DNA of 53,958 bases, from the IMG/VR virus record IMGVR_UViG_3300008448_000114, positions 1 through 53,958 of that record. One strand, given 5' to 3'. Of this stretch, positions 1 to 53,958 are shown piece by piece. The stretch is from a virus (Duplodnaviria; Caudoviricetes). The notes under the pieces were generated by a model. It was not told the DNA's origin. It saw nothing but the letters and a program-made list of their open reading frames with translations, and searched no databases. How positions within the stretch are numbered: the stretch's first letter is position 1; each line of letters begins with the position of its first letter. The position numbers and the translations under genes are program-made.

Positions 1-735
1 TGTTGTAGCAGTGACAGTAATAAGGTTTGTAGCACCTGCTGATAGAGATGCTGAAGTGGATGTACAAGTTACAGTTACACCTGCTGTGTTGAAGTTGAAA
101 GAACCTCCTGCTGCAAGTGCTGCTGTGCCTGGTTGGTAGAGTTCGAGTTCAGTGATAAGTATATTCCCAGCTCCTCCGTTTAATGTTATATTTATTCTAT
201 AATATCTATATGATGTTGTATTTCCTATAGAACCGCTTGAATAAGAACTACCTACCCCTATAGCAGATGGGAGTGTTACAGTATGAAGCGTTGTCCAAGT
301 AGTATTATTAGCACTTCCTTCTAATGTCCAGTTTCGGGGATTTTGAGTTTGATTATTAGAGCCAAATATTGTATAAGCGTCTATTATAACACTTGCTCCA
401 AAATCCATAGATAGCCATGCAGGTGTTGTTGTTGAAGCCCAAAAATTACTTGAAGATGCATAATTTCTATCAAAAGCATTCCAAGGAGATGCGCCTGTAC
501 TCGCAGCAGCAACATACGGACTTGGAGCATTATTAGCTGTCATAGCAGGTGTAGCAATATCCCTTGCTCTTGCAGTGTTATTCATGCTAATATAAGTAGC
601 ATCAGCCACCATATTAACATTAAAGCCATTAGTAAATACAGAGTCAGCAGATGTAGGTAAGCCTAATGTTGCCCCATCATTCCATGTACTCACGTTGTTA
701 TTATCTCCCGATGCTATTGCCCATCTAACTGCCAT
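1..735 (-). CDS. Tail fibre / receptor-binding protein with discoidin (F5/8 type C)-like domain, 3' end outside window
   Basis: Hand translation from ATG at 735 gives MAVRWAIASG...PWNAFDRN...WLSMDFG...NPRNWTLEGS...YRYYRINIT...ITELELY, open to the window edge. The start overlaps the stop of the upstream gene. Confidence 0.7.
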   Translation of the reverse strand, partial: MAVRWAIASGDNNNVSTWNDGATLGLPTSADSVFTNGFNVNMVADATYISMNNTARARDIATPAMTANNAPSPYVAAASTGASPWNAFDRNYASSSNFWASTTTPAWLSMDFGASVIIDAYTIFGSNNQTQNPRNWTLEGSANNTTWTTLHTVTLPSAIGVGSSYSSGSIGNTTSYRYYRINITLNGGAGNILITELELYQPGTAALAAGGSFNFNTAGVTVTCTSTSASLSAGATNLITVTATT

Positions 736-1037
736 TAGCTATATGTATGAGTTAAATAATTTGTCCAATCTACACCCCCAGCAGGCTGTGCTGTTGCTGT
801 TGCACTAACACTACCATCTGCTGCTATTGTAAGCCTTGTAATAGTCCACACCGTAGCAGCCTCACTACTTCCTACAAGAGCAACACCACAGTATAAATAC
901 ACACCACTCGCAGCAAACCTCCTTATTGTATTGTAAGGATTGTAAGCATCCCAAGCATAACCATTCCACTTCCAAGATGTTCCTGAAGAAGTGTACACCT
1001 GATTAAGCGTTGGACTGGATGGAAAATCTAATGCCAT
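735..1037 (-). CDS. Small tail-fibre-associated protein
   Basis: MALDFPSSPTLNQVYT..SWKWNGYAW resembles aquatic-phage fibre N-termini. Translationally coupled to both neighbours. Confidence 0.65.
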   Translation of the reverse strand: MALDFPSSPTLNQVYTSSGTSWKWNGYAWDAYNPYNTIRRFAASGVYLYCGVALVGSSEAATVWTITRLTIAADGSVSATATAQPAGGVDWTNYLTHTYS

Positions 1038-1579
1038 TAAATATCTATTTGATAAGCGTTAATGAATATATCATCCACCTCACTATCTGTTAATCCTAAC
1101 ACCGCCTGAATCATACTCACTGTAGGACTTGTTCTTTCGATGTTATTAGAATAATCCCAAGCGTATTGAGCCTTAATCTTAAACTCCTGTTCTGCTTGTG
1201 TGCTGTCAGGAAGAGCATTAATAGCTGCTGTAACATTAGCCTCAAGTCCTTGAATAGCTAACTGCGCTCTCAGCTGCCACCTTGTAACCCTAACAGGAAC
1301 ACCATCCACAACATCCTGAACAAGAGGGAAAACAAGCTTACTCTTTGCATAGTTGTCTATGTTTAGGGAGAGGAGGACATTTAATAGATGCAGTCTTTCA
1401 TCCTCAATAAGAGCTGTTTCTCCTGTTGTTTCAAGGTCTGATGCTATCCTTGCTTCGAGCAAAGGTTTGTCAGATGACACTCTTGAATAGAGAATATCGC
1501 TGATGTATTTAGCAGCCTTCTCTGTTGTCAGATAGGGTTTGCTGTCTTTCTCAATGTAAAAGTCAAAGTTGTATGTCAT
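1037..1579 (-). CDS. Putative tail fibre assembly protein
   Basis: C-terminus VTRWQLRAQL...WDYS..IERTSP....LGLTDSEVDDIF resembles small proteins found next to fibre genes. Confidence 0.5.
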   Translation of the reverse strand: MTYNFDFYIEKDSKPYLTTEKAAKYISDILYSRVSSDKPLLEARIASDLETTGETALIEDERLHLLNVLLSLNIDNYAKSKLVFPLVQDVVDGVPVRVTRWQLRAQLAIQGLEANVTAAINALPDSTQAEQEFKIKAQYAWDYSNNIERTSPTVSMIQAVLGLTDSEVDDIFINAYQIDI

Positions 1580-1580
1580 G

Positions 1581-2522
1581 TTAATAAATTCTATAGTAGT
1601 TATTTATGTTTTTTTCAATGCTTGTTCGTTTTAATGACTGGTCAGAACCATAAATGATAAGTTCAGCTATACGGCCATTCAATTGATAACTTCCTGCAAT
1701 AGGAGAAGGATTCCCTCTTAAATTACCTATCGCTAAACCATTCAATCCATTAGTTCCTGCATTACCACTTGCATAAGATTGGCCATTAATATGTATAGAT
1801 GAAGATGCACCATTATGCAAAGTAGAAAATAAATTAGGATTTGTATTGCCAGATGTTGTACCATATAATGCAGTACCTGTGCCAATACCCCATCTATTGT
1901 TTGGAAGTTCATTTGTTCCAGAGTAAAGCAATATTGATTCAGTATTATTATATGAATCATAATAAACTCCTGCAAGTGCAGTTGTTACGTTATCTTTTCT
2001 ACCGTATGTAAATGCGCTTATAGGTTGTGATATAGTTGTAAAATTAGATATTAACCTCCAATTTAATTGATTAAAAATAATCGCTTTTTCAGCTGTAGCA
2101 GTTGCATCAATCGTAGCAAATTCAAAATTCAACGCCATTAATAAAGGCTGACTTGCCGCAGTTGATTGAGTTGCATTCCTCCCGTTCCCAGATTGGTCAT
2201 ACCATGTTACAACAAAAGCCCCAGCACCACTACCAGTAAATCTTTCAACTTCATTTGTATCTACATAATTATTAACAAATCCAATATCAGTTTCTGCATT
2301 ATCTGAACTACGTCTAATTCTTATGCAACTGCCATTATAAGATGTTCTTAACTTACGTAAAGAATAAGCAGCAGCAGCTCCTGGGAATAAATCCAATATT
2401 AACGGATTCAATCTTTTAGTTTCATTTGAAACAGCACCATTACCCACACCACTATTAACACCGTTATACACACCGTTAACAGTACCTAATTCTAATCCAC
2501 TATATAGTCCGTTTGCATTCAT
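1581..2522 (-). CDS. Virion protein with concanavalin/LamG-like (arabinofuranosidase-B-like) beta-sandwich
   Basis: Motifs AAAAYSLRKL..Y.G..IRIRRSSDN.E.DIGF, VVTWYDQSGNG and GRIAELIIY. Confidence 0.65.
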   Translation of the reverse strand: MNANGLYSGLELGTVNGVYNGVNSGVGNGAVSNETKRLNPLILDLFPGAAAAYSLRKLRTSYNGSCIRIRRSSDNAETDIGFVNNYVDTNEVERFTGSGAGAFVVTWYDQSGNGRNATQSTAASQPLLMALNFEFATIDATATAEKAIIFNQLNWRLISNFTTISQPISAFTYGRKDNVTTALAGVYYDSYNNTESILLYSGTNELPNNRWGIGTGTALYGTTSGNTNPNLFSTLHNGASSSIHINGQSYASGNAGTNGLNGLAIGNLRGNPSPIAGSYQLNGRIAELIIYGSDQSLKRTSIEKNINNYYRIY

Positions 2523-2980
2523 TATGGAGCTAAATAATCTAATGCCATTGCCTGAATAAAGCAGGAAGTAGATGCTGACAAGTTTGCTAATGTTGTCGCT
2601 CTAAGCACATCCCCTGCCAACAAAGGTATGTACTGCCTTCCTGTATTATCCAAAGGAAGTCCTGGAATATTCGTGCCATTCAAGAAATCCACCGCAAACC
2701 TCGCAGCAAACGTGTTACCACTTGAAACAGGTACGTTCACAAGACCCAAAGGAACTACCGTACTACCACCTCTTAAAATGTAAAGAAACACGTTCACAGT
2801 AACTGTATCATTGGTAGTGGCTGTAAGAGCAATAACCCTTGTGCCATACGTTCCTGCTGTCTCTATTGTTGTTCCGTTAGTATTGCTGCCAAGCGTACCT
2901 ATTGTTGTGCCTGTAAGCACCGCAAAACCTGCTGCCGGCTGATTTGCCACTCTAACTAATGAACCTGAAGGTAAAGCCAT
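2522..2980 (-). CDS. Hypothetical virion structural protein
   Basis: 152-aa beta-rich ORF coupled to its neighbours in the fibre module. Confidence 0.6.
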   Translation of the reverse strand: MALPSGSLVRVANQPAAGFAVLTGTTIGTLGSNTNGTTIETAGTYGTRVIALTATTNDTVTVNVFLYILRGGSTVVPLGLVNVPVSSGNTFAARFAVDFLNGTNIPGLPLDNTGRQYIPLLAGDVLRATTLANLSASTSCFIQAMALDYLAP

Positions 2981-2984
2981 AATA

Positions 2985-4589
2985 TTAAAAATTAAATAGT
3001 ATTCTTTGATTAACCATTATCGCATAATCCACATCATCCGCAAAGCTATCCAAATTAGTTTTAACTAAGTTATTTGTAGGATATTTTGTTGACGAATTGT
3101 CTAATGTTACATTCTCCTTATTAGCCACATTCTCAGGTGTGAATCCAAGTTCTGTAACTACCGTTGTAGCACTTATAGTACTACCATTACCTTTCAGAAG
3201 TCCTGTAAAGGTAGTAGCAGTTGAGCCATTAACCACATTCGTACCGTTAGCACCTTGTGGACCTTGTGGCCCTAATGGCAATGTCTCCTGAGTCCATTGA
3301 TACGTGTTACCATCGTAGTAGTACGTGTACTGAATCCCGGTGTCAGAATGAAACCACAAAGAGCCAATGGGTATGCTACTCGTTCCTGTTCCTGTCGGAG
3401 TAGTATTCTGATTGTAAGTTCTCGGAGGGGTATATCCTAAAATAGTAGTAACGCTACGAGGCTTCCAAAGATTCGGACTACCCGTAACATAAGTCAATAC
3501 ATCATTATTTACGGGAGCAGTAGATATAAGGTCTATGTCGTGAATCTCATCGAGCTCATAACCGTTTTGGCATCTAACAAATATCTGCCCGTTTCCTGCG
3601 TTTGCTCGCTCTACTATGCCAACGTACACAAGATGATTCGGGGCATAAGGCTTAACCTTTGTGTAAGTTCCCGGAGTTGAGCCAAGATAAAGCGTATCTC
3701 CTGCATTATAAGCGCCTAAGTTAAGATTCTGTATAACACCTTGAGTGATAATAAAACCTGTTCCGTTAGGGGCTATTGAAGAACTGTACACAAGACCTAT
3801 CGTCTTTGCAGATGTAGGGTCTCCTAAGTTACTGGCTAACTTAACAGACATCCTATCCCCTGCTGCACCAAAAGCATAAACTACCTGACCTTTAGTTATT
3901 GTCACAGAATCATCATTCGTAACAAAGGCAAACATCTGATTAGGAGCAATACCTAATACCTGAAAGTTTGTCCCGTCGTAGATGATAATCATCTCCTGAC
4001 CAGCCTGAATATCTCCACCAACCAAAGTTGACGACACGTTCTTTACAAGCGTCTTAGCACCTAACCCATTTATGTTAATAGTACAAGCACCTGTGTTAGC
4101 ATTTACAAACTTTATAACATAGGTATCATTGGTAACATATCCTGTTACATTTGCTATTGTTGTAGTATATGTATCTGTTCCTGATGTAATACCAGATGCT
4201 AGACCAACAGATGTAGAGCTTAAAGTTCCGGCAGTAAGAGAAAGCCCAGTACCTATTGACAGCTCCTCTATGTCGCCAACCCCGGCAGTACTTCTACCCA
4301 ACAACTTGTTGGTATTCATTTGAGCCTCTTGAACCGTAGTTCCATTACCTGCAAGGATTCCCGTAATATTAGTTGACGTAGATGTAGAAACCGTATTAGG
4401 GCCAGCAGCGCCAGCAGGTCCAGTAGGTCCAGGGATGCCTTGAGAAGCAGCGATACTTACATTTGTAACATCGCTATCTACGATGACATTCATCTGTACC
4501 TTAGAGCCACCTGATATGATTACTTCAGCTGGCTCTTTTGAGCTTACTTCTATGAGCGGTTGTTGTCCTATGATTTCTACAAATGCCAT
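2985..4589 (-). CDS. Tail fibre protein with short collagen-like repeats
   Basis: GPTGPAGAAGP and GPQGPQG triplets, G/T/S-rich beta segments, TPENVANK motif. Confidence 0.75.
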   Translation of the reverse strand: MAFVEIIGQQPLIEVSSKEPAEVIISGGSKVQMNVIVDSDVTNVSIAASQGIPGPTGPAGAAGPNTVSTSTSTNITGILAGNGTTVQEAQMNTNKLLGRSTAGVGDIEELSIGTGLSLTAGTLSSTSVGLASGITSGTDTYTTTIANVTGYVTNDTYVIKFVNANTGACTININGLGAKTLVKNVSSTLVGGDIQAGQEMIIIYDGTNFQVLGIAPNQMFAFVTNDDSVTITKGQVVYAFGAAGDRMSVKLASNLGDPTSAKTIGLVYSSSIAPNGTGFIITQGVIQNLNLGAYNAGDTLYLGSTPGTYTKVKPYAPNHLVYVGIVERANAGNGQIFVRCQNGYELDEIHDIDLISTAPVNNDVLTYVTGSPNLWKPRSVTTILGYTPPRTYNQNTTPTGTGTSSIPIGSLWFHSDTGIQYTYYYDGNTYQWTQETLPLGPQGPQGANGTNVVNGSTATTFTGLLKGNGSTISATTVVTELGFTPENVANKENVTLDNSSTKYPTNNLVKTNLDSFADDVDYAIMVNQRILFNF

Positions 4590-4975
4590 TAAGGTATAGT
4601 TATTTCTTTTTGTACTTTAAACTTGCCTCCAATCAGCGTCTTTCTAAGGCCGCTTGCAAAAGTGCATTGCAGGTCGTAGAAGTACGTATCAATGGTAAAC
4701 GTAGGAGAGCTTGGAATATAATTAAATGTAACAATATTTGAAGATACAGTAAATCCTGCCCCTGGTTGTAATGTGGCGATAAGAGCATCCGCTTCGTTTC
4801 TAATGTGCATAAGTAGCGTAGCTCCTGTAAAGTTAAGAGGCTTTTGGTCAGCATCTTTAAATGTTACAACAGCATCAAAAGTATCTCCTTTCAGTACCGT
4901 AAAGTTTACGTCTGCCTTTATTACGTTAGAAACCTCTGTTGGTTTAGTCGTTGTAGTATCGTTGCAATTTGACAT
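4589..4975 (-). CDS. Ig-like / BppU-N-like structural protein
   Basis: Pattern KGDTF...PLNFTGAT..MHIR...YFYDLQ....KTLIGGKFKV. Confidence 0.55.
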   Translation of the reverse strand: MSNCNDTTTTKPTEVSNVIKADVNFTVLKGDTFDAVVTFKDADQKPLNFTGATLLMHIRNEADALIATLQPGAGFTVSSNIVTFNYIPSSPTFTIDTYFYDLQCTFASGLRKTLIGGKFKVQKEITIP

Positions 4976-4979
4976 ATTA

Positions 4980-6791
4980 TTAGTTTAATTTAACCCATGT
5001 TGAGCCATCATATCCCCACCAACCCTTTGATGTTATTGTAGCTCCGCTTCCATCTGTAGAGTATATCATCAACCCCTCTGCCGGACTTCCAATCAACTCT
5101 GCCTGAGCACCTGTCATTCTCGGCGGAAGAAACCCTTTTGTTGTAGATGATATATTTACTATAGCAGATGAGTTATCCGTAGGTGTACCTACCAAAAGAT
5201 TACCATTTGGTGTAACTCTTGCTCTTTCTGTTAGAGTTTGTAATGTAGTTCCTGCTGTAGTGGTATCCGATGTTCTGAATATAACCGAACCACCTAGCCC
5301 CTGACCAGTACCCCTACCTGCATTGATAGTAAAATTACTACCTATCGTATCGACAGCAGTAGGATACCCAGAAGGAGCAAAAAAGCTTATATTGCTAAGG
5401 TCTGGTTTGCGAACTCTATTTCCGCCTCCAAAATAATAATCCTTTACATATCCATTGCTAAAATTTCCTCCACCAATAAAAGCGTATTGAGTAGTAAGTC
5501 CTAATAGTGCAGTGTCGGCTTTATTACTCTCATGGCCTCCTGCTATGAGTTGTATGGAACGAGATGTGTTAGAAGGAAGATTTCCCCATCCGTCACTTGA
5601 GCCTATCATTGTATTGAAAGAAGAAGTAATACTCGTTCCTGTATTATTCCCAACAAAAGTATTCCCATTTCCTGAAATTAAGTTATTGCCAGTTCCTCTT
5701 CCTATTAATACGTTTTCAAAACCAGTAAGGTTTGAAAAAATTGCAGTAGGGTTAATAATAACATTTCTTGCCCCTAAGTTAGAAGGCAAACTCAAAGCAT
5801 TTCCAGCCCAAACAAGGCTACCATCGCCGCTATTTTGATTGATTATAACAGCTGCATTTGAAGGACTTGACGGAGCTAATCTTAATATGCCATTAACCCT
5901 TGTATTACCATTCACATTAAATACATTAGCGCTGTCAGGAGTTCCACCTATGCTTACCCTTCCGTTTGAAAAGAACCTTGTAGTATCACTACCTCCGATT
6001 ATATTCAATCTCCTACTTGACAGATTAATATTAGTATTCTCTGTTAAAGAGCCCCCTAATTTAATAGTCTTATCAGTTGCCGTAAGTCCATTGGTCGCTA
6101 CTGAAATACCAATGCTGTCCTTTATAGACAGCGTAGTATCTGATGTAGAGAAGAATATGCTATCCACCCCGGGTCTTCTGAATATGGCTTCTATGCCATT
6201 TCCAGATATGGTAGGAAGGCTATCAAATGGAGGGTAATATACAAACCCAATCTTGATTCTATTATCACTTACGCTTGGACTAACCGGGTTTAATGCTTCT
6301 GTCCCAGGTATAACCACCGGACCGGATGCTTCTAAAGCAATAATATCTATCCTTCCGTTAGCGTTAGGCGTTTTAGTAACTCCAAGCAATAGCGATAGTA
6401 CCGAGCTGTAATATTGGCCTTTGATGTAATAGGTAGAGGCCTCTACGGTGAATCTATTTAGAGTAGCACTTCTTGTAAAGCCGCCACCTGTAATAACTTG
6501 AGTGAATTTATTCTCGGCAGCACCACCTATCCTCTGCCATCTTTTCCCTGTATAGTGCCACACCGTAGTGTCGTTAGCTTTAGTTACATGCACGATATAA
6601 CCCTTTTCTGGCCACGGAGTACCCGTGAGGGGGGCAGCAGGAGTATCTATCATAACAGGGATTGATAACCACTGCTCTGCAAGTACTCTTTTGGATGAGA
6701 TGCCTTGAGGACCACCAAGTACCATAGGAGGAACCTGAGCCGTAGCAAACACACATAAAAAGACCAATAAGAACGATAAAACAAACTTCAT
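4980..6791 (-). CDS. Fibre-like protein with N-terminal signal peptide
   Basis: Signal-like N-terminus MKFVLSFLLVFLCVFATAQ, GxN repeats, C-terminal KGFLPPRMT...GLMIY...GWWGYDGSTW motif. Confidence 0.65.
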   Translation of the reverse strand: MKFVLSFLLVFLCVFATAQVPPMVLGGPQGISSKRVLAEQWLSIPVMIDTPAAPLTGTPWPEKGYIVHVTKANDTTVWHYTGKRWQRIGGAAENKFTQVITGGGFTRSATLNRFTVEASTYYIKGQYYSSVLSLLLGVTKTPNANGRIDIIALEASGPVVIPGTEALNPVSPSVSDNRIKIGFVYYPPFDSLPTISGNGIEAIFRRPGVDSIFFSTSDTTLSIKDSIGISVATNGLTATDKTIKLGGSLTENTNINLSSRRLNIIGGSDTTRFFSNGRVSIGGTPDSANVFNVNGNTRVNGILRLAPSSPSNAAVIINQNSGDGSLVWAGNALSLPSNLGARNVIINPTAIFSNLTGFENVLIGRGTGNNLISGNGNTFVGNNTGTSITSSFNTMIGSSDGWGNLPSNTSRSIQLIAGGHESNKADTALLGLTTQYAFIGGGNFSNGYVKDYYFGGGNRVRKPDLSNISFFAPSGYPTAVDTIGSNFTINAGRGTGQGLGGSVIFRTSDTTTAGTTLQTLTERARVTPNGNLLVGTPTDNSSAIVNISSTTKGFLPPRMTGAQAELIGSPAEGLMIYSTDGSGATITSKGWWGYDGSTWVKLN

Positions 6792-6792
6792 A

Positions 6793-7362
6793 TTAATAGA
6801 ATTGTATTACAAACTCATCACCAGCAACAACAGCATCTCCTACTCCTGTAAGGAAGATAGAGTTACCGCTTCTATACCAATCGTAGAAATTTATGCTGTT
6901 TCTAACTACCCTGTATCTAAACGCAGTAACCATACGAGCATCCGTAAATGATGTTACTCCGGCAGTGATGTCAACACCACCAACAAGCGTAATATCATCA
7001 GGAGGAGTGCTTCCGCTTCCTGGAGTACTTGGAACAACAGGAACACCTAAATAATCTGTATTAAGTCCTACATATACATTACTTCCGGTATTGTACATAG
7101 GCACTTGCTTGCCAAAGTCGTACAGAGACAGCCTACTAACGAGAAGCGATACTACCGCAGCTAAATTAGTAGCTGTTACGCTATTCGATGTATATACAAA
7201 AGAAACGGCCTTTTTGAGGCAGTATATCAAGACCTTCTCATCCTCGTATGAGCTATCCTCCTCAAAGAAGCGCTCATCGGTGGATTTAGTTCCGAGCTTG
7301 TAGAGGGTTTTGTTAGCCCTGCTAATCCATAACTCTATTTCGGTTTGACTATACTTGGGCAT
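6793..7362 (-). CDS. Hypothetical structural protein
   Basis: 189-aa ORF coupled to its neighbours. Confidence 0.6.
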   Translation of the reverse strand: MPKYSQTEIELWISRANKTLYKLGTKSTDERFFEEDSSYEDEKVLIYCLKKAVSFVYTSNSVTATNLAAVVSLLVSRLSLYDFGKQVPMYNTGSNVYVGLNTDYLGVPVVPSTPGSGSTPPDDITLVGGVDITAGVTSFTDARMVTAFRYRVVRNSINFYDWYRSGNSIFLTGVGDAVVAGDEFVIQFY

Positions 7363-7874
7363 TATAATCCGTCGTTATCGGTGATGAATTTGATTCTGTC
7401 AATAGCGTTCTGGGCATTCAGCACATCGGTATCTACTGCTGCGTTATTAGCCGCTTCTATATCCAAAAGTATCCTCATGCTATCCTTTAAGTATTCTGTA
7501 CTTACAAGGAGAGATGGCTCGATGACCATTTTATTCTGACGCTCGAAGAAAGCCACCTTAGAGTAGCAGGTTAGTGCTACCACCTTGCTGGCAGTATATA
7601 CGCTTCCTACTACCACCGAAGCAGGAGTAATCTCCATATTTACCTTAAATCCATAATCTTGGTCTATGCCGGTGATGGTAATTACATCAGTAGGATAGGT
7701 GGCGTATGAGAAATCTACTGTTTTATACAGCGTTCCGTCTGCTTTATACATGTATAAGTAACGGCTTGTCATAGCCGCCTTTGTTTCGGGAGCTGAATAG
7801 TTGGTAGTATCTGTTACCTGAAAGGTAGTACAGTCCGAACTTTGGGATGCTGTAAATGACGCTGTTATTGGCAT
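7362..7874 (-). CDS. Hypothetical structural protein (tail hub candidate)
   Basis: Start moved to ATG 7874 (MPITASF), downstream of a TATTTTTG promoter box at 7897-7890. Confidence 0.6.
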   Translation of the reverse strand: MPITASFTASQSSDCTTFQVTDTTNYSAPETKAAMTSRYLYMYKADGTLYKTVDFSYATYPTDVITITGIDQDYGFKVNMEITPASVVVGSVYTASKVVALTCYSKVAFFERQNKMVIEPSLLVSTEYLKDSMRILLDIEAANNAAVDTDVLNAQNAIDRIKFITDNDGL

Positions 7875-7900
7875 CTTATATCTTTTTAACAAAAATAGTT

Positions 7901-7957
7901 AATAGCCTCCATAAAAAGAGGCTATTTATATAAACACTTTCTATTACTGACCCATGT
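7901..7957 (-). ncRNA. Cassette A: 3'-UTR hairpin RNA of the giant gene
   Basis: Minus strand AATAGCCTC-TTTTTATG-GAGGCTATT, preceded by an arm complementary to cassette D. Confidence 0.4.
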
Positions 7958-10900
7958 TTACCTTCCTCCACCACCTCTACCGCTACCACCTCTTCCTCTT
8001 CCGCTTCCGCCACCTCTTCCACTACCTCCGCGGCTTCCTTTTTTACCTCCACTTTCTCCAGGCTCAAAAAACATCGTAAATCCTCTGCGCGTTTTCTTTT
8101 CTTGTTTTCTTTCTTCTTGAACAACCTCAGGCCTTTGCTCTTTAAGTATTTTAGTTCCAATATTTCTTAGGTCTCCACTCACCATATTTAAGAAAAACCC
8201 GAATTTCCCACCTATCATCATATTGGCAAATATGTACCCGTAAGCAGTAAGCCCTGCTGCAATAGCCGTCTCTTTGCTGTCAACTTTAGTGTCTTCACCT
8301 GATGCAGCATAGTATCTGCGTATATCGTTAACTGTTGTAGATAACCCGTGAATTGCAGATATTCCCGAGAACGAATTAACCAAATCTTCCCATCCCTTTG
8401 TTGGCTCTTCAGCACTATAGAAAGCTCTTATTGCCTCGTCATACGTCTTGCCTCCATAAATCTCAATAGGTCTTACGTTGTACATATTAAACCAAGACGC
8501 TTCTTTCTGCCTCATCTGCATCATAGCCTTTTTCCTTTGACGCTTATCCATCGTCAATAACCTCTCAGTAGCACCTTCTTTGTACATGTAAAATGCTGCC
8601 ATCCCTAATGCTGTCCTCCAAAAGAAACTTGTTTGAGGGTCTATTGCTGTTGACGCTATGCCATTAATTATAACTTCATTTACAGCTTTACTTTTAGCTT
8701 TAAGACCAGTCTTTATTGTTTCAATATACTTGTCCCATCCCTCTTTCTTGTCAAGTTCTTTAATCTTGTTTTCAACTGCTTTTGGGTCGTCATCATCTCC
8801 TGCCGCAGCATATACCGCTGCTGCCGTGCTTAGATACAGCACACCCATGTAAGACCTGAAAATAGAATAGGTTATTGACGGAACTATACCCTCAAGGACA
8901 GCCCTTGTTAAGTACTCGGCTCTTTTACCTAAAGAAAGGCCGCTTCTAGTTGAGAAGGCAAGCTTTATGTATGAGTTATACAACTGATGCTGGGTAGTTG
9001 GATACCCTTGAAGAAACCCTGTTAGAATAGCTAAAGGGTTATCTTTTGCAAGAGATATTTTACGTTTATCAGTATCAAACATATTCCTGATTCCTCTACC
9101 TAAGAACGGAGCTAAAAGCTGTTTTCTAAGAGGCTGCCTTGTAAATGAAGGCAAGGAGAATTGTCTGTCAGTAAACGAATCGGCTACCGAAGAAGCTTGA
9201 AGTACAGCATCCATATTAGATGCTCTGTAAACGCCTCTCTCATCTTTAAACTTTTGATGGTCTAAATACTCGCCTGTTATACGCTTAAACGCTTCCTCAA
9301 ACCTTGACATCCACCCGTGTTTCTTAACAGCCATATCCTGCCATGACGCTACTCTTTGCTGTCTTTGTAATTCCTCAGGAGTTTTCTTAAATTCATACAG
9401 GAAGTTATCAGCATACAAAGACATTACCTTATAGACAGGAGAGCCTGTCAAGTTAGCTATCTCTACATAGTCGTCCCATTTGTACGTTCCTGTATCTGTA
9501 GTATATCTTGATTTTTTAGGAGAAAGAAGTTGCAATATCTGATTTCCAAACTTTTTATTTTCAAAACCTAATGCAGACGTAAGTTTTCCAATATTTGCAG
9601 GGAAGTCGGCAAACAGCTGTCTTGTTACAGATATAAGCCATACCCTTGCAGCAAACGACTGAGCAGAACTCATCAGCCTAAAAGTATATCCAAAGTCATC
9701 ATTTACTACCCTTTCATTATGTGACAGATTAGCCTTAAGTCTTTCTGTAAGATTTTTATCAACACCTTCAAGATACGCAGCAGAGAACTCATTAACATCC
9801 TTAGCTGTCTTTACATCGTTGATAGCATCACCAAGACCTTTTATCTGCTGAAGGAATGGCATTACCTCTACCATTAGATTCAATGCCTTCATATTATGAA
9901 GGAGGACTTTGTTTGCGTCAAGGTCTATCGTTCCAGTCTCTCCTGACCGTGATATGGTCTGCCCCTTATCAATACCAAGATTTGAGAACTGGCCATTTAG
10001 GTACGCCATAGGGTCTGTTACCTCTGTTACTGTCTTATCCCCGTAAACTCTTATTGGGAAATAGTTTTTAACAGAAGCTCCCATATTGCCTACTATAACC
10101 TGTGCAGCCTCAAATGTTTCTCTATTTTGATTGATATGCTCTCTCCATCCGGCTAATCCTTCTTTTTGCTTATCTGTAAGCAAGTCCATAAGCTTACCCT
10201 CTGTCAGGTCTTTAAGCGTAGTTGTGCCTCCATTCGTAAGGGCAGCATAAGCTATCGCATCCATAAACTTATTGTTGTTTCCTTCAAGAGATTTAAAGGA
10301 TACGCCACCCTTAGTGAAGTAATCGAACATCGTACCTTCCATGAACGTTACCCCTTTCTCTCCAGCCTTAACTTCAAATATGTTCCTCTGAAGAACTCTG
10401 TCAATAATCTGAGCAGGGTTATTTGAGATATGGTCTATCTGATGGGCAACAATAGCTGCCATCCTTACCGATATATCATTCAAGAATGAAGCAGCACGAC
10501 CTTCTCTTAATTTGTTCCTAAGACTCATTCCAAGTATTGAGCCGGACACATCGTATGTCTTCAGAACTTGACCTATCGCCTTTTTGATGGTTGCATGGTT
10601 GCTTTTATCAGAAAACGCAATCATTGCCGTTTGAAGCTGACCAAGTTTTGATTGAGTCTTAACCATAGCGGCATCAATAGATGCAGCCATAGGGCCAAAG
10701 ATTTCTCTTTCAAGGTATCCCATATTAAGGCGGTCAAATTCGTTATACAACTCGTAATCAAGTGCTGTTATCTTTAGAAGGTCTAAATTACGAGATATGG
10801 CATCAGCCGAAGGTGTTGCTCCCTCTACATCAGTAAACGTTCTTGCAAAGTTTCTGAAAGCATTTTGTACAAAACCTGTTAATCCTGTTGCTGTTATTTC

Positions 10901-13900
10901 ATTTCTTCTTGCAGCAATTTCAGTACCCCACTTGTATCCACCATCTCTTTGTTTCCATCTTAATGCTTTAACATACTCGGTATATACCATATTGCTATAG
11001 TTTCCATAGTCGTACACCTGAGATAGCGCAGACGACAGGCTAAGCATATTTGCCGGACTTAAATTGCTTAAGTAATCATCCGACAGAGACGTCATAAAGC
11101 TAAGGAACTGCTGATATAGCACTCCGTTTGGTATTTTATTTCTTATATCGGAAAGCTCATCTGCTAGCTCTGTTTTTATCTTACCTACAAGAGCTGTTGT
11201 TTCTATTTTAATATCCTGCTCTTTATCAGCAATTATTCTGTTTATATCCCCTAAGTCTGTAAGCATCAGTACACCATACTGTTGCATGATGTCTGCTTGT
11301 TGCTGTGGAGTAAGCGCGGATATATTGTTCTTTCTTTCTTGTACATCTTCAACAGCTTTTTTAAGCTCCATCATCTTCTTGTAGTCAAGCATTGACAAAG
11401 TCTGCGTATTAGCCTTATTTATAAGGTCTTTTATTTTAGTCAACAGACTCTTATGCTCGTCGGCTATTTTTTGCTGATTAGACGGAGATATTGAATTAAG
11501 TATATCTATCGCATCTTGTATTGACCCTAATTTTAGAGCAACAATATCTTTGATGTGTCCGTTTAGTTTTGACAATTCCTCAAGAGATGCACTGCTATCA
11601 GGAAGTTCAGATAAAGGGAATCCAAGTATAGCTTTTACCTTATCAAAATACTCTCCAGAATACTTTGTAGATGAAGCTGTTTCAAGTCTGTCAAATGACT
11701 TTTGCACATCAGCAAGAACTTTTTTTCTGTATGCTTTTTCTACGACTTTTGATATTTCAGTAGCTCCTTTATCTACTGCTGTCATTATATCGTCTCTTGA
11801 GAAAATATTATCATTTAAGTCTTTGATAATTGCTTTTATCTGCCCTGTAGTAAGTTGAGCTCCTCTTCCATATCTATTTTGGAAATCTTTAAGTATCAAC
11901 TTAACAGCATCTTCAATCTTTTTAGCTCTGTCTTTTACATCCTTTATAGCACGTATCTGATTGGATACAGCATTTTTAATCCATTGAGAACTGGTCATAT
12001 TAACCATATCCTCTCCTTCAAACATTTGTCTATTAGCAGCAGGGAATGAAGCCCTTACGGCATCAGAAGCGATAGCAGGAGCAAGGCTCATCATGTCTAT
12101 CCAGGACACTCCGGCAGGAACAGTTCCGTTTGCATACATCCTGTCAATGGATGCTTTTACCTGACCAAGTACGGTATCGTATGCCTGTTTTGCTGTAGTC
12201 TTTGTTCTGCTGCCTACATTTGCATTTGCTATATTTTGAGCCGCCTGATTTGCGCCAGTTACAATAGCTTGGGTGCTTGGGGACGCAAATGCTTGGCTTA
12301 TCCTGCGCTGTCTTGCTGCCGCTTGCTCTGCTATCTTGCGCTCATTATACGCCTCTCCTACATAATTCTCTATTTGCTTCTGTACAGCATTATTATTGAA
12401 CTTTCCTGTTGCATTTGCTATAACAGCAGCAGATACTTCTGATGTAGCTATAGTTCTTGCTTCTTCAAGTGTTCTGCCTTTAGACAGCTCTCTTTGCATT
12501 ACAGCATTAGCAAGGTCAATCATTTGAGACTTAAATGATGGCTCTTGCTGTCTTGCCATGAATTGAGTTTGCTGCTCTATCTCCACAGCGTTCTCATCAA
12601 ATACCACATAATTGGACCCTCTTGATGTTGCTGATGTTGCTCCACGAGATATGCTTTCTGCTGGATATTTTATACCATCAATCCCGTTTTCAAGAAGTAA
12701 TAATGACGCCTCCTTATCGCTACCAATAGTTCTAGACAACTGTAAATATATGTTTTCTCCAGTTGTTTTTAATCCTGGCGTGTCTTCTGTTTTAAATCTA
12801 TTTTTAAATCCATCAACTTTTTTATCTATCTTTTCAATTATATCATTAAATCCTTCCTTATCCCACTCCAGCCAATTATATTCAGATGGCTGTTTGCCTT
12901 TATGCAGTGTAACATCATATAGAGAACCTCCTTCTTTAATAGAATACCTGCCTGATTTAAAGTCGTTTATTACATCCTCAAGCGAGTTTAATCTATCGTT
13001 CTTTATCTCATCTGTCCATGAAGTGTCTTCTATTACTTGTTTATGGTCTTCTAGGCTTTTAAGTATTTTGTTTTTATCAAAACCTTGATAAAGCCCAACT
13101 GAAACTTTATAAAGTCCTTCTCCTTCATTATATCCTTTTTTATAAGCACCAATTGTCGCATACAATTCATCATCAACTTCTTTCCCATCTTTTAATAAAT
13201 TACTTGAAGATAATGTCCTCCTATAAGTTTCTGCAATATCTTTTACATCCGTAAAGTATAAACCCCATCCAAAAGCCTGCACTCCTTCGCCTGTTCCTAT
13301 CTTTTCTGTAGTAAACTTACCAAAGCTATAAGGGCTTCCGTGATATGCTTTTACCTCAAACAGCTTATCCCTGTCCGACATCTTATTGAAAGTAACAGCC
13401 TCTCCTGCAAGTAATGATGCGTTGGCTCGGTTAAGGAACTCATCAAGCGTAAGCAGGTCTAACTCTACCTTGCTAAGATTAAATATTCCTACATACTGAG
13501 ACAGCTTACCTATCAACCTCCTTAACCAGTTTCTAAACCCTTGCTTCTGCACCTCATTAAAAAACTGCTCTCCTCTGTCACCAATAGCGGTAGCCAAAGC
13601 CTCGTTCTCCATCTCTTCAGTAGATAATCCTTCATACAACGGGTCTGCTTGCAGCTTATCCATGTATTCACTATCACGAATCAGCTCACGACCACGATTG
13701 TAAACCTCAGGAGCAATCTCCTTAGCAGCATTCAACCACAGATGCCCGAACTCATGAATAGGCGTATTATAGTTAGCGTAGTCAGGATTCAGATACACGT
13801 CACCATTCAATACCCTACCATAAACCACACCACCCTTCGTCATCAGGTCCCTTGCAGCTTCATCTTTTAATGCTGCCTGGAAGCCTTTCTTATCCATTAT

Positions 13901-16900
13901 AACCTTGACATTAGGGAATGCTTTTTTAAGCCTATCTGTAAGCGTTTTAACGGCCTTTTTATTTGCTGTATTTGCAGGTGCGTTGGATTTGTTAATCGCA
14001 TCAATTAAGGCGTTTCTTGCCTCTACTACGCGATTATTTGCTTCTGATATGACAGGAGGTATAACAGGAATAGGAGCTGCGTAATTAGTTCCAGTCATCC
14101 ATTGTTTAACCTTGTCAACAACTTGTTGCCCCATCTGCCTAACAGCACGCTCTTCTCCTTCTGTTACCTGCTGAGCCAGTTCATCCATTAACTGAACTTC
14201 CTGACCAGGATTTATTGTCCTTGTATAGTTCTGTATTACGGGAGTATTGTCGGGGAGTCCTGTTATTTCTTGGACTGCTTGCTGCGCTTGGCTGCCGAAA
14301 TTGCGATTGCGAGCATCTGCTGCCTGCTGCGTGGTTTGCCCGACGCCCCCTTCTCCTTGCCCGATTTTTTGTTGTCCTTGCTCAACTCCCGTAGGTTGTA
14401 TGAGATTGCTTGGTTGACCGCCTTCTTGCTGCGGCCTTGTGCTGATTTCAGTGGCATATTGTTGTGAATTTAAGTAACGTGATTTTAATGTTTCAAGGTC
14501 ATTTAACCTTTGTGTAAGATTTTCTACATCTGCCATCCTGTTAGAGTAAGGCATATCATTCTGTAAGGCAAACTCATAATCTACTTTAGCCTTCTCTATC
14601 AGGTCTTTAGTGTTCTGTATTTTGGTAGCTAAAAACATTTCAGGATTAGATACAATAGACGCTTCATTAGCCCTAGCAGCATTGCTGTTCTTCTCATTAG
14701 CTACGTACAAATCCCTTAATCTGTTAGAGAAACTCATCCTGTCAATAGGAGTCATATCCACCTCTTCAGCTTGAGCTGTTTGCTTTTGTTCTTCTGTCCT
14801 TGCATCAAGGATGCCATTATTCCCTATCATCGTATCAGACAAGCCAAAATAGTCGTAGATAAGCGTCTTCATTTCAGTAGGCTCAATAGCAAACTGCTGT
14901 TCAGCATATTCTACATCATTTAAAGCCTTATCAGCGTTCTGCATATATGTCTCTATTACTTGAGCAGACGCTTCAGGAGACACCTGTCCGTTCTCTACCA
15001 TTGTGCTTATCTCCTTAGCCTTAACAATATTATCAAGAGCTATTGTCCTTTGTTGCATCGTAGTTTTAGGACTAAAGTTCATCGACATAGCCGTAGGAAG
15101 CCATACGTCTCTTACCATCTCATAAACAGGAAGATTAAGCTCGGACTCTTTTATATTGCCGGACTCTACCTCCTGAATGACTTTAAGTATAGGTGCTATG
15201 TTTTCTTTTTGAGTAAGAGCAGATATAACAAAAGCCTCTTCCTTTGTAATGTTAAGTTCTTTGTTTTTGACAAGCTGTTTCCTTATCTCCTCTTGTGCCG
15301 TATTCCTGTTCTTCATATTTTGGGCAAGTTTTGTACCTCCCCTAAATATGGCAGATGTGCCTATCATTGTAATCAACATATCAAGACTCTGCTGTGCCGT
15401 AAATACCGTAGGATTAAACGTAGCATTCGTCATTGTGTTGAACGTGCTTTGCAATATTGCATTGCCTTTATCTGCAACCTCTTCTTCTAAATATTCAAGA
15501 GAGCCTGACTTTAAAACCCTTCCTGTTCTTTTTGCAAATAACCTGGCATACTCTTTAAATGCTTGAGCCCTTGTTTGCGGAGACATGATACGCTTAATCA
15601 AGTCTTTCGTAAGAACAGACTTACCCCTTCTTAATCCAAGAAGAGATGTTTCTCTTGTAATCATTTCGGAGAAAAATTCAATCCCATTATAAAGCTGAGA
15701 ATAAACTATCTGTTCTATCCCCGTTAATCCAGCATCAGCAGCTTCTCTCATGGCTCTACCTGTTCCTGTTGCAGCAAGATACGCATATCCTCCTGCCGGT
15801 CCACCTGCGATAAAAGCTCCTGAAAATGCCAGCATTTGAGGAAGGGCTTCTCCAATTTGTCCTACAATCTTTCCAGCATAACTATCAGCCTCTATATTTG
15901 TTTCAATCCTATTTTTATACTCTCTTATTGATGCTGATACGTTTGCAGCATTAGGGTTGTATCCACTCCAGTCAAAAGATGAAAGCTTATTGCCTGTTTC
16001 GCGAATACCTTCCATCATCCCTCTTATAGTATTTATAGACTTAATAGCAAATATTATATTTTTAGGAGTGCTTTTATTAAGTGTAGTTACATCCTGCGTT
16101 AATGGTGACAGCAAAGGAAAGCTGTACATATTAGTGTCGGTAAACTTGCTATTGTAGTTATCGTCAATCTCATGAAGTCGGTTTAACACAAATTTGCCTC
16201 TTTCGCTAAAAAGAGCACTTTCGTTAAATATCTTTAAACTTCCATTGTAAGAGTTTACCTTCTTTTCAAAGTCAGGCATATTCTCACTCAAAAATGCTTT
16301 AAGTTCTTTTTCAGGGAAAAGACTTTTAGCTCTTTTAGCTACCTGGTCAAGTTTTAATAACTGCTCATTTGTGCTTTCTATAACCTCTGGATTATTCAAC
16401 ATCAAATCCTTACCGGTAGTGTTTAAGAACTCAATATCGTCTGGCTTAAGGTCTGCATATCTATCTTTGTAGTTGCTCCCTTTCTCCATAAGGAACGACT
16501 TAAGTTTAATGTATCTTACAGCATCTCTAACGTTCTTATCATCGCTATTTTCAAGTGCATTGTATCCGTCATTTAACTCTTTAAGCGCAACTGTATATCC
16601 TGACTGATTATTTATCTTAAGTATTCCTGCTTCTATCAATGACTGGCTTATTTCAAGGTCTATTTTAGCGTCTTTAAAACCGCCTATAACTCCTTCTACT
16701 TCAGGAAGGAAATCTTTTAAAGTAGCATATATTGTTTCAATATCCTTGTTGTCAAGTTTTGTTTTAGCGGCATCTACAAGACTTGCCATGCCCTCTATGC
16801 TGTTAAGATACATGCCCTTTCTTCCGCCTGCCTCATCAAGTATCTGTTGCATAGCAGGTATAAGTTGAGGATTCTTTTTTACCTCAAGAGCAAGAACACC

Positions 16901-18337
16901 ATTATTTATCTTTTGAACTTCCTTACCAAGACCAGTACGCACAAGCTCCTTAAGTAAGAACTCGCCACCTTCAGCAGTTTTAGATAGTAGTGTAAATGGT
17001 GATGTCGCAATACCACCAACAGCCTCCAATAATCTTTCATACGCATCATCGTCTGATTTGCTTTGCTGTCTTATTTCTGCCCATTTCTGTTCAAATTCAT
17101 TTGTAAAGGTAGCCGCTGTCAATACCAACTTAAACCAGTCGGGTGTCTTTTTATCAGACATTAATCCTGTATAGGCAGAAGCAACATTATTCATTTGCTT
17201 GTTTCTATCATCTCCAAGCGTTTTTATCTTAATGTCGGCTTCAGCTCTTGTTAATGAACCTTCTGTTACTTGAGTCTCTATGTCAGATACTCGGTCATCA
17301 AAGTTTACAATTAAGTCGTAATCATATTTAATGGATATTGGCGTTACTTTTTTATAGTTTGCTACAGGAATAAACTGCCCTGTAGATTGGTCATATACTC
17401 CATCTATATCTTTAACTTTCTCTACAATCTTAACTTGCTTTCCTTCGCTGTTAAGTACCGGATTACCTTGCTCATCTACCTTGTTGGTAGCCCTATAATA
17501 CATAGGCTTTGCAAAAGGGGCCATTGTATTTGAATTATACCCATACAATGTAAACCCTCTGAATATGTCACCATCTTTTACTTTATCTTTTTCAAAAGCA
17601 TCTACAAATCCTTCAAATGTATTTATGCCTTTTTGATAGGTCTTCTGTGCCATATCCTCGTACTCAGGAACCGTGTCATCTCCCTGGTGAGTAGAAACCC
17701 TCTCCCATAACTCTCCATTCAATAAACGTCTCCATCTTTCAGTAGAAGCCTTTAGATTTCTTTGTACAATATAGTCAGTAGCCTTTACCTGCTTTATAGT
17801 AGGATTATTATCCTTTATGTAAGACATATTGGTATCTTTCTGATATGTCTCATATTCCTTTTTATACTTTTGTTCAATATCTCTTGTGCCTTGTCTTATT
17901 TGTCTATCCCTTCTTCTTTGGCTCTTTTTATCATTGCCTGGGTTGCGCTCAAAGGCCTGCTGTTGTAAAGTTTCTATTTCAGCGTCTTTCTGAACCTTTA
18001 ACTCTTCTGCCTTCTTTAACTTCTCTTCCTCTGTTGGAGGGTCAGGCAACTTCTCATTCTGTATTGTTTGTAAAGCGTCTTTAGGAAGCTCTGTATAAAC
18101 TTTGTCATCAACAACATAACCCTCTGCTTTCGTTTCTGTTGCTACAGGCTTTAATGACTGATAGATGTCCTTTGCCTGCTTGTCCTGCATGAAGGTTTCA
18201 TCTTCTTCTACTTTACCAAACTCTGTATTGGTAATAGAATCTAATTCAAATAAAGACGCTTCCGATGGTCCGACAAGAGGTTCTTGAATATCTTGTAATT
18301 CAGGATTGATGAATTGTTCGTTTAAGTCTTGAGTCAT
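7958..18337 (-). CDS. Giant polyvalent ejection (cargo) protein with zincin metallopeptidase and ADP-ribosyltransferase-like domains
   Basis: 3459 aa. HEFGH motif (13756-13742) followed by ENEALA; YHGS...IGTGEG.QAFGWGLYFT...DGIKY...NYVVFD block (~13350-12570); G/R-rich C-terminus. Follows the tail genes. Confidence 0.8.
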   Translation of the reverse strand: MTQDLNEQFINPELQDIQEPLVGPSEASLFELDSITNTEFGKVEEDETFMQDKQAKDIYQSLKPVATETKAEGYVVDDKVYTELPKDALQTIQNEKLPDPPTEEEKLKKAEELKVQKDAEIETLQQQAFERNPGNDKKSQRRRDRQIRQGTRDIEQKYKKEYETYQKDTNMSYIKDNNPTIKQVKATDYIVQRNLKASTERWRRLLNGELWERVSTHQGDDTVPEYEDMAQKTYQKGINTFEGFVDAFEKDKVKDGDIFRGFTLYGYNSNTMAPFAKPMYYRATNKVDEQGNPVLNSEGKQVKIVEKVKDIDGVYDQSTGQFIPVANYKKVTPISIKYDYDLIVNFDDRVSDIETQVTEGSLTRAEADIKIKTLGDDRNKQMNNVASAYTGLMSDKKTPDWFKLVLTAATFTNEFEQKWAEIRQQSKSDDDAYERLLEAVGGIATSPFTLLSKTAEGGEFLLKELVRTGLGKEVQKINNGVLALEVKKNPQLIPAMQQILDEAGGRKGMYLNSIEGMASLVDAAKTKLDNKDIETIYATLKDFLPEVEGVIGGFKDAKIDLEISQSLIEAGILKINNQSGYTVALKELNDGYNALENSDDKNVRDAVRYIKLKSFLMEKGSNYKDRYADLKPDDIEFLNTTGKDLMLNNPEVIESTNEQLLKLDQVAKRAKSLFPEKELKAFLSENMPDFEKKVNSYNGSLKIFNESALFSERGKFVLNRLHEIDDNYNSKFTDTNMYSFPLLSPLTQDVTTLNKSTPKNIIFAIKSINTIRGMMEGIRETGNKLSSFDWSGYNPNAANVSASIREYKNRIETNIEADSYAGKIVGQIGEALPQMLAFSGAFIAGGPAGGYAYLAATGTGRAMREAADAGLTGIEQIVYSQLYNGIEFFSEMITRETSLLGLRRGKSVLTKDLIKRIMSPQTRAQAFKEYARLFAKRTGRVLKSGSLEYLEEEVADKGNAILQSTFNTMTNATFNPTVFTAQQSLDMLITMIGTSAIFRGGTKLAQNMKNRNTAQEEIRKQLVKNKELNITKEEAFVISALTQKENIAPILKVIQEVESGNIKESELNLPVYEMVRDVWLPTAMSMNFSPKTTMQQRTIALDNIVKAKEISTMVENGQVSPEASAQVIETYMQNADKALNDVEYAEQQFAIEPTEMKTLIYDYFGLSDTMIGNNGILDARTEEQKQTAQAEEVDMTPIDRMSFSNRLRDLYVANEKNSNAARANEASIVSNPEMFLATKIQNTKDLIEKAKVDYEFALQNDMPYSNRMADVENLTQRLNDLETLKSRYLNSQQYATEISTRPQQEGGQPSNLIQPTGVEQGQQKIGQGEGGVGQTTQQAADARNRNFGSQAQQAVQEITGLPDNTPVIQNYTRTINPGQEVQLMDELAQQVTEGEERAVRQMGQQVVDKVKQWMTGTNYAAPIPVIPPVISEANNRVVEARNALIDAINKSNAPANTANKKAVKTLTDRLKKAFPNVKVIMDKKGFQAALKDEAARDLMTKGGVVYGRVLNGDVYLNPDYANYNTPIHEFGHLWLNAAKEIAPEVYNRGRELIRDSEYMDKLQADPLYEGLSTEEMENEALATAIGDRGEQFFNEVQKQGFRNWLRRLIGKLSQYVGIFNLSKVELDLLTLDEFLNRANASLLAGEAVTFNKMSDRDKLFEVKAYHGSPYSFGKFTTEKIGTGEGVQAFGWGLYFTDVKDIAETYRRTLSSSNLLKDGKEVDDELYATIGAYKKGYNEGEGLYKVSVGLYQGFDKNKILKSLEDHKQVIEDTSWTDEIKNDRLNSLEDVINDFKSGRYSIKEGGSLYDVTLHKGKQPSEYNWLEWDKEGFNDIIEKIDKKVDGFKNRFKTEDTPGLKTTGENIYLQLSRTIGSDKEASLLLLENGIDGIKYPAESISRGATSATSRGSNYVVFDENAVEIEQQTQFMARQQEPSFKSQMIDLANAVMQRELSKGRTLEEARTIATSEVSAAVIANATGKFNNNAVQKQIENYVGEAYNERKIAEQAAARQRRISQAFASPSTQAIVTGANQAAQNIANANVGSRTKTTAKQAYDTVLGQVKASIDRMYANGTVPAGVSWIDMMSLAPAIASDAVRASFPAANRQMFEGEDMVNMTSSQWIKNAVSNQIRAIKDVKDRAKKIEDAVKLILKDFQNRYGRGAQLTTGQIKAIIKDLNDNIFSRDDIMTAVDKGATEISKVVEKAYRKKVLADVQKSFDRLETASSTKYSGEYFDKVKAILGFPLSELPDSSASLEELSKLNGHIKDIVALKLGSIQDAIDILNSISPSNQQKIADEHKSLLTKIKDLINKANTQTLSMLDYKKMMELKKAVEDVQERKNNISALTPQQQADIMQQYGVLMLTDLGDINRIIADKEQDIKIETTALVGKIKTELADELSDIRNKIPNGVLYQQFLSFMTSLSDDYLSNLSPANMLSLSSALSQVYDYGNYSNMVYTEYVKALRWKQRDGGYKWGTEIAARRNEITATGLTGFVQNAFRNFARTFTDVEGATPSADAISRNLDLLKITALDYELYNEFDRLNMGYLEREIFGPMAASIDAAMVKTQSKLGQLQTAMIAFSDKSNHATIKKAIGQVLKTYDVSGSILGMSLRNKLREGRAASFLNDISVRMAAIVAHQIDHISNNPAQIIDRVLQRNIFEVKAGEKGVTFMEGTMFDYFTKGGVSFKSLEGNNNKFMDAIAYAALTNGGTTTLKDLTEGKLMDLLTDKQKEGLAGWREHINQNRETFEAAQVIVGNMGASVKNYFPIRVYGDKTVTEVTDPMAYLNGQFSNLGIDKGQTISRSGETGTIDLDANKVLLHNMKALNLMVEVMPFLQQIKGLGDAINDVKTAKDVNEFSAAYLEGVDKNLTERLKANLSHNERVVNDDFGYTFRLMSSAQSFAARVWLISVTRQLFADFPANIGKLTSALGFENKKFGNQILQLLSPKKSRYTTDTGTYKWDDYVEIANLTGSPVYKVMSLYADNFLYEFKKTPEELQRQQRVASWQDMAVKKHGWMSRFEEAFKRITGEYLDHQKFKDERGVYRASNMDAVLQASSVADSFTDRQFSLPSFTRQPLRKQLLAPFLGRGIRNMFDTDKRKISLAKDNPLAILTGFLQGYPTTQHQLYNSYIKLAFSTRSGLSLGKRAEYLTRAVLEGIVPSITYSIFRSYMGVLYLSTAAAVYAAAGDDDDPKAVENKIKELDKKEGWDKYIETIKTGLKAKSKAVNEVIINGIASTAIDPQTSFFWRTALGMAAFYMYKEGATERLLTMDKRQRKKAMMQMRQKEASWFNMYNVRPIEIYGGKTYDEAIRAFYSAEEPTKGWEDLVNSFSGISAIHGLSTTVNDIRRYYAASGEDTKVDSKETAIAAGLTAYGYIFANMMIGGKFGFFLNMVSGDLRNIGTKILKEQRPEVVQEERKQEKKTRRGFTMFFEPGESGGKKGSRGGSGRGGGSGRGRGGSGRGGGGR
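14263..14457 (-). CDS. Small basic protein nested out of frame in the giant gene
   Basis: MPLKSAQGRSKKAVNQAISYNLREL...GKPRSRQQMLAIAISAAK, with leader TAAATTCACAACAAT-ATG resembling the capsid gene leader. Confidence 0.6.
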   Translation of the reverse strand: MPLKSAQGRSKKAVNQAISYNLRELSKDNKKSGKEKGASGKPRSRQQMLAIAISAAKRSKQSKK

Positions 18338-18341
18338 AGAA

Positions 18342-18349
18342 CAAATATA
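18342..18349 (-). promoter_or_regulatory. Bacteroidota-type -7 box, probably leaderless transcript
   Basis: TATATTTG-TTCT-ATG directly before the giant gene. Confidence 0.6.
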
Positions 18350-18399
18350 AGAATTGTTAAGAATATAGTATATGGATTATTTAAACACAATGGAGGTTT

Positions 18400-18720
18400 T
18401 TCCCTGCACTTAACAGCGCGGCGACCAAAAAAGCGTGAGTCGTTGCTTTTTAGCTCATCCAACCAAAGATTCCCTACCCCTGCTACTCCAATACTAACAA
18501 AAAAATACACGGGCTTGTCAGTATCAGTAATTATTTATAGGAGGAACAGCTTTTGCCCATATATCATCATGTGCAGGTACTCGTTGTCACCTCTAAGACA
18601 GAGCGAGATATTTTCTGTTCCTATCACCACCAAGCCCTTCCTGAAAATTAACTTCATTATTGCCGATGGCTATCTTCATGGATATGTTTCATTGTACTCA
18701 TGTGGGTGAAACACGGAAAA
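18400..18720 (-). ncRNA. Candidate ~320-nt structured ncRNA
   Basis: Nested inverted repeats GGGCTTG(18511-17)/CAAGCCC(18631-37), GAACAG/CTGTTC, TGTC/GACA, TGTTTCA/TGAAACA in a gap with no credible ORF. Confidence 0.45.
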
Positions 18721-18730
18721 GACCACAATT

Positions 18731-18830
18731 AAAAAACCCTTGCAGGGAGCAACTACAAGGGCTAATTTAAAAGGGTCTTAATCCTTAAAGATTAACCCGA
18801 TTACGTATTGCTCCTACCTAATCGGATTCT
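18731..18830 (-). ncRNA. Three-hairpin kissing-loop RNA ending in a terminator
   Basis: Loop GGAGCAA in hairpin 1 is complementary to loop TTGCTCC in hairpin CCCTTGTAG/CTGCAAGGG-TTTTTT. Confidence 0.55.
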
Positions 18831-18836
18831 CTAACA

Positions 18837-18867
18837 CAAATCTATAACAGATTTATCAAACCACAAA
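18837..18867 (-). promoter_or_regulatory. Bacteroidota sigma-type promoter
   Basis: TTTG-N19-TAGATTTG on the minus strand. Confidence 0.6.
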
Positions 18868-18874
18868 ATATTTT

Positions 18875-19468
18875 TTATTTTTTCTTCAAAGAAAATTTAG
18901 GACCAGCTTTAACAGCACCTTGTACTTCAGCTGTTTTAGAAACAATATCAGCGGTTTGAGTAGGGCTTAATGGATTAAATCCTACCCTTCCTGCCACCTC
19001 ACGACTATTTACTTTACTCATAAATTCAGAAGAGAATTTAGTACTTGTAGTAAACTGACCAGGAAACTTATCAACAGCAGTCTTTGCTATCTTACCCATA
19101 TAGTTATCATCAACATCTTTCTGCTGAGCAGGAGTTAATTGATTGTAAGACATTTCTTTTCCACCATAGCTAATCTTCATCTTGCCCTGCTTTATACTAT
19201 CTAAAGAAAAGTTTCTGTAATCCTGTAATTGTTTCTGAATCGTTCCTATATCGTCTTTTTTAATAGTAAATGAAGGATTTATTTTTCTGTACTCTTCCAT
19301 CATTTGGAATCCTTTATCTCCTTTATCAAGTTCAGGACTACCCTTCATCCCTTTAGAATCCAGCCAATCAACATAACTGTTCCATTGCTGCATAATATTC
19401 CCATCCATATTATTTACTGGGCTTGCTGTAGGCGTTACAGGATTGTTCTTTTTCTTTAAAAATGCCAT
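18875..19468 (-). CDS. Hypothetical virion-associated protein
   Basis: Start moved to ATG 19468 (MAFLKKK), just after the upstream stop. Confidence 0.6.
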   Translation of the reverse strand: MAFLKKKNNPVTPTASPVNNMDGNIMQQWNSYVDWLDSKGMKGSPELDKGDKGFQMMEEYRKINPSFTIKKDDIGTIQKQLQDYRNFSLDSIKQGKMKISYGGKEMSYNQLTPAQQKDVDDNYMGKIAKTAVDKFPGQFTTSTKFSSEFMSKVNSREVAGRVGFNPLSPTQTADIVSKTAEVQGAVKAGPKFSLKKK

Positions 19469-19478
19469 ATTATATGTA

Positions 19479-21041
19479 TTATTCGTTATCAGGTATAAAC
19501 TGTTTAGATTCTTTCCATTTTTTTCCTTTTCTACCTTCTTTAAATTCTGTTTTAGCAGCATCAATAGGAATGGCATCCTGAACGTACGAGTTCATATTTG
19601 AAATAGATGGAGCTAAATTAGCAGCTTTAGGGTCTAATATAGTTGTTCTTTCCATTTGAGCATACCATATACCGTCTCTTGACAGCTCGGCTTTTACGTT
19701 TGTAGATGCACTTCTAAGTTTAGAATTTCCTCTTACATTTTGGTCAGCCTGAGCTTTTGTAATACCATTAGCAGATGTAAGATTCTTTCCTTCTGCATCT
19801 TTTAATGGAACTTGCGTATAGTAAGTAACAGTAACCTTTCCATTGGAATCAGGAGATGAAAATTCGTATCCGCCTGCTCTAACTCCACTTGCTCCTGGGT
19901 GGTCTATGTTTGACCAACCATTCATATAAGCATTCCATTCATCTTTATTGAACTTACCGCTTTTAATTGCTTTAGTAAGTGTAGCATCAAATCCTTCTTC
20001 CTCAGATTCTTTTTCTTTTTGGAAAGCAAATCTGCTTCTAGACAAATTTAACTGCCATTGTTTTAATAAGATGCTCTGCGTTCTGTAATCATAAGTATCC
20101 TTGATAACCTGAGGCATTTTTGCTTGAAGCTTTTTAAAAGCAGCTAATTCAAGTTCGTTATCTATAAATTGACCGTCTCCTTTCTGAAACCAAGGCCTCA
20201 TATCTACTCCTGACAAATCTTTATAGGCATCCATTACGCCATTAAATTCGGATTGTCTTTCCCATTCAGGCAATGATTTATATACAGCTAATTGAGGAGA
20301 ATAATGCCTTAAAAATCCTTTTGGCTGAGTATTAGCAAAAGATTCTGTTTGGCCTACAATTCCATAAGGGTCGTAAATACGTGTTTCAGTAAGCTGGTCT
20401 GCATATATCCCTAATTTAGGGTTATTCGTCAAAGTCACTACATCAGGAGTATAAGGTTTTACATTCCTTGTAATAGCGTCATCAAGTTTTACTTCATCAA
20501 ACTTTTTCATGTACTTTAAGTCTGTTACATTGAACTGGTCAATAGGCGTAGCAACACCATTACGGTCAAATGTAAGGCCTTCGCGCTGGTCTAAAGGAAG
20601 CTCTCTTTTTCTTATTAATTCAACTAAGTCGTCTTCATAATAATTAGCATCCTTCATGGCCTCTTTTAATACAGGAAGTGTTTTTTCATCTTCTATTCTT
20701 TCACTAACAGATTTTGTTATTAATGAAGTTGCTTTAGCCATCTTTTCATTTAACTGTTTTCTTTTTGCTACATCGCCTGCATCTAAACTTGGCTTATTAT
20801 TATAATAAAAATCGTTTGCTTCTTTACGCGCATTAAAAATAACATTATCGTCTTGACTTCTTGTTGTTCTTTTGTCAACCATCATTAAGTCTAACTGCTT
20901 CTCGATGTCCTTTTGAGCCTGTGCCTGACGCTTTCTGATAGCAGCAGCGTTCTGGACAATAGCATTGTACGTCTTATTAAAATCTATTACCTGTGCTTCA
21001 AACGCGCCTACCGCCGATGGTATTGGTCTAACTTCTGCCAT
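19479..21041 (-). CDS. Ejection (cargo) protein
   Basis: 520 aa, helical and charged, between the small and giant cargo genes. Confidence 0.55.
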   Translation of the reverse strand: MAEVRPIPSAVGAFEAQVIDFNKTYNAIVQNAAAIRKRQAQAQKDIEKQLDLMMVDKRTTRSQDDNVIFNARKEANDFYYNNKPSLDAGDVAKRKQLNEKMAKATSLITKSVSERIEDEKTLPVLKEAMKDANYYEDDLVELIRKRELPLDQREGLTFDRNGVATPIDQFNVTDLKYMKKFDEVKLDDAITRNVKPYTPDVVTLTNNPKLGIYADQLTETRIYDPYGIVGQTESFANTQPKGFLRHYSPQLAVYKSLPEWERQSEFNGVMDAYKDLSGVDMRPWFQKGDGQFIDNELELAAFKKLQAKMPQVIKDTYDYRTQSILLKQWQLNLSRSRFAFQKEKESEEEGFDATLTKAIKSGKFNKDEWNAYMNGWSNIDHPGASGVRAGGYEFSSPDSNGKVTVTYYTQVPLKDAEGKNLTSANGITKAQADQNVRGNSKLRSASTNVKAELSRDGIWYAQMERTTILDPKAANLAPSISNMNSYVQDAIPIDAAKTEFKEGRKGKKWKESKQFIPDNE

Positions 21042-21053
21042 AATGTATTATAT

Positions 21054-21776
21054 TTATCCTATTCCTGGTATTCTAGGTGTAAAAGAAATTGGTTTTACAT
21101 TTCCAGAAAGGAATTTTTGCTGTGGGTTATATGATGTTTGTCTAAGTGAAGGATTTGTTGTAGTCCCTCCACCTGTCATAGCATCAATATAGTTCTGTTG
21201 CAACATTCCACCTGTAAATGTATCAATACCTCCAGCTATGTTCTGTATTCCAGCTCCTATCAACGCTCTGCGCTGTTGCTCTGTGTTCATCCAAGACTGA
21301 AACTTATTAGCAAAAGCCTTGTCTTGATACTGAGCACCAGCCATCAAAGCAGAATATAAAAACCGTTGATTCTGCATACGAGCAGCAGCATCCTGTGCAG
21401 CTAAACCTACAACAGACCTGTCTTGTTGCGCTTGTACATTACCTTGCCCAGCTAATGCAGAACCTCTTCCAAGAGAAGCTATATTTCTACCTGACTGTAC
21501 AGCTGATTGTTGTATGTTCTGCAAAGCAGCCATACGCTGAGCTTCTGGCATACCTTCAGCAGCCATACCCCTAGCTAAATCAATAGACTGCCCTACCTCT
21601 TTTGGTATTTCATATTTAGGTTCAGGCTTCTTCTTAGGTGCAAATAACATTTGTCCTGCGCCTAATAACGCTTTTGCTCCTGCTCCTATTGCTAATGCTG
21701 CTAACGGAGCAATAGAGTAATACATGCCATCGCTATTCGGAATTATTTTTAAGAAATGTAAGATAAGACCTAACAT
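21054..21776 (-). CDS. Small ejection protein
   Basis: A/G/Q-rich helical protein with a hydrophobic N-terminal segment, directly after the muzzle gene. Confidence 0.6.
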   Translation of the reverse strand: MLGLILHFLKIIPNSDGMYYSIAPLAALAIGAGAKALLGAGQMLFAPKKKPEPKYEIPKEVGQSIDLARGMAAEGMPEAQRMAALQNIQQSAVQSGRNIASLGRGSALAGQGNVQAQQDRSVVGLAAQDAAARMQNQRFLYSALMAGAQYQDKAFANKFQSWMNTEQQRRALIGAGIQNIAGGIDTFTGGMLQQNYIDAMTGGGTTTNPSLRQTSYNPQQKFLSGNVKPISFTPRIPGIG

Positions 21777-21777
21777 A

Positions 21778-24700
21778 CTACATATTTGTTAAAGGTGATT
21801 GAATATATTTCAAAGATACAGAAATTAAGCGTTGAGACGTAGAAGAACTGTTATTAAGTTCAACACGTGCAAAAAGACCCTTCATTGACTCCCCGAAGAA
21901 CTTACCTCCAGGCTTGTTTGTGGCTCTTTTAATAGTAGCATTAAACTTATTCTCCATCGCATTATAAGTAACGCTACCAGCCACTTTTTGGAAGTCATTC
22001 GCCTCGATGCTTGTTGTCTGATTTGTTAGTGGTCCGGTAGCTAAAAACCCTGTCCAAAGACCATTAGCCAACTCCTCTATTGCCACATACGTCTTTTTCA
22101 GCTGGAAATTGCCATTGAAGTGCGTATGGATAGATGAACTTTGCTGTTCTCCGTAGAAGTTGTTTCTGACGATATTGTCATGCTTATACAAGTGCCATCC
22201 CTGATTTACCTGAGCCGTTGGGTCAACATATAAAGTATAAATAAGCCCATTTATGAACAGCATAGCATTAGCCTTAGTAAACCCATAAAAGCTTTCAAAG
22301 TTCTTATCAGCCTCGCTGTAAGCTATTATATTGTTGGTAATAATACTTGTATCAGGGTCAATGCTTCCAATAAGCATAACCACATTCCTGTTCTCGTAAT
22401 TAAAACAGCCGTATCCGTATGAGTTAACATTTATATTTTCATTGGCCCATGTAGCCATATTATACGTGTCGCTGATATTAGTAACGCCATCTAAACTAAC
22501 CCTTACAATAGCCTTATTTAAAGAGTCTATGAAGTAATCGCCGTAATCTGTTGATATTAAACTACTTCCATATTTATCTATACCATATTCTCCGGAGTAG
22601 TAGTTAGGCTTATTCAATAGCTTCTCTGATAAAGCCACCTGAGTAGATGTAGCATTGTCCACGATGATGCTACGATATATAGGTATCATAGCCACCTTAA
22701 ACCGCTGGAACATACGTATGAAGTTCTCACGCGTCTTTAAACGTAGAATATCCCCAAAGCTGTTATCTGCTTCCTCCTGATTTTCAGGATAGAATCTGTT
22801 AAGGTTGTTTATGTTAGAGCCTTGCAAATATGAATTAGAGAAACGTAGTAATGCCGGGAAATACTGAGATTTAGCAGATTCGTCAATAACAAGAGGTCTG
22901 CCTTGACTCCAAACAGCACTCTCCCAAAAGTCGCTGAAGTTAGCATCCATACATGTGTATTCTGTATATTCATTAGCAGAACCTGTAACAAGCCTTCTTA
23001 ATCTTGTGTAGTAGTCTCCATCGCCAAGTCTTATTATAGCAGATTGAGAACCAGCCCCAATTATTTGATTTTGAGCAGAACCGCTATGAACAAGATTTCC
23101 ATTAACGTCATTAACAATATTAAATCTTTCCCCTATTTCATAATAAACATTTTCAGTCTCGTCTGAAATAACTGGAGCAGGCCTTAATATTTCTATCAAA
23201 TATTGGTGACTTGTATTAGAGCTTATATTCATTCCTGCTACAAACGCTAACTTAAGATGAATGTCTGTTCCTCCTTTGGCTAGTACGCCAAGTATCTCAT
23301 GGTCTTTTTGACCTACAACTACAGAGCCAGATGTCATATTTTTTATAATACGCACCCTGTCGCCTTTTACAAAAGATGTAGTTCCGTAGTTAACTATTGT
23401 TGAAGAAGCAGGTACTTCTTGCCCATGAACAAGTATATTTTGAATATTTAAATATATGTATGGAGCAGGAGTTTGACTAGTTTCGTTTACTATAGAAGCT
23501 TTTGTTATTAAAAACTTTGAAAACGAACTTGTAAGCTCTTTACTTCTTACGATATGATAATAGCTTGCCCAAGATGGAGGAGCATGATTAATATTTAATT
23601 GAACAGTAAATATTTTTGGCTGACCTGTTACTTCTTTATATTCAGGTATATCGACAGTTAAATTCTTATTGTTCCCAATATAAACGCCATTAGTTTTACC
23701 ATCATGACTATAATAAGCTATCCCATATTTATATCTTCCTTTCCATTTCAATGAAGATACAGAATCTGTTGAATTGCCTGTAGCTCCAGTAAATGGCTCA
23801 AAAGTATTTGTAACGCCGCCTCCAAGAAAATCACTCGAAATAAAATAATGGTCAGAACTAATAAGATTAAAGCGAATTATAACATAGCTCCCAAGATTAT
23901 AATCTATAAACATCTCAATATTAGAACTTGTTGAGTTTATAAGATTCCTTATACTTATAAGAGCATCATATAATGTTTGACCTGATGTTACTGTATAGTT
24001 TATTGGAGGTTCAGAAACCGGATTTAAGTTATTTATGTCTAATGGGTATGATTGATATATATAAAAACCAAAACTTATAATATCTCCAGCATTTACTGTA
24101 CCAGTTACTTCTACTACCTGTTGCGTATTATAATAAAGATATGGAGGATTTGGCTCAAAAAATGAGTTATTATAAGATGCAGGGTCAAACGTAACGCTAC
24201 CTGGTATAGCAGGGTTTACTTCATATATTGATGATGTTACATCAAAATTTGTAAGTCTTGGCAACCCTTCTTTAATCCCTCCATAAACCAAAGTGCTACC
24301 ATTAGCTAGCTCCAAAGCATTAGCCTCATCAGGAACATAATCGAACAGCAAGTTCCCTTCTTCTATGTCAATAGGAATATAAGAGCCATCATTAAAAAAA
24401 GAATACTGATATGATGTATTATTCCCTAAGGATAATTGAGCTTTGTCAAGTGTTTCTATAAGGAAGAAATCACTCCATACAGATTCTATGTTTACCCTTC
24501 CGGCAATCTCTATCTTTTTAACTAACTTGTTACCTGTTTGAACGTTTACGTAAATACCATTTGCTTTTGTTCCGTCAGCATAATAAGCATCATCATTAGC
24601 CTTTGTTGGCAATGGGACTTTGCTTATTGCGCTCCATACGCTTTTCTCCTCATCATCAAAAACAAACCTATACTTAAACTGGAATAGCTTCTTTCTTAAG

Positions 24701-25287
24701 TTGTTTATGCTTCTTCCGGCAGCATCATAATAACTACATATTGGCTGGCTTGTAGAAGGAGCTTTGATTACCTTAAAATAATCAAACAGCACATCGTTTG
24801 TAGCTGATAACGTAGGGAGAGTAGAAATATTAAACTTTAAAGGCCTTTTCAACGGGTCTATAAAATAAACCAAATCTCCTCCGTTATCCTTATATACAAC
24901 CTTAATATCCTTGATAATCTTATTTGGATTGTACTGCGAATCTGTCCCCCAGTTAAGTATAGTTCCTCCACCTGTATCAGCCCTATCCTCAAATAAAACA
25001 GTATGAACCTCTGTAGCTACATCTACAACAATTATTCTATGATTTTGGGTTGCATTAAATGTAAAGTAGATAATACGCTGTCTTGTCTTATCAAAGTGAG
25101 CTCCACAAATCCATTCTGAACCATTGGCAGGAGGAGGTGCACCTGCTAAAAGAGTGTTCCCCAGCAGGTTAGTTATACCCTCAGAACCATTAGTAACATT
25201 CATGGCATAGATATAATCTCCGGCAGGCAATAACTCAGGCGCTGCATCGGTATTCATCCCACCATTAAAACCTCTTACATCTACCAT
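21778..25287 (-). CDS. Tail muzzle / stabilization protein
   Basis: 1169 aa. N-terminal FNGGMNTD...LP.GDYIYAMNV, KLFQFKYRFV..D.E.S, C-terminal GESMKG.F. Confidence 0.75.
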   Translation of the reverse strand: MVDVRGFNGGMNTDAAPELLPAGDYIYAMNVTNGSEGITNLLGNTLLAGAPPPANGSEWICGAHFDKTRQRIIYFTFNATQNHRIIVVDVATEVHTVLFEDRADTGGGTILNWGTDSQYNPNKIIKDIKVVYKDNGGDLVYFIDPLKRPLKFNISTLPTLSATNDVLFDYFKVIKAPSTSQPICSYYDAAGRSINNLRKKLFQFKYRFVFDDEEKSVWSAISKVPLPTKANDDAYYADGTKANGIYVNVQTGNKLVKKIEIAGRVNIESVWSDFFLIETLDKAQLSLGNNTSYQYSFFNDGSYIPIDIEEGNLLFDYVPDEANALELANGSTLVYGGIKEGLPRLTNFDVTSSIYEVNPAIPGSVTFDPASYNNSFFEPNPPYLYYNTQQVVEVTGTVNAGDIISFGFYIYQSYPLDINNLNPVSEPPINYTVTSGQTLYDALISIRNLINSTSSNIEMFIDYNLGSYVIIRFNLISSDHYFISSDFLGGGVTNTFEPFTGATGNSTDSVSSLKWKGRYKYGIAYYSHDGKTNGVYIGNNKNLTVDIPEYKEVTGQPKIFTVQLNINHAPPSWASYYHIVRSKELTSSFSKFLITKASIVNETSQTPAPYIYLNIQNILVHGQEVPASSTIVNYGTTSFVKGDRVRIIKNMTSGSVVVGQKDHEILGVLAKGGTDIHLKLAFVAGMNISSNTSHQYLIEILRPAPVISDETENVYYEIGERFNIVNDVNGNLVHSGSAQNQIIGAGSQSAIIRLGDGDYYTRLRRLVTGSANEYTEYTCMDANFSDFWESAVWSQGRPLVIDESAKSQYFPALLRFSNSYLQGSNINNLNRFYPENQEEADNSFGDILRLKTRENFIRMFQRFKVAMIPIYRSIIVDNATSTQVALSEKLLNKPNYYSGEYGIDKYGSSLISTDYGDYFIDSLNKAIVRVSLDGVTNISDTYNMATWANENINVNSYGYGCFNYENRNVVMLIGSIDPDTSIITNNIIAYSEADKNFESFYGFTKANAMLFINGLIYTLYVDPTAQVNQGWHLYKHDNIVRNNFYGEQQSSSIHTHFNGNFQLKKTYVAIEELANGLWTGFLATGPLTNQTTSIEANDFQKVAGSVTYNAMENKFNATIKRATNKPGGKFFGESMKGLFARVELNNSSSTSQRLISVSLKYIQSPLTNM

Positions 25288-25289
25288 AT

Positions 25290-26051
25290 TTATCCTTTAA
25301 CAGCAAGAACTTCTCCGGCTCTGATAATATCATTAGCCTCCCAAATTCTTACAGGGTTTATTCTGAATTTTGCTTTCTTTTTCTCTCTTACGTAGTTCAC
25401 TCTGCGCTGTTCCTTGCCCATCTCCTGGAACCTTCTGCCAACCGTCTTATACTCATGGTCCTTCCAAGCTATCCAGGAAATCAACGCCTCCTTAACAATA
25501 ATAGGAACCTTATACTCTTCATCCTCTCTTGGAGAAGATACGTATTCAAGTATTACATATTCGTACGCAAACTGATTATCAAGGATAATAACACCAGCAT
25601 CCTCGTCAATATTAAAGTTGCCGGCACTCATTAAAAACCCTCCTAATCCATACAGATTAAACAGCGAACCATTATTATCGTAGTTCAGATAAACAAAGTC
25701 GCGAATGTTTGTAGGGTCAACAGGGGCATCCGTATTCAAATCAGTTCTGTTAGTTAACTCACTAGCAAACAATGACAGATTTGGGTTTTTTGATAATGTA
25801 GCCACTTCCCCTTCGCTGTTCAATACACCAATCTTAGCATAAGATACGTAGTCTCCGGGAAGCTTTACCGTCTTATTAGGAAGTACAACTAATTTAGCCG
25901 TCTTAGGAGTCTGATAGATATTAAATGACATATCCTCCAGTCCTCTAAAAGCTATATTCCACAGCCTTCTGTAGTGAGCCATATTAAGCTCTGCTTGGGA
26001 GATATACTCCTTTACAACCTCCTCCAAAGTAACATATCGAGCTGTATTCAT
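25290..26051 (-). CDS. Tail ring (tubular) protein
   Basis: VKLPGDYVSYAKIG motif and position before the muzzle gene. Confidence 0.65.
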   Translation of the reverse strand: MNTARYVTLEEVVKEYISQAELNMAHYRRLWNIAFRGLEDMSFNIYQTPKTAKLVVLPNKTVKLPGDYVSYAKIGVLNSEGEVATLSKNPNLSLFASELTNRTDLNTDAPVDPTNIRDFVYLNYDNNGSLFNLYGLGGFLMSAGNFNIDEDAGVIILDNQFAYEYVILEYVSSPREDEEYKVPIIVKEALISWIAWKDHEYKTVGRRFQEMGKEQRRVNYVREKKKAKFRINPVRIWEANDIIRAGEVLAVKG

Positions 26052-26058
26052 CTAAGTA

Positions 26059-26673
26059 TTATTTAATATCTGTTCCGTCGTTTGCAATATCAATCACGTT
26101 AGCTCTGCTCTTCAGCCTTCTGATAACCAAATCAGCAGCCTGCGTACCAACGTTATCGGGGATGTCATCGTTATCTTCAATCTTTGTAGTAACCATCCGT
26201 ACGATAGCTTTTAAGTCCTTGATGTTCTTATAGCTCATCATATAGAACTGGTCGCCCTCTGCCCATCCGTAAATCTTGTTTTTAGGCATCGGAATACCTC
26301 TCATAATGTCAATCTCCTGAGGGGCAATCTGTACAACAGTTTCGGTGAGCTGTCCTTCAGCACTCTTAAAGTAAACACCTGCGATAGAAATACCTCTCGG
26401 AAGACCAAGTGGAACTTGGGGAAGACAGAAATAATAGTATCCGGTATCAGTATCTTTACTTACACTACGATTCTTAAAAGTAGCATAGTAAAAGTCATTC
26501 ATATAAGTAACACTCTCAAGCTCTGCGGAAGCCTTATATCTTTCTTCCATAACAGTAGCTATGGCCTGACTGAGCCATAACCCTATCTCATTATCAGATA
26601 CTTGTGCATCATCATGCGGCAACCCGTTGTTCAGGTCGCGCTGTATAAGTTCTATCAGTTGAGCTCTTGTCAT
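26059..26673 (-). CDS. Tail ring / adaptor protein
   Basis: Size and synteny. Confidence 0.55.
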   Translation of the reverse strand: MTRAQLIELIQRDLNNGLPHDDAQVSDNEIGLWLSQAIATVMEERYKASAELESVTYMNDFYYATFKNRSVSKDTDTGYYYFCLPQVPLGLPRGISIAGVYFKSAEGQLTETVVQIAPQEIDIMRGIPMPKNKIYGWAEGDQFYMMSYKNIKDLKAIVRMVTTKIEDNDDIPDNVGTQAADLVIRRLKSRANVIDIANDGTDIK

Positions 26674-27356
26674 TCGCCTTGTTGTTTAACAGTCTGAGAC
26701 ATTCTTATCAAGTCGGCATCTTTAAGATTGATACCTATAAGTCCAAGCTGTATGAATATAAGTTCGTTTATCTCCTGGTCTCTCCACTCAGGATTCTTTA
26801 ACGTAGGGTCTGCCGGATTAAATGTAGGCACACCTCCTGATATAGTAAATGGCCAAGTAATGTCCTGTGGCTTTCTGATATACGTCATAATCATCCTATC
26901 CAAATCATCAACACCTGACAGAATCCTAAAACCTGCATCGTACTCATAATAATAGGGATTTGTAGCAGAAGGAGGGTCAATCGTAGAACTTATAGCACTA
27001 TGTATCTGCTCGTGGCGTACACGTCTTACCCTTCCTCCATCTTCCGTATTGAGACTTAAAAGTTTCAAAAAGTCGGTAAATTGTGTCTTTACTGACGCAA
27101 TTTCATTTGCAGACTTAAGCGTTACTCTCTTAGTAAATGGAGCAAGCTTTTCCTCTACAACCTGCGTCATGTGACTTCCAGTACGAGCAACAGGCCTTCC
27201 TGGCTGATACTCCTGTACCTGACCTAAAATCCGGTTAATGTATATCCTTTGAGCCGTATTGAATGTACTGACAAACTCATCAGGAGCTACATATCCGTGA
27301 TGATACTTATTGCAGAGGAATTGCACTTCCTCATATACCGAGTTAGAAGTAGCCAT
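26670..27356 (-). CDS. Tail ring / adaptor protein
   Basis: NK...GYVAPDEF...FN.AQ and YIRKP....W motifs. Start moved to ATG 27356, after TATCTTTG-GTGT. Confidence 0.65.
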   Translation of the reverse strand: MATSNSVYEEVQFLCNKYHHGYVAPDEFVSTFNTAQRIYINRILGQVQEYQPGRPVARTGSHMTQVVEEKLAPFTKRVTLKSANEIASVKTQFTDFLKLLSLNTEDGGRVRRVRHEQIHSAISSTIDPPSATNPYYYEYDAGFRILSGVDDLDRMIMTYIRKPQDITWPFTISGGVPTFNPADPTLKNPEWRDQEINELIFIQLGLIGINLKDADLIRMSQTVKQQGE

Positions 27357-27371
27357 ACACCAAAGATAAAA

Positions 27372-27421
27372 ATAAAAGGCCACTGTAGAAACAGCAGCCT
27401 AAACCTAAAACATGAAAAAAT
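27372..27421 (-). ncRNA. Cassette B: anti-start-codon sRNA candidate with hexaloop terminator
   Basis: Minus strand TTTTTTCATGTTTTAGGTTT-AGGCTGCTG-TTTCTA-CAGTGGCCT-TTT. Confidence 0.5.
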
Positions 27422-27439
27422 CAAACTTTATATCAACAC

Positions 27440-28414
27440 TTATTCAGAAACTACGTTTTTAAGGGTTTCGTAAAATTCGTTAGCTTCCTTCGTTTTTGTC
27501 ATCGCAAACTCGGTAATAGACTCATACGCCTTCTTACCCAAAGGAATCTCACAAATCACCGCACCATCCTTCCAGCAGGCATATCCTTTCTTCGTAGATA
27601 CATCAATATGCCCATCGTCAATCCCTTTCTTTACAAAGAACTGAACTTTGGAGATAGTGGTTCCGGCAGACTTCATGAAAGCGTCAGGATTAGCACCGGC
27701 CTTATTAGCGTACTCTACACGTACTTTAGCTATCGTTTTCTGCTCTCCGTACTCGTTTGTCATACCAATGCCTAAGTACTGGGCATGAATCATCATATCC
27801 TCTACAGAAGCGTTCATAGAGAAGTTAATAGCCCTTAATCTTGCTTCTTCTTTTTTCAGCTCATTAGATTCGTTTTCTGCTGTATTTACAAGGGTATATC
27901 TTGCTTTCTTATTACGCATACGGTTCTCCTTCTTATCGTAATCGTCGCTGTTAAGTAAGAAGTTCAACAGCGTTCTATTGGTACGAGGAACGCGCAGTAT
28001 CCCATTGTTAAAGATAATATCCTGCTTGTTACGCTGGATGTACTGAGGAGTAAACCCTTCCTGCTCATCCATCCAAATAGAACTTGCTCCACGGATAAGA
28101 CGAATCGTTCTTACGGAGTTGCTTTGTACGTCAAATACAGGCATCTCATTCACCAAAGACTCATAAGACTTAGGCTTAACATCAGATGGCAATAACAGCT
28201 TAAAGACGTACATATCCGGCTCTTTCTGTTGCACCTTAATCTTTTCTTCTGTCCTCTTAATCATGCGTTTTAGCTGTAAAGAATCATCATCTTCAAATTC
28301 TTTAATAGTAGCTTGAGAGGTTGTTCTCTCTTGAGTAACAGCACCTGTGCTGTCATCAAATGCGTTCAATACGGGTAGTTGAACTTGTTGTTTTACCTGT
28401 TTTTTCTCTGACAT
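27440..28414 (-). CDS. Conserved protein downstream of the capsid gene (crAss-like head module)
   Basis: IRLIRGASSIWMDEQ...IIFNNGILRVP...LLNFL. Start at MSEKK, after TATATTTG at 28438-28431. Confidence 0.6.
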   Translation of the reverse strand: MSEKKQVKQQVQLPVLNAFDDSTGAVTQERTTSQATIKEFEDDDSLQLKRMIKRTEEKIKVQQKEPDMYVFKLLLPSDVKPKSYESLVNEMPVFDVQSNSVRTIRLIRGASSIWMDEQEGFTPQYIQRNKQDIIFNNGILRVPRTNRTLLNFLLNSDDYDKKENRMRNKKARYTLVNTAENESNELKKEEARLRAINFSMNASVEDMMIHAQYLGIGMTNEYGEQKTIAKVRVEYANKAGANPDAFMKSAGTTISKVQFFVKKGIDDGHIDVSTKKGYACWKDGAVICEIPLGKKAYESITEFAMTKTKEANEFYETLKNVVSE

Positions 28415-28440
28415 ATTACTTTGTTTGATACAAATATATA

Positions 28441-28500
28441 AAAAAGCCCTCAATTTAAAAAAAGAGGGCGATGATTAACTCTAAACAAAACTTTATGAGA
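28441..28500 (-). ncRNA. Cassette C: stand-alone anti-start-codon sRNA candidate
   Basis: Own TATATTTG box (28512-28505), then CTCATAAAGTTTTGTTTAGAGTTAATC, hairpin GCCCTC/GAGGGC and TTTTT. No ORF. Confidence 0.55.
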
Positions 28501-28527
28501 TACGCAAATATACGATTATATACGAAA

Positions 28528-28586
28528 CAAAAACCCCCGAGTATAAACAAGGGGGGCCAGTAATAGAAAACAGGTAAATCCAATGC
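28528..28586 (-). ncRNA. Cassette D: sRNA candidate
   Basis: Box variant TAATTTTA (28596-28589), arm GCATTGGATTTACCTGTTTTCTATTACTGG, hairpin CCCCC-TT-G-TTTATA-C-TC-GGGGG, TTTTT. Confidence 0.5.
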
Positions 28587-28645
28587 TGTAAAATTACTCC
28601 TATATCAACTATTATTTCAATCTATCAATCAACACATAGCAAAAG

Positions 28646-28667
28646 AAAAACCCCTCTTTTGGAGGGG
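28646..28667 (-). terminator. Intrinsic terminator of the capsid gene
   Basis: CCCCTC-CAAAA-GAGGGG-TTTTT. Confidence 0.75.
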
Positions 28668-28691
28668 CCTTCTTTCTATGCTTAGTTAAGA

Positions 28692-30056
28692 TTAAGCACT
28701 GATACGAACGAAGCGGTTTGCACCGAATACGCGCAGACCTGCATAACACAGGTGGTGTACGTTCAGTTCAGCCACATCGCTGGTAGGACTCTTAGCGAAA
28801 GCACCAGTTTCCCAAATATGAAGGTCTTTACCATTCACGTTGTTGTAAGTGATTTCGATTGAGTTGTAACGCTCTCCAGTTTGAGGGTCTTTACCTTGAG
28901 CCATCGGAACCACGATACCGTAGTTTTTGTACTGATGGTCAGCAGGAGTAGCACCATAAACAGCTTCAGGAGAGAACGGCAGGTACTTCTTAATGTGGAA
29001 GGTATAACCATCCATAGTGATAGAACCGAAACCGTACATAGCAGCAGCTTCTTTGCTACCACCTACAGTACCCCAAAGGATAGCACCGGCATCGTACAGG
29101 TCGAACAGTTCGTCATCCAACTCTTGACGTAAGAAAACGTCAGCAAGAAGGTGATTCTCCATAGAACCTCCGTTGAAATCCAAAGCACGAGTTACTTCGT
29201 GAAGCTTAGCTCTGTCTAAAGAACCAGCAGTATAAGATACGCCAGTACCACGGTTTTCGATTTGATTCAGAAGACCGATAGTGTTCTTAGAAGTAGCAGA
29301 AGCGTTTGTGTTAGTAACGTCTTTACCGAACATCAGAGTAAACTCTTTGTTGTTCATATAACGCTTAACAGCTTCGTCAAGACCTTTGTAAGAGTAGTTC
29401 TCACCAAACCAGATTTCTTCAATCATAGCACGGTCAGTTACTCTCCAGTCTTCACGGATTTCAGAAACGTAGTTCAGAACTTCTTCAACGCGGGGAATCA
29501 GAGCATCTCCTTTAGAAGAAGCTTCACCTACCGCAGCTTGTCCACGGAAGAGAATCCACTCGTTAGCATCCAAACGACCATCAACAGCAGCAGACTCAAA
29601 TTGTTGAGTAGAGCTAAGAGGGCGTACAGTTGCCTGGTGAGCGCCAGCAGAAGTTTTATCAACTGAAACTACTTTACCTTGAATACCGGTAGAAGCGATT
29701 TCAACGATTTCACCAACACGAATAGGAGATTTAGAACCGCTATCGTAGTGAGAGCCGGAAGTCAAAGTGAAAGTAACAGCAGAACCATTGGTTGCGCCAG
29801 TTACGTTAGCTTGAACCTGAACAGCTTGGTGCATTTTACCCAAATCTTCCCAGTGACGGATAGTTTGAGATTTCACCTGTCCTTTAAACCCAAGCATTTC
29901 CAACAGCATAGTGTAGTTTTGAGCACCATACTTGCTGATGAATTTAGGGTAGTACTGAGGCTTTAAGATACTAAGGTCACTAACGATGCCTCTCGTTAGG
30001 CCTGCGCCAGGATTTACAAACGCTGACGGTTTCTCTGAGGCTGAATTGTATGCCAT
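28692..30056 (-). CDS. Major capsid protein
   Basis: 454 aa, follows the scaffold gene, ends in CYAGLRVFGANRFV, biased codon usage, own terminator. Confidence 0.85.
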   Translation of the reverse strand: MAYNSASEKPSAFVNPGAGLTRGIVSDLSILKPQYYPKFISKYGAQNYTMLLEMLGFKGQVKSQTIRHWEDLGKMHQAVQVQANVTGATNGSAVTFTLTSGSHYDSGSKSPIRVGEIVEIASTGIQGKVVSVDKTSAGAHQATVRPLSSTQQFESAAVDGRLDANEWILFRGQAAVGEASSKGDALIPRVEEVLNYVSEIREDWRVTDRAMIEEIWFGENYSYKGLDEAVKRYMNNKEFTLMFGKDVTNTNASATSKNTIGLLNQIENRGTGVSYTAGSLDRAKLHEVTRALDFNGGSMENHLLADVFLRQELDDELFDLYDAGAILWGTVGGSKEAAAMYGFGSITMDGYTFHIKKYLPFSPEAVYGATPADHQYKNYGIVVPMAQGKDPQTGERYNSIEITYNNVNGKDLHIWETGAFAKSPTSDVAELNVHHLCYAGLRVFGANRFVRISA

Positions 30057-30082
30057 TTTTGTGAGATTTTAAATTTTAAAAA

Positions 30083-31201
30083 TTAAGTGTTACCAAAAAA
30101 GAAGTTTACCATTTCATCTTGCGAAGCTTGCTGCTCGTCTGGTAAACGCCTACTTACCGATTCCTGGAAGTTAGCGTTCTTCAAACCCTTAACGAAAAAT
30201 GACTTTGCCTGATTTACAGCCTGACTTACGTGTGCTTCAACAATCTTATCAAAGTTCTCCAACACGTAGAGGTCGTGAGCTATGGACTCTGTATCAAAGT
30301 CTCCATTCTCGTCAATGTAGCGCGGCATAAAGTAGTCCTGTAATGTAAAGTTCTCCATCTTATCTTTCAGTGAAGCCTTTTCGTTGGCATCAATGACATA
30401 AGTCGTATTGAACTCTAACTCACTGTCCTTGTACTTGCTTTCAAAACCTACAATTTCATCAATGGTTGCAGGAATCGCTTGCATGTACTTGTCTCTGAAC
30501 TCCTTGATTGCCGCCTCTTCAGCTTCATTTGAAACCGCCTGTTGCTGTTGAGGAGCGCTCGTTTGAATATCCGGTAAAACTATCTCCTGCTTTTTGCTGT
30601 TCAAGAACTCTTTCGCCTCCTTTAAGTCCTTCTTCTTCAAACGCTCCATGTTGATTTTCTCACGCTCAAACTTCTTCTTCTCTTTTGCAATCTCCTCTGG
30701 AGTGTCTAAATCCTCATCAATATCCGGCTCTTGAACACCGTACTTAAAGTTGAACTCATCATCTACTTCCTCGCTTGACAGCTCAGGGTTTTCTTGCCTT
30801 ATCTTAAGTTTAAGCACATCGTCTGCGCTCATCTTATCAAGTGAAGCAAGTTGTTGCTGTTGCTGATACACGTTTACTACCTCATCTATCTTTCCTTCCT
30901 TTAAGTACTCGAATACTTTCTTTGCAGTATCATTAGCAAAATTAATCTCTTGATTAACAGGTTTATCAGCTAATTGAAGTAATTCATCAACACTTTTAAA
31001 TTTTCCGCCTGTTCTTTCTGCTAAAAGGGCTTCAAAGTCTATACCTGTTGAAGAATCATTGTTTGCTGTTTGCGAATCAGAAACTGATTGCTGTTGTTGT
31101 TGAGGTTCTGCCGGCTGAGATTGTGGCTGTCCTTGCGGTGCTTCGCCCATCTCACCAGACGTGATTAAATCCTCAAACATCGAAGATGTTGAATTACTCA
31201 T
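30083..31201 (-). CDS. Capsid scaffolding protein
   Basis: Acidic, Q-rich coiled coil immediately upstream of the capsid gene. Confidence 0.7.
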   Translation of the reverse strand: MSNSTSSMFEDLITSGEMGEAPQGQPQSQPAEPQQQQQSVSDSQTANNDSSTGIDFEALLAERTGGKFKSVDELLQLADKPVNQEINFANDTAKKVFEYLKEGKIDEVVNVYQQQQQLASLDKMSADDVLKLKIRQENPELSSEEVDDEFNFKYGVQEPDIDEDLDTPEEIAKEKKKFEREKINMERLKKKDLKEAKEFLNSKKQEIVLPDIQTSAPQQQQAVSNEAEEAAIKEFRDKYMQAIPATIDEIVGFESKYKDSELEFNTTYVIDANEKASLKDKMENFTLQDYFMPRYIDENGDFDTESIAHDLYVLENFDKIVEAHVSQAVNQAKSFFVKGLKNANFQESVSRRLPDEQQASQDEMVNFFFGNT

Positions 31202-31221
31202 TGTTTTCTATTTTATTGTTA

Positions 31222-31353
31222 TTAATACTTGGTCTTACCTTTCATCTTACCCATAGCAGTGTTTGCTTTTTTGGATACAGGTGAGGCTTTACCTTGCTTT
31301 TTTGCCATTTTCTCTTGCATTGCTTTAAATGCTTCGTTCTTTTTTGCTTTCAT
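31222..31353 (-). CDS. 43-aa K/M-rich basic peptide
   Basis: Hand translation MKAKKNEAFKAMQEKMAKKQGKASPVSKKANTAMGKMKGKTKY with an A-rich leader. Confidence 0.6.
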   Translation of the reverse strand: MKAKKNEAFKAMQEKMAKKQGKASPVSKKANTAMGKMKGKTKY

Positions 31354-31384
31354 TTTATTTTGTTTTTATTAATTACGAAGATAC

Positions 31385-31774
31385 TTATTTTCTGAATCTT
31401 GCTGTCTTTTTTGCAACAGATTTTGGTTGGCTTACGAATTGCTTACCCTCTTTATTTCCTTCTGCCTTTGCTTTATTAGTAGCTGATTTCTCAGATGATG
31501 ACAATGCAGCCCAAGCAGCTTTAGGTAAATACCTACGCTTACCTTCTGATGGTTTGCCGGATGATGTAGTCCACTCCTGCTTACTCCATTTAGATAAGCT
31601 GTTAGATTCTGACTTAGCCCCTTTATATCCACCTCCTGCATCCTTGTATCTTTTAACAGCTATCTGTGCTTTGCGAGCTGACCACTCTCCACTATCGCCT
31701 CCTTTGCTTCCACTTTTAACAGATGCAACTATTCTTTTCCAAAGTCCTGGATTTGTTTTTGTAGCAGTACTCAT
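31385..31774 (-). CDS. Basic phage protein (DUF5872-like)
   Basis: GSKGG..GEWSARKAQ...YK.AGGGY...KW..Q.W...RYLPK.AW. Confidence 0.65.
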   Translation of the reverse strand: MSTATKTNPGLWKRIVASVKSGSKGGDSGEWSARKAQIAVKRYKDAGGGYKGAKSESNSLSKWSKQEWTTSSGKPSEGKRRYLPKAAWAALSSSEKSATNKAKAEGNKEGKQFVSQPKSVAKKTARFRK

Positions 31775-31787
31775 AAATTATTGATTA

Positions 31788-32081
31788 TCACCATTTTACA
31801 CGATTCGCCCAGTAGGCCGCGCTCATCTTTCCTTTATTGATATTACGTGCGTGTCTTGCTTTAAATGATGCTCTCTTTTTCTTCATGCGCTCAGACTCTC
31901 CAGCTTTAGGTTTGCCGGCAGTTTCTGCTCCTTGCTCCCCGAACCGTATTGTCTTTACTTGACTGCCTTCTTTAGCAACTACAATATGTGATTTCTTTGG
32001 ATGATTAGGAGTACGTTTAGGTTTATTATATCCCGATACTCCTGCTCTTTCAAGTCTTGAATCTTTCTTTATAAATGGCAT
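31788..32081 (-). CDS. Basic phage protein
   Basis: GYNKPKRTP.HP.KSH.V.AK...IRFG.QG...SFKARH...SAAYWA...KW. Confidence 0.7.
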   Translation of the reverse strand: MPFIKKDSRLERAGVSGYNKPKRTPNHPKKSHIVVAKEGSQVKTIRFGEQGAETAGKPKAGESERMKKKRASFKARHARNINKGKMSAAYWANRVKW

Positions 32082-32485
32082 ATTATTTAACTTTTTTAAC
32101 CAGTCTTGGTTTTGTAATAGTTTCGTAAAGTTCTCCTTTTCTTTTTTGTTTTGGTATTATTCTACTTGCAAATTCAGCAGCTAAAGCTTGGGCTGCTGGT
32201 ATATAAGGAGTTGCAACTGAAGCTATAGGCATCATTGACATCATTGCCCCACCAACTCCAACAGCTAAAGACCTTAATAATCTTTCTTTTTTCTTTGCTG
32301 TTTGCTGTTTAATAAATTCAGGAGTATTAAAATCAGCACCATCTTCTTCAGCCTGTCTTTTTTTAGCCTCAAATAATGATTTTGCTTTTGCCTTTTCTAC
32401 ATCTGTTCTGGTATCTTGACTAATTGTAGCCATTTTACCACCACCATTATTTTTTTTCTTTAATGGCATATTATTTAACTTTTTT
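32074..32485. repeat. 24-bp direct repeats flanking the 128-aa gene
   Basis: AATGGCATATTATTTAACTTTTTT at 32074-32097 and 32462-32485. Confidence 0.85.
32083..32469 (-). CDS. Basic protein (MPLKKK start) with a hydrophobic segment
   Basis: 128-aa ORF coupled to its neighbours. Confidence 0.6.
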   Translation of the reverse strand: MPLKKKNNGGGKMATISQDTRTDVEKAKAKSLFEAKKRQAEEDGADFNTPEFIKQQTAKKKERLLRSLAVGVGGAMMSMMPIASVATPYIPAAQALAAEFASRIIPKQKRKGELYETITKPRLVKKVK

Positions 32486-32633
32486 CTTCCATTTTAGAAT
32501 CCTCTTCCTCCTCATCTTCATCTTCTCCCATATCCTCCATCTCTTTCAGAGCTTTATATAAGGCCATAAATTTAGCCATTTCTAAAGCTGTTAAGCTATA
32601 CTTCTTGTCTTTGCTTTTTTTCTTTAATGGCAT
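32475..32633 (-). CDS. 52-aa protein, basic N-terminus and acidic C-terminus
   Basis: Hand translation MPLKKKSKDKKYSLTALEMAKFMALYKALKEMEDMGEDEDEEEEDSKMEEKS. Confidence 0.6.
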   Translation of the reverse strand: MPLKKKSKDKKYSLTALEMAKFMALYKALKEMEDMGEDEDEEEEDSKMEEKS

Positions 32634-32634
32634 A

Positions 32635-35025
32635 TTACTGATTTTGTTGTTGTTGCATCATTTGATTCTGCATCATTTGTTGTTGTGCTGCATCATTCTC
32701 ATCTACCATACCTTGTAGCTCATCTACCTGGTCAGGAGTAATACCTTGTTGTGCTAAAAACTCCATCTGAGCCTGTTGTTGCTGTTGTGCTAACGCCTGC
32801 TCTTCCATCTGCTTCTGACGAGCCTTCTCAGCAAAATACCCATCCACTATATCCTTCACATATCCAGTAAGTTCTTTACCCTCCTTGAATGACATCAACA
32901 GCACATCATGTACAAATTTCTGCATATTTTCGTCATTCTTAAATCTTGATGACGATTCATCAATCATTACCTGCATCTTAGCCTTAGCCTCCTCAATAGC
33001 AGCATCTGCCTGCATCTTAGCCTGTGCTGAACGTTCTTGTATCTGTGCGTTCATCTCCGAGTTCTGCTGAGCCTTCTGCATCTCGGTTTGCATGCGTTTG
33101 TTCTTAGCTCTTGTAAGATACAACTCCTGCAACTTCACATTGTCAAGCCTTCTGATTTTAAACGCATCATCAAAGTCAATCATGTTATTTGATATAGCGT
33201 TGTTTGTCATCGACTCAACATAAGCCTTTTCAACATCATCAGGAAGCATCTCTATCTTAAACTCAAAGAACATATTCGCAAGCTCTTTATTGCCGAAGAA
33301 CTCACGATACGCTGTACCACCATACACCACAGAATCATGAAGCAAGATGCCTATTTTCGAAAGCGTCTGCTCAGTAATCTCCAAATAAGAGTCATAGATA
33401 AAATCAGTAGCATTGTTAGATTCGCGGATTTGAGATTCTAAAACACCTAATCCCATCTTGGGATTAACACTTGAGCCTTCCCTGTATTCATTGATACCTA
33501 CCTCATCACGTATCTTAGCCACATAGAAATTATAGACCTGTATAGACGCATTAATTTGGTTAATATTACCAATATTTGGTAATTCATTAATCGGCAAAGA
33601 CCTTCTTTCACCATCCTCATCTACACTATTGTAATATATGTTACCAGTCTGGTCGTAAACCCTTTGAATCTCAAGAGGCTTGACTTGTCCTTGACCTAAA
33701 TCTACTTCCTTCAATCCGGATATGTCAACAGCAATACCAGATGGTCTCATCTTAGCTATTAGTTGCTGTATCTTCATGTGGGTAAGCGTAATCATACGAA
33801 CCGAAGAACTAATCCTTTCAGCAAGAGGGGTATTATTCATACCTATGTTATTAGGCATATACACCGAATAGCTGAAGTAAGCTTTAGACAGCTCTTTAGG
33901 ATTAGAAGGTCTAATCATAGGACTGTTAGGCTGGAACTTCAGCAAACGATTTGATTGAGGAAGATACACACCTGCGTATATAACCTCCATCTCTTTCTGT
34001 ATAACCAATTTATCCTCTCCTACGTTCTCAGGTCTTCCCTTCTTGCGTTCTACATACTTTCTGTTCTCCCTGTTCTTCTCTACCCAAAACATTGGTCTAA
34101 CGGTCTTCGCCTCAAAGAACAGCACCTCTATGGCATAATCGTCATAAGGTCTTGAACCAGGATTCATGTACTCATTCTTCCACTTAAACGTATATGGGCT
34201 AACGCAATCCTTAGATGTCTTAGCTATTTCAAATAGTTGTTCTTCTGTAAGTCCAAATCTCTTACGCAATTCGTACAACTTCATCGACTTACGATGCCCC
34301 ATAACTGACGCATCTGCCATATCGTTCCTCTCTGAATAAGAACAGAAAAAGTCTATCGGATTGATAGCTTCTACGATTACTGTTCCGTCTCCGTCAGCTC
34401 TTGTATAAGTGACTCCATATCCTCCATCTCTAATGTGGCAGAGTAGATTACGTTTAATGTCATTCCAGTTGTTGTTGTGCAGTACCATTGATGCACCTCG
34501 CTCCATGAGTATCTCTTCGGGAGTTCTGTAATCAACGTTGAAGAAGATGTCCAGTTCGTCATAACTTTCAGGTTCAAAAGTTTCTCTGTTTTTATACGTT
34601 CCTAATGCCTCATCAGCCATCTTATTAAACTCAGGCTCAAGCATACGGAACTCAGCCATAGCCTTATCATACTTCTTCTTTTTTATGCTAACAGGGTCAA
34701 CAGCAGTACATCTTGGCTTCTCTCCTCTTTTCATAAAACCACCAATAAGCACCTCCATGAATTTAGGTGCAATCATTGGAGGAGTCCAGTCAAGGTTGAC
34801 ATAAGACTGCTTGCCATCTATATTAAGAAACTGCATGTAGTCTCTCATGTCCTGCCTTCCTGTGGACAGCTTCATGTTCTTAGCTATCTCTACGTTTCTT
34901 TTCTCAAAGTATTCATTACTAACAATAGAATGAACATACTTAGCCATTTTCTCACCAAGTTCGGCATCAGAAACGCCATCCAGGTTGAGCTGAAACTGCA
35001 ATGTTGGATTATAAAATGGAGTCAA
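32635..35025 (-). CDS. Portal protein
   Basis: 796 aa after TerL; NLDWTP....PKF, YDQTG..Y, IRDEVGINE.REGS; Q/M-rich tail. Confidence 0.85.
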   Translation of the reverse strand: MTPFYNPTLQFQLNLDGVSDAELGEKMAKYVHSIVSNEYFEKRNVEIAKNMKLSTGRQDMRDYMQFLNIDGKQSYVNLDWTPPMIAPKFMEVLIGGFMKRGEKPRCTAVDPVSIKKKKYDKAMAEFRMLEPEFNKMADEALGTYKNRETFEPESYDELDIFFNVDYRTPEEILMERGASMVLHNNNWNDIKRNLLCHIRDGGYGVTYTRADGDGTVIVEAINPIDFFCSYSERNDMADASVMGHRKSMKLYELRKRFGLTEEQLFEIAKTSKDCVSPYTFKWKNEYMNPGSRPYDDYAIEVLFFEAKTVRPMFWVEKNRENRKYVERKKGRPENVGEDKLVIQKEMEVIYAGVYLPQSNRLLKFQPNSPMIRPSNPKELSKAYFSYSVYMPNNIGMNNTPLAERISSSVRMITLTHMKIQQLIAKMRPSGIAVDISGLKEVDLGQGQVKPLEIQRVYDQTGNIYYNSVDEDGERRSLPINELPNIGNINQINASIQVYNFYVAKIRDEVGINEYREGSSVNPKMGLGVLESQIRESNNATDFIYDSYLEITEQTLSKIGILLHDSVVYGGTAYREFFGNKELANMFFEFKIEMLPDDVEKAYVESMTNNAISNNMIDFDDAFKIRRLDNVKLQELYLTRAKNKRMQTEMQKAQQNSEMNAQIQERSAQAKMQADAAIEEAKAKMQVMIDESSSRFKNDENMQKFVHDVLLMSFKEGKELTGYVKDIVDGYFAEKARQKQMEEQALAQQQQQAQMEFLAQQGITPDQVDELQGMVDENDAAQQQMMQNQMMQQQQNQ

Positions 35026-35056
35026 GTTATGTATTATTTTATCAAAAATACGAAAT

Positions 35057-37093
35057 CTATCTTATGTTACTAATGTCATACGTCTGAACGAACCCCACAG
35101 AGTCCTTCTTTTCTTTCAACACATTCCGTACGTCACCAGCTGCCGCAACAAGCGCAATCATAAAAGCAACGGTAATATCCGACTTGGTTCTGTTGAAATG
35201 GTCGTACTCAAGCATATCCTCAAATATTTCCTTAAAGAACATTTTTTCAGAATAATTATCAACCCAAAACTGGGCCAGCTCAAGCTGTTTATTCAGCGAG
35301 AACGGGTCTTTTGGTGATACACCCCACGTCTGCACCGTCTTGGCTTTCCTGTTAGGGTCAAGCACCGACTTAGGCGTTTTAGTGATAAAGTTCTTATGCC
35401 CTTTGTCAATAAACCACTCAAAATAATCATCATTGGCGTTCTCGTACGTAGCCTTACACCCGAAGTAGTGACAAGCATACAACACCTCTGTATGAAACAG
35501 ATTCTTCGTTTTAGGTCTTCCTACATACATAGCCACCGGCATGCCCGTGTTCTCCGGGTCGGTAGGGTCGTACTGCTCATATACCACAATAACGCCATTA
35601 GAACCCTTACCAACAATAATAGTAGAGGCAAAGGGGTCAACTCCTATCTTATACTGATGCGTGTTGGCCGGCTTCTTACCTGAATCATCATAAATAATTC
35701 CATTAGGGAATCTAGGTTGCTTTAGTAGCAGCCACTTGCCATTCGGGTCATCTCGGTAGTCCACCTTATTTTTTTCATCCCATCCAAACGTAACCCTACG
35801 TATTGATGGCTTATTATCTTTAAGATAATCTAACTGCTGCCTAATCATTTGGATATTAAAGAAAGACTCGGACTCATCAGCAGCAAATGCCTCTTCCTCA
35901 TTAAATGGCATCATCCGTTTCTCCTCCAATCTCATCTCATCATCCTCTATCTTTTCTATCCGCTGACGCAAGTATTCCTTTGCCCCAATCCGTATCTCTT
36001 CAAGCGTAAGCGTAGTGGTCTCTTGCAAAAACTTCTCCTGGTCTTTAGTAGGAGTATCTATGACAGATATGCCATATTTATCAATAAATCCTTCGTACCC
36101 GTCGTATGCCGGTTTAAAGTATCTGTACAGCCCTGATGGAGTTGTCTTATGGAGCAACTGGTTTGATTCGTTCCATAGCGTCTTATATCCTGCTCCTCCG
36201 TCTTTCATCTTGTTAACGGTAGATGGCAGTTCAGCAAACCCTACCTTCCTACTACCTTTCTCCAGCGTCTTTCTCACAATCGACCAATACCGTTGTATAG
36301 GTACATCTGTCGGGAACTTACCGCCCTCATCGACTAACAGCCTTGTATTTCTTTTAGAGTCATAGCTATTTAGCTTTGTATTTTTAAAATCTATCTGCGA
36401 GTTCAGCCCTTCCGGTTTCTCCCTGATAGATGTCTGCTGCTTCTTTTTAACCCTTGACACTTGTTTCATGAACCTAAGTATCTTTTCGGGGTCATCACCG
36501 GCTGCAATATCCGGCTTCATAAACAGCGGCAGGTTACGAAACGCATACACCACCATCTCCTTAAATACAGACTTGGCATCATCACCCGTTTTGGAAACAA
36601 TACCGCACTTGGCCTGCTCGGTAGTAGTGGCTGTATATAGCATATTGGAGGATGCCTGGGAGGTAGCACCTTCCCTACGTGACTTAACGCGTATCACTCC
36701 AAGAACATTAGAAGACTTCTCGCAGTGGTCGAGGAACAGATACCACCTCCTGTCGCAGTCGCGATACTGAGGCTTATCTCCATTTTCAAGGGTGAAATAA
36801 TTTAAGAAGTAGTAGTATTTACCGGTAATATAAGTAGGTTCTCCGCAGTTCAAGAACCAATGCCCATCACGACATTTGACAAGTTCTTTCATGATAAAGT
36901 CCCACTGCTTATCTGTCCATAGTGGGTTGCCATTAGCATCATACTCCAACTCATCAAAGTATTCGGGTATATCGGTATAACGGAAGTATTGTTCTTTGCG
37001 GCTGTACTTACAGTTCTCCATCGTGTACGCTGCCGGTTGTTTCGGCAGGGAGTACTGGATTCCGTACAAACTTACGCTTTCGTTTTTTTGCAT
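35057..37093 (-). CDS. terL: Terminase large subunit
   Basis: ITGKYYYFLNY, Walker-A-like KSRREGAT, Walker B LLVDEGGK, nuclease motifs IGVDP and YENA. Confidence 0.9.
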   Translation of the reverse strand: MQKNESVSLYGIQYSLPKQPAAYTMENCKYSRKEQYFRYTDIPEYFDELEYDANGNPLWTDKQWDFIMKELVKCRDGHWFLNCGEPTYITGKYYYFLNYFTLENGDKPQYRDCDRRWYLFLDHCEKSSNVLGVIRVKSRREGATSQASSNMLYTATTTEQAKCGIVSKTGDDAKSVFKEMVVYAFRNLPLFMKPDIAAGDDPEKILRFMKQVSRVKKKQQTSIREKPEGLNSQIDFKNTKLNSYDSKRNTRLLVDEGGKFPTDVPIQRYWSIVRKTLEKGSRKVGFAELPSTVNKMKDGGAGYKTLWNESNQLLHKTTPSGLYRYFKPAYDGYEGFIDKYGISVIDTPTKDQEKFLQETTTLTLEEIRIGAKEYLRQRIEKIEDDEMRLEEKRMMPFNEEEAFAADESESFFNIQMIRQQLDYLKDNKPSIRRVTFGWDEKNKVDYRDDPNGKWLLLKQPRFPNGIIYDDSGKKPANTHQYKIGVDPFASTIIVGKGSNGVIVVYEQYDPTDPENTGMPVAMYVGRPKTKNLFHTEVLYACHYFGCKATYENANDDYFEWFIDKGHKNFITKTPKSVLDPNRKAKTVQTWGVSPKDPFSLNKQLELAQFWVDNYSEKMFFKEIFEDMLEYDHFNRTKSDITVAFMIALVAAAGDVRNVLKEKKDSVGFVQTYDISNIR

Positions 37094-37730
37094 GCTGATG
37101 TTCTTTTTTCACAAATTCTATAATAGGCTCTACAAAGTTCCTTCCTCTTTCTGTCAGGTCGTACCTATTTCTCGAACCTACTTTTGTTATCCTCATCAAA
37201 TTAAACTGAATCAATCGTTTTGAAAACTTTAAAATAGACGGAATACTTATGCCGGTATCTTCTGTCCACTTTCTTGACGTAGCGTCTCCTTCCTGATGAG
37301 CGCTAATCCACAACAAAAGTATGATTTCAGTATTTTTTAATTTTGTTCTTTTTCTTACAAGTCCTAACTTAGCATATATTCGAGTCCACGTGATTATATT
37401 GTAATTACGCGGATTCGTTTTGTCATTTGGGACCTCCCAGTAGTACTTAGCCCTGTTCCACTCGGTTTTCCGCATTTTTTTTATCTCTTCCTTTTGGAAC
37501 TTCTCGCGTTTGTTTTTCTCTGTTTTAAGCTTCTCTTCCCACTTAGCCATCATTACTCTATAGTTCTTTGCAAGCCCGTTGTTGCGAAGTGTTAATATGC
37601 TAGCCTTTTTGATATGCTTCTGCATCTTCTTCATGTTCCTGTCACGCATATTCTTATTCGTCTTCAGCAGACTTCTTGACTTGGCTCTTTCAACAGCAAG
37701 CTTATAGCGTAACTTATTGAGCATTTCCAT
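37008..37730 (-). CDS. Basic coiled-coil protein with C-terminal MarR-like winged HTH
   Basis: LKNTEIILLLWI...ISIPSILKFSKRL...RNRYDLTERG. Start uncertain. Confidence 0.55.
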   Translation of the reverse strand: MEMLNKLRYKLAVERAKSRSLLKTNKNMRDRNMKKMQKHIKKASILTLRNNGLAKNYRVMMAKWEEKLKTEKNKREKFQKEEIKKMRKTEWNRAKYYWEVPNDKTNPRNYNIITWTRIYAKLGLVRKRTKLKNTEIILLLWISAHQEGDATSRKWTEDTGISIPSILKFSKRLIQFNLMRITKVGSRNRYDLTERGRNFVEPIIEFVKKEHQHAKKRKRKFVRNPVLPAETTGSVHDGEL

Positions 37731-37786
37731 GACCTTCTCTCCGCTATATGTGCGGCTGGCCTTTACGAATATGCGTTCACACTTCT

Positions 37787-38110
37787 TTACTTTTTTAGGA
37801 ACGTCTCCAGCGGATTCCTCGATACTAACGGCTTCTCCTCCTCCTTCGACTCTCCCACTTTGAGTTCCTTCTTTAACCACAGCAGGTTTTGTGCTACGTC
37901 TTTGCTGTCCACCATTGCTTTCCATACGCGTTCAAATGTTTTATCGTTTTTAGATTTAAAGGATACGTATTCTCCGTTTAGCTCTTCTGCAAGCTTTACT
38001 ATCTGATAGTTCAAGGCATGGTACAGTCCTTGCAGTCCGTCTGCCTTATAGGTCTCCAACTCCTTTTCGAGTTCCTCTATCCTTTGTTTCAGTTTTACTA
38101 TATCTGTCAT
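37787..38110 (-). CDS. Small helical protein, terminase small subunit candidate
   Basis: Size and position upstream of TerL only. Confidence 0.4.
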   Translation of the reverse strand: MTDIVKLKQRIEELEKELETYKADGLQGLYHALNYQIVKLAEELNGEYVSFKSKNDKTFERVWKAMVDSKDVAQNLLWLKKELKVGESKEEEKPLVSRNPLETFLKK

Positions 38111-38745
38111 ATTCCAATACGCATTGTTTCGTTTATTTCAAATGTATGGTCTATCGCCATAATGTCTTGTTCTTTGATACGGATGATACGATGCTCACGA
38201 CCTTCATGCGCATACACAACCTCATAGTCAGCCATAGTCTCTGTAATAAGCACATCTCCTATGGCAAATATGTCATATCCTGATGGTGTACCCTTAACTA
38301 CAACCCGGTTGTTTTCTTTCTGTTCATTGATGTCTGTCAGTATAAGAGATGACTTCGGTTTGTAATATATCCTGTCAACTAACAGATAGCCTTCCATTGG
38401 TATTGGATTGCCATTATCAATGTAAAAGAATATCTTATCGGGTCGAAGGATATGTACTTCCAGTTTCTTTTTACCTCCATATACAGAATCTTCATCGGTG
38501 TCGATGGTATCTACGAGTGTATGTTCGGTAAACGAGTTGTGCCAGCAGACGATAGGAGTACCTTCTTTGAGGCTAGTCTTTCCTGGACTTTTGACGATGG
38601 CATTGACAGCATTCTTCTCTCTTTCGTTCCATCCAAAGTCTTTGTCGATAAATAGTTTGATGTCGGTTCCTGCGATGGTGTGGGTGTACTTATCCTCTTT
38701 ATCTACAATAACGATAAGCTCCCCTCTGATTGGTTTGGGATTCAT
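38107..38745 (-). CDS. Tandem GroES-like co-chaperonin
   Basis: Two repeats of P...(L)IV ... V ... (E/I)G(T/D).(I/L), ending IRIKEQDIMAI. Confidence 0.65.
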   Translation of the reverse strand: MNPKPIRGELIVIVDKEDKYTHTIAGTDIKLFIDKDFGWNEREKNAVNAIVKSPGKTSLKEGTPIVCWHNSFTEHTLVDTIDTDEDSVYGGKKKLEVHILRPDKIFFYIDNGNPIPMEGYLLVDRIYYKPKSSLILTDINEQKENNRVVVKGTPSGYDIFAIGDVLITETMADYEVVYAHEGREHRIIRIKEQDIMAIDHTFEINETMRIGI

Positions 38746-38790
38746 TGCTGTTTCTATTTGTCACAAATATAGGAAATTTTGTGACTAAAC

Positions 38791-38853
38791 AAAAACCCCG
38801 CCTAAAAAGACGGGGCGTGTGTTAACCAATTAAACAAACCAAACTATGAAAAG
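38791..38853 (-). ncRNA. Cassette E: 3'-UTR anti-start-codon sRNA candidate
   Basis: Minus strand TTTTCATAGTTTGGTTTGTTTAATTGGTTAA, then CCCCGTC-TTTTTA-GGCGGGG-TTTTT. Confidence 0.55.
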
Positions 38854-39393
38854 TTATGGGTAAACCAAGATTTCGATAGCGTATGCGCTAAGGATACCAT
38901 CTGCTGCCGTACCTGCTGCGCCTGTGTTAACAGTAATTACATCGGCAGATGTTCTTGCTGTTACTACATCTTTTACAGCAGTGATAGCACCAGTGCTACC
39001 AGAAGACATAACAAATGTTTTGTCAGCTGTAAATGCTGCCGCAAGGGTAGCTGTGTAAGTGCCTGTAGAGCCACGAGCCCATACTACAGTACCACCTAAG
39101 CTGTTCTCAAGAACAGTAGCTGTAGGAGCTGAAGTAGATGACTGAGTTACTAATGCACGATAAGCTTTAACTGCTACGTTACCAGCAGGAGCAGAGCTTG
39201 TAACAAGCGACCATACACCTGTAAGTCCAGGGAAAACATCAATGCTATTTGCTGTTCCTGCGCCTAACCATTCAAATATTCCGTAATCTTTTACAAGTAC
39301 GGTATAATTTTCACGACCTGAAATTGTAGCCAGGTCAGCTGTTGTGTCCACGAATCCTTGTTTGTTAGAACGTGGTTTAAATTGTACTGCCAT
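38854..39393 (-). CDS. Virion decoration / head-fibre protein (paralog of 39419-40453)
   Basis: Shared N-terminus KPRSNKQG.V.T.ADLA...GRENYTVLVKD.G.FEW and C-terminus EI.VYP. Confidence 0.6.
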   Translation of the reverse strand: MAVQFKPRSNKQGFVDTTADLATISGRENYTVLVKDYGIFEWLGAGTANSIDVFPGLTGVWSLVTSSAPAGNVAVKAYRALVTQSSTSAPTATVLENSLGGTVVWARGSTGTYTATLAAAFTADKTFVMSSGSTGAITAVKDVVTARTSADVITVNTGAAGTAADGILSAYAIEILVYP

Positions 39394-39418
39394 TTTTTTT
39401 TGTTTTTAAATTTTAATA

Positions 39419-40453
39419 TTATGGGTAAACACGAATTTCTACAGAAAAGTTTCCGCTAAATGTTACGGAACTTGAATTATCTGCTGCTTTTATTGAAGTA
39501 TATCTTACGACAGTATTGCTGATTCTTCTTCCCCAATAATTAAATGCTTCTCCTCCACCTATTGAATTTGATGGCATAACCCATGTTTTCCCAGAAGGAA
39601 ATGCTGTACTTCCTGTCATTGTAAAATTAAAATCAACTTCATCTCTTGTTATTACAATATCTGTAATACCATCTTGGTTTCCATCTCCTATTGTATTTTG
39701 CAATACTGACCAACCTACACCTGGAGAACCTGCTCCTGCTGTCAATATAGCTGTATACACTTTATATGGGAGTCCTGCATTGTTATCTACGTAAGTTTTA
39801 ACAGCATTTTGAGTAGGGTATAAAGTATTGCTAGTACCTAAAGAAGTACTTGTAGATTTATTAGCTACATTTTCAGGAGTATATCCAAGTCCTGCATCTA
39901 AAATATTCCAGTTACCTGCTGTTTGACCAGGAGCATCAGAAAGTGCACGGAAGCTAGTTCCTGTAACTACAGCTGTTGTACCTAAGAATCCATTAGCAGC
40001 ACAGAACCATAGGTCTCCTTTTTTAATAGCACCAGCAGTACCGCTACCACCAGTAGTAGGCCAAGAACCTGGAGAACTTACACTTGGCGTGAAGTTACCT
40101 CTGTCATTTAAAAGACCTACAACTAATGAATCTGCATAAGTTTTAGCGGCTTTTACTGAAGGGTACTTAGTATCACTTGCAGCATCAGCTGTAACAGAAA
40201 TAGACTTGTTTGCAGAATCTTCTGGAGTAAATAACAAATTAGTTCCTTCGCCTGACTGAAGCACTCTGCTCCAGAATCCGTTCTTACCTGCGAAGATATT
40301 TGTGCTGTCAACAGTACCAGTTGGAACCCACTCAAACAATCCTAAGTCTTTTACGAGTACGGTGTAATTCTCTCTGCCTTCTACATTAGCTAAGTCAGCA
40401 GAAGTATTTACGATACCTTGCTTGTTACTTCTAGGCTTTAATATAACTGCCAT
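39419..40453 (-). CDS. Virion decoration / head-fibre protein
   Basis: Paralog of the previous gene, plus a central insert with TPE..ANKS repeats. Confidence 0.6.
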   Translation of the reverse strand: MAVILKPRSNKQGIVNTSADLANVEGRENYTVLVKDLGLFEWVPTGTVDSTNIFAGKNGFWSRVLQSGEGTNLLFTPEDSANKSISVTADAASDTKYPSVKAAKTYADSLVVGLLNDRGNFTPSVSSPGSWPTTGGSGTAGAIKKGDLWFCAANGFLGTTAVVTGTSFRALSDAPGQTAGNWNILDAGLGYTPENVANKSTSTSLGTSNTLYPTQNAVKTYVDNNAGLPYKVYTAILTAGAGSPGVGWSVLQNTIGDGNQDGITDIVITRDEVDFNFTMTGSTAFPSGKTWVMPSNSIGGGEAFNYWGRRISNTVVRYTSIKAADNSSSVTFSGNFSVEIRVYP

Positions 40454-40513
40454 TTTGTTTTTTTTGTAAATTTAAAACTAATCCAACCTATTTATCTGTC
40501 AATCCTTCAACAC

Positions 40514-40912
40514 TTACTTGTCCTTACGAGGCAAATACCACAACTGAGGCCACATACGTACCGTTCCGGAGCTGATAAATGTAATACGCCAGTTCGTACA
40601 TACAGGAGTAATCTTACTGATAAATGCTGTATTTGTAACCGCATTTGTAAGGGCAATGCTGTCAGTAGAGATATAGTTCACCCCATCAAGGCTTTGAGCA
40701 AACACTACCTTGCCGGCAGCAGTACCTGATACGCGACTCAGCACAGGTTGAAATATAACTCCATTCAAAGAACTGGACAGCGTAAGGTTTACAACAGCCG
40801 TATCTGCGTTGATTAAGCTGTCAACACCTACAAATGGTACTGAAATAGCTGCCTGGCTATAACAGAAATTAATTGCAAAAAGTAATACAATAGTGGAAAA
40901 AATCTTTTTCAT
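40514..40912 (-). CDS. Exported beta-sandwich protein
   Basis: Signal peptide MKKIFSTIVLLFAINFCYSQ; TATATTTG box at 40934-40927. Confidence 0.65.
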   Translation of the reverse strand: MKKIFSTIVLLFAINFCYSQAAISVPFVGVDSLINADTAVVNLTLSSSLNGVIFQPVLSRVSGTAAGKVVFAQSLDGVNYISTDSIALTNAVTNTAFISKITPVCTNWRITFISSGTVRMWPQLWYLPRKDK

Positions 40913-40955
40913 TTAAAATGTTTTTACAAATATAATGGAAAATACTTTACCAAAT

Positions 40956-41010
40956 AAAAGTCCCCCCAAGTAGAAACAAGGAGGGAACAGCTTACTTTTT
41001 TATAGACACA
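40956..41010 (-). ncRNA. Cassette F: stand-alone sRNA candidate
   Basis: Full promoter TTTG-N20-TACATTTG, ~25-nt arm, hairpin TCCCTCC-TT-G-TTTCTA-C-TT-GGGGGGA, CTTTT. Confidence 0.55.
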
Positions 41011-41012
41011 AT

Positions 41013-41076
41013 CAAATGTACAACAAAAGTGTTGATAAAACAAATTTGGATAAAATATTTTCTGTTACTAACTTTG
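41013..41076. promoter_or_regulatory. Back-to-back promoters sharing palindrome CAAATTTG
   Basis: Plus: TTTG(41045-48)-N20-TAACTTTG(41069-76). Minus: TTTG(41044-41)-N20-TACATTTG(41020-13). Confidence 0.7.
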
Positions 41077-41081
41077 GTACA

Positions 41082-41415
41082 TGGTATTAAAGCAATTTTA
41101 TATCAAGACACCGAACCCTCTCAGGTTCGTACAGCTTTCCAGAGATAGAGATTTATCCTATCAATCTAAAGCTCAGAAGTCGGATGGTAGCTGTCACCAC
41201 AACATAGACAGTAAGATTTCTCCGATAGTGTCGCAAATGGTTCAGAAACATAAAGACCCTTAGAGGTAACAGCTGTTAAGGATAGAGTAACCCTTACAGG
41301 ATATCAGGGCTGTTACGAAGGTGTACTAACCACGGTTAGCAACGTACGGTCTAAGGCATAAATTCTGAACTAATGTAAACGAAATTCATCCCGTATCTAA
41401 GGGGATACTATGCGC
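41082..41415 (+). ncRNA. Candidate ~330-nt multibranch ncRNA
   Basis: Nested stems GTTCAGAA/TTCTGAAC, AGACC/GGTCT, GTAACAGC/GCTGTTAC, TCGGA/TCCGA, AGCTTT/AAAGCT, CGAACC/GGTTCG. Confidence 0.55.
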
Positions 41416-42019
41416 CTACACCAATACCGTATCTAATAACACCCCATCAAAGCTGTTATTAATACCATCACCCGGTTAGCAGCATCACTACACATAAACC
41501 CCCTAAATTCACCACCCCTCCGCACACATAACAGCTACCCCACACATTAGGTTTTTGTAAAAAAACCGGGTAGGTACGCTGTTAAACAATGGGATTGTTG
41601 GAATTTAAGTGAAATACATGAAGGTTCAGGATAACCCCCTCCCCTCTACCAACATTCCGAATCGGGGAAACGGATTCCGCAGACTGTGTACCTCGTTTTG
41701 CTTCGTTTCGGTTATGCTTCCCCGTTAGCTTCATGCTACTTTGTTAGCTGAAAAAAATCAAACTGATTTTGTATGGCTGATATGTCATGCGGGATGTTTT
41801 GTTATCCCCCCCGCCTAATTAGTACTTTCGTTCTTTTGCATCTCATTAATTTATTAGTGTTTTATTTTACGGGATGTTATGCCATGTCAGGAAGTTATTT
41901 TTTTATGTTTGTTTATTGGATAAATACAGCTAATTATTTTAGTATTATTTGCTAAATAATTTAGTTAGATATTTTCTAATAAAACAGCTTAAAATTTAGA
42001 AAACATTTAATGGCTTTTA

Positions 42020-42052
42020 TTTGGAATGTAGTACATATACTCCTTATCTTTG
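42020..42052 (+). promoter_or_regulatory. Early promoter
   Basis: TTTG-N21-TATCTTTG. Confidence 0.75.
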
Positions 42053-42089
42053 TATCGTTAATTTAATCACTCAAAACAAAACAAATTTT

Positions 42090-42557
42090 ATGAGCACACA
42101 AAAAAACGCAGTTAATCAGGAGCAAACAATTAGCGAAGGTAAAAAAGTAATTAACTTGACGGGCAAAGATGGTAAATTATCGGGCAAAGGTTTGACAGCT
42201 AAACAGGAACGCGAAGCAAAAAAAGCCCTCCGCAAAGAAACGAACGAAGCCAGGAAGGAAGCCATAAAGGAGCGCAAAGATGAACAAAAAACGTTATCTT
42301 ATCAATTTAAGGAGCTTCAAAAGTACGGGCAAACATACGCGGATAAATTAAGCAAAGAAACGGGAGCAAATGTTACCCTTGCCAATATTCAGGCGTTAAA
42401 ATATCGGGACTTTTTGCCTTTCCTTACCATGTCCGAAGATTATTCAAACACTGCGAACGGCTGGACCTTTGCCCGTCTGTTGTCTGTTGTTGCCCGTTAT
42501 TACAGAAACGAAGCAAAAAAGCAAATTACAGATTCTATCTTATTGGATATAGAATAA
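42090..42557 (+). CDS. First early gene, K/E-rich hypothetical protein
   Basis: Start moved to ATG 42090 (MSTQKN), downstream of the promoter and A/C-rich leader. Confidence 0.7.
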   Translation: MSTQKNAVNQEQTISEGKKVINLTGKDGKLSGKGLTAKQEREAKKALRKETNEARKEAIKERKDEQKTLSYQFKELQKYGQTYADKLSKETGANVTLANIQALKYRDFLPFLTMSEDYSNTANGWTFARLLSVVARYYRNEAKKQITDSILLDIE

Positions 42558-42563
42558 GACAAG

Positions 42564-43443
42564 GCACGCCCGTATACGTAAAAACGTACAGATAAAATTT
42601 TGCTTATCTACGGGTGCAATATGTCGACAAAAAATGAAGATAGTCGACAAGCATAGGCAAAAAATAACCATACATGAGGGTAAAAAATTCAGTGAATTTC
42701 CTCAGGTAGCTTCACAAGTTGTGAACGGGCAAAGATATGTCAATGTCATCTTCAGTTCTTTGACATAACAGAATAAAGTAAGGGTATTAAGTACTTATGT
42801 ATGAACGGGTAAAAGTTCAGTGAACTCCGTTTATATTCGGCAAAGTTTGCCCAATAATCTATTTAATATCTGTAAAGCATAAATTTACTTTATTTAGCGT
42901 TAAGGGTTAACTACATTCTATAAAAACATAATTTAATTATGTTCAGGAAAGGAAAGGTATTTTTATACCTTATCAATCTTTGTGGTAAGTCGATACCAAG
43001 ACCCAAACCTTAAACAAGTTTGCTAATTGATTCGCTCCGGTCGTTTGACTTTTATAGATTAAAGATTATTTGTAGTTAACACAAAGTAGCCCTGCATGAT
43101 GCTGATGCAGTAAAGTTTTTCTGTTTAGGCGAAGGTGCATGAAAGTGTACCTATAAACGAACTATAAAACAGATGTAAGGATTGCCAAAAATATATCTCG
43201 ATTTATCATTTATATATCCCCACACACCGGACAGCCGGAAGAGTCTGCATAAAACAGATTCGACAATTAAGGCATGAAAGTACTTTGCTACTTCGATTTA
43301 TTCATTTAGTAAAGGCGTGACTACTTTCATAAAGGTACAAATGTCTGCAAAAAAACAACCAATATTTAAGTAATGGCAAGGGCAAAGTTTGCCCTATACC
43401 TATACTCGCCATGATATTAAACAAATGGTATTGCTTAAATATT
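42564..43443 (+). ncRNA. Large structured ncRNA or ncRNA array
   Basis: ORF-free and densely paired: long-range 9-14-bp stems, a kissing loop, a GAAA tetraloop and five AGT-triloop hairpins. Confidence 0.65.
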
Positions 43444-43458
43444 TTTAATAATAACAAA

Positions 43459-43514
43459 GGGAAATGGCATGGTGCATGCAGTAATGTAGTCCGGTTCGAT
43501 TCCGGGCTTTCCCC
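43459..43514 (+). ncRNA. Mini tRNA-like element lacking an anticodon
   Basis: GGGAAA/TTTCCC acceptor-like stem, GTCCGG-TTCGATT-CCGGGC T-arm, GCA-TGG-TGC mini D-arm, TGCA-GTAA-TGTA in place of the anticodon arm. Confidence 0.6.
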
Positions 43515-43542
43515 TATTTATTCACTCTAAACACTAAACACA

Positions 43543-43728
43543 ATGAAAGGGACAAAAGTATGCTCGGCAAAGCCCGGCAAAAATGTACGCATGAACGTAC
43601 ACACAAAGCGTGAAGCCATACAGCTCATGCAGAAACTGACAGCACTCGGAAAGGACATAAAAACTTATGTCCGCGAAGTGCAAATCAGACAAGAAATCAA
43701 ATTAATAAACCTAAACATTCATCCATGA
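43543..43728 (+). CDS. Hypothetical early protein
   Basis: 61 aa with an A/C-rich leader. Confidence 0.6.
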   Translation: MKGTKVCSAKPGKNVRMNVHTKREAIQLMQKLTALGKDIKTYVREVQIRQEIKLINLNIHP

Positions 43729-43829
43729 AAAAAAGAAAATGTACTGACGCTGAATTACAGCGCAGACTGGAATTTTGCGTAGGAGTAATAATATCATTAT
43801 TAGCCATCGCAATATTGCAAAATATATAA
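43725..43829 (+). CDS. 34-aa single-TM peptide
   Basis: MKKRKCTDAELQRRLEFCVGVIISLLAIAILQNI, ATGA overlap with the upstream gene. Confidence 0.5.
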   Translation: MKKRKCTDAELQRRLEFCVGVIISLLAIAILQNI

Positions 43830-43838
43830 ATGTAGTAT

Positions 43839-44141
43839 ATGGAAGGATATAATAAATGGGCAAATGAAATGAATGTAGGTGCATACTATGTACCGCCCAC
43901 ACCTCCGGCAAATGGTCACTACTTTGACGCAAAAGTTTATACTAAATCTAAAAAACAAAATATAAGCATCGTAAAACGCTTATTAAAGCTACTCAGCTTT
44001 TTTCTGTTCACTCTCATCATGTCATCCTGCTCACGTTACGTTAATTCCGGAGGTGGAGGATGCGGAGTATGGCATCCAAAGAAATACTCCGGAGCTGCGC
44101 CTAAGATGCGCTCAGGGGCGAAACTTGTATCCATTCACTAA
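43839..44141 (+). CDS. Membrane protein / possible lipoprotein
   Basis: Internal KRLLKLLSFFLFTLIMSSC lipobox-like segment. Confidence 0.5.
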   Translation: MEGYNKWANEMNVGAYYVPPTPPANGHYFDAKVYTKSKKQNISIVKRLLKLLSFFLFTLIMSSCSRYVNSGGGGCGVWHPKKYSGAAPKMRSGAKLVSIH

Positions 44142-44153
44142 ATAAAACTTAAT

Positions 44154-44333
44154 ATGAAAAAGATTTTAACAGCGGGCATAATGCCATTAGTTCCGTTCGT
44201 ATTCGGGATATTCCTGTTAGCATTTTCGCTAAACCCATTTAAGTCTTATGTATTCTGGGCAGTCACTTACGTGTACTTAGTTGTATGCCTAGTAATTGTT
44301 CTAGTAATGCAGACAGAAGAAAACAGTGTTTGA
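44154..44333 (+). CDS. 59-aa two-TM membrane protein
   Basis: Hand translation MKKILTAGIMPLVPFVFGIFLLAFSLNPFKSYVFWAVTYVYLVVCLVIVLVMQTEENSV. Confidence 0.6.
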   Translation: MKKILTAGIMPLVPFVFGIFLLAFSLNPFKSYVFWAVTYVYLVVCLVIVLVMQTEENSV

Positions 44334-44341
44334 GTGAGGAT

Positions 44342-44374
44342 AGCCGGTAACAGGTAACGCTGACCGGCTTTTTT
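44342..44374 (+). terminator. Intrinsic terminator
   Basis: AGCCGGT...ACCGGCT-TTTTT. Confidence 0.7.
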
Positions 44375-44408
44375 ATTTTACACTATTGTAAACTTTCAAT
44401 TTACATTT

Positions 44409-44645
44409 ATGAAAATGATACCATGCAAACGATGCTCCGGACCAATGCCGGAACTACGCCTGACTAGATGCGGATTCAATACGTGTATTACATGTGCATC
44501 TACGCAGAAGGTAGGTTGCATCCCCGTAACTAATCATAAGACGGGCAATACTATTCAGGTCGTACCAATGGAGACAGCTAATAGAGTAAACCGCCTGGCT
44601 CAACGCAAAGGGTATGGCGTAATGTCAGGAATGAAACACAATTAA
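44409..44645 (+). CDS. DksA/TraR-type C4 zinc-finger protein
   Basis: CKRC...MPELRL......CITC. Confidence 0.6.
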   Translation: MKMIPCKRCSGPMPELRLTRCGFNTCITCASTQKVGCIPVTNHKTGNTIQVVPMETANRVNRLAQRKGYGVMSGMKHN

Positions 44646-44656
44646 ATCAATCTACA

Positions 44657-44800
44657 ATGAGACAGATTAAAAAGCATTTCGATACGCAGAGACAAGCGGA
44701 GAACTATTTGAATATACTCTACGGAGTGTACGACTATGTTAAACTCATCCGCTTTCCAATGCTCACTGAATCAGGCACTTATATATTTGAAGTTCACTAA
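44657..44800 (+). CDS. 47-aa hypothetical protein
   Basis: Hand translation MRQIKKHFDTQRQAENYLNILYGVYDYVKLIRFPMLTESGTYIFEVH. Confidence 0.6.
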   Translation: MRQIKKHFDTQRQAENYLNILYGVYDYVKLIRFPMLTESGTYIFEVH

Positions 44801-44826
44801 TTAATTAACCAATAAATCAAATCACA

Positions 44827-45297
44827 ATGACAAAGCAAGAAAAACTCGCTGTTAAAAGCAGCCTGCTGTCTATAAAGGACAGCTTATTCAGAGACGCATG
44901 GGAAGATATTGTATCTGACCATCCGTATGTAGAACAAGACGACGACGACATCGAAGATGATGTGTTAGTTATAGCAGATGCACCGGAGAAACCATCTTGG
45001 AAAATAGGTGAGGAGAAGATTCAGCGTAGGCGTAACGGATTTAGCTTTAATGACATGGAGAGTGCAATAGATGAGTTAGTGAGACTATGGGGCGTGGAAT
45101 CATTTACTCAACCTCTAATGTCATATACTCTAGGCGAAGAAGAAGGCATGGGGCTGTACTTTAAATCTAAAGATACATTCGTGCGTAGTAGCGATGCGTC
45201 TCTAGGTATCGTCAATACTAATGACGAAGACGAACAAGCATACCTTCTGCATATAGGATATAAAAGATTCTCCGATATAATTATAAACGATAACTAA
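44827..45297 (+). CDS. Hypothetical early protein
   Basis: 156 aa; C-terminus similar to the next gene. Confidence 0.65.
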   Translation: MTKQEKLAVKSSLLSIKDSLFRDAWEDIVSDHPYVEQDDDDIEDDVLVIADAPEKPSWKIGEEKIQRRRNGFSFNDMESAIDELVRLWGVESFTQPLMSYTLGEEEGMGLYFKSKDTFVRSSDASLGIVNTNDEDEQAYLLHIGYKRFSDIIINDN

Positions 45298-45346
45298 TTA
45301 CTCTAAACAAACGTGGAGTCACCACGATAAAAACTGAACATTCGAT

Positions 45347-45736
45347 ATGTCACAAGTAACATTAGACCGCAGCACGCTCAAAGCAATGTACAATGCCGAC
45401 CAAAACGGAGACGTACAATCCATCATCCTTAACGCTGTCCCTGACCTGCTATCAAAGCAAGGCTTCGTGCTTGACATTGACTCGGGTTCACTCTCACAAT
45501 TCGTTGATACGCTTGATATCTCCGATTGCAATGACACGAGGCTCATCGAGGTAGTCAATCGTACTGCATCCGGAGACGAAGCAGGCAAAGGTTTCTACCT
45601 GCACAAGCAAGGAGGCGACGTCGTATGGTACGCATCACCTACTAAGAAAGGTAAGGCAGTGCGTCTAGTTCCGGTGTTTGCAAACAGCGAAGCAGAGCAT
45701 CACCTCGTTGACCTCGGATACCTTCCGCTTGGTTAA
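45347..45736 (+). CDS. Hypothetical early protein
   Basis: 129 aa; GDEAGKGFYL...HLVDLGY. Confidence 0.65.
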   Translation: MSQVTLDRSTLKAMYNADQNGDVQSIILNAVPDLLSKQGFVLDIDSGSLSQFVDTLDISDCNDTRLIEVVNRTASGDEAGKGFYLHKQGGDVVWYASPTKKGKAVRLVPVFANSEAEHHLVDLGYLPLG

Positions 45737-45764
45737 TTAGGTAGCACTAAAATGACATCATCAT

Positions 45765-45792
45765 GGGAGGGGCGTAACAACTCCTCCCTTTT
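45765..45792 (+). terminator. Intrinsic terminator
   Basis: GGGAGGGG-CGTAACAA-CTCCTCCC-TTTT. Confidence 0.7.
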
Positions 45793-45818
45793 ACTAATCT
45801 CTCAACAAATCAAACATT

Positions 45819-47423
45819 ATGTTTACATTACGTACAGAAGCCATCATCGAGAACGCAGCACACTCTATCTACGGAGCAGAACTTCCAGGCATTGAACACG
45901 TGCACCTAAGGGGTGCTATGTTCGGCTACTACAAAGCAGGTAGCGGAGCAACAATAATAAACGGCAGGTGGCAGGACAAGGGACTGCAACTAATAAAGCC
46001 TGGCAAGTTTATCAAGATGATTAACAAGGATATGTCCGACGATAAGGTAGAGCGTATGGTTAACCGCATCAAGTCATACGTATCAACCTTTGGCGACGAG
46101 CATGGCGAAGGTATCGAAGCTCCGTTCTTCAGTGTCGCATCGGGAGAGATGATAGGGCACTACTACCTCGACAAGAACTACGCTGAAAGCGATGGAAATT
46201 TGGGCAATAGCTGTATGCGTAGGCCTGAATGTCAGCCGTATTTCAAGCTATACGAACAGAATCAAGATGCTGTCAGTATGCTAGTGTTACGTAACAGCGA
46301 ACACATTATCGTAGCACGTGCGCTGCTGTGGTTCGATGGTACAGATACCTACATGGATACTATCTACCGGATAGCTGACAAGTTCGAGACAAGCATGATT
46401 GAGTACGCCTGCCGTCATGGTATATACTACAAGCGTCAGCAGTCGTGTCATTACTTCGCATTCGATATGTTCAACCGCGAAAAGATAGAGCCTAAGATTC
46501 TCAACATACATATCGACAAGGTAGATGTGGTAAAATGGGAGTTCCCGTGGCTGGATACGCTGATGTATATGTACATGAACAGCGGTAAATACTATCTGAC
46601 TAACTGCCCTACTCCAGGAATCAACGGAACAATATTGCAACTGCGTAGCACAAGCGGTAGTATATACGACCACAATATCAACGACGACAGACTACTGCAC
46701 ATGGAGACAGCGTTCACCTTATTGTACGGAGGTAAGCGTAGCCCATCGGTCACTAAGTTCTTAGAAGATAGAGAGGCGTTAGTAGAAGCTGTCGAAGGAG
46801 ATGAAAATAGTATCGTAAGCAACTGGAATGGTAGCTTCCTTGCAACCATTATCAAAGAGCCGAAAGACATACCATTAGGATACAAGCGTCTGTTCATAAA
46901 CAATCAGCCGGAGGAAGGACAGGTAGAGATTAACGGAGAGTTCTACGATGAAGATGATTGTGTTATAGATATACATGGCAACTGGGTGCATATTGACGAT
47001 GCAGTAGAGGTAGATGGAGACTGGTATCATCATGAAGACGGTAGAATCAGGTACTCTGAACACTACGGAAGACATTACCACGAAGATGATGTTACGTATG
47101 TGGAAAGCAGAGACGACTACTATCCTAATGATGATACTGTATGGGATGAATACACTAACGAGAATATCCTTGAGAGATACGCGGTATATGTACAAGACTA
47201 TGGATATATACACGAAGATGATGTACACGAGGTAGCCGTAGAGGTTAATGGAGAATACCACAAGACAGAGAGATGCTTCCAATGTGAGATAACAGACGAG
47301 TGGTATCTGAACGATGAAAAGTGCGAGCTTCCTGATGGTAGGGTGGTATGCCAAGAAGCGTATGACGAATGGATTGAAGAGAACGATACTGACGAACAAG
47401 AAGTAGAAGAAGAGCAACCTTAA
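45819..47423 (+). CDS. Protein with SCM...ARALLW...MD.IY domain (PcfJ/GNAT-like) and acidic beta repeats
   Basis: GNLGNSCMR, IVARALLW, YMDTIY, repeated DD.V......WYH units. Confidence 0.6.
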   Translation: MFTLRTEAIIENAAHSIYGAELPGIEHVHLRGAMFGYYKAGSGATIINGRWQDKGLQLIKPGKFIKMINKDMSDDKVERMVNRIKSYVSTFGDEHGEGIEAPFFSVASGEMIGHYYLDKNYAESDGNLGNSCMRRPECQPYFKLYEQNQDAVSMLVLRNSEHIIVARALLWFDGTDTYMDTIYRIADKFETSMIEYACRHGIYYKRQQSCHYFAFDMFNREKIEPKILNIHIDKVDVVKWEFPWLDTLMYMYMNSGKYYLTNCPTPGINGTILQLRSTSGSIYDHNINDDRLLHMETAFTLLYGGKRSPSVTKFLEDREALVEAVEGDENSIVSNWNGSFLATIIKEPKDIPLGYKRLFINNQPEEGQVEINGEFYDEDDCVIDIHGNWVHIDDAVEVDGDWYHHEDGRIRYSEHYGRHYHEDDVTYVESRDDYYPNDDTVWDEYTNENILERYAVYVQDYGYIHEDDVHEVAVEVNGEYHKTERCFQCEITDEWYLNDEKCELPDGRVVCQEAYDEWIEENDTDEQEVEEEQP

Positions 47424-47449
47424 TCATTAAAAATCAAAACAATTAAACA

Positions 47450-48718
47450 ATGGTAGAACAATTATTCAAGGACATCCTGAGTACGCAGTCGCACTCAGGT
47501 CATGTCGAACGCATGACGCAACTTATCGCAGACTACGCCACATACTTCGGAGCAGATGTACGTATCGAGAGCAACAATATCTACGTCACCAAAGGTATCC
47601 CACTTCCTAATGGCTATCCATGTATCGTATCCCATACCGATACTGTCCACGCAATAGTACCCGACGACGAGTTCAGGGTAGGCTATGACCACGACAACCG
47701 CATCATATACGGATACAATCCTATCAAGCGCGACTTCACCGGCATAGGAGGTGATGACAAGGTAGGCATCTACATCGCCCTCGCTGCTGTCCGTGACTTC
47801 ACAAGTATCAAGGCCTGCTTCTTTCGAGACGAGGAGATAGGTTGCGTAGGTAGTGGAGAGGCCGACTTATCCTTCTTCTCCGACTGCATGTATATCCTGC
47901 AATGCGACCGCAAAGGTAACAAGGACTTTGTCAATCGTATATCATCAACGCCTATATCCTCCAAAGAGTTCCAGGATGACGTAGCTAACATCATCAAGAA
48001 CTATGGCTATGACTTCCACGACGGTGGTATGACAGATGTGTACAAGTTAACAACTCGGCAGGTAGGTATCAGCACAGCCAATATGAGCTGTGGCTATTAC
48101 AACCCTCACTCATCAGACGAACTTATATCTGTCGATGATGTTGACAACACACTGCGTATGGTATATGAGATACTGTGGACACTAGACAAGAGGTACGAGC
48201 ATAAGGTAGAGACTCCGGTATATACTAATAAGAAATACTACTACGACTATGACGATTGGTACACGCCTAAGTTTAATACGCCATCTGCCAAGATAGATAC
48301 TATCGACTCAGTTGATGACTTCGGAGACTACTTAAGTATGCAGGATATGCCGACGGATGAAGACATGAAGAAGATGTCTTATGATGATTTCTACTGCCAT
48401 GCCTTAGCTGTCATGTTCGGATATGAGTACACAGGCAATGGCATCTATTCATTTGAGTCAGGAAGGATTACAAGCTATACATCACTGGCTAAGATAGACA
48501 TTAAGGAGCTAGAGAAAGAGATAGATGACAGCGCTATATGGGAGGCGGTAGAGTTCGCGTCATTCTGCGAAGAGCAAAGGGATATATTGATGGAAGATGA
48601 TAAGCCTAAGTCTGAGTGTAACTGTCAGTCATGTGGTACGGGAATAACTAAAGACCAGCAGAGATGGTATGATGGTGTGTGCGAGGGTTGCTTCCGTAGC
48701 TACCATACGATTCTGTAG
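47450..48718 (+). CDS. M20/M28-clan zinc peptidase with C-terminal Zn ribbon
   Basis: SHTDTVH, GGDDKVG, DEEIG, QCDR, GYYNPHS; CQSC...CEGC. Confidence 0.8.
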   Translation: MVEQLFKDILSTQSHSGHVERMTQLIADYATYFGADVRIESNNIYVTKGIPLPNGYPCIVSHTDTVHAIVPDDEFRVGYDHDNRIIYGYNPIKRDFTGIGGDDKVGIYIALAAVRDFTSIKACFFRDEEIGCVGSGEADLSFFSDCMYILQCDRKGNKDFVNRISSTPISSKEFQDDVANIIKNYGYDFHDGGMTDVYKLTTRQVGISTANMSCGYYNPHSSDELISVDDVDNTLRMVYEILWTLDKRYEHKVETPVYTNKKYYYDYDDWYTPKFNTPSAKIDTIDSVDDFGDYLSMQDMPTDEDMKKMSYDDFYCHALAVMFGYEYTGNGIYSFESGRITSYTSLAKIDIKELEKEIDDSAIWEAVEFASFCEEQRDILMEDDKPKSECNCQSCGTGITKDQQRWYDGVCEGCFRSYHTIL

Positions 48719-48730
48719 CAGTGTTCACTC

Positions 48731-49000
48731 TCACGATTTTTTGGTTGACTTCCCGTTAGCGCCATTACGAGCCCGGTTTTTGTGTTTTGATTCCATAACG
48801 AGCTTACCATTCTTGGTATGGCTCATATCTTTATTATCACCATTACCGTACGTTCCGGCTTCGCGATTAGCTTTATTCAGCTTGGAGCGATATGCTACAC
48901 GTTCAGGAGCTTTGTTATACAGCGCATCGTACGCTGCCTTACGCTTCCTTGCTTCGGGATTCTTATCGTAATACTTTTGAGTTCTTGACTTCTTAACCAT
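48731..49000 (-). CDS. 89-aa basic protein with degenerate HNH-like motif
   Basis: Start ATG 49000 after TATATTTG-TGT; GNGDNKDMSH...KNRARN; fits the gap between two plus-strand genes. Confidence 0.65.
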   Translation of the reverse strand: MVKKSRTQKYYDKNPEARKRKAAYDALYNKAPERVAYRSKLNKANREAGTYGNGDNKDMSHTKNGKLVMESKHKNRARNGANGKSTKKS

Positions 49001-49031
49001 ACACAAATATAATAATTTAAAACAAATCAAC

Positions 49032-49391
49032 ATGGAAGGAAAATTAATCTTCAAGTATGACAGATGGTATGTTGACAAGGTTGACGAAGACCTGCTCATA
49101 CCACTATGTAAGACAGATGATGACTTTATCAAATCCCTTGACGATGAGTATATTGTAAAAGCTGTTACGTCTAGATTGGTAGAGTTTACCATCATTACCG
49201 AGTTCAGCCATCCTGAGCAATTCGAGGGCGTAGCATGGGGTGACGGAGAAATCCAGGCGCTACTCGTGAATAATAGGCGCAATGATACATGGGATGACAT
49301 ATATATGAAGCACCGGCATCTTTCCGATGGCGACTTCATTGATATGCTGTACAGAAACTACTACCCACCTAGAACAAAAATGCCATTTTAA
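49032..49391 (+). CDS. Hypothetical protein
   Basis: 119 aa with a typical leader. Confidence 0.65.
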   Translation: MEGKLIFKYDRWYVDKVDEDLLIPLCKTDDDFIKSLDDEYIVKAVTSRLVEFTIITEFSHPEQFEGVAWGDGEIQALLVNNRRNDTWDDIYMKHRHLSDGDFIDMLYRNYYPPRTKMPF

Positions 49392-49445
49392 TTTGGTGGA
49401 TTCAACTATATGTAGTATATTGCATAACAATTTAAACAAAACTAT

Positions 49446-49541
49446 ATGGAATTTGTCATCATCACAATCGGCATGTTTGCAGCAGGATGTTACGTATGGT
49501 CTCTAATCCTGGAAATTATTGAACACGAACAAACCAAATAA
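49446..49541 (+). CDS. 31-aa single-TM peptide
   Basis: MEFVIITIGMFAAGCYVWSLILEIIEHEQTK, downstream of a near-consensus promoter TTTG(49392)-N20-TATATTGC. Confidence 0.5.
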   Translation: MEFVIITIGMFAAGCYVWSLILEIIEHEQTK

Positions 49542-49542
49542 C

Positions 49543-49788
49543 ATGACTAAGCAAGAGTACCTAATCTACAAGCAGTCCGACCAGATGGCTGTCCTTTACG
49601 AATACTACAAGGAGAGATTCAATAAGTTCAAACACAAGCCCTTCCTTACAAGGAAAGAGTTTGACACATTCGCTCCCATGTGCATGGATGTAAACCAAGC
49701 CTATCATAAGGTATGCCAGCACTACGACAGCGAACTTAACTGCATAGAACTAAGGAGTAAAGAAGGTAAAACATTAATGATTTATTAA
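49543..49788 (+). CDS. Hypothetical protein
   Basis: Start moved to ATG 49543 (MTKQEY). Confidence 0.6.
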   Translation: MTKQEYLIYKQSDQMAVLYEYYKERFNKFKHKPFLTRKEFDTFAPMCMDVNQAYHKVCQHYDSELNCIELRSKEGKTLMIY

Positions 49789-49798
49789 ACAAACAACT

Positions 49799-50431
49799 AT
49801 GACAGCAAATGCAAAGTTCATCAGCGAACTAACAACCAATCTATCCAAGCCAATGCCATACCAATGGCGTGTGCAATCCTTCAACAAGAACAATACAAAG
49901 TGTACCTGCGTAGCGTACATCGACGCAAGACAGGTGATGGATACGCTTGACAAGTACTGTACCTACGGATGGGTAAAGAAGTACTACGACATCAAAGGAA
50001 GCATCTACTGCTCCATCGGTGTAGTAATGCCTGACGGAACTATTATGGCGCGTCAAGACGTAGGCTCAGAAGGTAACTTTGAAGCCGAGAAGTCAGCAGC
50101 ATCCGACGCTTTCAAACGTGCAGCCGTTAACTTCGGAGTAGGCAGATTCCTATACGACCTGGAAATCGTTGACCTGAAAGCAGGAGTAAGCGAGTTCAAT
50201 GGTAAGCAGTATCCATTCCCGGCAGATGATAAGGGTAATAAGATATGGGATATTACGGAGTACATTAACAATATGCAGGGCGTAGTTAATGGCGTACATC
50301 CTCTGCAAGAGGCTTTGTCGAAGCTGTCAGGTATGACGGACAAGGCTAAGGCTATCGAGTGGGCGAAGACTCTACCGGACAGCGTAAAGACGCACGCATC
50401 ATTCCGTCAATCATTCGCTAAACAATTTTGA
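49799..50431 (+). CDS. Rad52/Sak-family single-strand annealing protein
   Basis: AYIDAR.V...LD...W...QDVG...EKSAASDAFKRAAV.FGVGRFLY. Confidence 0.85.
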   Translation: MTANAKFISELTTNLSKPMPYQWRVQSFNKNNTKCTCVAYIDARQVMDTLDKYCTYGWVKKYYDIKGSIYCSIGVVMPDGTIMARQDVGSEGNFEAEKSAASDAFKRAAVNFGVGRFLYDLEIVDLKAGVSEFNGKQYPFPADDKGNKIWDITEYINNMQGVVNGVHPLQEALSKLSGMTDKAKAIEWAKTLPDSVKTHASFRQSFAKQF

Positions 50432-50432
50432 T

Positions 50433-50636
50433 ATGACAGCAGAACAAAAAGCACATAGCCTCGTTAATCAGTTTATGCTGATGCCTCCGACAAAGCTGTC
50501 CGACTATTCAAAGATATACATGCCGACCGCCAAGATATGTGCCTTAAAGGTAGTAGATGAGGTACTTGAGACATGCAGTATAGGAGATACGTATGAGTTC
50601 TATGAGCAGGTTAAAGAACACATTGAAAAGATATAA
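50433..50636 (+). CDS. Small phage protein
   Basis: MTAEQKA..LV...AK.CAL.VVDEVL...FY.QVK..IEKI. Confidence 0.65.
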   Translation: MTAEQKAHSLVNQFMLMPPTKLSDYSKIYMPTAKICALKVVDEVLETCSIGDTYEFYEQVKEHIEKI

Positions 50637-50640
50637 AAGC

Positions 50641-50703
50641 ATTGCCGCTTGTAATTATTATTAATCGTTAGTGAGTAATTGGTTACTTAAAGGGGGCGGC
50701 AAT
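50641..50703 (+). other. Long irregular hairpin
   Basis: ATTGCCGC(50641-48)/GCGGCAAT(50696-703) enclosing GTAATTATTA/TAATTGGTTAC. Confidence 0.5.
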
Positions 50704-50705
50704 AT

Positions 50706-50798
50706 CCCGGAAGGCGTATGGAAAGCCGACAATGAGGGTGAACGTGGCCCGTCTGTAAACTCAGTAAATTGTATCAGGTTCGACTCCTGATTCCGGGG
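50706..50798 (+). ncRNA. tRNA-like element with expanded, non-canonical anticodon arm
   Basis: CCCGGAA/TTCCGGG, TCAGG-TTCGACT-CCTGA, GGC-GTATGGAAA-GCC, and ACAAT/ATTGT enclosing 34 nt. Confidence 0.6.
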
Positions 50799-50843
50799 CA
50801 TTTTGGTACTTATAGTACCAATACAAGTCAAAAAATAAACTAA

Positions 50844-51113
50844 ATGGACTATATAATCAATGACCAAGACAAATCAATAGAGCATAACGGAGTAAAGGTA
50901 TTCCCTCCAAGAAAGGAGTTTATGATGTTCTGTTATCTTTTAAACAATCCTAACAGAATCATAAGCAGAGATGAGTTGCTGAAAAATATATGGGATGACG
51001 GCATCATTGTAGAATCAAGAACAATAGACGTACACATGAGGAGGATTAGGGAAAAGCTACCTCACGCACCAATAATAACCAGGAGGTGCTACGGATATAT
51101 GTATAAAAAATAA
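50844..51113 (+). CDS. Stand-alone OmpR/PhoB-type winged-helix DNA-binding domain
   Basis: KEF....YLLNNPNRIISRDELL..IW.....ESRTIDVHMRRIREKL.....ITRR..GY; no receiver domain. Confidence 0.85.
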   Translation: MDYIINDQDKSIEHNGVKVFPPRKEFMMFCYLLNNPNRIISRDELLKNIWDDGIIVESRTIDVHMRRIREKLPHAPIITRRCYGYMYKK

Positions 51114-51147
51114 TAAAACGATTTACTCACTATTAAACAAAACAAAC

Positions 51148-51426
51148 ATGACATCAGAAACTCGCGGTCTATTCGTTGACGACCCATCAAAACTCAACGA
51201 GCTTACTATTACAATCCATAAGACGTACTTGGATGCCTGGAAGTCTATCGACAAAGACTATATCCACTTCATCGACATTCAAATCTATAAAGAAGATATG
51301 GTAAATATTACATTCGAATACAACCCTAACTTCATATCTTACTTGCTTAGAGGTATATTCTCGGCAGGATTAAGATACGGTATGGATACAGCATTCGGCA
51401 TATCTAAAAAAGCAATAAACCAATAA
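51148..51426 (+). CDS. Hypothetical protein
   Basis: 92 aa with a typical leader. Confidence 0.65.
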   Translation: MTSETRGLFVDDPSKLNELTITIHKTYLDAWKSIDKDYIHFIDIQIYKEDMVNITFEYNPNFISYLLRGIFSAGLRYGMDTAFGISKKAINQ

Positions 51427-51437
51427 ACCCATATAAC

Positions 51438-52229
51438 ATGACAATCACAAAGGAGTACTTACAGGAACGCCCGCTGTCGTTCAGCTCACTGAAACAGTTT
51501 ATCAAGTCCCCTCAGCACTACATCCAGTACCTGACGCAGGACAAGAAGCCTACCGAATCAATGATTATCGGCTCTCTAATCCACAACATGCTACTGGAGC
51601 CGGATGGGTTTGACTCCAAGTTCATCATCGAGCCGGACATTAACAAGCGTACCAATCAAGGCAAGGAAGACTATCAAAAGTTCCTTGAATCAGTAGCAGA
51701 TAAGAAGCTACAAGTGGTAGAGCCTAAGACCTTCATCAAGGCGAAGGAGATTGTAACGCAGGTAATGTACAGTCCAACGTACAACTACATCAAGCAGATG
51801 ACAGAAAAAGAGGTACGCTTTGACAAGTACTACGATGGCATACCTATATGTGGTTATGTGGATGGCATGGACCCGGTGTACAACTTCGAGATTAAGACTA
51901 CATCATCCTCTGACATTGACGACATCAGACGTGACTTCTACAACCTAAAGTACTATCTGCAGGCAGCTATGTATCAGTGGTACAATGGTAAGAAGATGAT
52001 ATACATCGTCATCGAAACGTCTGCGCCATACCTCAGCCGTGTATTTGTAGCATCCGATAGCTACATGAAGGAAGGGCACAAGCTGTTCGAGAAAGCTATG
52101 ACCGACTTCTCCTATTGCCTGAGCATGGACCAGTTCGATATGGGGTACGAGTTCTATGGAGGCTCTGACCTGAATGCTCTTGACCTGCCTGCATGGGCTA
52201 AAAAGACGACCGATGATATGGCTACTTAA
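51438..52229 (+). CDS. RecE/ExoVIII-like PD-(D/E)XK exonuclease
   Basis: LSFSSLK....SP.HY, GSLIH..LLEP, E..F...CGYVD...EIKTT, Y.LQAAMY. Confidence 0.85.
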   Translation: MTITKEYLQERPLSFSSLKQFIKSPQHYIQYLTQDKKPTESMIIGSLIHNMLLEPDGFDSKFIIEPDINKRTNQGKEDYQKFLESVADKKLQVVEPKTFIKAKEIVTQVMYSPTYNYIKQMTEKEVRFDKYYDGIPICGYVDGMDPVYNFEIKTTSSSDIDDIRRDFYNLKYYLQAAMYQWYNGKKMIYIVIETSAPYLSRVFVASDSYMKEGHKLFEKAMTDFSYCLSMDQFDMGYEFYGGSDLNALDLPAWAKKTTDDMAT

Positions 52230-52260
52230 GGACCAAATATATAATGTATTTGGCGTTAAG

Positions 52261-52389
52261 ATGGCATTGATTTATGCTTTAGGGACAATACTAATGGCAA
52301 TTTATTTGTCATTAATTTTAATAGCAAATCTTCTGTACGCCATAGAAGATATAAAACAATATTTAAAAAAGAAACAATGGATAGAGTAG
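52261..52389 (+). CDS. Small membrane protein
   Basis: MALIYALGTILMAIYLSLILIANLLYAIEDIKQYLKKKQWIE, in an AT-rich segment. Confidence 0.4.
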   Translation: MALIYALGTILMAIYLSLILIANLLYAIEDIKQYLKKKQWIE

Positions 52390-52757
52390 AAGACCTAGTG
52401 ATGATTCCGCTGATGTGGCTACCGCCTAAGGTGCTAAGGCTTATCAGCTCCAAAGAGAAAGCCCTTCGTAACGATGGGATGCACGACTTCTTTACCGATG
52501 AGATGTCAGGCGAAGGCGACATATACTACATTGATACTGTCGGCAGGCTCATTGTAGAGCGTATCAAAATGTCGGTTGTAGAAGATGCTGTTCTTACCGG
52601 AGTGTCAACCACGATGCTGGTATGCGACATCAAGCACAACCAAATCATGTTCCCTATGCTTGAAAAAGTATATTGTGAAATTCGTGGGAAAAGATGTACC
52701 TTAGAGCTGTCATTTGATGACGGACTATTATCACAGGTAAATTCAATTATTGTATGA
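52377..52757 (+). CDS. Hypothetical protein
   Basis: 126 aa, ATGA overlap with the next gene. Confidence 0.6.
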   Translation: MDRVEDLVMIPLMWLPPKVLRLISSKEKALRNDGMHDFFTDEMSGEGDIYYIDTVGRLIVERIKMSVVEDAVLTGVSTTMLVCDIKHNQIMFPMLEKVYCEIRGKRCTLELSFDDGLLSQVNSIIV

Positions 52758-53191
52758 CACCCGTAGGAGTGCTTATAGAATCCACGCTCAAAGAACTCTC
52801 CGAGAGAACAGGTATAAAGTGGACAGCTCAACTGACATCGAAGGGATTTATAGTATATCGTAAACAGACGAACGAGGACTATGTTGCATCCGAGTACAAC
52901 AAATGGCGTGATGCCTGCTGTGTTATCTTCAACATAGGATACGATACTCTCGACAACGATATAAGAAACGGCAAGAACGTCAACCCTCGTCATTGGTGCT
53001 GGTACATGATGTTTGCTATCTCAGGAGTTAATATTGACAGCATCGTTAAGCTACTCAACGGGCAGAAGAACAGGACATCTGTCCTGCATGCAATCAGAAA
53101 GATACACAACTTCTTGTATCGCAAAACTCCAGACAGGAAGTCGGTAGATGTGTATGGTAAACTAGTGGAGTATTATCAATCTTTAAAATAA
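52754..53191 (+). CDS. Protein with DnaA C-terminal (domain IV)-like HTH
   Basis: R....VNPRH..WYM.......IVKLL...NRTSVLHAIRKI. Confidence 0.75.
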   Translation: MTPVGVLIESTLKELSERTGIKWTAQLTSKGFIVYRKQTNEDYVASEYNKWRDACCVIFNIGYDTLDNDIRNGKNVNPRHWCWYMMFAISGVNIDSIVKLLNGQKNRTSVLHAIRKIHNFLYRKTPDRKSVDVYGKLVEYYQSLK

Positions 53192-53196
53192 AAACA

Positions 53197-53475
53197 ATGG
53201 CAGATTTCGTAAAAGGAATGTTCGTAAAGCAAGGAAAGTACGGAGTAAAAGTATCTTTCAAAGCAACTGAGTTCATCGAAGAACTTAACTCAAAGAAAAA
53301 CAAAGATGGTTTCGTTAACGTAGAAATCAAGACATCTAAATCAGGCGACAAGCTGTACGCTCAATTTGATACATGGGAACCAACAAGCAAGGGTGGCGCA
53401 CCTGCTCCTAAGCAGGCGTATTCGTCTAAGCCAAAGGTGCAGGCGAGTAATGATGATGACGGCCTCCCGTTCTAA
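53197..53475 (+). CDS. Single-stranded DNA-binding protein
   Basis: Small OB-like protein with acidic tail DDDGLPF. Confidence 0.65.
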   Translation: MADFVKGMFVKQGKYGVKVSFKATEFIEELNSKKNKDGFVNVEIKTSKSGDKLYAQFDTWEPTSKGGAPAPKQAYSSKPKVQASNDDDGLPF

Positions 53476-53501
53476 TCTGTTCTTTTGAAACCAAAGATAG
53501 T

Positions 53502-53528
53502 TGCCCCTCGCAATTCGGGGGGCATTTC
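53502..53528 (+). terminator. Hairpin / possible terminator
   Basis: TGCCCCTCG-CAATT-CGGGGGGCA-TTT. Confidence 0.45.
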
Positions 53529-53569
53529 TATCTGCATGAATTTTCCCAAAAAAACCATTCACTCTCACG

Positions 53570-53958
53570 ATGCCAAACGTAACACTATTCAAAACAATAA
53601 CCGATATATCAAAGCCGGTACTACAGCCAGTAGATAAGGTGCTTGAGTATATCAGGGATGGCAGGTGGAAGGATAAGATAGAGCACATAAGAGAATCGAG
53701 CGATGAGGATGAGATTAACAGCCTTAAATCACAACTGCCCTGCATCCTGTATGCCGGAGAGTTTACCATAGAAGTAGAGAACGATAAAGGACAGCCAACC
53801 TACCGCAAAGACGAGTGCCTATCCAAACACAGCCACCTAGTACCCATAGACATAGACGATGTAGATAATATTGACGATGTTATAGAAAGCCTCAAGCAAG
53901 ACCAGTTCATCCATGCCCTATGGAAATCTCCATCAGGCAAGGGCTGTCACGGACTAAT
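53570..53958 (+). CDS. BT4734/VirE-N-like primase-associated protein, partial
   Basis: Hand translation MPNVTLFKTI...LKSQLPCILYAGEF...HSHLVPIDIDD...WKSPSGKG, open to the window end. Confidence 0.75.
   Translation, partial: MPNVTLFKTITDISKPVLQPVDKVLEYIRDGRWKDKIEHIRESSDEDEINSLKSQLPCILYAGEFTIEVENDKGQPTYRKDECLSKHSHLVPIDIDDVDNIDDVIESLKQDQFIHALWKSPSGKGCHGL

Follow-up and report, generated by a model that had tools for sequence, protein, structure and literature searches.

The stretch analysed here, called the window below, is the whole of the virus record IMGVR_UViG_3300008448_000114 (53,958 bases, linear, with an estimated completeness of 75%). Virion genes, among them an open reading frame (ORF) for a 3,459-aa protein, occupy the minus strand from position 1 to 40912, and according to the ORF list the plus-strand genes start at 42090 and run onward. 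Two ORF-poor stretches (40913-42089 and 42558-43542) lie between these blocks, and the sole separator between them is a gene for a 155-aa protein. The sequence points to Bacteroidota as the probable host group, based on an excess of -33/-7 promoter patterns, a BT4734-like_N domain in one plus-strand protein and the best phage match of the 3,459-aa protein, which is to a Tenacibaculum phage. The -33/-7 consensus, which we take to be the Bacteroidota promoter pattern and assume for the host of this phage, matches the genome 7 times against 1.67 expected, and none of 100 shuffles reaches 7. Among 14 control genomes, the BT4734-like_N domain was found only in Bacteroides thetaiotaomicron. Seven sequencing runs, labelled lake water, freshwater or 'fungus metagenome', contain at least half of the sampled words of this genome, and no RNA run is listed among those that contain it.

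The 155-aa gene (42090-42557, plus strand) adjoins the structured stretch on its upstream side. Its product is predicted to be all-helical, with a long Lys/Glu-rich helix, and has 20 homologues at 53-100% identity; an identical copy is encoded on a 64,282-base contig. No family match, and no RNA-binding family, was obtained for this protein in Pfam, PHROG or NCBIfam; the AlphaFold2 model is poor (mean pLDDT 61), and DUF5824 emerged as a sub-threshold Atlas lead (score 0.88). Related loci were located through the 155-aa protein and comprise one IMG/VR contig (L019) and seven metagenome loci. One of the latter, L021, is a repeat of L019, and another, L020, stops 33 bases past the gene. Usable downstream DNA is provided by L019 and L022-L026, which together with the window make seven loci and five distinct lineages; in the hairpin region L022 is nearly identical to L023, as is L024 to L025.

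A Bacteroidota-type promoter-like site precedes the gene on the plus strand at 42020-42052 (-33 TTTG, 21-nt spacer, -7 TAtcTTTG), 38 nt before the ATG; L019 and L025 retain the -7 element. A divergent promoter-like pair is present at 41013-41076. On the plus strand from 40900 to the end, six TAnnTTTG sites occur, only two of which follow a TTTG at a distance of 20-21 nt (41045-41076 and 42020-42052), and the next, partial, promoter-like site is at 48972, in a scan that assumes the consensus and that weaker promoters may escape.

Several further elements were recognized on the plus strand downstream of the gene. A terminator-like hairpin followed by a T-rich run (CTGCAT-GATGCTG-ATGCAG, 43092-43125) is kept in L022-L026, where its stem covaries to CATCAT/ATGATG in L024/L025, and is absent from L019. 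A hairpin with a CCAT/ATGG stem and a conserved 12-nt loop (43409-43428) has the stem CCCT/AGGG in relatives, both partners of one pair changing together in the alignment as judged by eye. A tRNA-like mini-element of 48-57 nt lies at 43459-43514 and ends 28 nt before the next ORF, at 43543. It lacks a full cloverleaf and consists of an acceptor-like stem of 6-7 bp, one short hairpin and a T arm with the loop TTCGATT. Both stems covary, the acceptor stem between GGGAAAG/CTTTCCC and GAGAAAG/CTTTCTC and the T stem among CCGG, CCAGG/CCTGG and AGGG/CCCT; ARAGORN reported no tRNA or tmRNA in the window or in six relatives. As no full promoter-like site lies downstream, the genes at 43543-48718 probably need transcription across the hairpins described below and across the terminator-like site.

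Five plus-strand hairpins with an AGT triloop were reported by the first-pass annotation, and each, when re-read in the genome, has exactly the sequence and coordinates given there. H1 (42675-42704) is a bulged hairpin, TGAGG-GTAAA-AAATTC-AGT-GAATTT-CCTCA, with a lower stem of 5 bp (9 bp in relatives), the bulge GTAAA at 42680-42684, an upper stem of 6 bp and the loop at 42691-42693. H2 (42711-42725) is a simple hairpin, TTCACA-AGT-TGTGAA, with a stem of 6-7 bp and its AGT loop at 42717-42719. H3 (42800-42835) is again bulged, TATGAACGG-GTAAA-AGTTC-AGT-GAACT-CCGTTTATA, and has a lower stem of 9-10 bp with one G.T, the bulge GTAAA at 42809-42813, an upper stem of 5 bp and the loop at 42819-42821. 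H4 (42839-42851) is simple, GGCAA-AGT-TTGCC, with 5 bp and the AGT loop at 42844-42846. H5 (43380-43394, extendable to 43379-43395 with 7 bp), GGGCAA-AGT-TTGCCC, is found only in the lineage of the window, where it is identical to H4 at 14 of 14 bases. The pair closing the loop is A-U in H4, H5 and the H2 of the window, and forms CAGUG in H1, H3 and the H2 of relatives.

This concentration of AGT hairpins greatly exceeds chance. The whole genome contains 85 perfect triloop hairpins with stems of at least 5 bp, six with the loop AGT and two with ACT; five of the six AGT hairpins fall in 42685-43395, leaving one in the other ~53 kb. Within the 985 non-coding bases at 42558-43542, five are observed, whereas 2,000 dinucleotide-preserving shuffles of the same stretch average 0.03 and never exceed 2, and triloop hairpins with any loop number 8 against a shuffle mean of 1.57 and a maximum of 7. 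When both strands of the whole window were searched, filters off, with a covariance model for the bulged hairpin, H3 scored 55.2 bits and H1 52.6 bits, and nothing else exceeded the 13.2 bits (E 1.8) of the third-best match.

Comparison with the related loci separates the first four hairpins from the fifth. H1 and H2 occur in all seven loci, and H3 and H4 in six, being missing from L019, which has unrelated sequence at that place. Thus the bulged-plus-simple pair, which had been noted as occurring twice, does form two units (H1+H2, unit A, and H3+H4, unit B), and both recur in relatives, which come from lake metagenomes. In all 26 instances of H1-H4, from the seven loci and five lineages, the loop is AGT, on at least four distinct stems for H2, two for H1, two for H3 and three for H4. 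The upper stem of H1 is AAATTC, or AAATAC/GTATTT in L026, and its lower stem is TGAGG/CCTCA, AAAGG/CCTTT (L024/L025) or TAAGG/CCTTG. For H2 the stems are TTCACA, TTTCAAC, TTCAAAC and TTCATGC/GCGTGAA, the last with an internal U.G (L024/L025), and four of the seven pairs of this helix show compensatory changes. The upper stem of H3 is AGTTC, or ATTGC/GCAAT in L024/L025. H4 has the stem GGCAA, GGTAA/TTACC in L024/L025, and a weakened form of 4 bp in L022, L023 and L026. The bulge follows the pattern G-Y-A-A-A and varies mainly in its second letter, T or C; in H3 it is GCAAA in L022, L023 and L026, and GCAAAA, with an extra A, in L024/L025.

Contigs of four other public runs agree with this pattern: the same compensatory H2 variants occur in them (run X5 among them), the change 42851 C>A in runs X5, X8 and X10 matches the 4-bp H4 of L022, L023 and L026, and none of the 40 differences listed, out of 107 in these contigs, falls on a loop or bulge. 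Conservation of the loops in homologues was one of the points on which the first-pass annotation had staked its proposal, and for H1-H4 the loops are conserved on covarying stems. Its statement that stems vary while loop and bulge stay fixed is borne out in relatives for these four, but does not extend to H5. At the H5 site, L022, L023 and L026 have the same stem with 15-16 extra bases instead of the AGT loop, and in the alignment the hairpin is absent from L019, L024 and L025. The number of AGT hairpins per locus is accordingly two in L019, four in most relatives and five only in the window; outside the hairpin region, the related loci have one additional AGT hairpin, L025:695-707.

Two other readings of the stretch were tried and rejected. 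A 44-aa ORF across H1 and H2 (42634-42768) loses its start codon in L019, and its frame is broken by indels in H2; no conserved ORF crosses the hairpin stretch, as judged from the ORF list of the window and the alignment of the relatives. A REP-like or transposon-end reading was discarded since the units number only two, a transposase is lacking and the GTAG that separates H1 from H2 is unconserved.

H1-H4 are part of a larger conserved fold of ~350 nt (42558-42905), predicted from the sequence and made up of two domains. The first domain begins with a three-way junction directly after the stop codon (42567-42616, plus strand), in which an outer stem surrounds two hairpins and three of eight outer-stem pairs show compensatory changes. 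It is followed by a hairpin with the stem TGTCGAC/GTCGACA and a conserved 14-nt loop (42622-42649, plus strand), with 100% of cells paired and three of seven pairs compensatory; in contigs of runs X5 and X8, 42627 A>C is accompanied by 42644 T>G and 42628 C>A by 42643 G>T, a compensatory pair of changes. Unit A (H1 and H2) completes this domain. In the second domain (42776-42890, plus strand), absent from L019, a long outer stem surrounds H3 and H4. The fold is bordered by an insert of ~175 bases relative to L022-L026 (42906-43080 in the alignment), which lies outside it, and contigs of runs X8 and X10 join 42905 directly to 43081.

Pairing within the fold is maintained among relatives. For the first domain (five sequences), 19 of 58 pairs are compensatory and 94.8% of cells are paired, and none of 500 shuffles reaches any of five measures; when the partners were slid by 1-3 columns, 31-43% of cells paired and 0-4 pairs were compensatory. 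For the second domain (four sequences), 5 of 41 pairs are compensatory with 96.9% of cells paired, and four of the measures are reached by none of 500 shuffles and the fifth by 29. The structures of both domains were predicted from the same sequences that were tested, which favours them in these shuffle and slide controls. DNA identity to relatives is 85-90% in the first domain as against 74-85% in the adjacent gene, and by this comparison of sequences the fold is at least as conserved as its neighbour. No Rfam family reached its gathering score in the window or in six related loci, and at E <=10 Rfam searches of 40800-43700 and 42660-42860 returned chance-level matches only, such as rli45, mir-3, tracrRNA and Plastid-rpl20. 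A second large conserved fold lies upstream, at 41121-41420, with compensatory changes in 15 of 71 pairs.

Very probably, the AGT hairpins belong to a real and conserved RNA structure of the plus strand. We infer a plus-strand transcript from the G.U pairs, the fold energies, the promoter, the terminator-like hairpin, the T-loop, the strand-constant G and the covariation of the lower stems. Predicted pairs include 32 G.U cells against one A.C cell, a G.U count inflated by deriving the structures from the plus strand, and a single U.G lies mid-stem in the otherwise Watson-Crick H2 of L024/L025. By a method biased to the plus strand, alifold energies are -47.7 kcal/mol on the plus and -44.7 kcal/mol on the minus strand for the first domain, and -22.7 as against -14.4 kcal/mol for the second. 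Further, the T-loop of the tRNA-like element is canonical on the plus strand.

Readings at the DNA level were weighed against this evidence. It is extremely improbable that the hairpins are double-stranded operators, that is, palindromic sites for a phage regulator acting as a dimer. In favour of this, each of the five is perfectly palindromic around its central base, and the occurrences of GGGCAAA (half of H4 and H5) are clustered, 9 of the 12 in the genome falling within 42161-43858. On the other hand, the half-sites differ among copies and change symmetrically among lineages, so that pairing is kept and sequence is not; the plus strand has G as the central loop base in all 26 instances, whereas a duplex palindrome would favour neither strand; and the lower stems covary across an asymmetric bulge.

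Very unlikely, too, is that the hairpins act as extruded DNA, either as N4-type promoters for a virion RNA polymerase or as initiation signals of a single-strand origin. The early promoters of N4, as far as they are described in the relevant part of PMC4496689, are template-strand hairpins with stems of 5-7 bp, conserved 3-nt loops and stem bases that are free if paired; they need the T7-like vRNAP and have conserved flanks up to +1. The phage hairpins match these promoters in their stems of 5-7 bp, their 3-nt loops with a central purine on the plus strand and their variable stems, and the 3,459-aa protein is of the size of the N4 vRNAP. Searches of Pfam, PHROGs, NCBIfam and PDB sequences, however, revealed no resemblance of this protein to RNA polymerases, and a tblastn search with its residues 900-2300 against 50,697 phage records retrieved no N4-like phage. 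A central purine on the plus strand would imply leftward transcription, antisense to the 155-aa gene and away from the plus-strand genes, whereas all neighbouring genes read rightwards. Unlike the N4 promoters, the five phage hairpins share no fixed sequence in their flanks as judged by eye, and a spacing of 25-27 nt would be odd for promoters. Covariation of the lower stems across the bulge, G.U pairs and covarying helices without AGT loops fit RNA; the replication genes (DnaA_C-like and BT4734-like_N) are 10 kb away, and host-type promoters are present. Overall, N4-type DNA hairpin promoters and operators are both unlikely.

Turning to RNA, an invariant loop and bulge displayed four times on freely changing stems most likely represent, on sequence grounds, reiterated recognition sites for one putative factor. 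The hairpins had earlier been interpreted as multivalent binding sites that sponge a host protein, possibly a defence factor; the invariance of loop and bulge fits the first part of that interpretation, but no result points to a host protein or a defence factor.

We favour control in cis over a trans-acting sponge and over a purely architectural RNA, and tentatively propose that the element controls read-through or processing into the downstream early genes. The plus-strand transcript would start at the host-type promoter at 42020-42052 and carry the 155-aa gene. It would then present H1-H4 as two homologous two-hairpin units, each hairpin displaying an AGU triloop, to which H1 and H3 would add a GNRA-like G-Y-A-A-A bulge 5-6 bp under the loop. 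Candidate binders may be sought among the small basic proteins of the phage, a host RNA-binding protein and the transcribing RNA polymerase. Loaded with such a factor, the nascent RNA would set how much transcription, or how much intact RNA, passes 43092-43125 to the genes downstream, and the tRNA-like element would mark a site of RNA processing. Such a mechanism would resemble the nut and put elements of phages, of which the lambda nut/boxB site with its N protein is a related example.

We infer binding from the invariance of loop and bulge, and action in cis from the layout of the locus. The only two full promoter-like sites on the plus strand past 40900 both lie upstream of the hairpins, a conserved and covarying terminator-like hairpin stands between the units and the next genes, and the architecture is like that of HK022 putL and putR. 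A role in cis fits at least as well as a sponge because the hairpins, placed in the putative transcript of the first early gene, precede a terminator-like site and downstream genes without a recognizable promoter of their own. Several observations, however, weigh against it. L019 keeps unit A without unit B and without the terminator-like hairpin; since it has neither, both are dispensable, and unit A cannot act solely as an anti-terminator there. Sites of the nut/put type usually occur once per operon and not as a tandem pair. The terminator call comes from a simple scan that gave 5 sites against 2.8 +/- 1.8 in shuffles, the 155-aa protein has neither an RNA-binding family match nor a good model, and the promoter rules are assumed for the host, so weaker downstream promoters may have escaped.

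More doubtful is a sponge or decoy acting in trans, in which an early transcript would end at the terminator-like hairpin and accumulate, its four or five AGU sites titrating a host RNA-binding protein, much as CsrB and RsmZ titrate CsrA. Several sites with an invariant loop and variable stems would be expected of such an RNA; stable structures stand at both of its ends (the three-way junction at 42567-42616 and the terminator-like hairpin at 43092-43125), and the promoter looks early. In addition, the lineage of the window has gained a fifth AGT hairpin, identical to H4 at 14 of 14 bases, as if site number were selected. But the sites are few, with only two in L019; without processing, the RNA would stay part of an mRNA; and nothing found here ties it to defence. 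A variant in which the protein contacts loop and bulge as a bipartite site, as in the IRE/IRP system, is possible: H1 has CAGUG and 5 bp between the closing C-G and the 5' bulge, which is the spacing of the IRE. Against this variant, the IRE models remain unmatched, even at E <=10 on 201 bases, and an A-U pair closes the loop in H4, H5 and the H2 of the window. We consider it quite unlikely that IRE-style hairpins in several copies on an early phage RNA capture a host RNA-binding protein, for instance apo-aconitase or a factor involved in defence or stress, with the tRNA-like element freeing the RNA by RNase P-type processing.

Architecture without any dedicated binder is also unlikely. Under it, the hairpins and their GNRA-like bulges would be modules within a larger non-coding RNA that folds by itself, akin to ornate large RNAs or ribozymes. 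The hairpins do lie within a large covarying fold, G-Y-A-A would fit the GNRA pattern of tertiary contacts, a second large fold is present just upstream at 41121-41420, and the tRNA-like element adjoins. However, four different tertiary contacts would not be expected to use the same triloop each time; L019 dispenses with one entire domain, unit B; and no large-RNA family of Rfam is matched.

Searches beyond the related loci returned little. A blastn search with the 985-base stretch against the 50,697 phage records gave no match. A pattern scan of IMG/VR for the bulge and loop motif gave 18 loci, of which one forms the hairpin (L007, on the same contig as L019); the other 17 were rejected as chance or coding matches. 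A scan for relatives guided by a 534-aa protein found nothing. Assembled genome contigs were searched for relatives of the 155-aa protein and for exact matches to 22 bases from the tRNA-like element; as both of these searches were empty, no prophage copy, host tRNA source or host handle was found. In the literature searched there was no phage work on AGU triloops and no match among phage non-coding RNAs.

To our knowledge, phages have few structured non-coding RNAs, and for phages that infect Bacteroidota or lake bacteria hardly any is understood. The element described here follows a clear grammar: AGU loop and GNRA-like bulge stay invariant, the stems are free to change, and the unit is used twice. 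Since a tRNA-like processing signal and a second large fold are also present, ~2.2 kb at the early/late junction appear to be devoted to RNA. Should it act in cis, it would represent nut/put-like control in a host group for which no such element has been described; should it act in trans, it would add a new RNA to the protein sponges, and an IRE-style sponge, if true, would mean that a phage uses a recognition code known until now from iron regulation.

Three known RNA systems offer themselves for comparison. In the IRE, as set out in the part of PMC3048577 devoted to its recognition, an AGU pseudo-triloop lies within CAGUGH, closed by a C1-G5 pair and accompanied by a 5' bulge, and the protein contacts loop and bulge separately; several IREs can occupy one 3' UTR (PMC3048577). 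Bacterial aconitases, too, bind IRE-like CAGUG hairpins, according to the pertinent section of PMC3912134. The H1 of the phage shares with the IRE the C-G-closed AGU triloop, the variable stem, the 5' bulge and, in a 5-bp form, the upper helix. The differences are considerable: the phage loop is a true triloop, in which the base after G pairs and there is no unpaired sixth base; the bulge has the five bases GYAAA and not a single C (or a UGC/C loop); the spacing in H3 is 4 bp, and H4, H5 and the H2 of the window close with A-U; and the phage has a presumed Bacteroidota host. Neither IRE_I nor IRE_II of Rfam was matched at gathering score in the window or at E <=10 in 40800-43700 and 42660-42860.

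The sponge RNAs CsrB and RsmZ present one loop motif on several hairpins and sequester one protein, as outlined in portions of PMC5027483 and PMC6546359. The phage element differs from them in that its loop is AGU and not GGA, its sites number two to five and it is joined to a coding region; no CsrB or Rsm family of Rfam was matched in the window, or in 40800-43700 at E <=10.

HK022 putL and putR resemble each other and measure ~70 nt apiece; these RNAs lie downstream of early promoters and upstream of terminators, contain two bulged stem-loops each and act in cis on the transcribing polymerase (PMC9378689), which becomes terminator-resistant. In contrast to them, both phage units stand in tandem on one transcript, ~128 nt apart, and their stems are much shorter and their loops invariant. 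The likeness is one of architecture: the two-hairpin units of the phage (~57 nt) are set between a promoter-like and a terminator-like site, a position that agrees with a put-like role.

Upstream of the 155-aa gene (42090-42557, + strand), which belongs to no known family, lies a second ORF-free stretch with a conserved fold (41083-41805), the conserved core of which spans 41121-41420. Within this core, compensatory changes were found at 15 of the 71 predicted pairs in a comparison of four sequences that are 73-96% identical. A Bacteroidota-type promoter-like site (41045-41076, + strand) lies upstream of the fold, and a terminator-like hairpin (41766-41795, + strand) follows the core. No Rfam family matched the stretch. 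This stretch is a candidate for a second large non-coding RNA. The predicted fold in 41083-41805 is strongly conserved.

The heptamer GGGCAAA is clustered in 42161-43858, which holds all six of its plus-strand occurrences in the genome and three of the six on the minus strand. Part of these clustered copies are Gly-Lys codons within the 155-aa gene, while two others form halves of the AGT-triloop hairpins H4 (42839-42851) and H5 (43379-43395). Another copy, immediately 3' of hairpin H2 (42711-42725), is kept in all relatives.

A block of about 175 bases (42906-43080) is present in the window and missing from the related metagenome loci L022-L026, and contigs from two public runs join across the site where it is absent. 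Further along, 43130-43345 hardly differs between the window and loci L022, L023 and L026, whereas the adjacent gene reaches just about 74-82% DNA identity. This difference suggests either strong constraint on the block or its recent exchange.

A tRNA-like mini-element of 48-57 nt (43459-43514), in which a T arm and a single short hairpin accompany an acceptor-like stem, is kept, with covariation, in every relative whose sequence extends that far, and the next ORF begins 28 nt past its end. ARAGORN made no call for this element, and a 22-base pattern derived from it gave no matches among 185,579 bacterial and archaeal species (one genome each). The element may act as a signal for processing of the RNase P/Z type. 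Another T-arm-like sequence, GGTTCGACTCC between the flanks ATCAG and CTGAT, occurs at about 50732-50809, within a gap (50637-50843) separating small ORFs.

In the virion region, a 3,459-aa ORF (7958-18337, - strand) carries only weak domain hints, namely an ART-PolyVal match at residues 1663-1714 that falls under the cut-off. Locally it matches phage proteins annotated as hypothetical, structural, NUDIX or methyltransferase. This ORF has the appearance of a polyvalent virion protein, not of an N4-type RNA polymerase.
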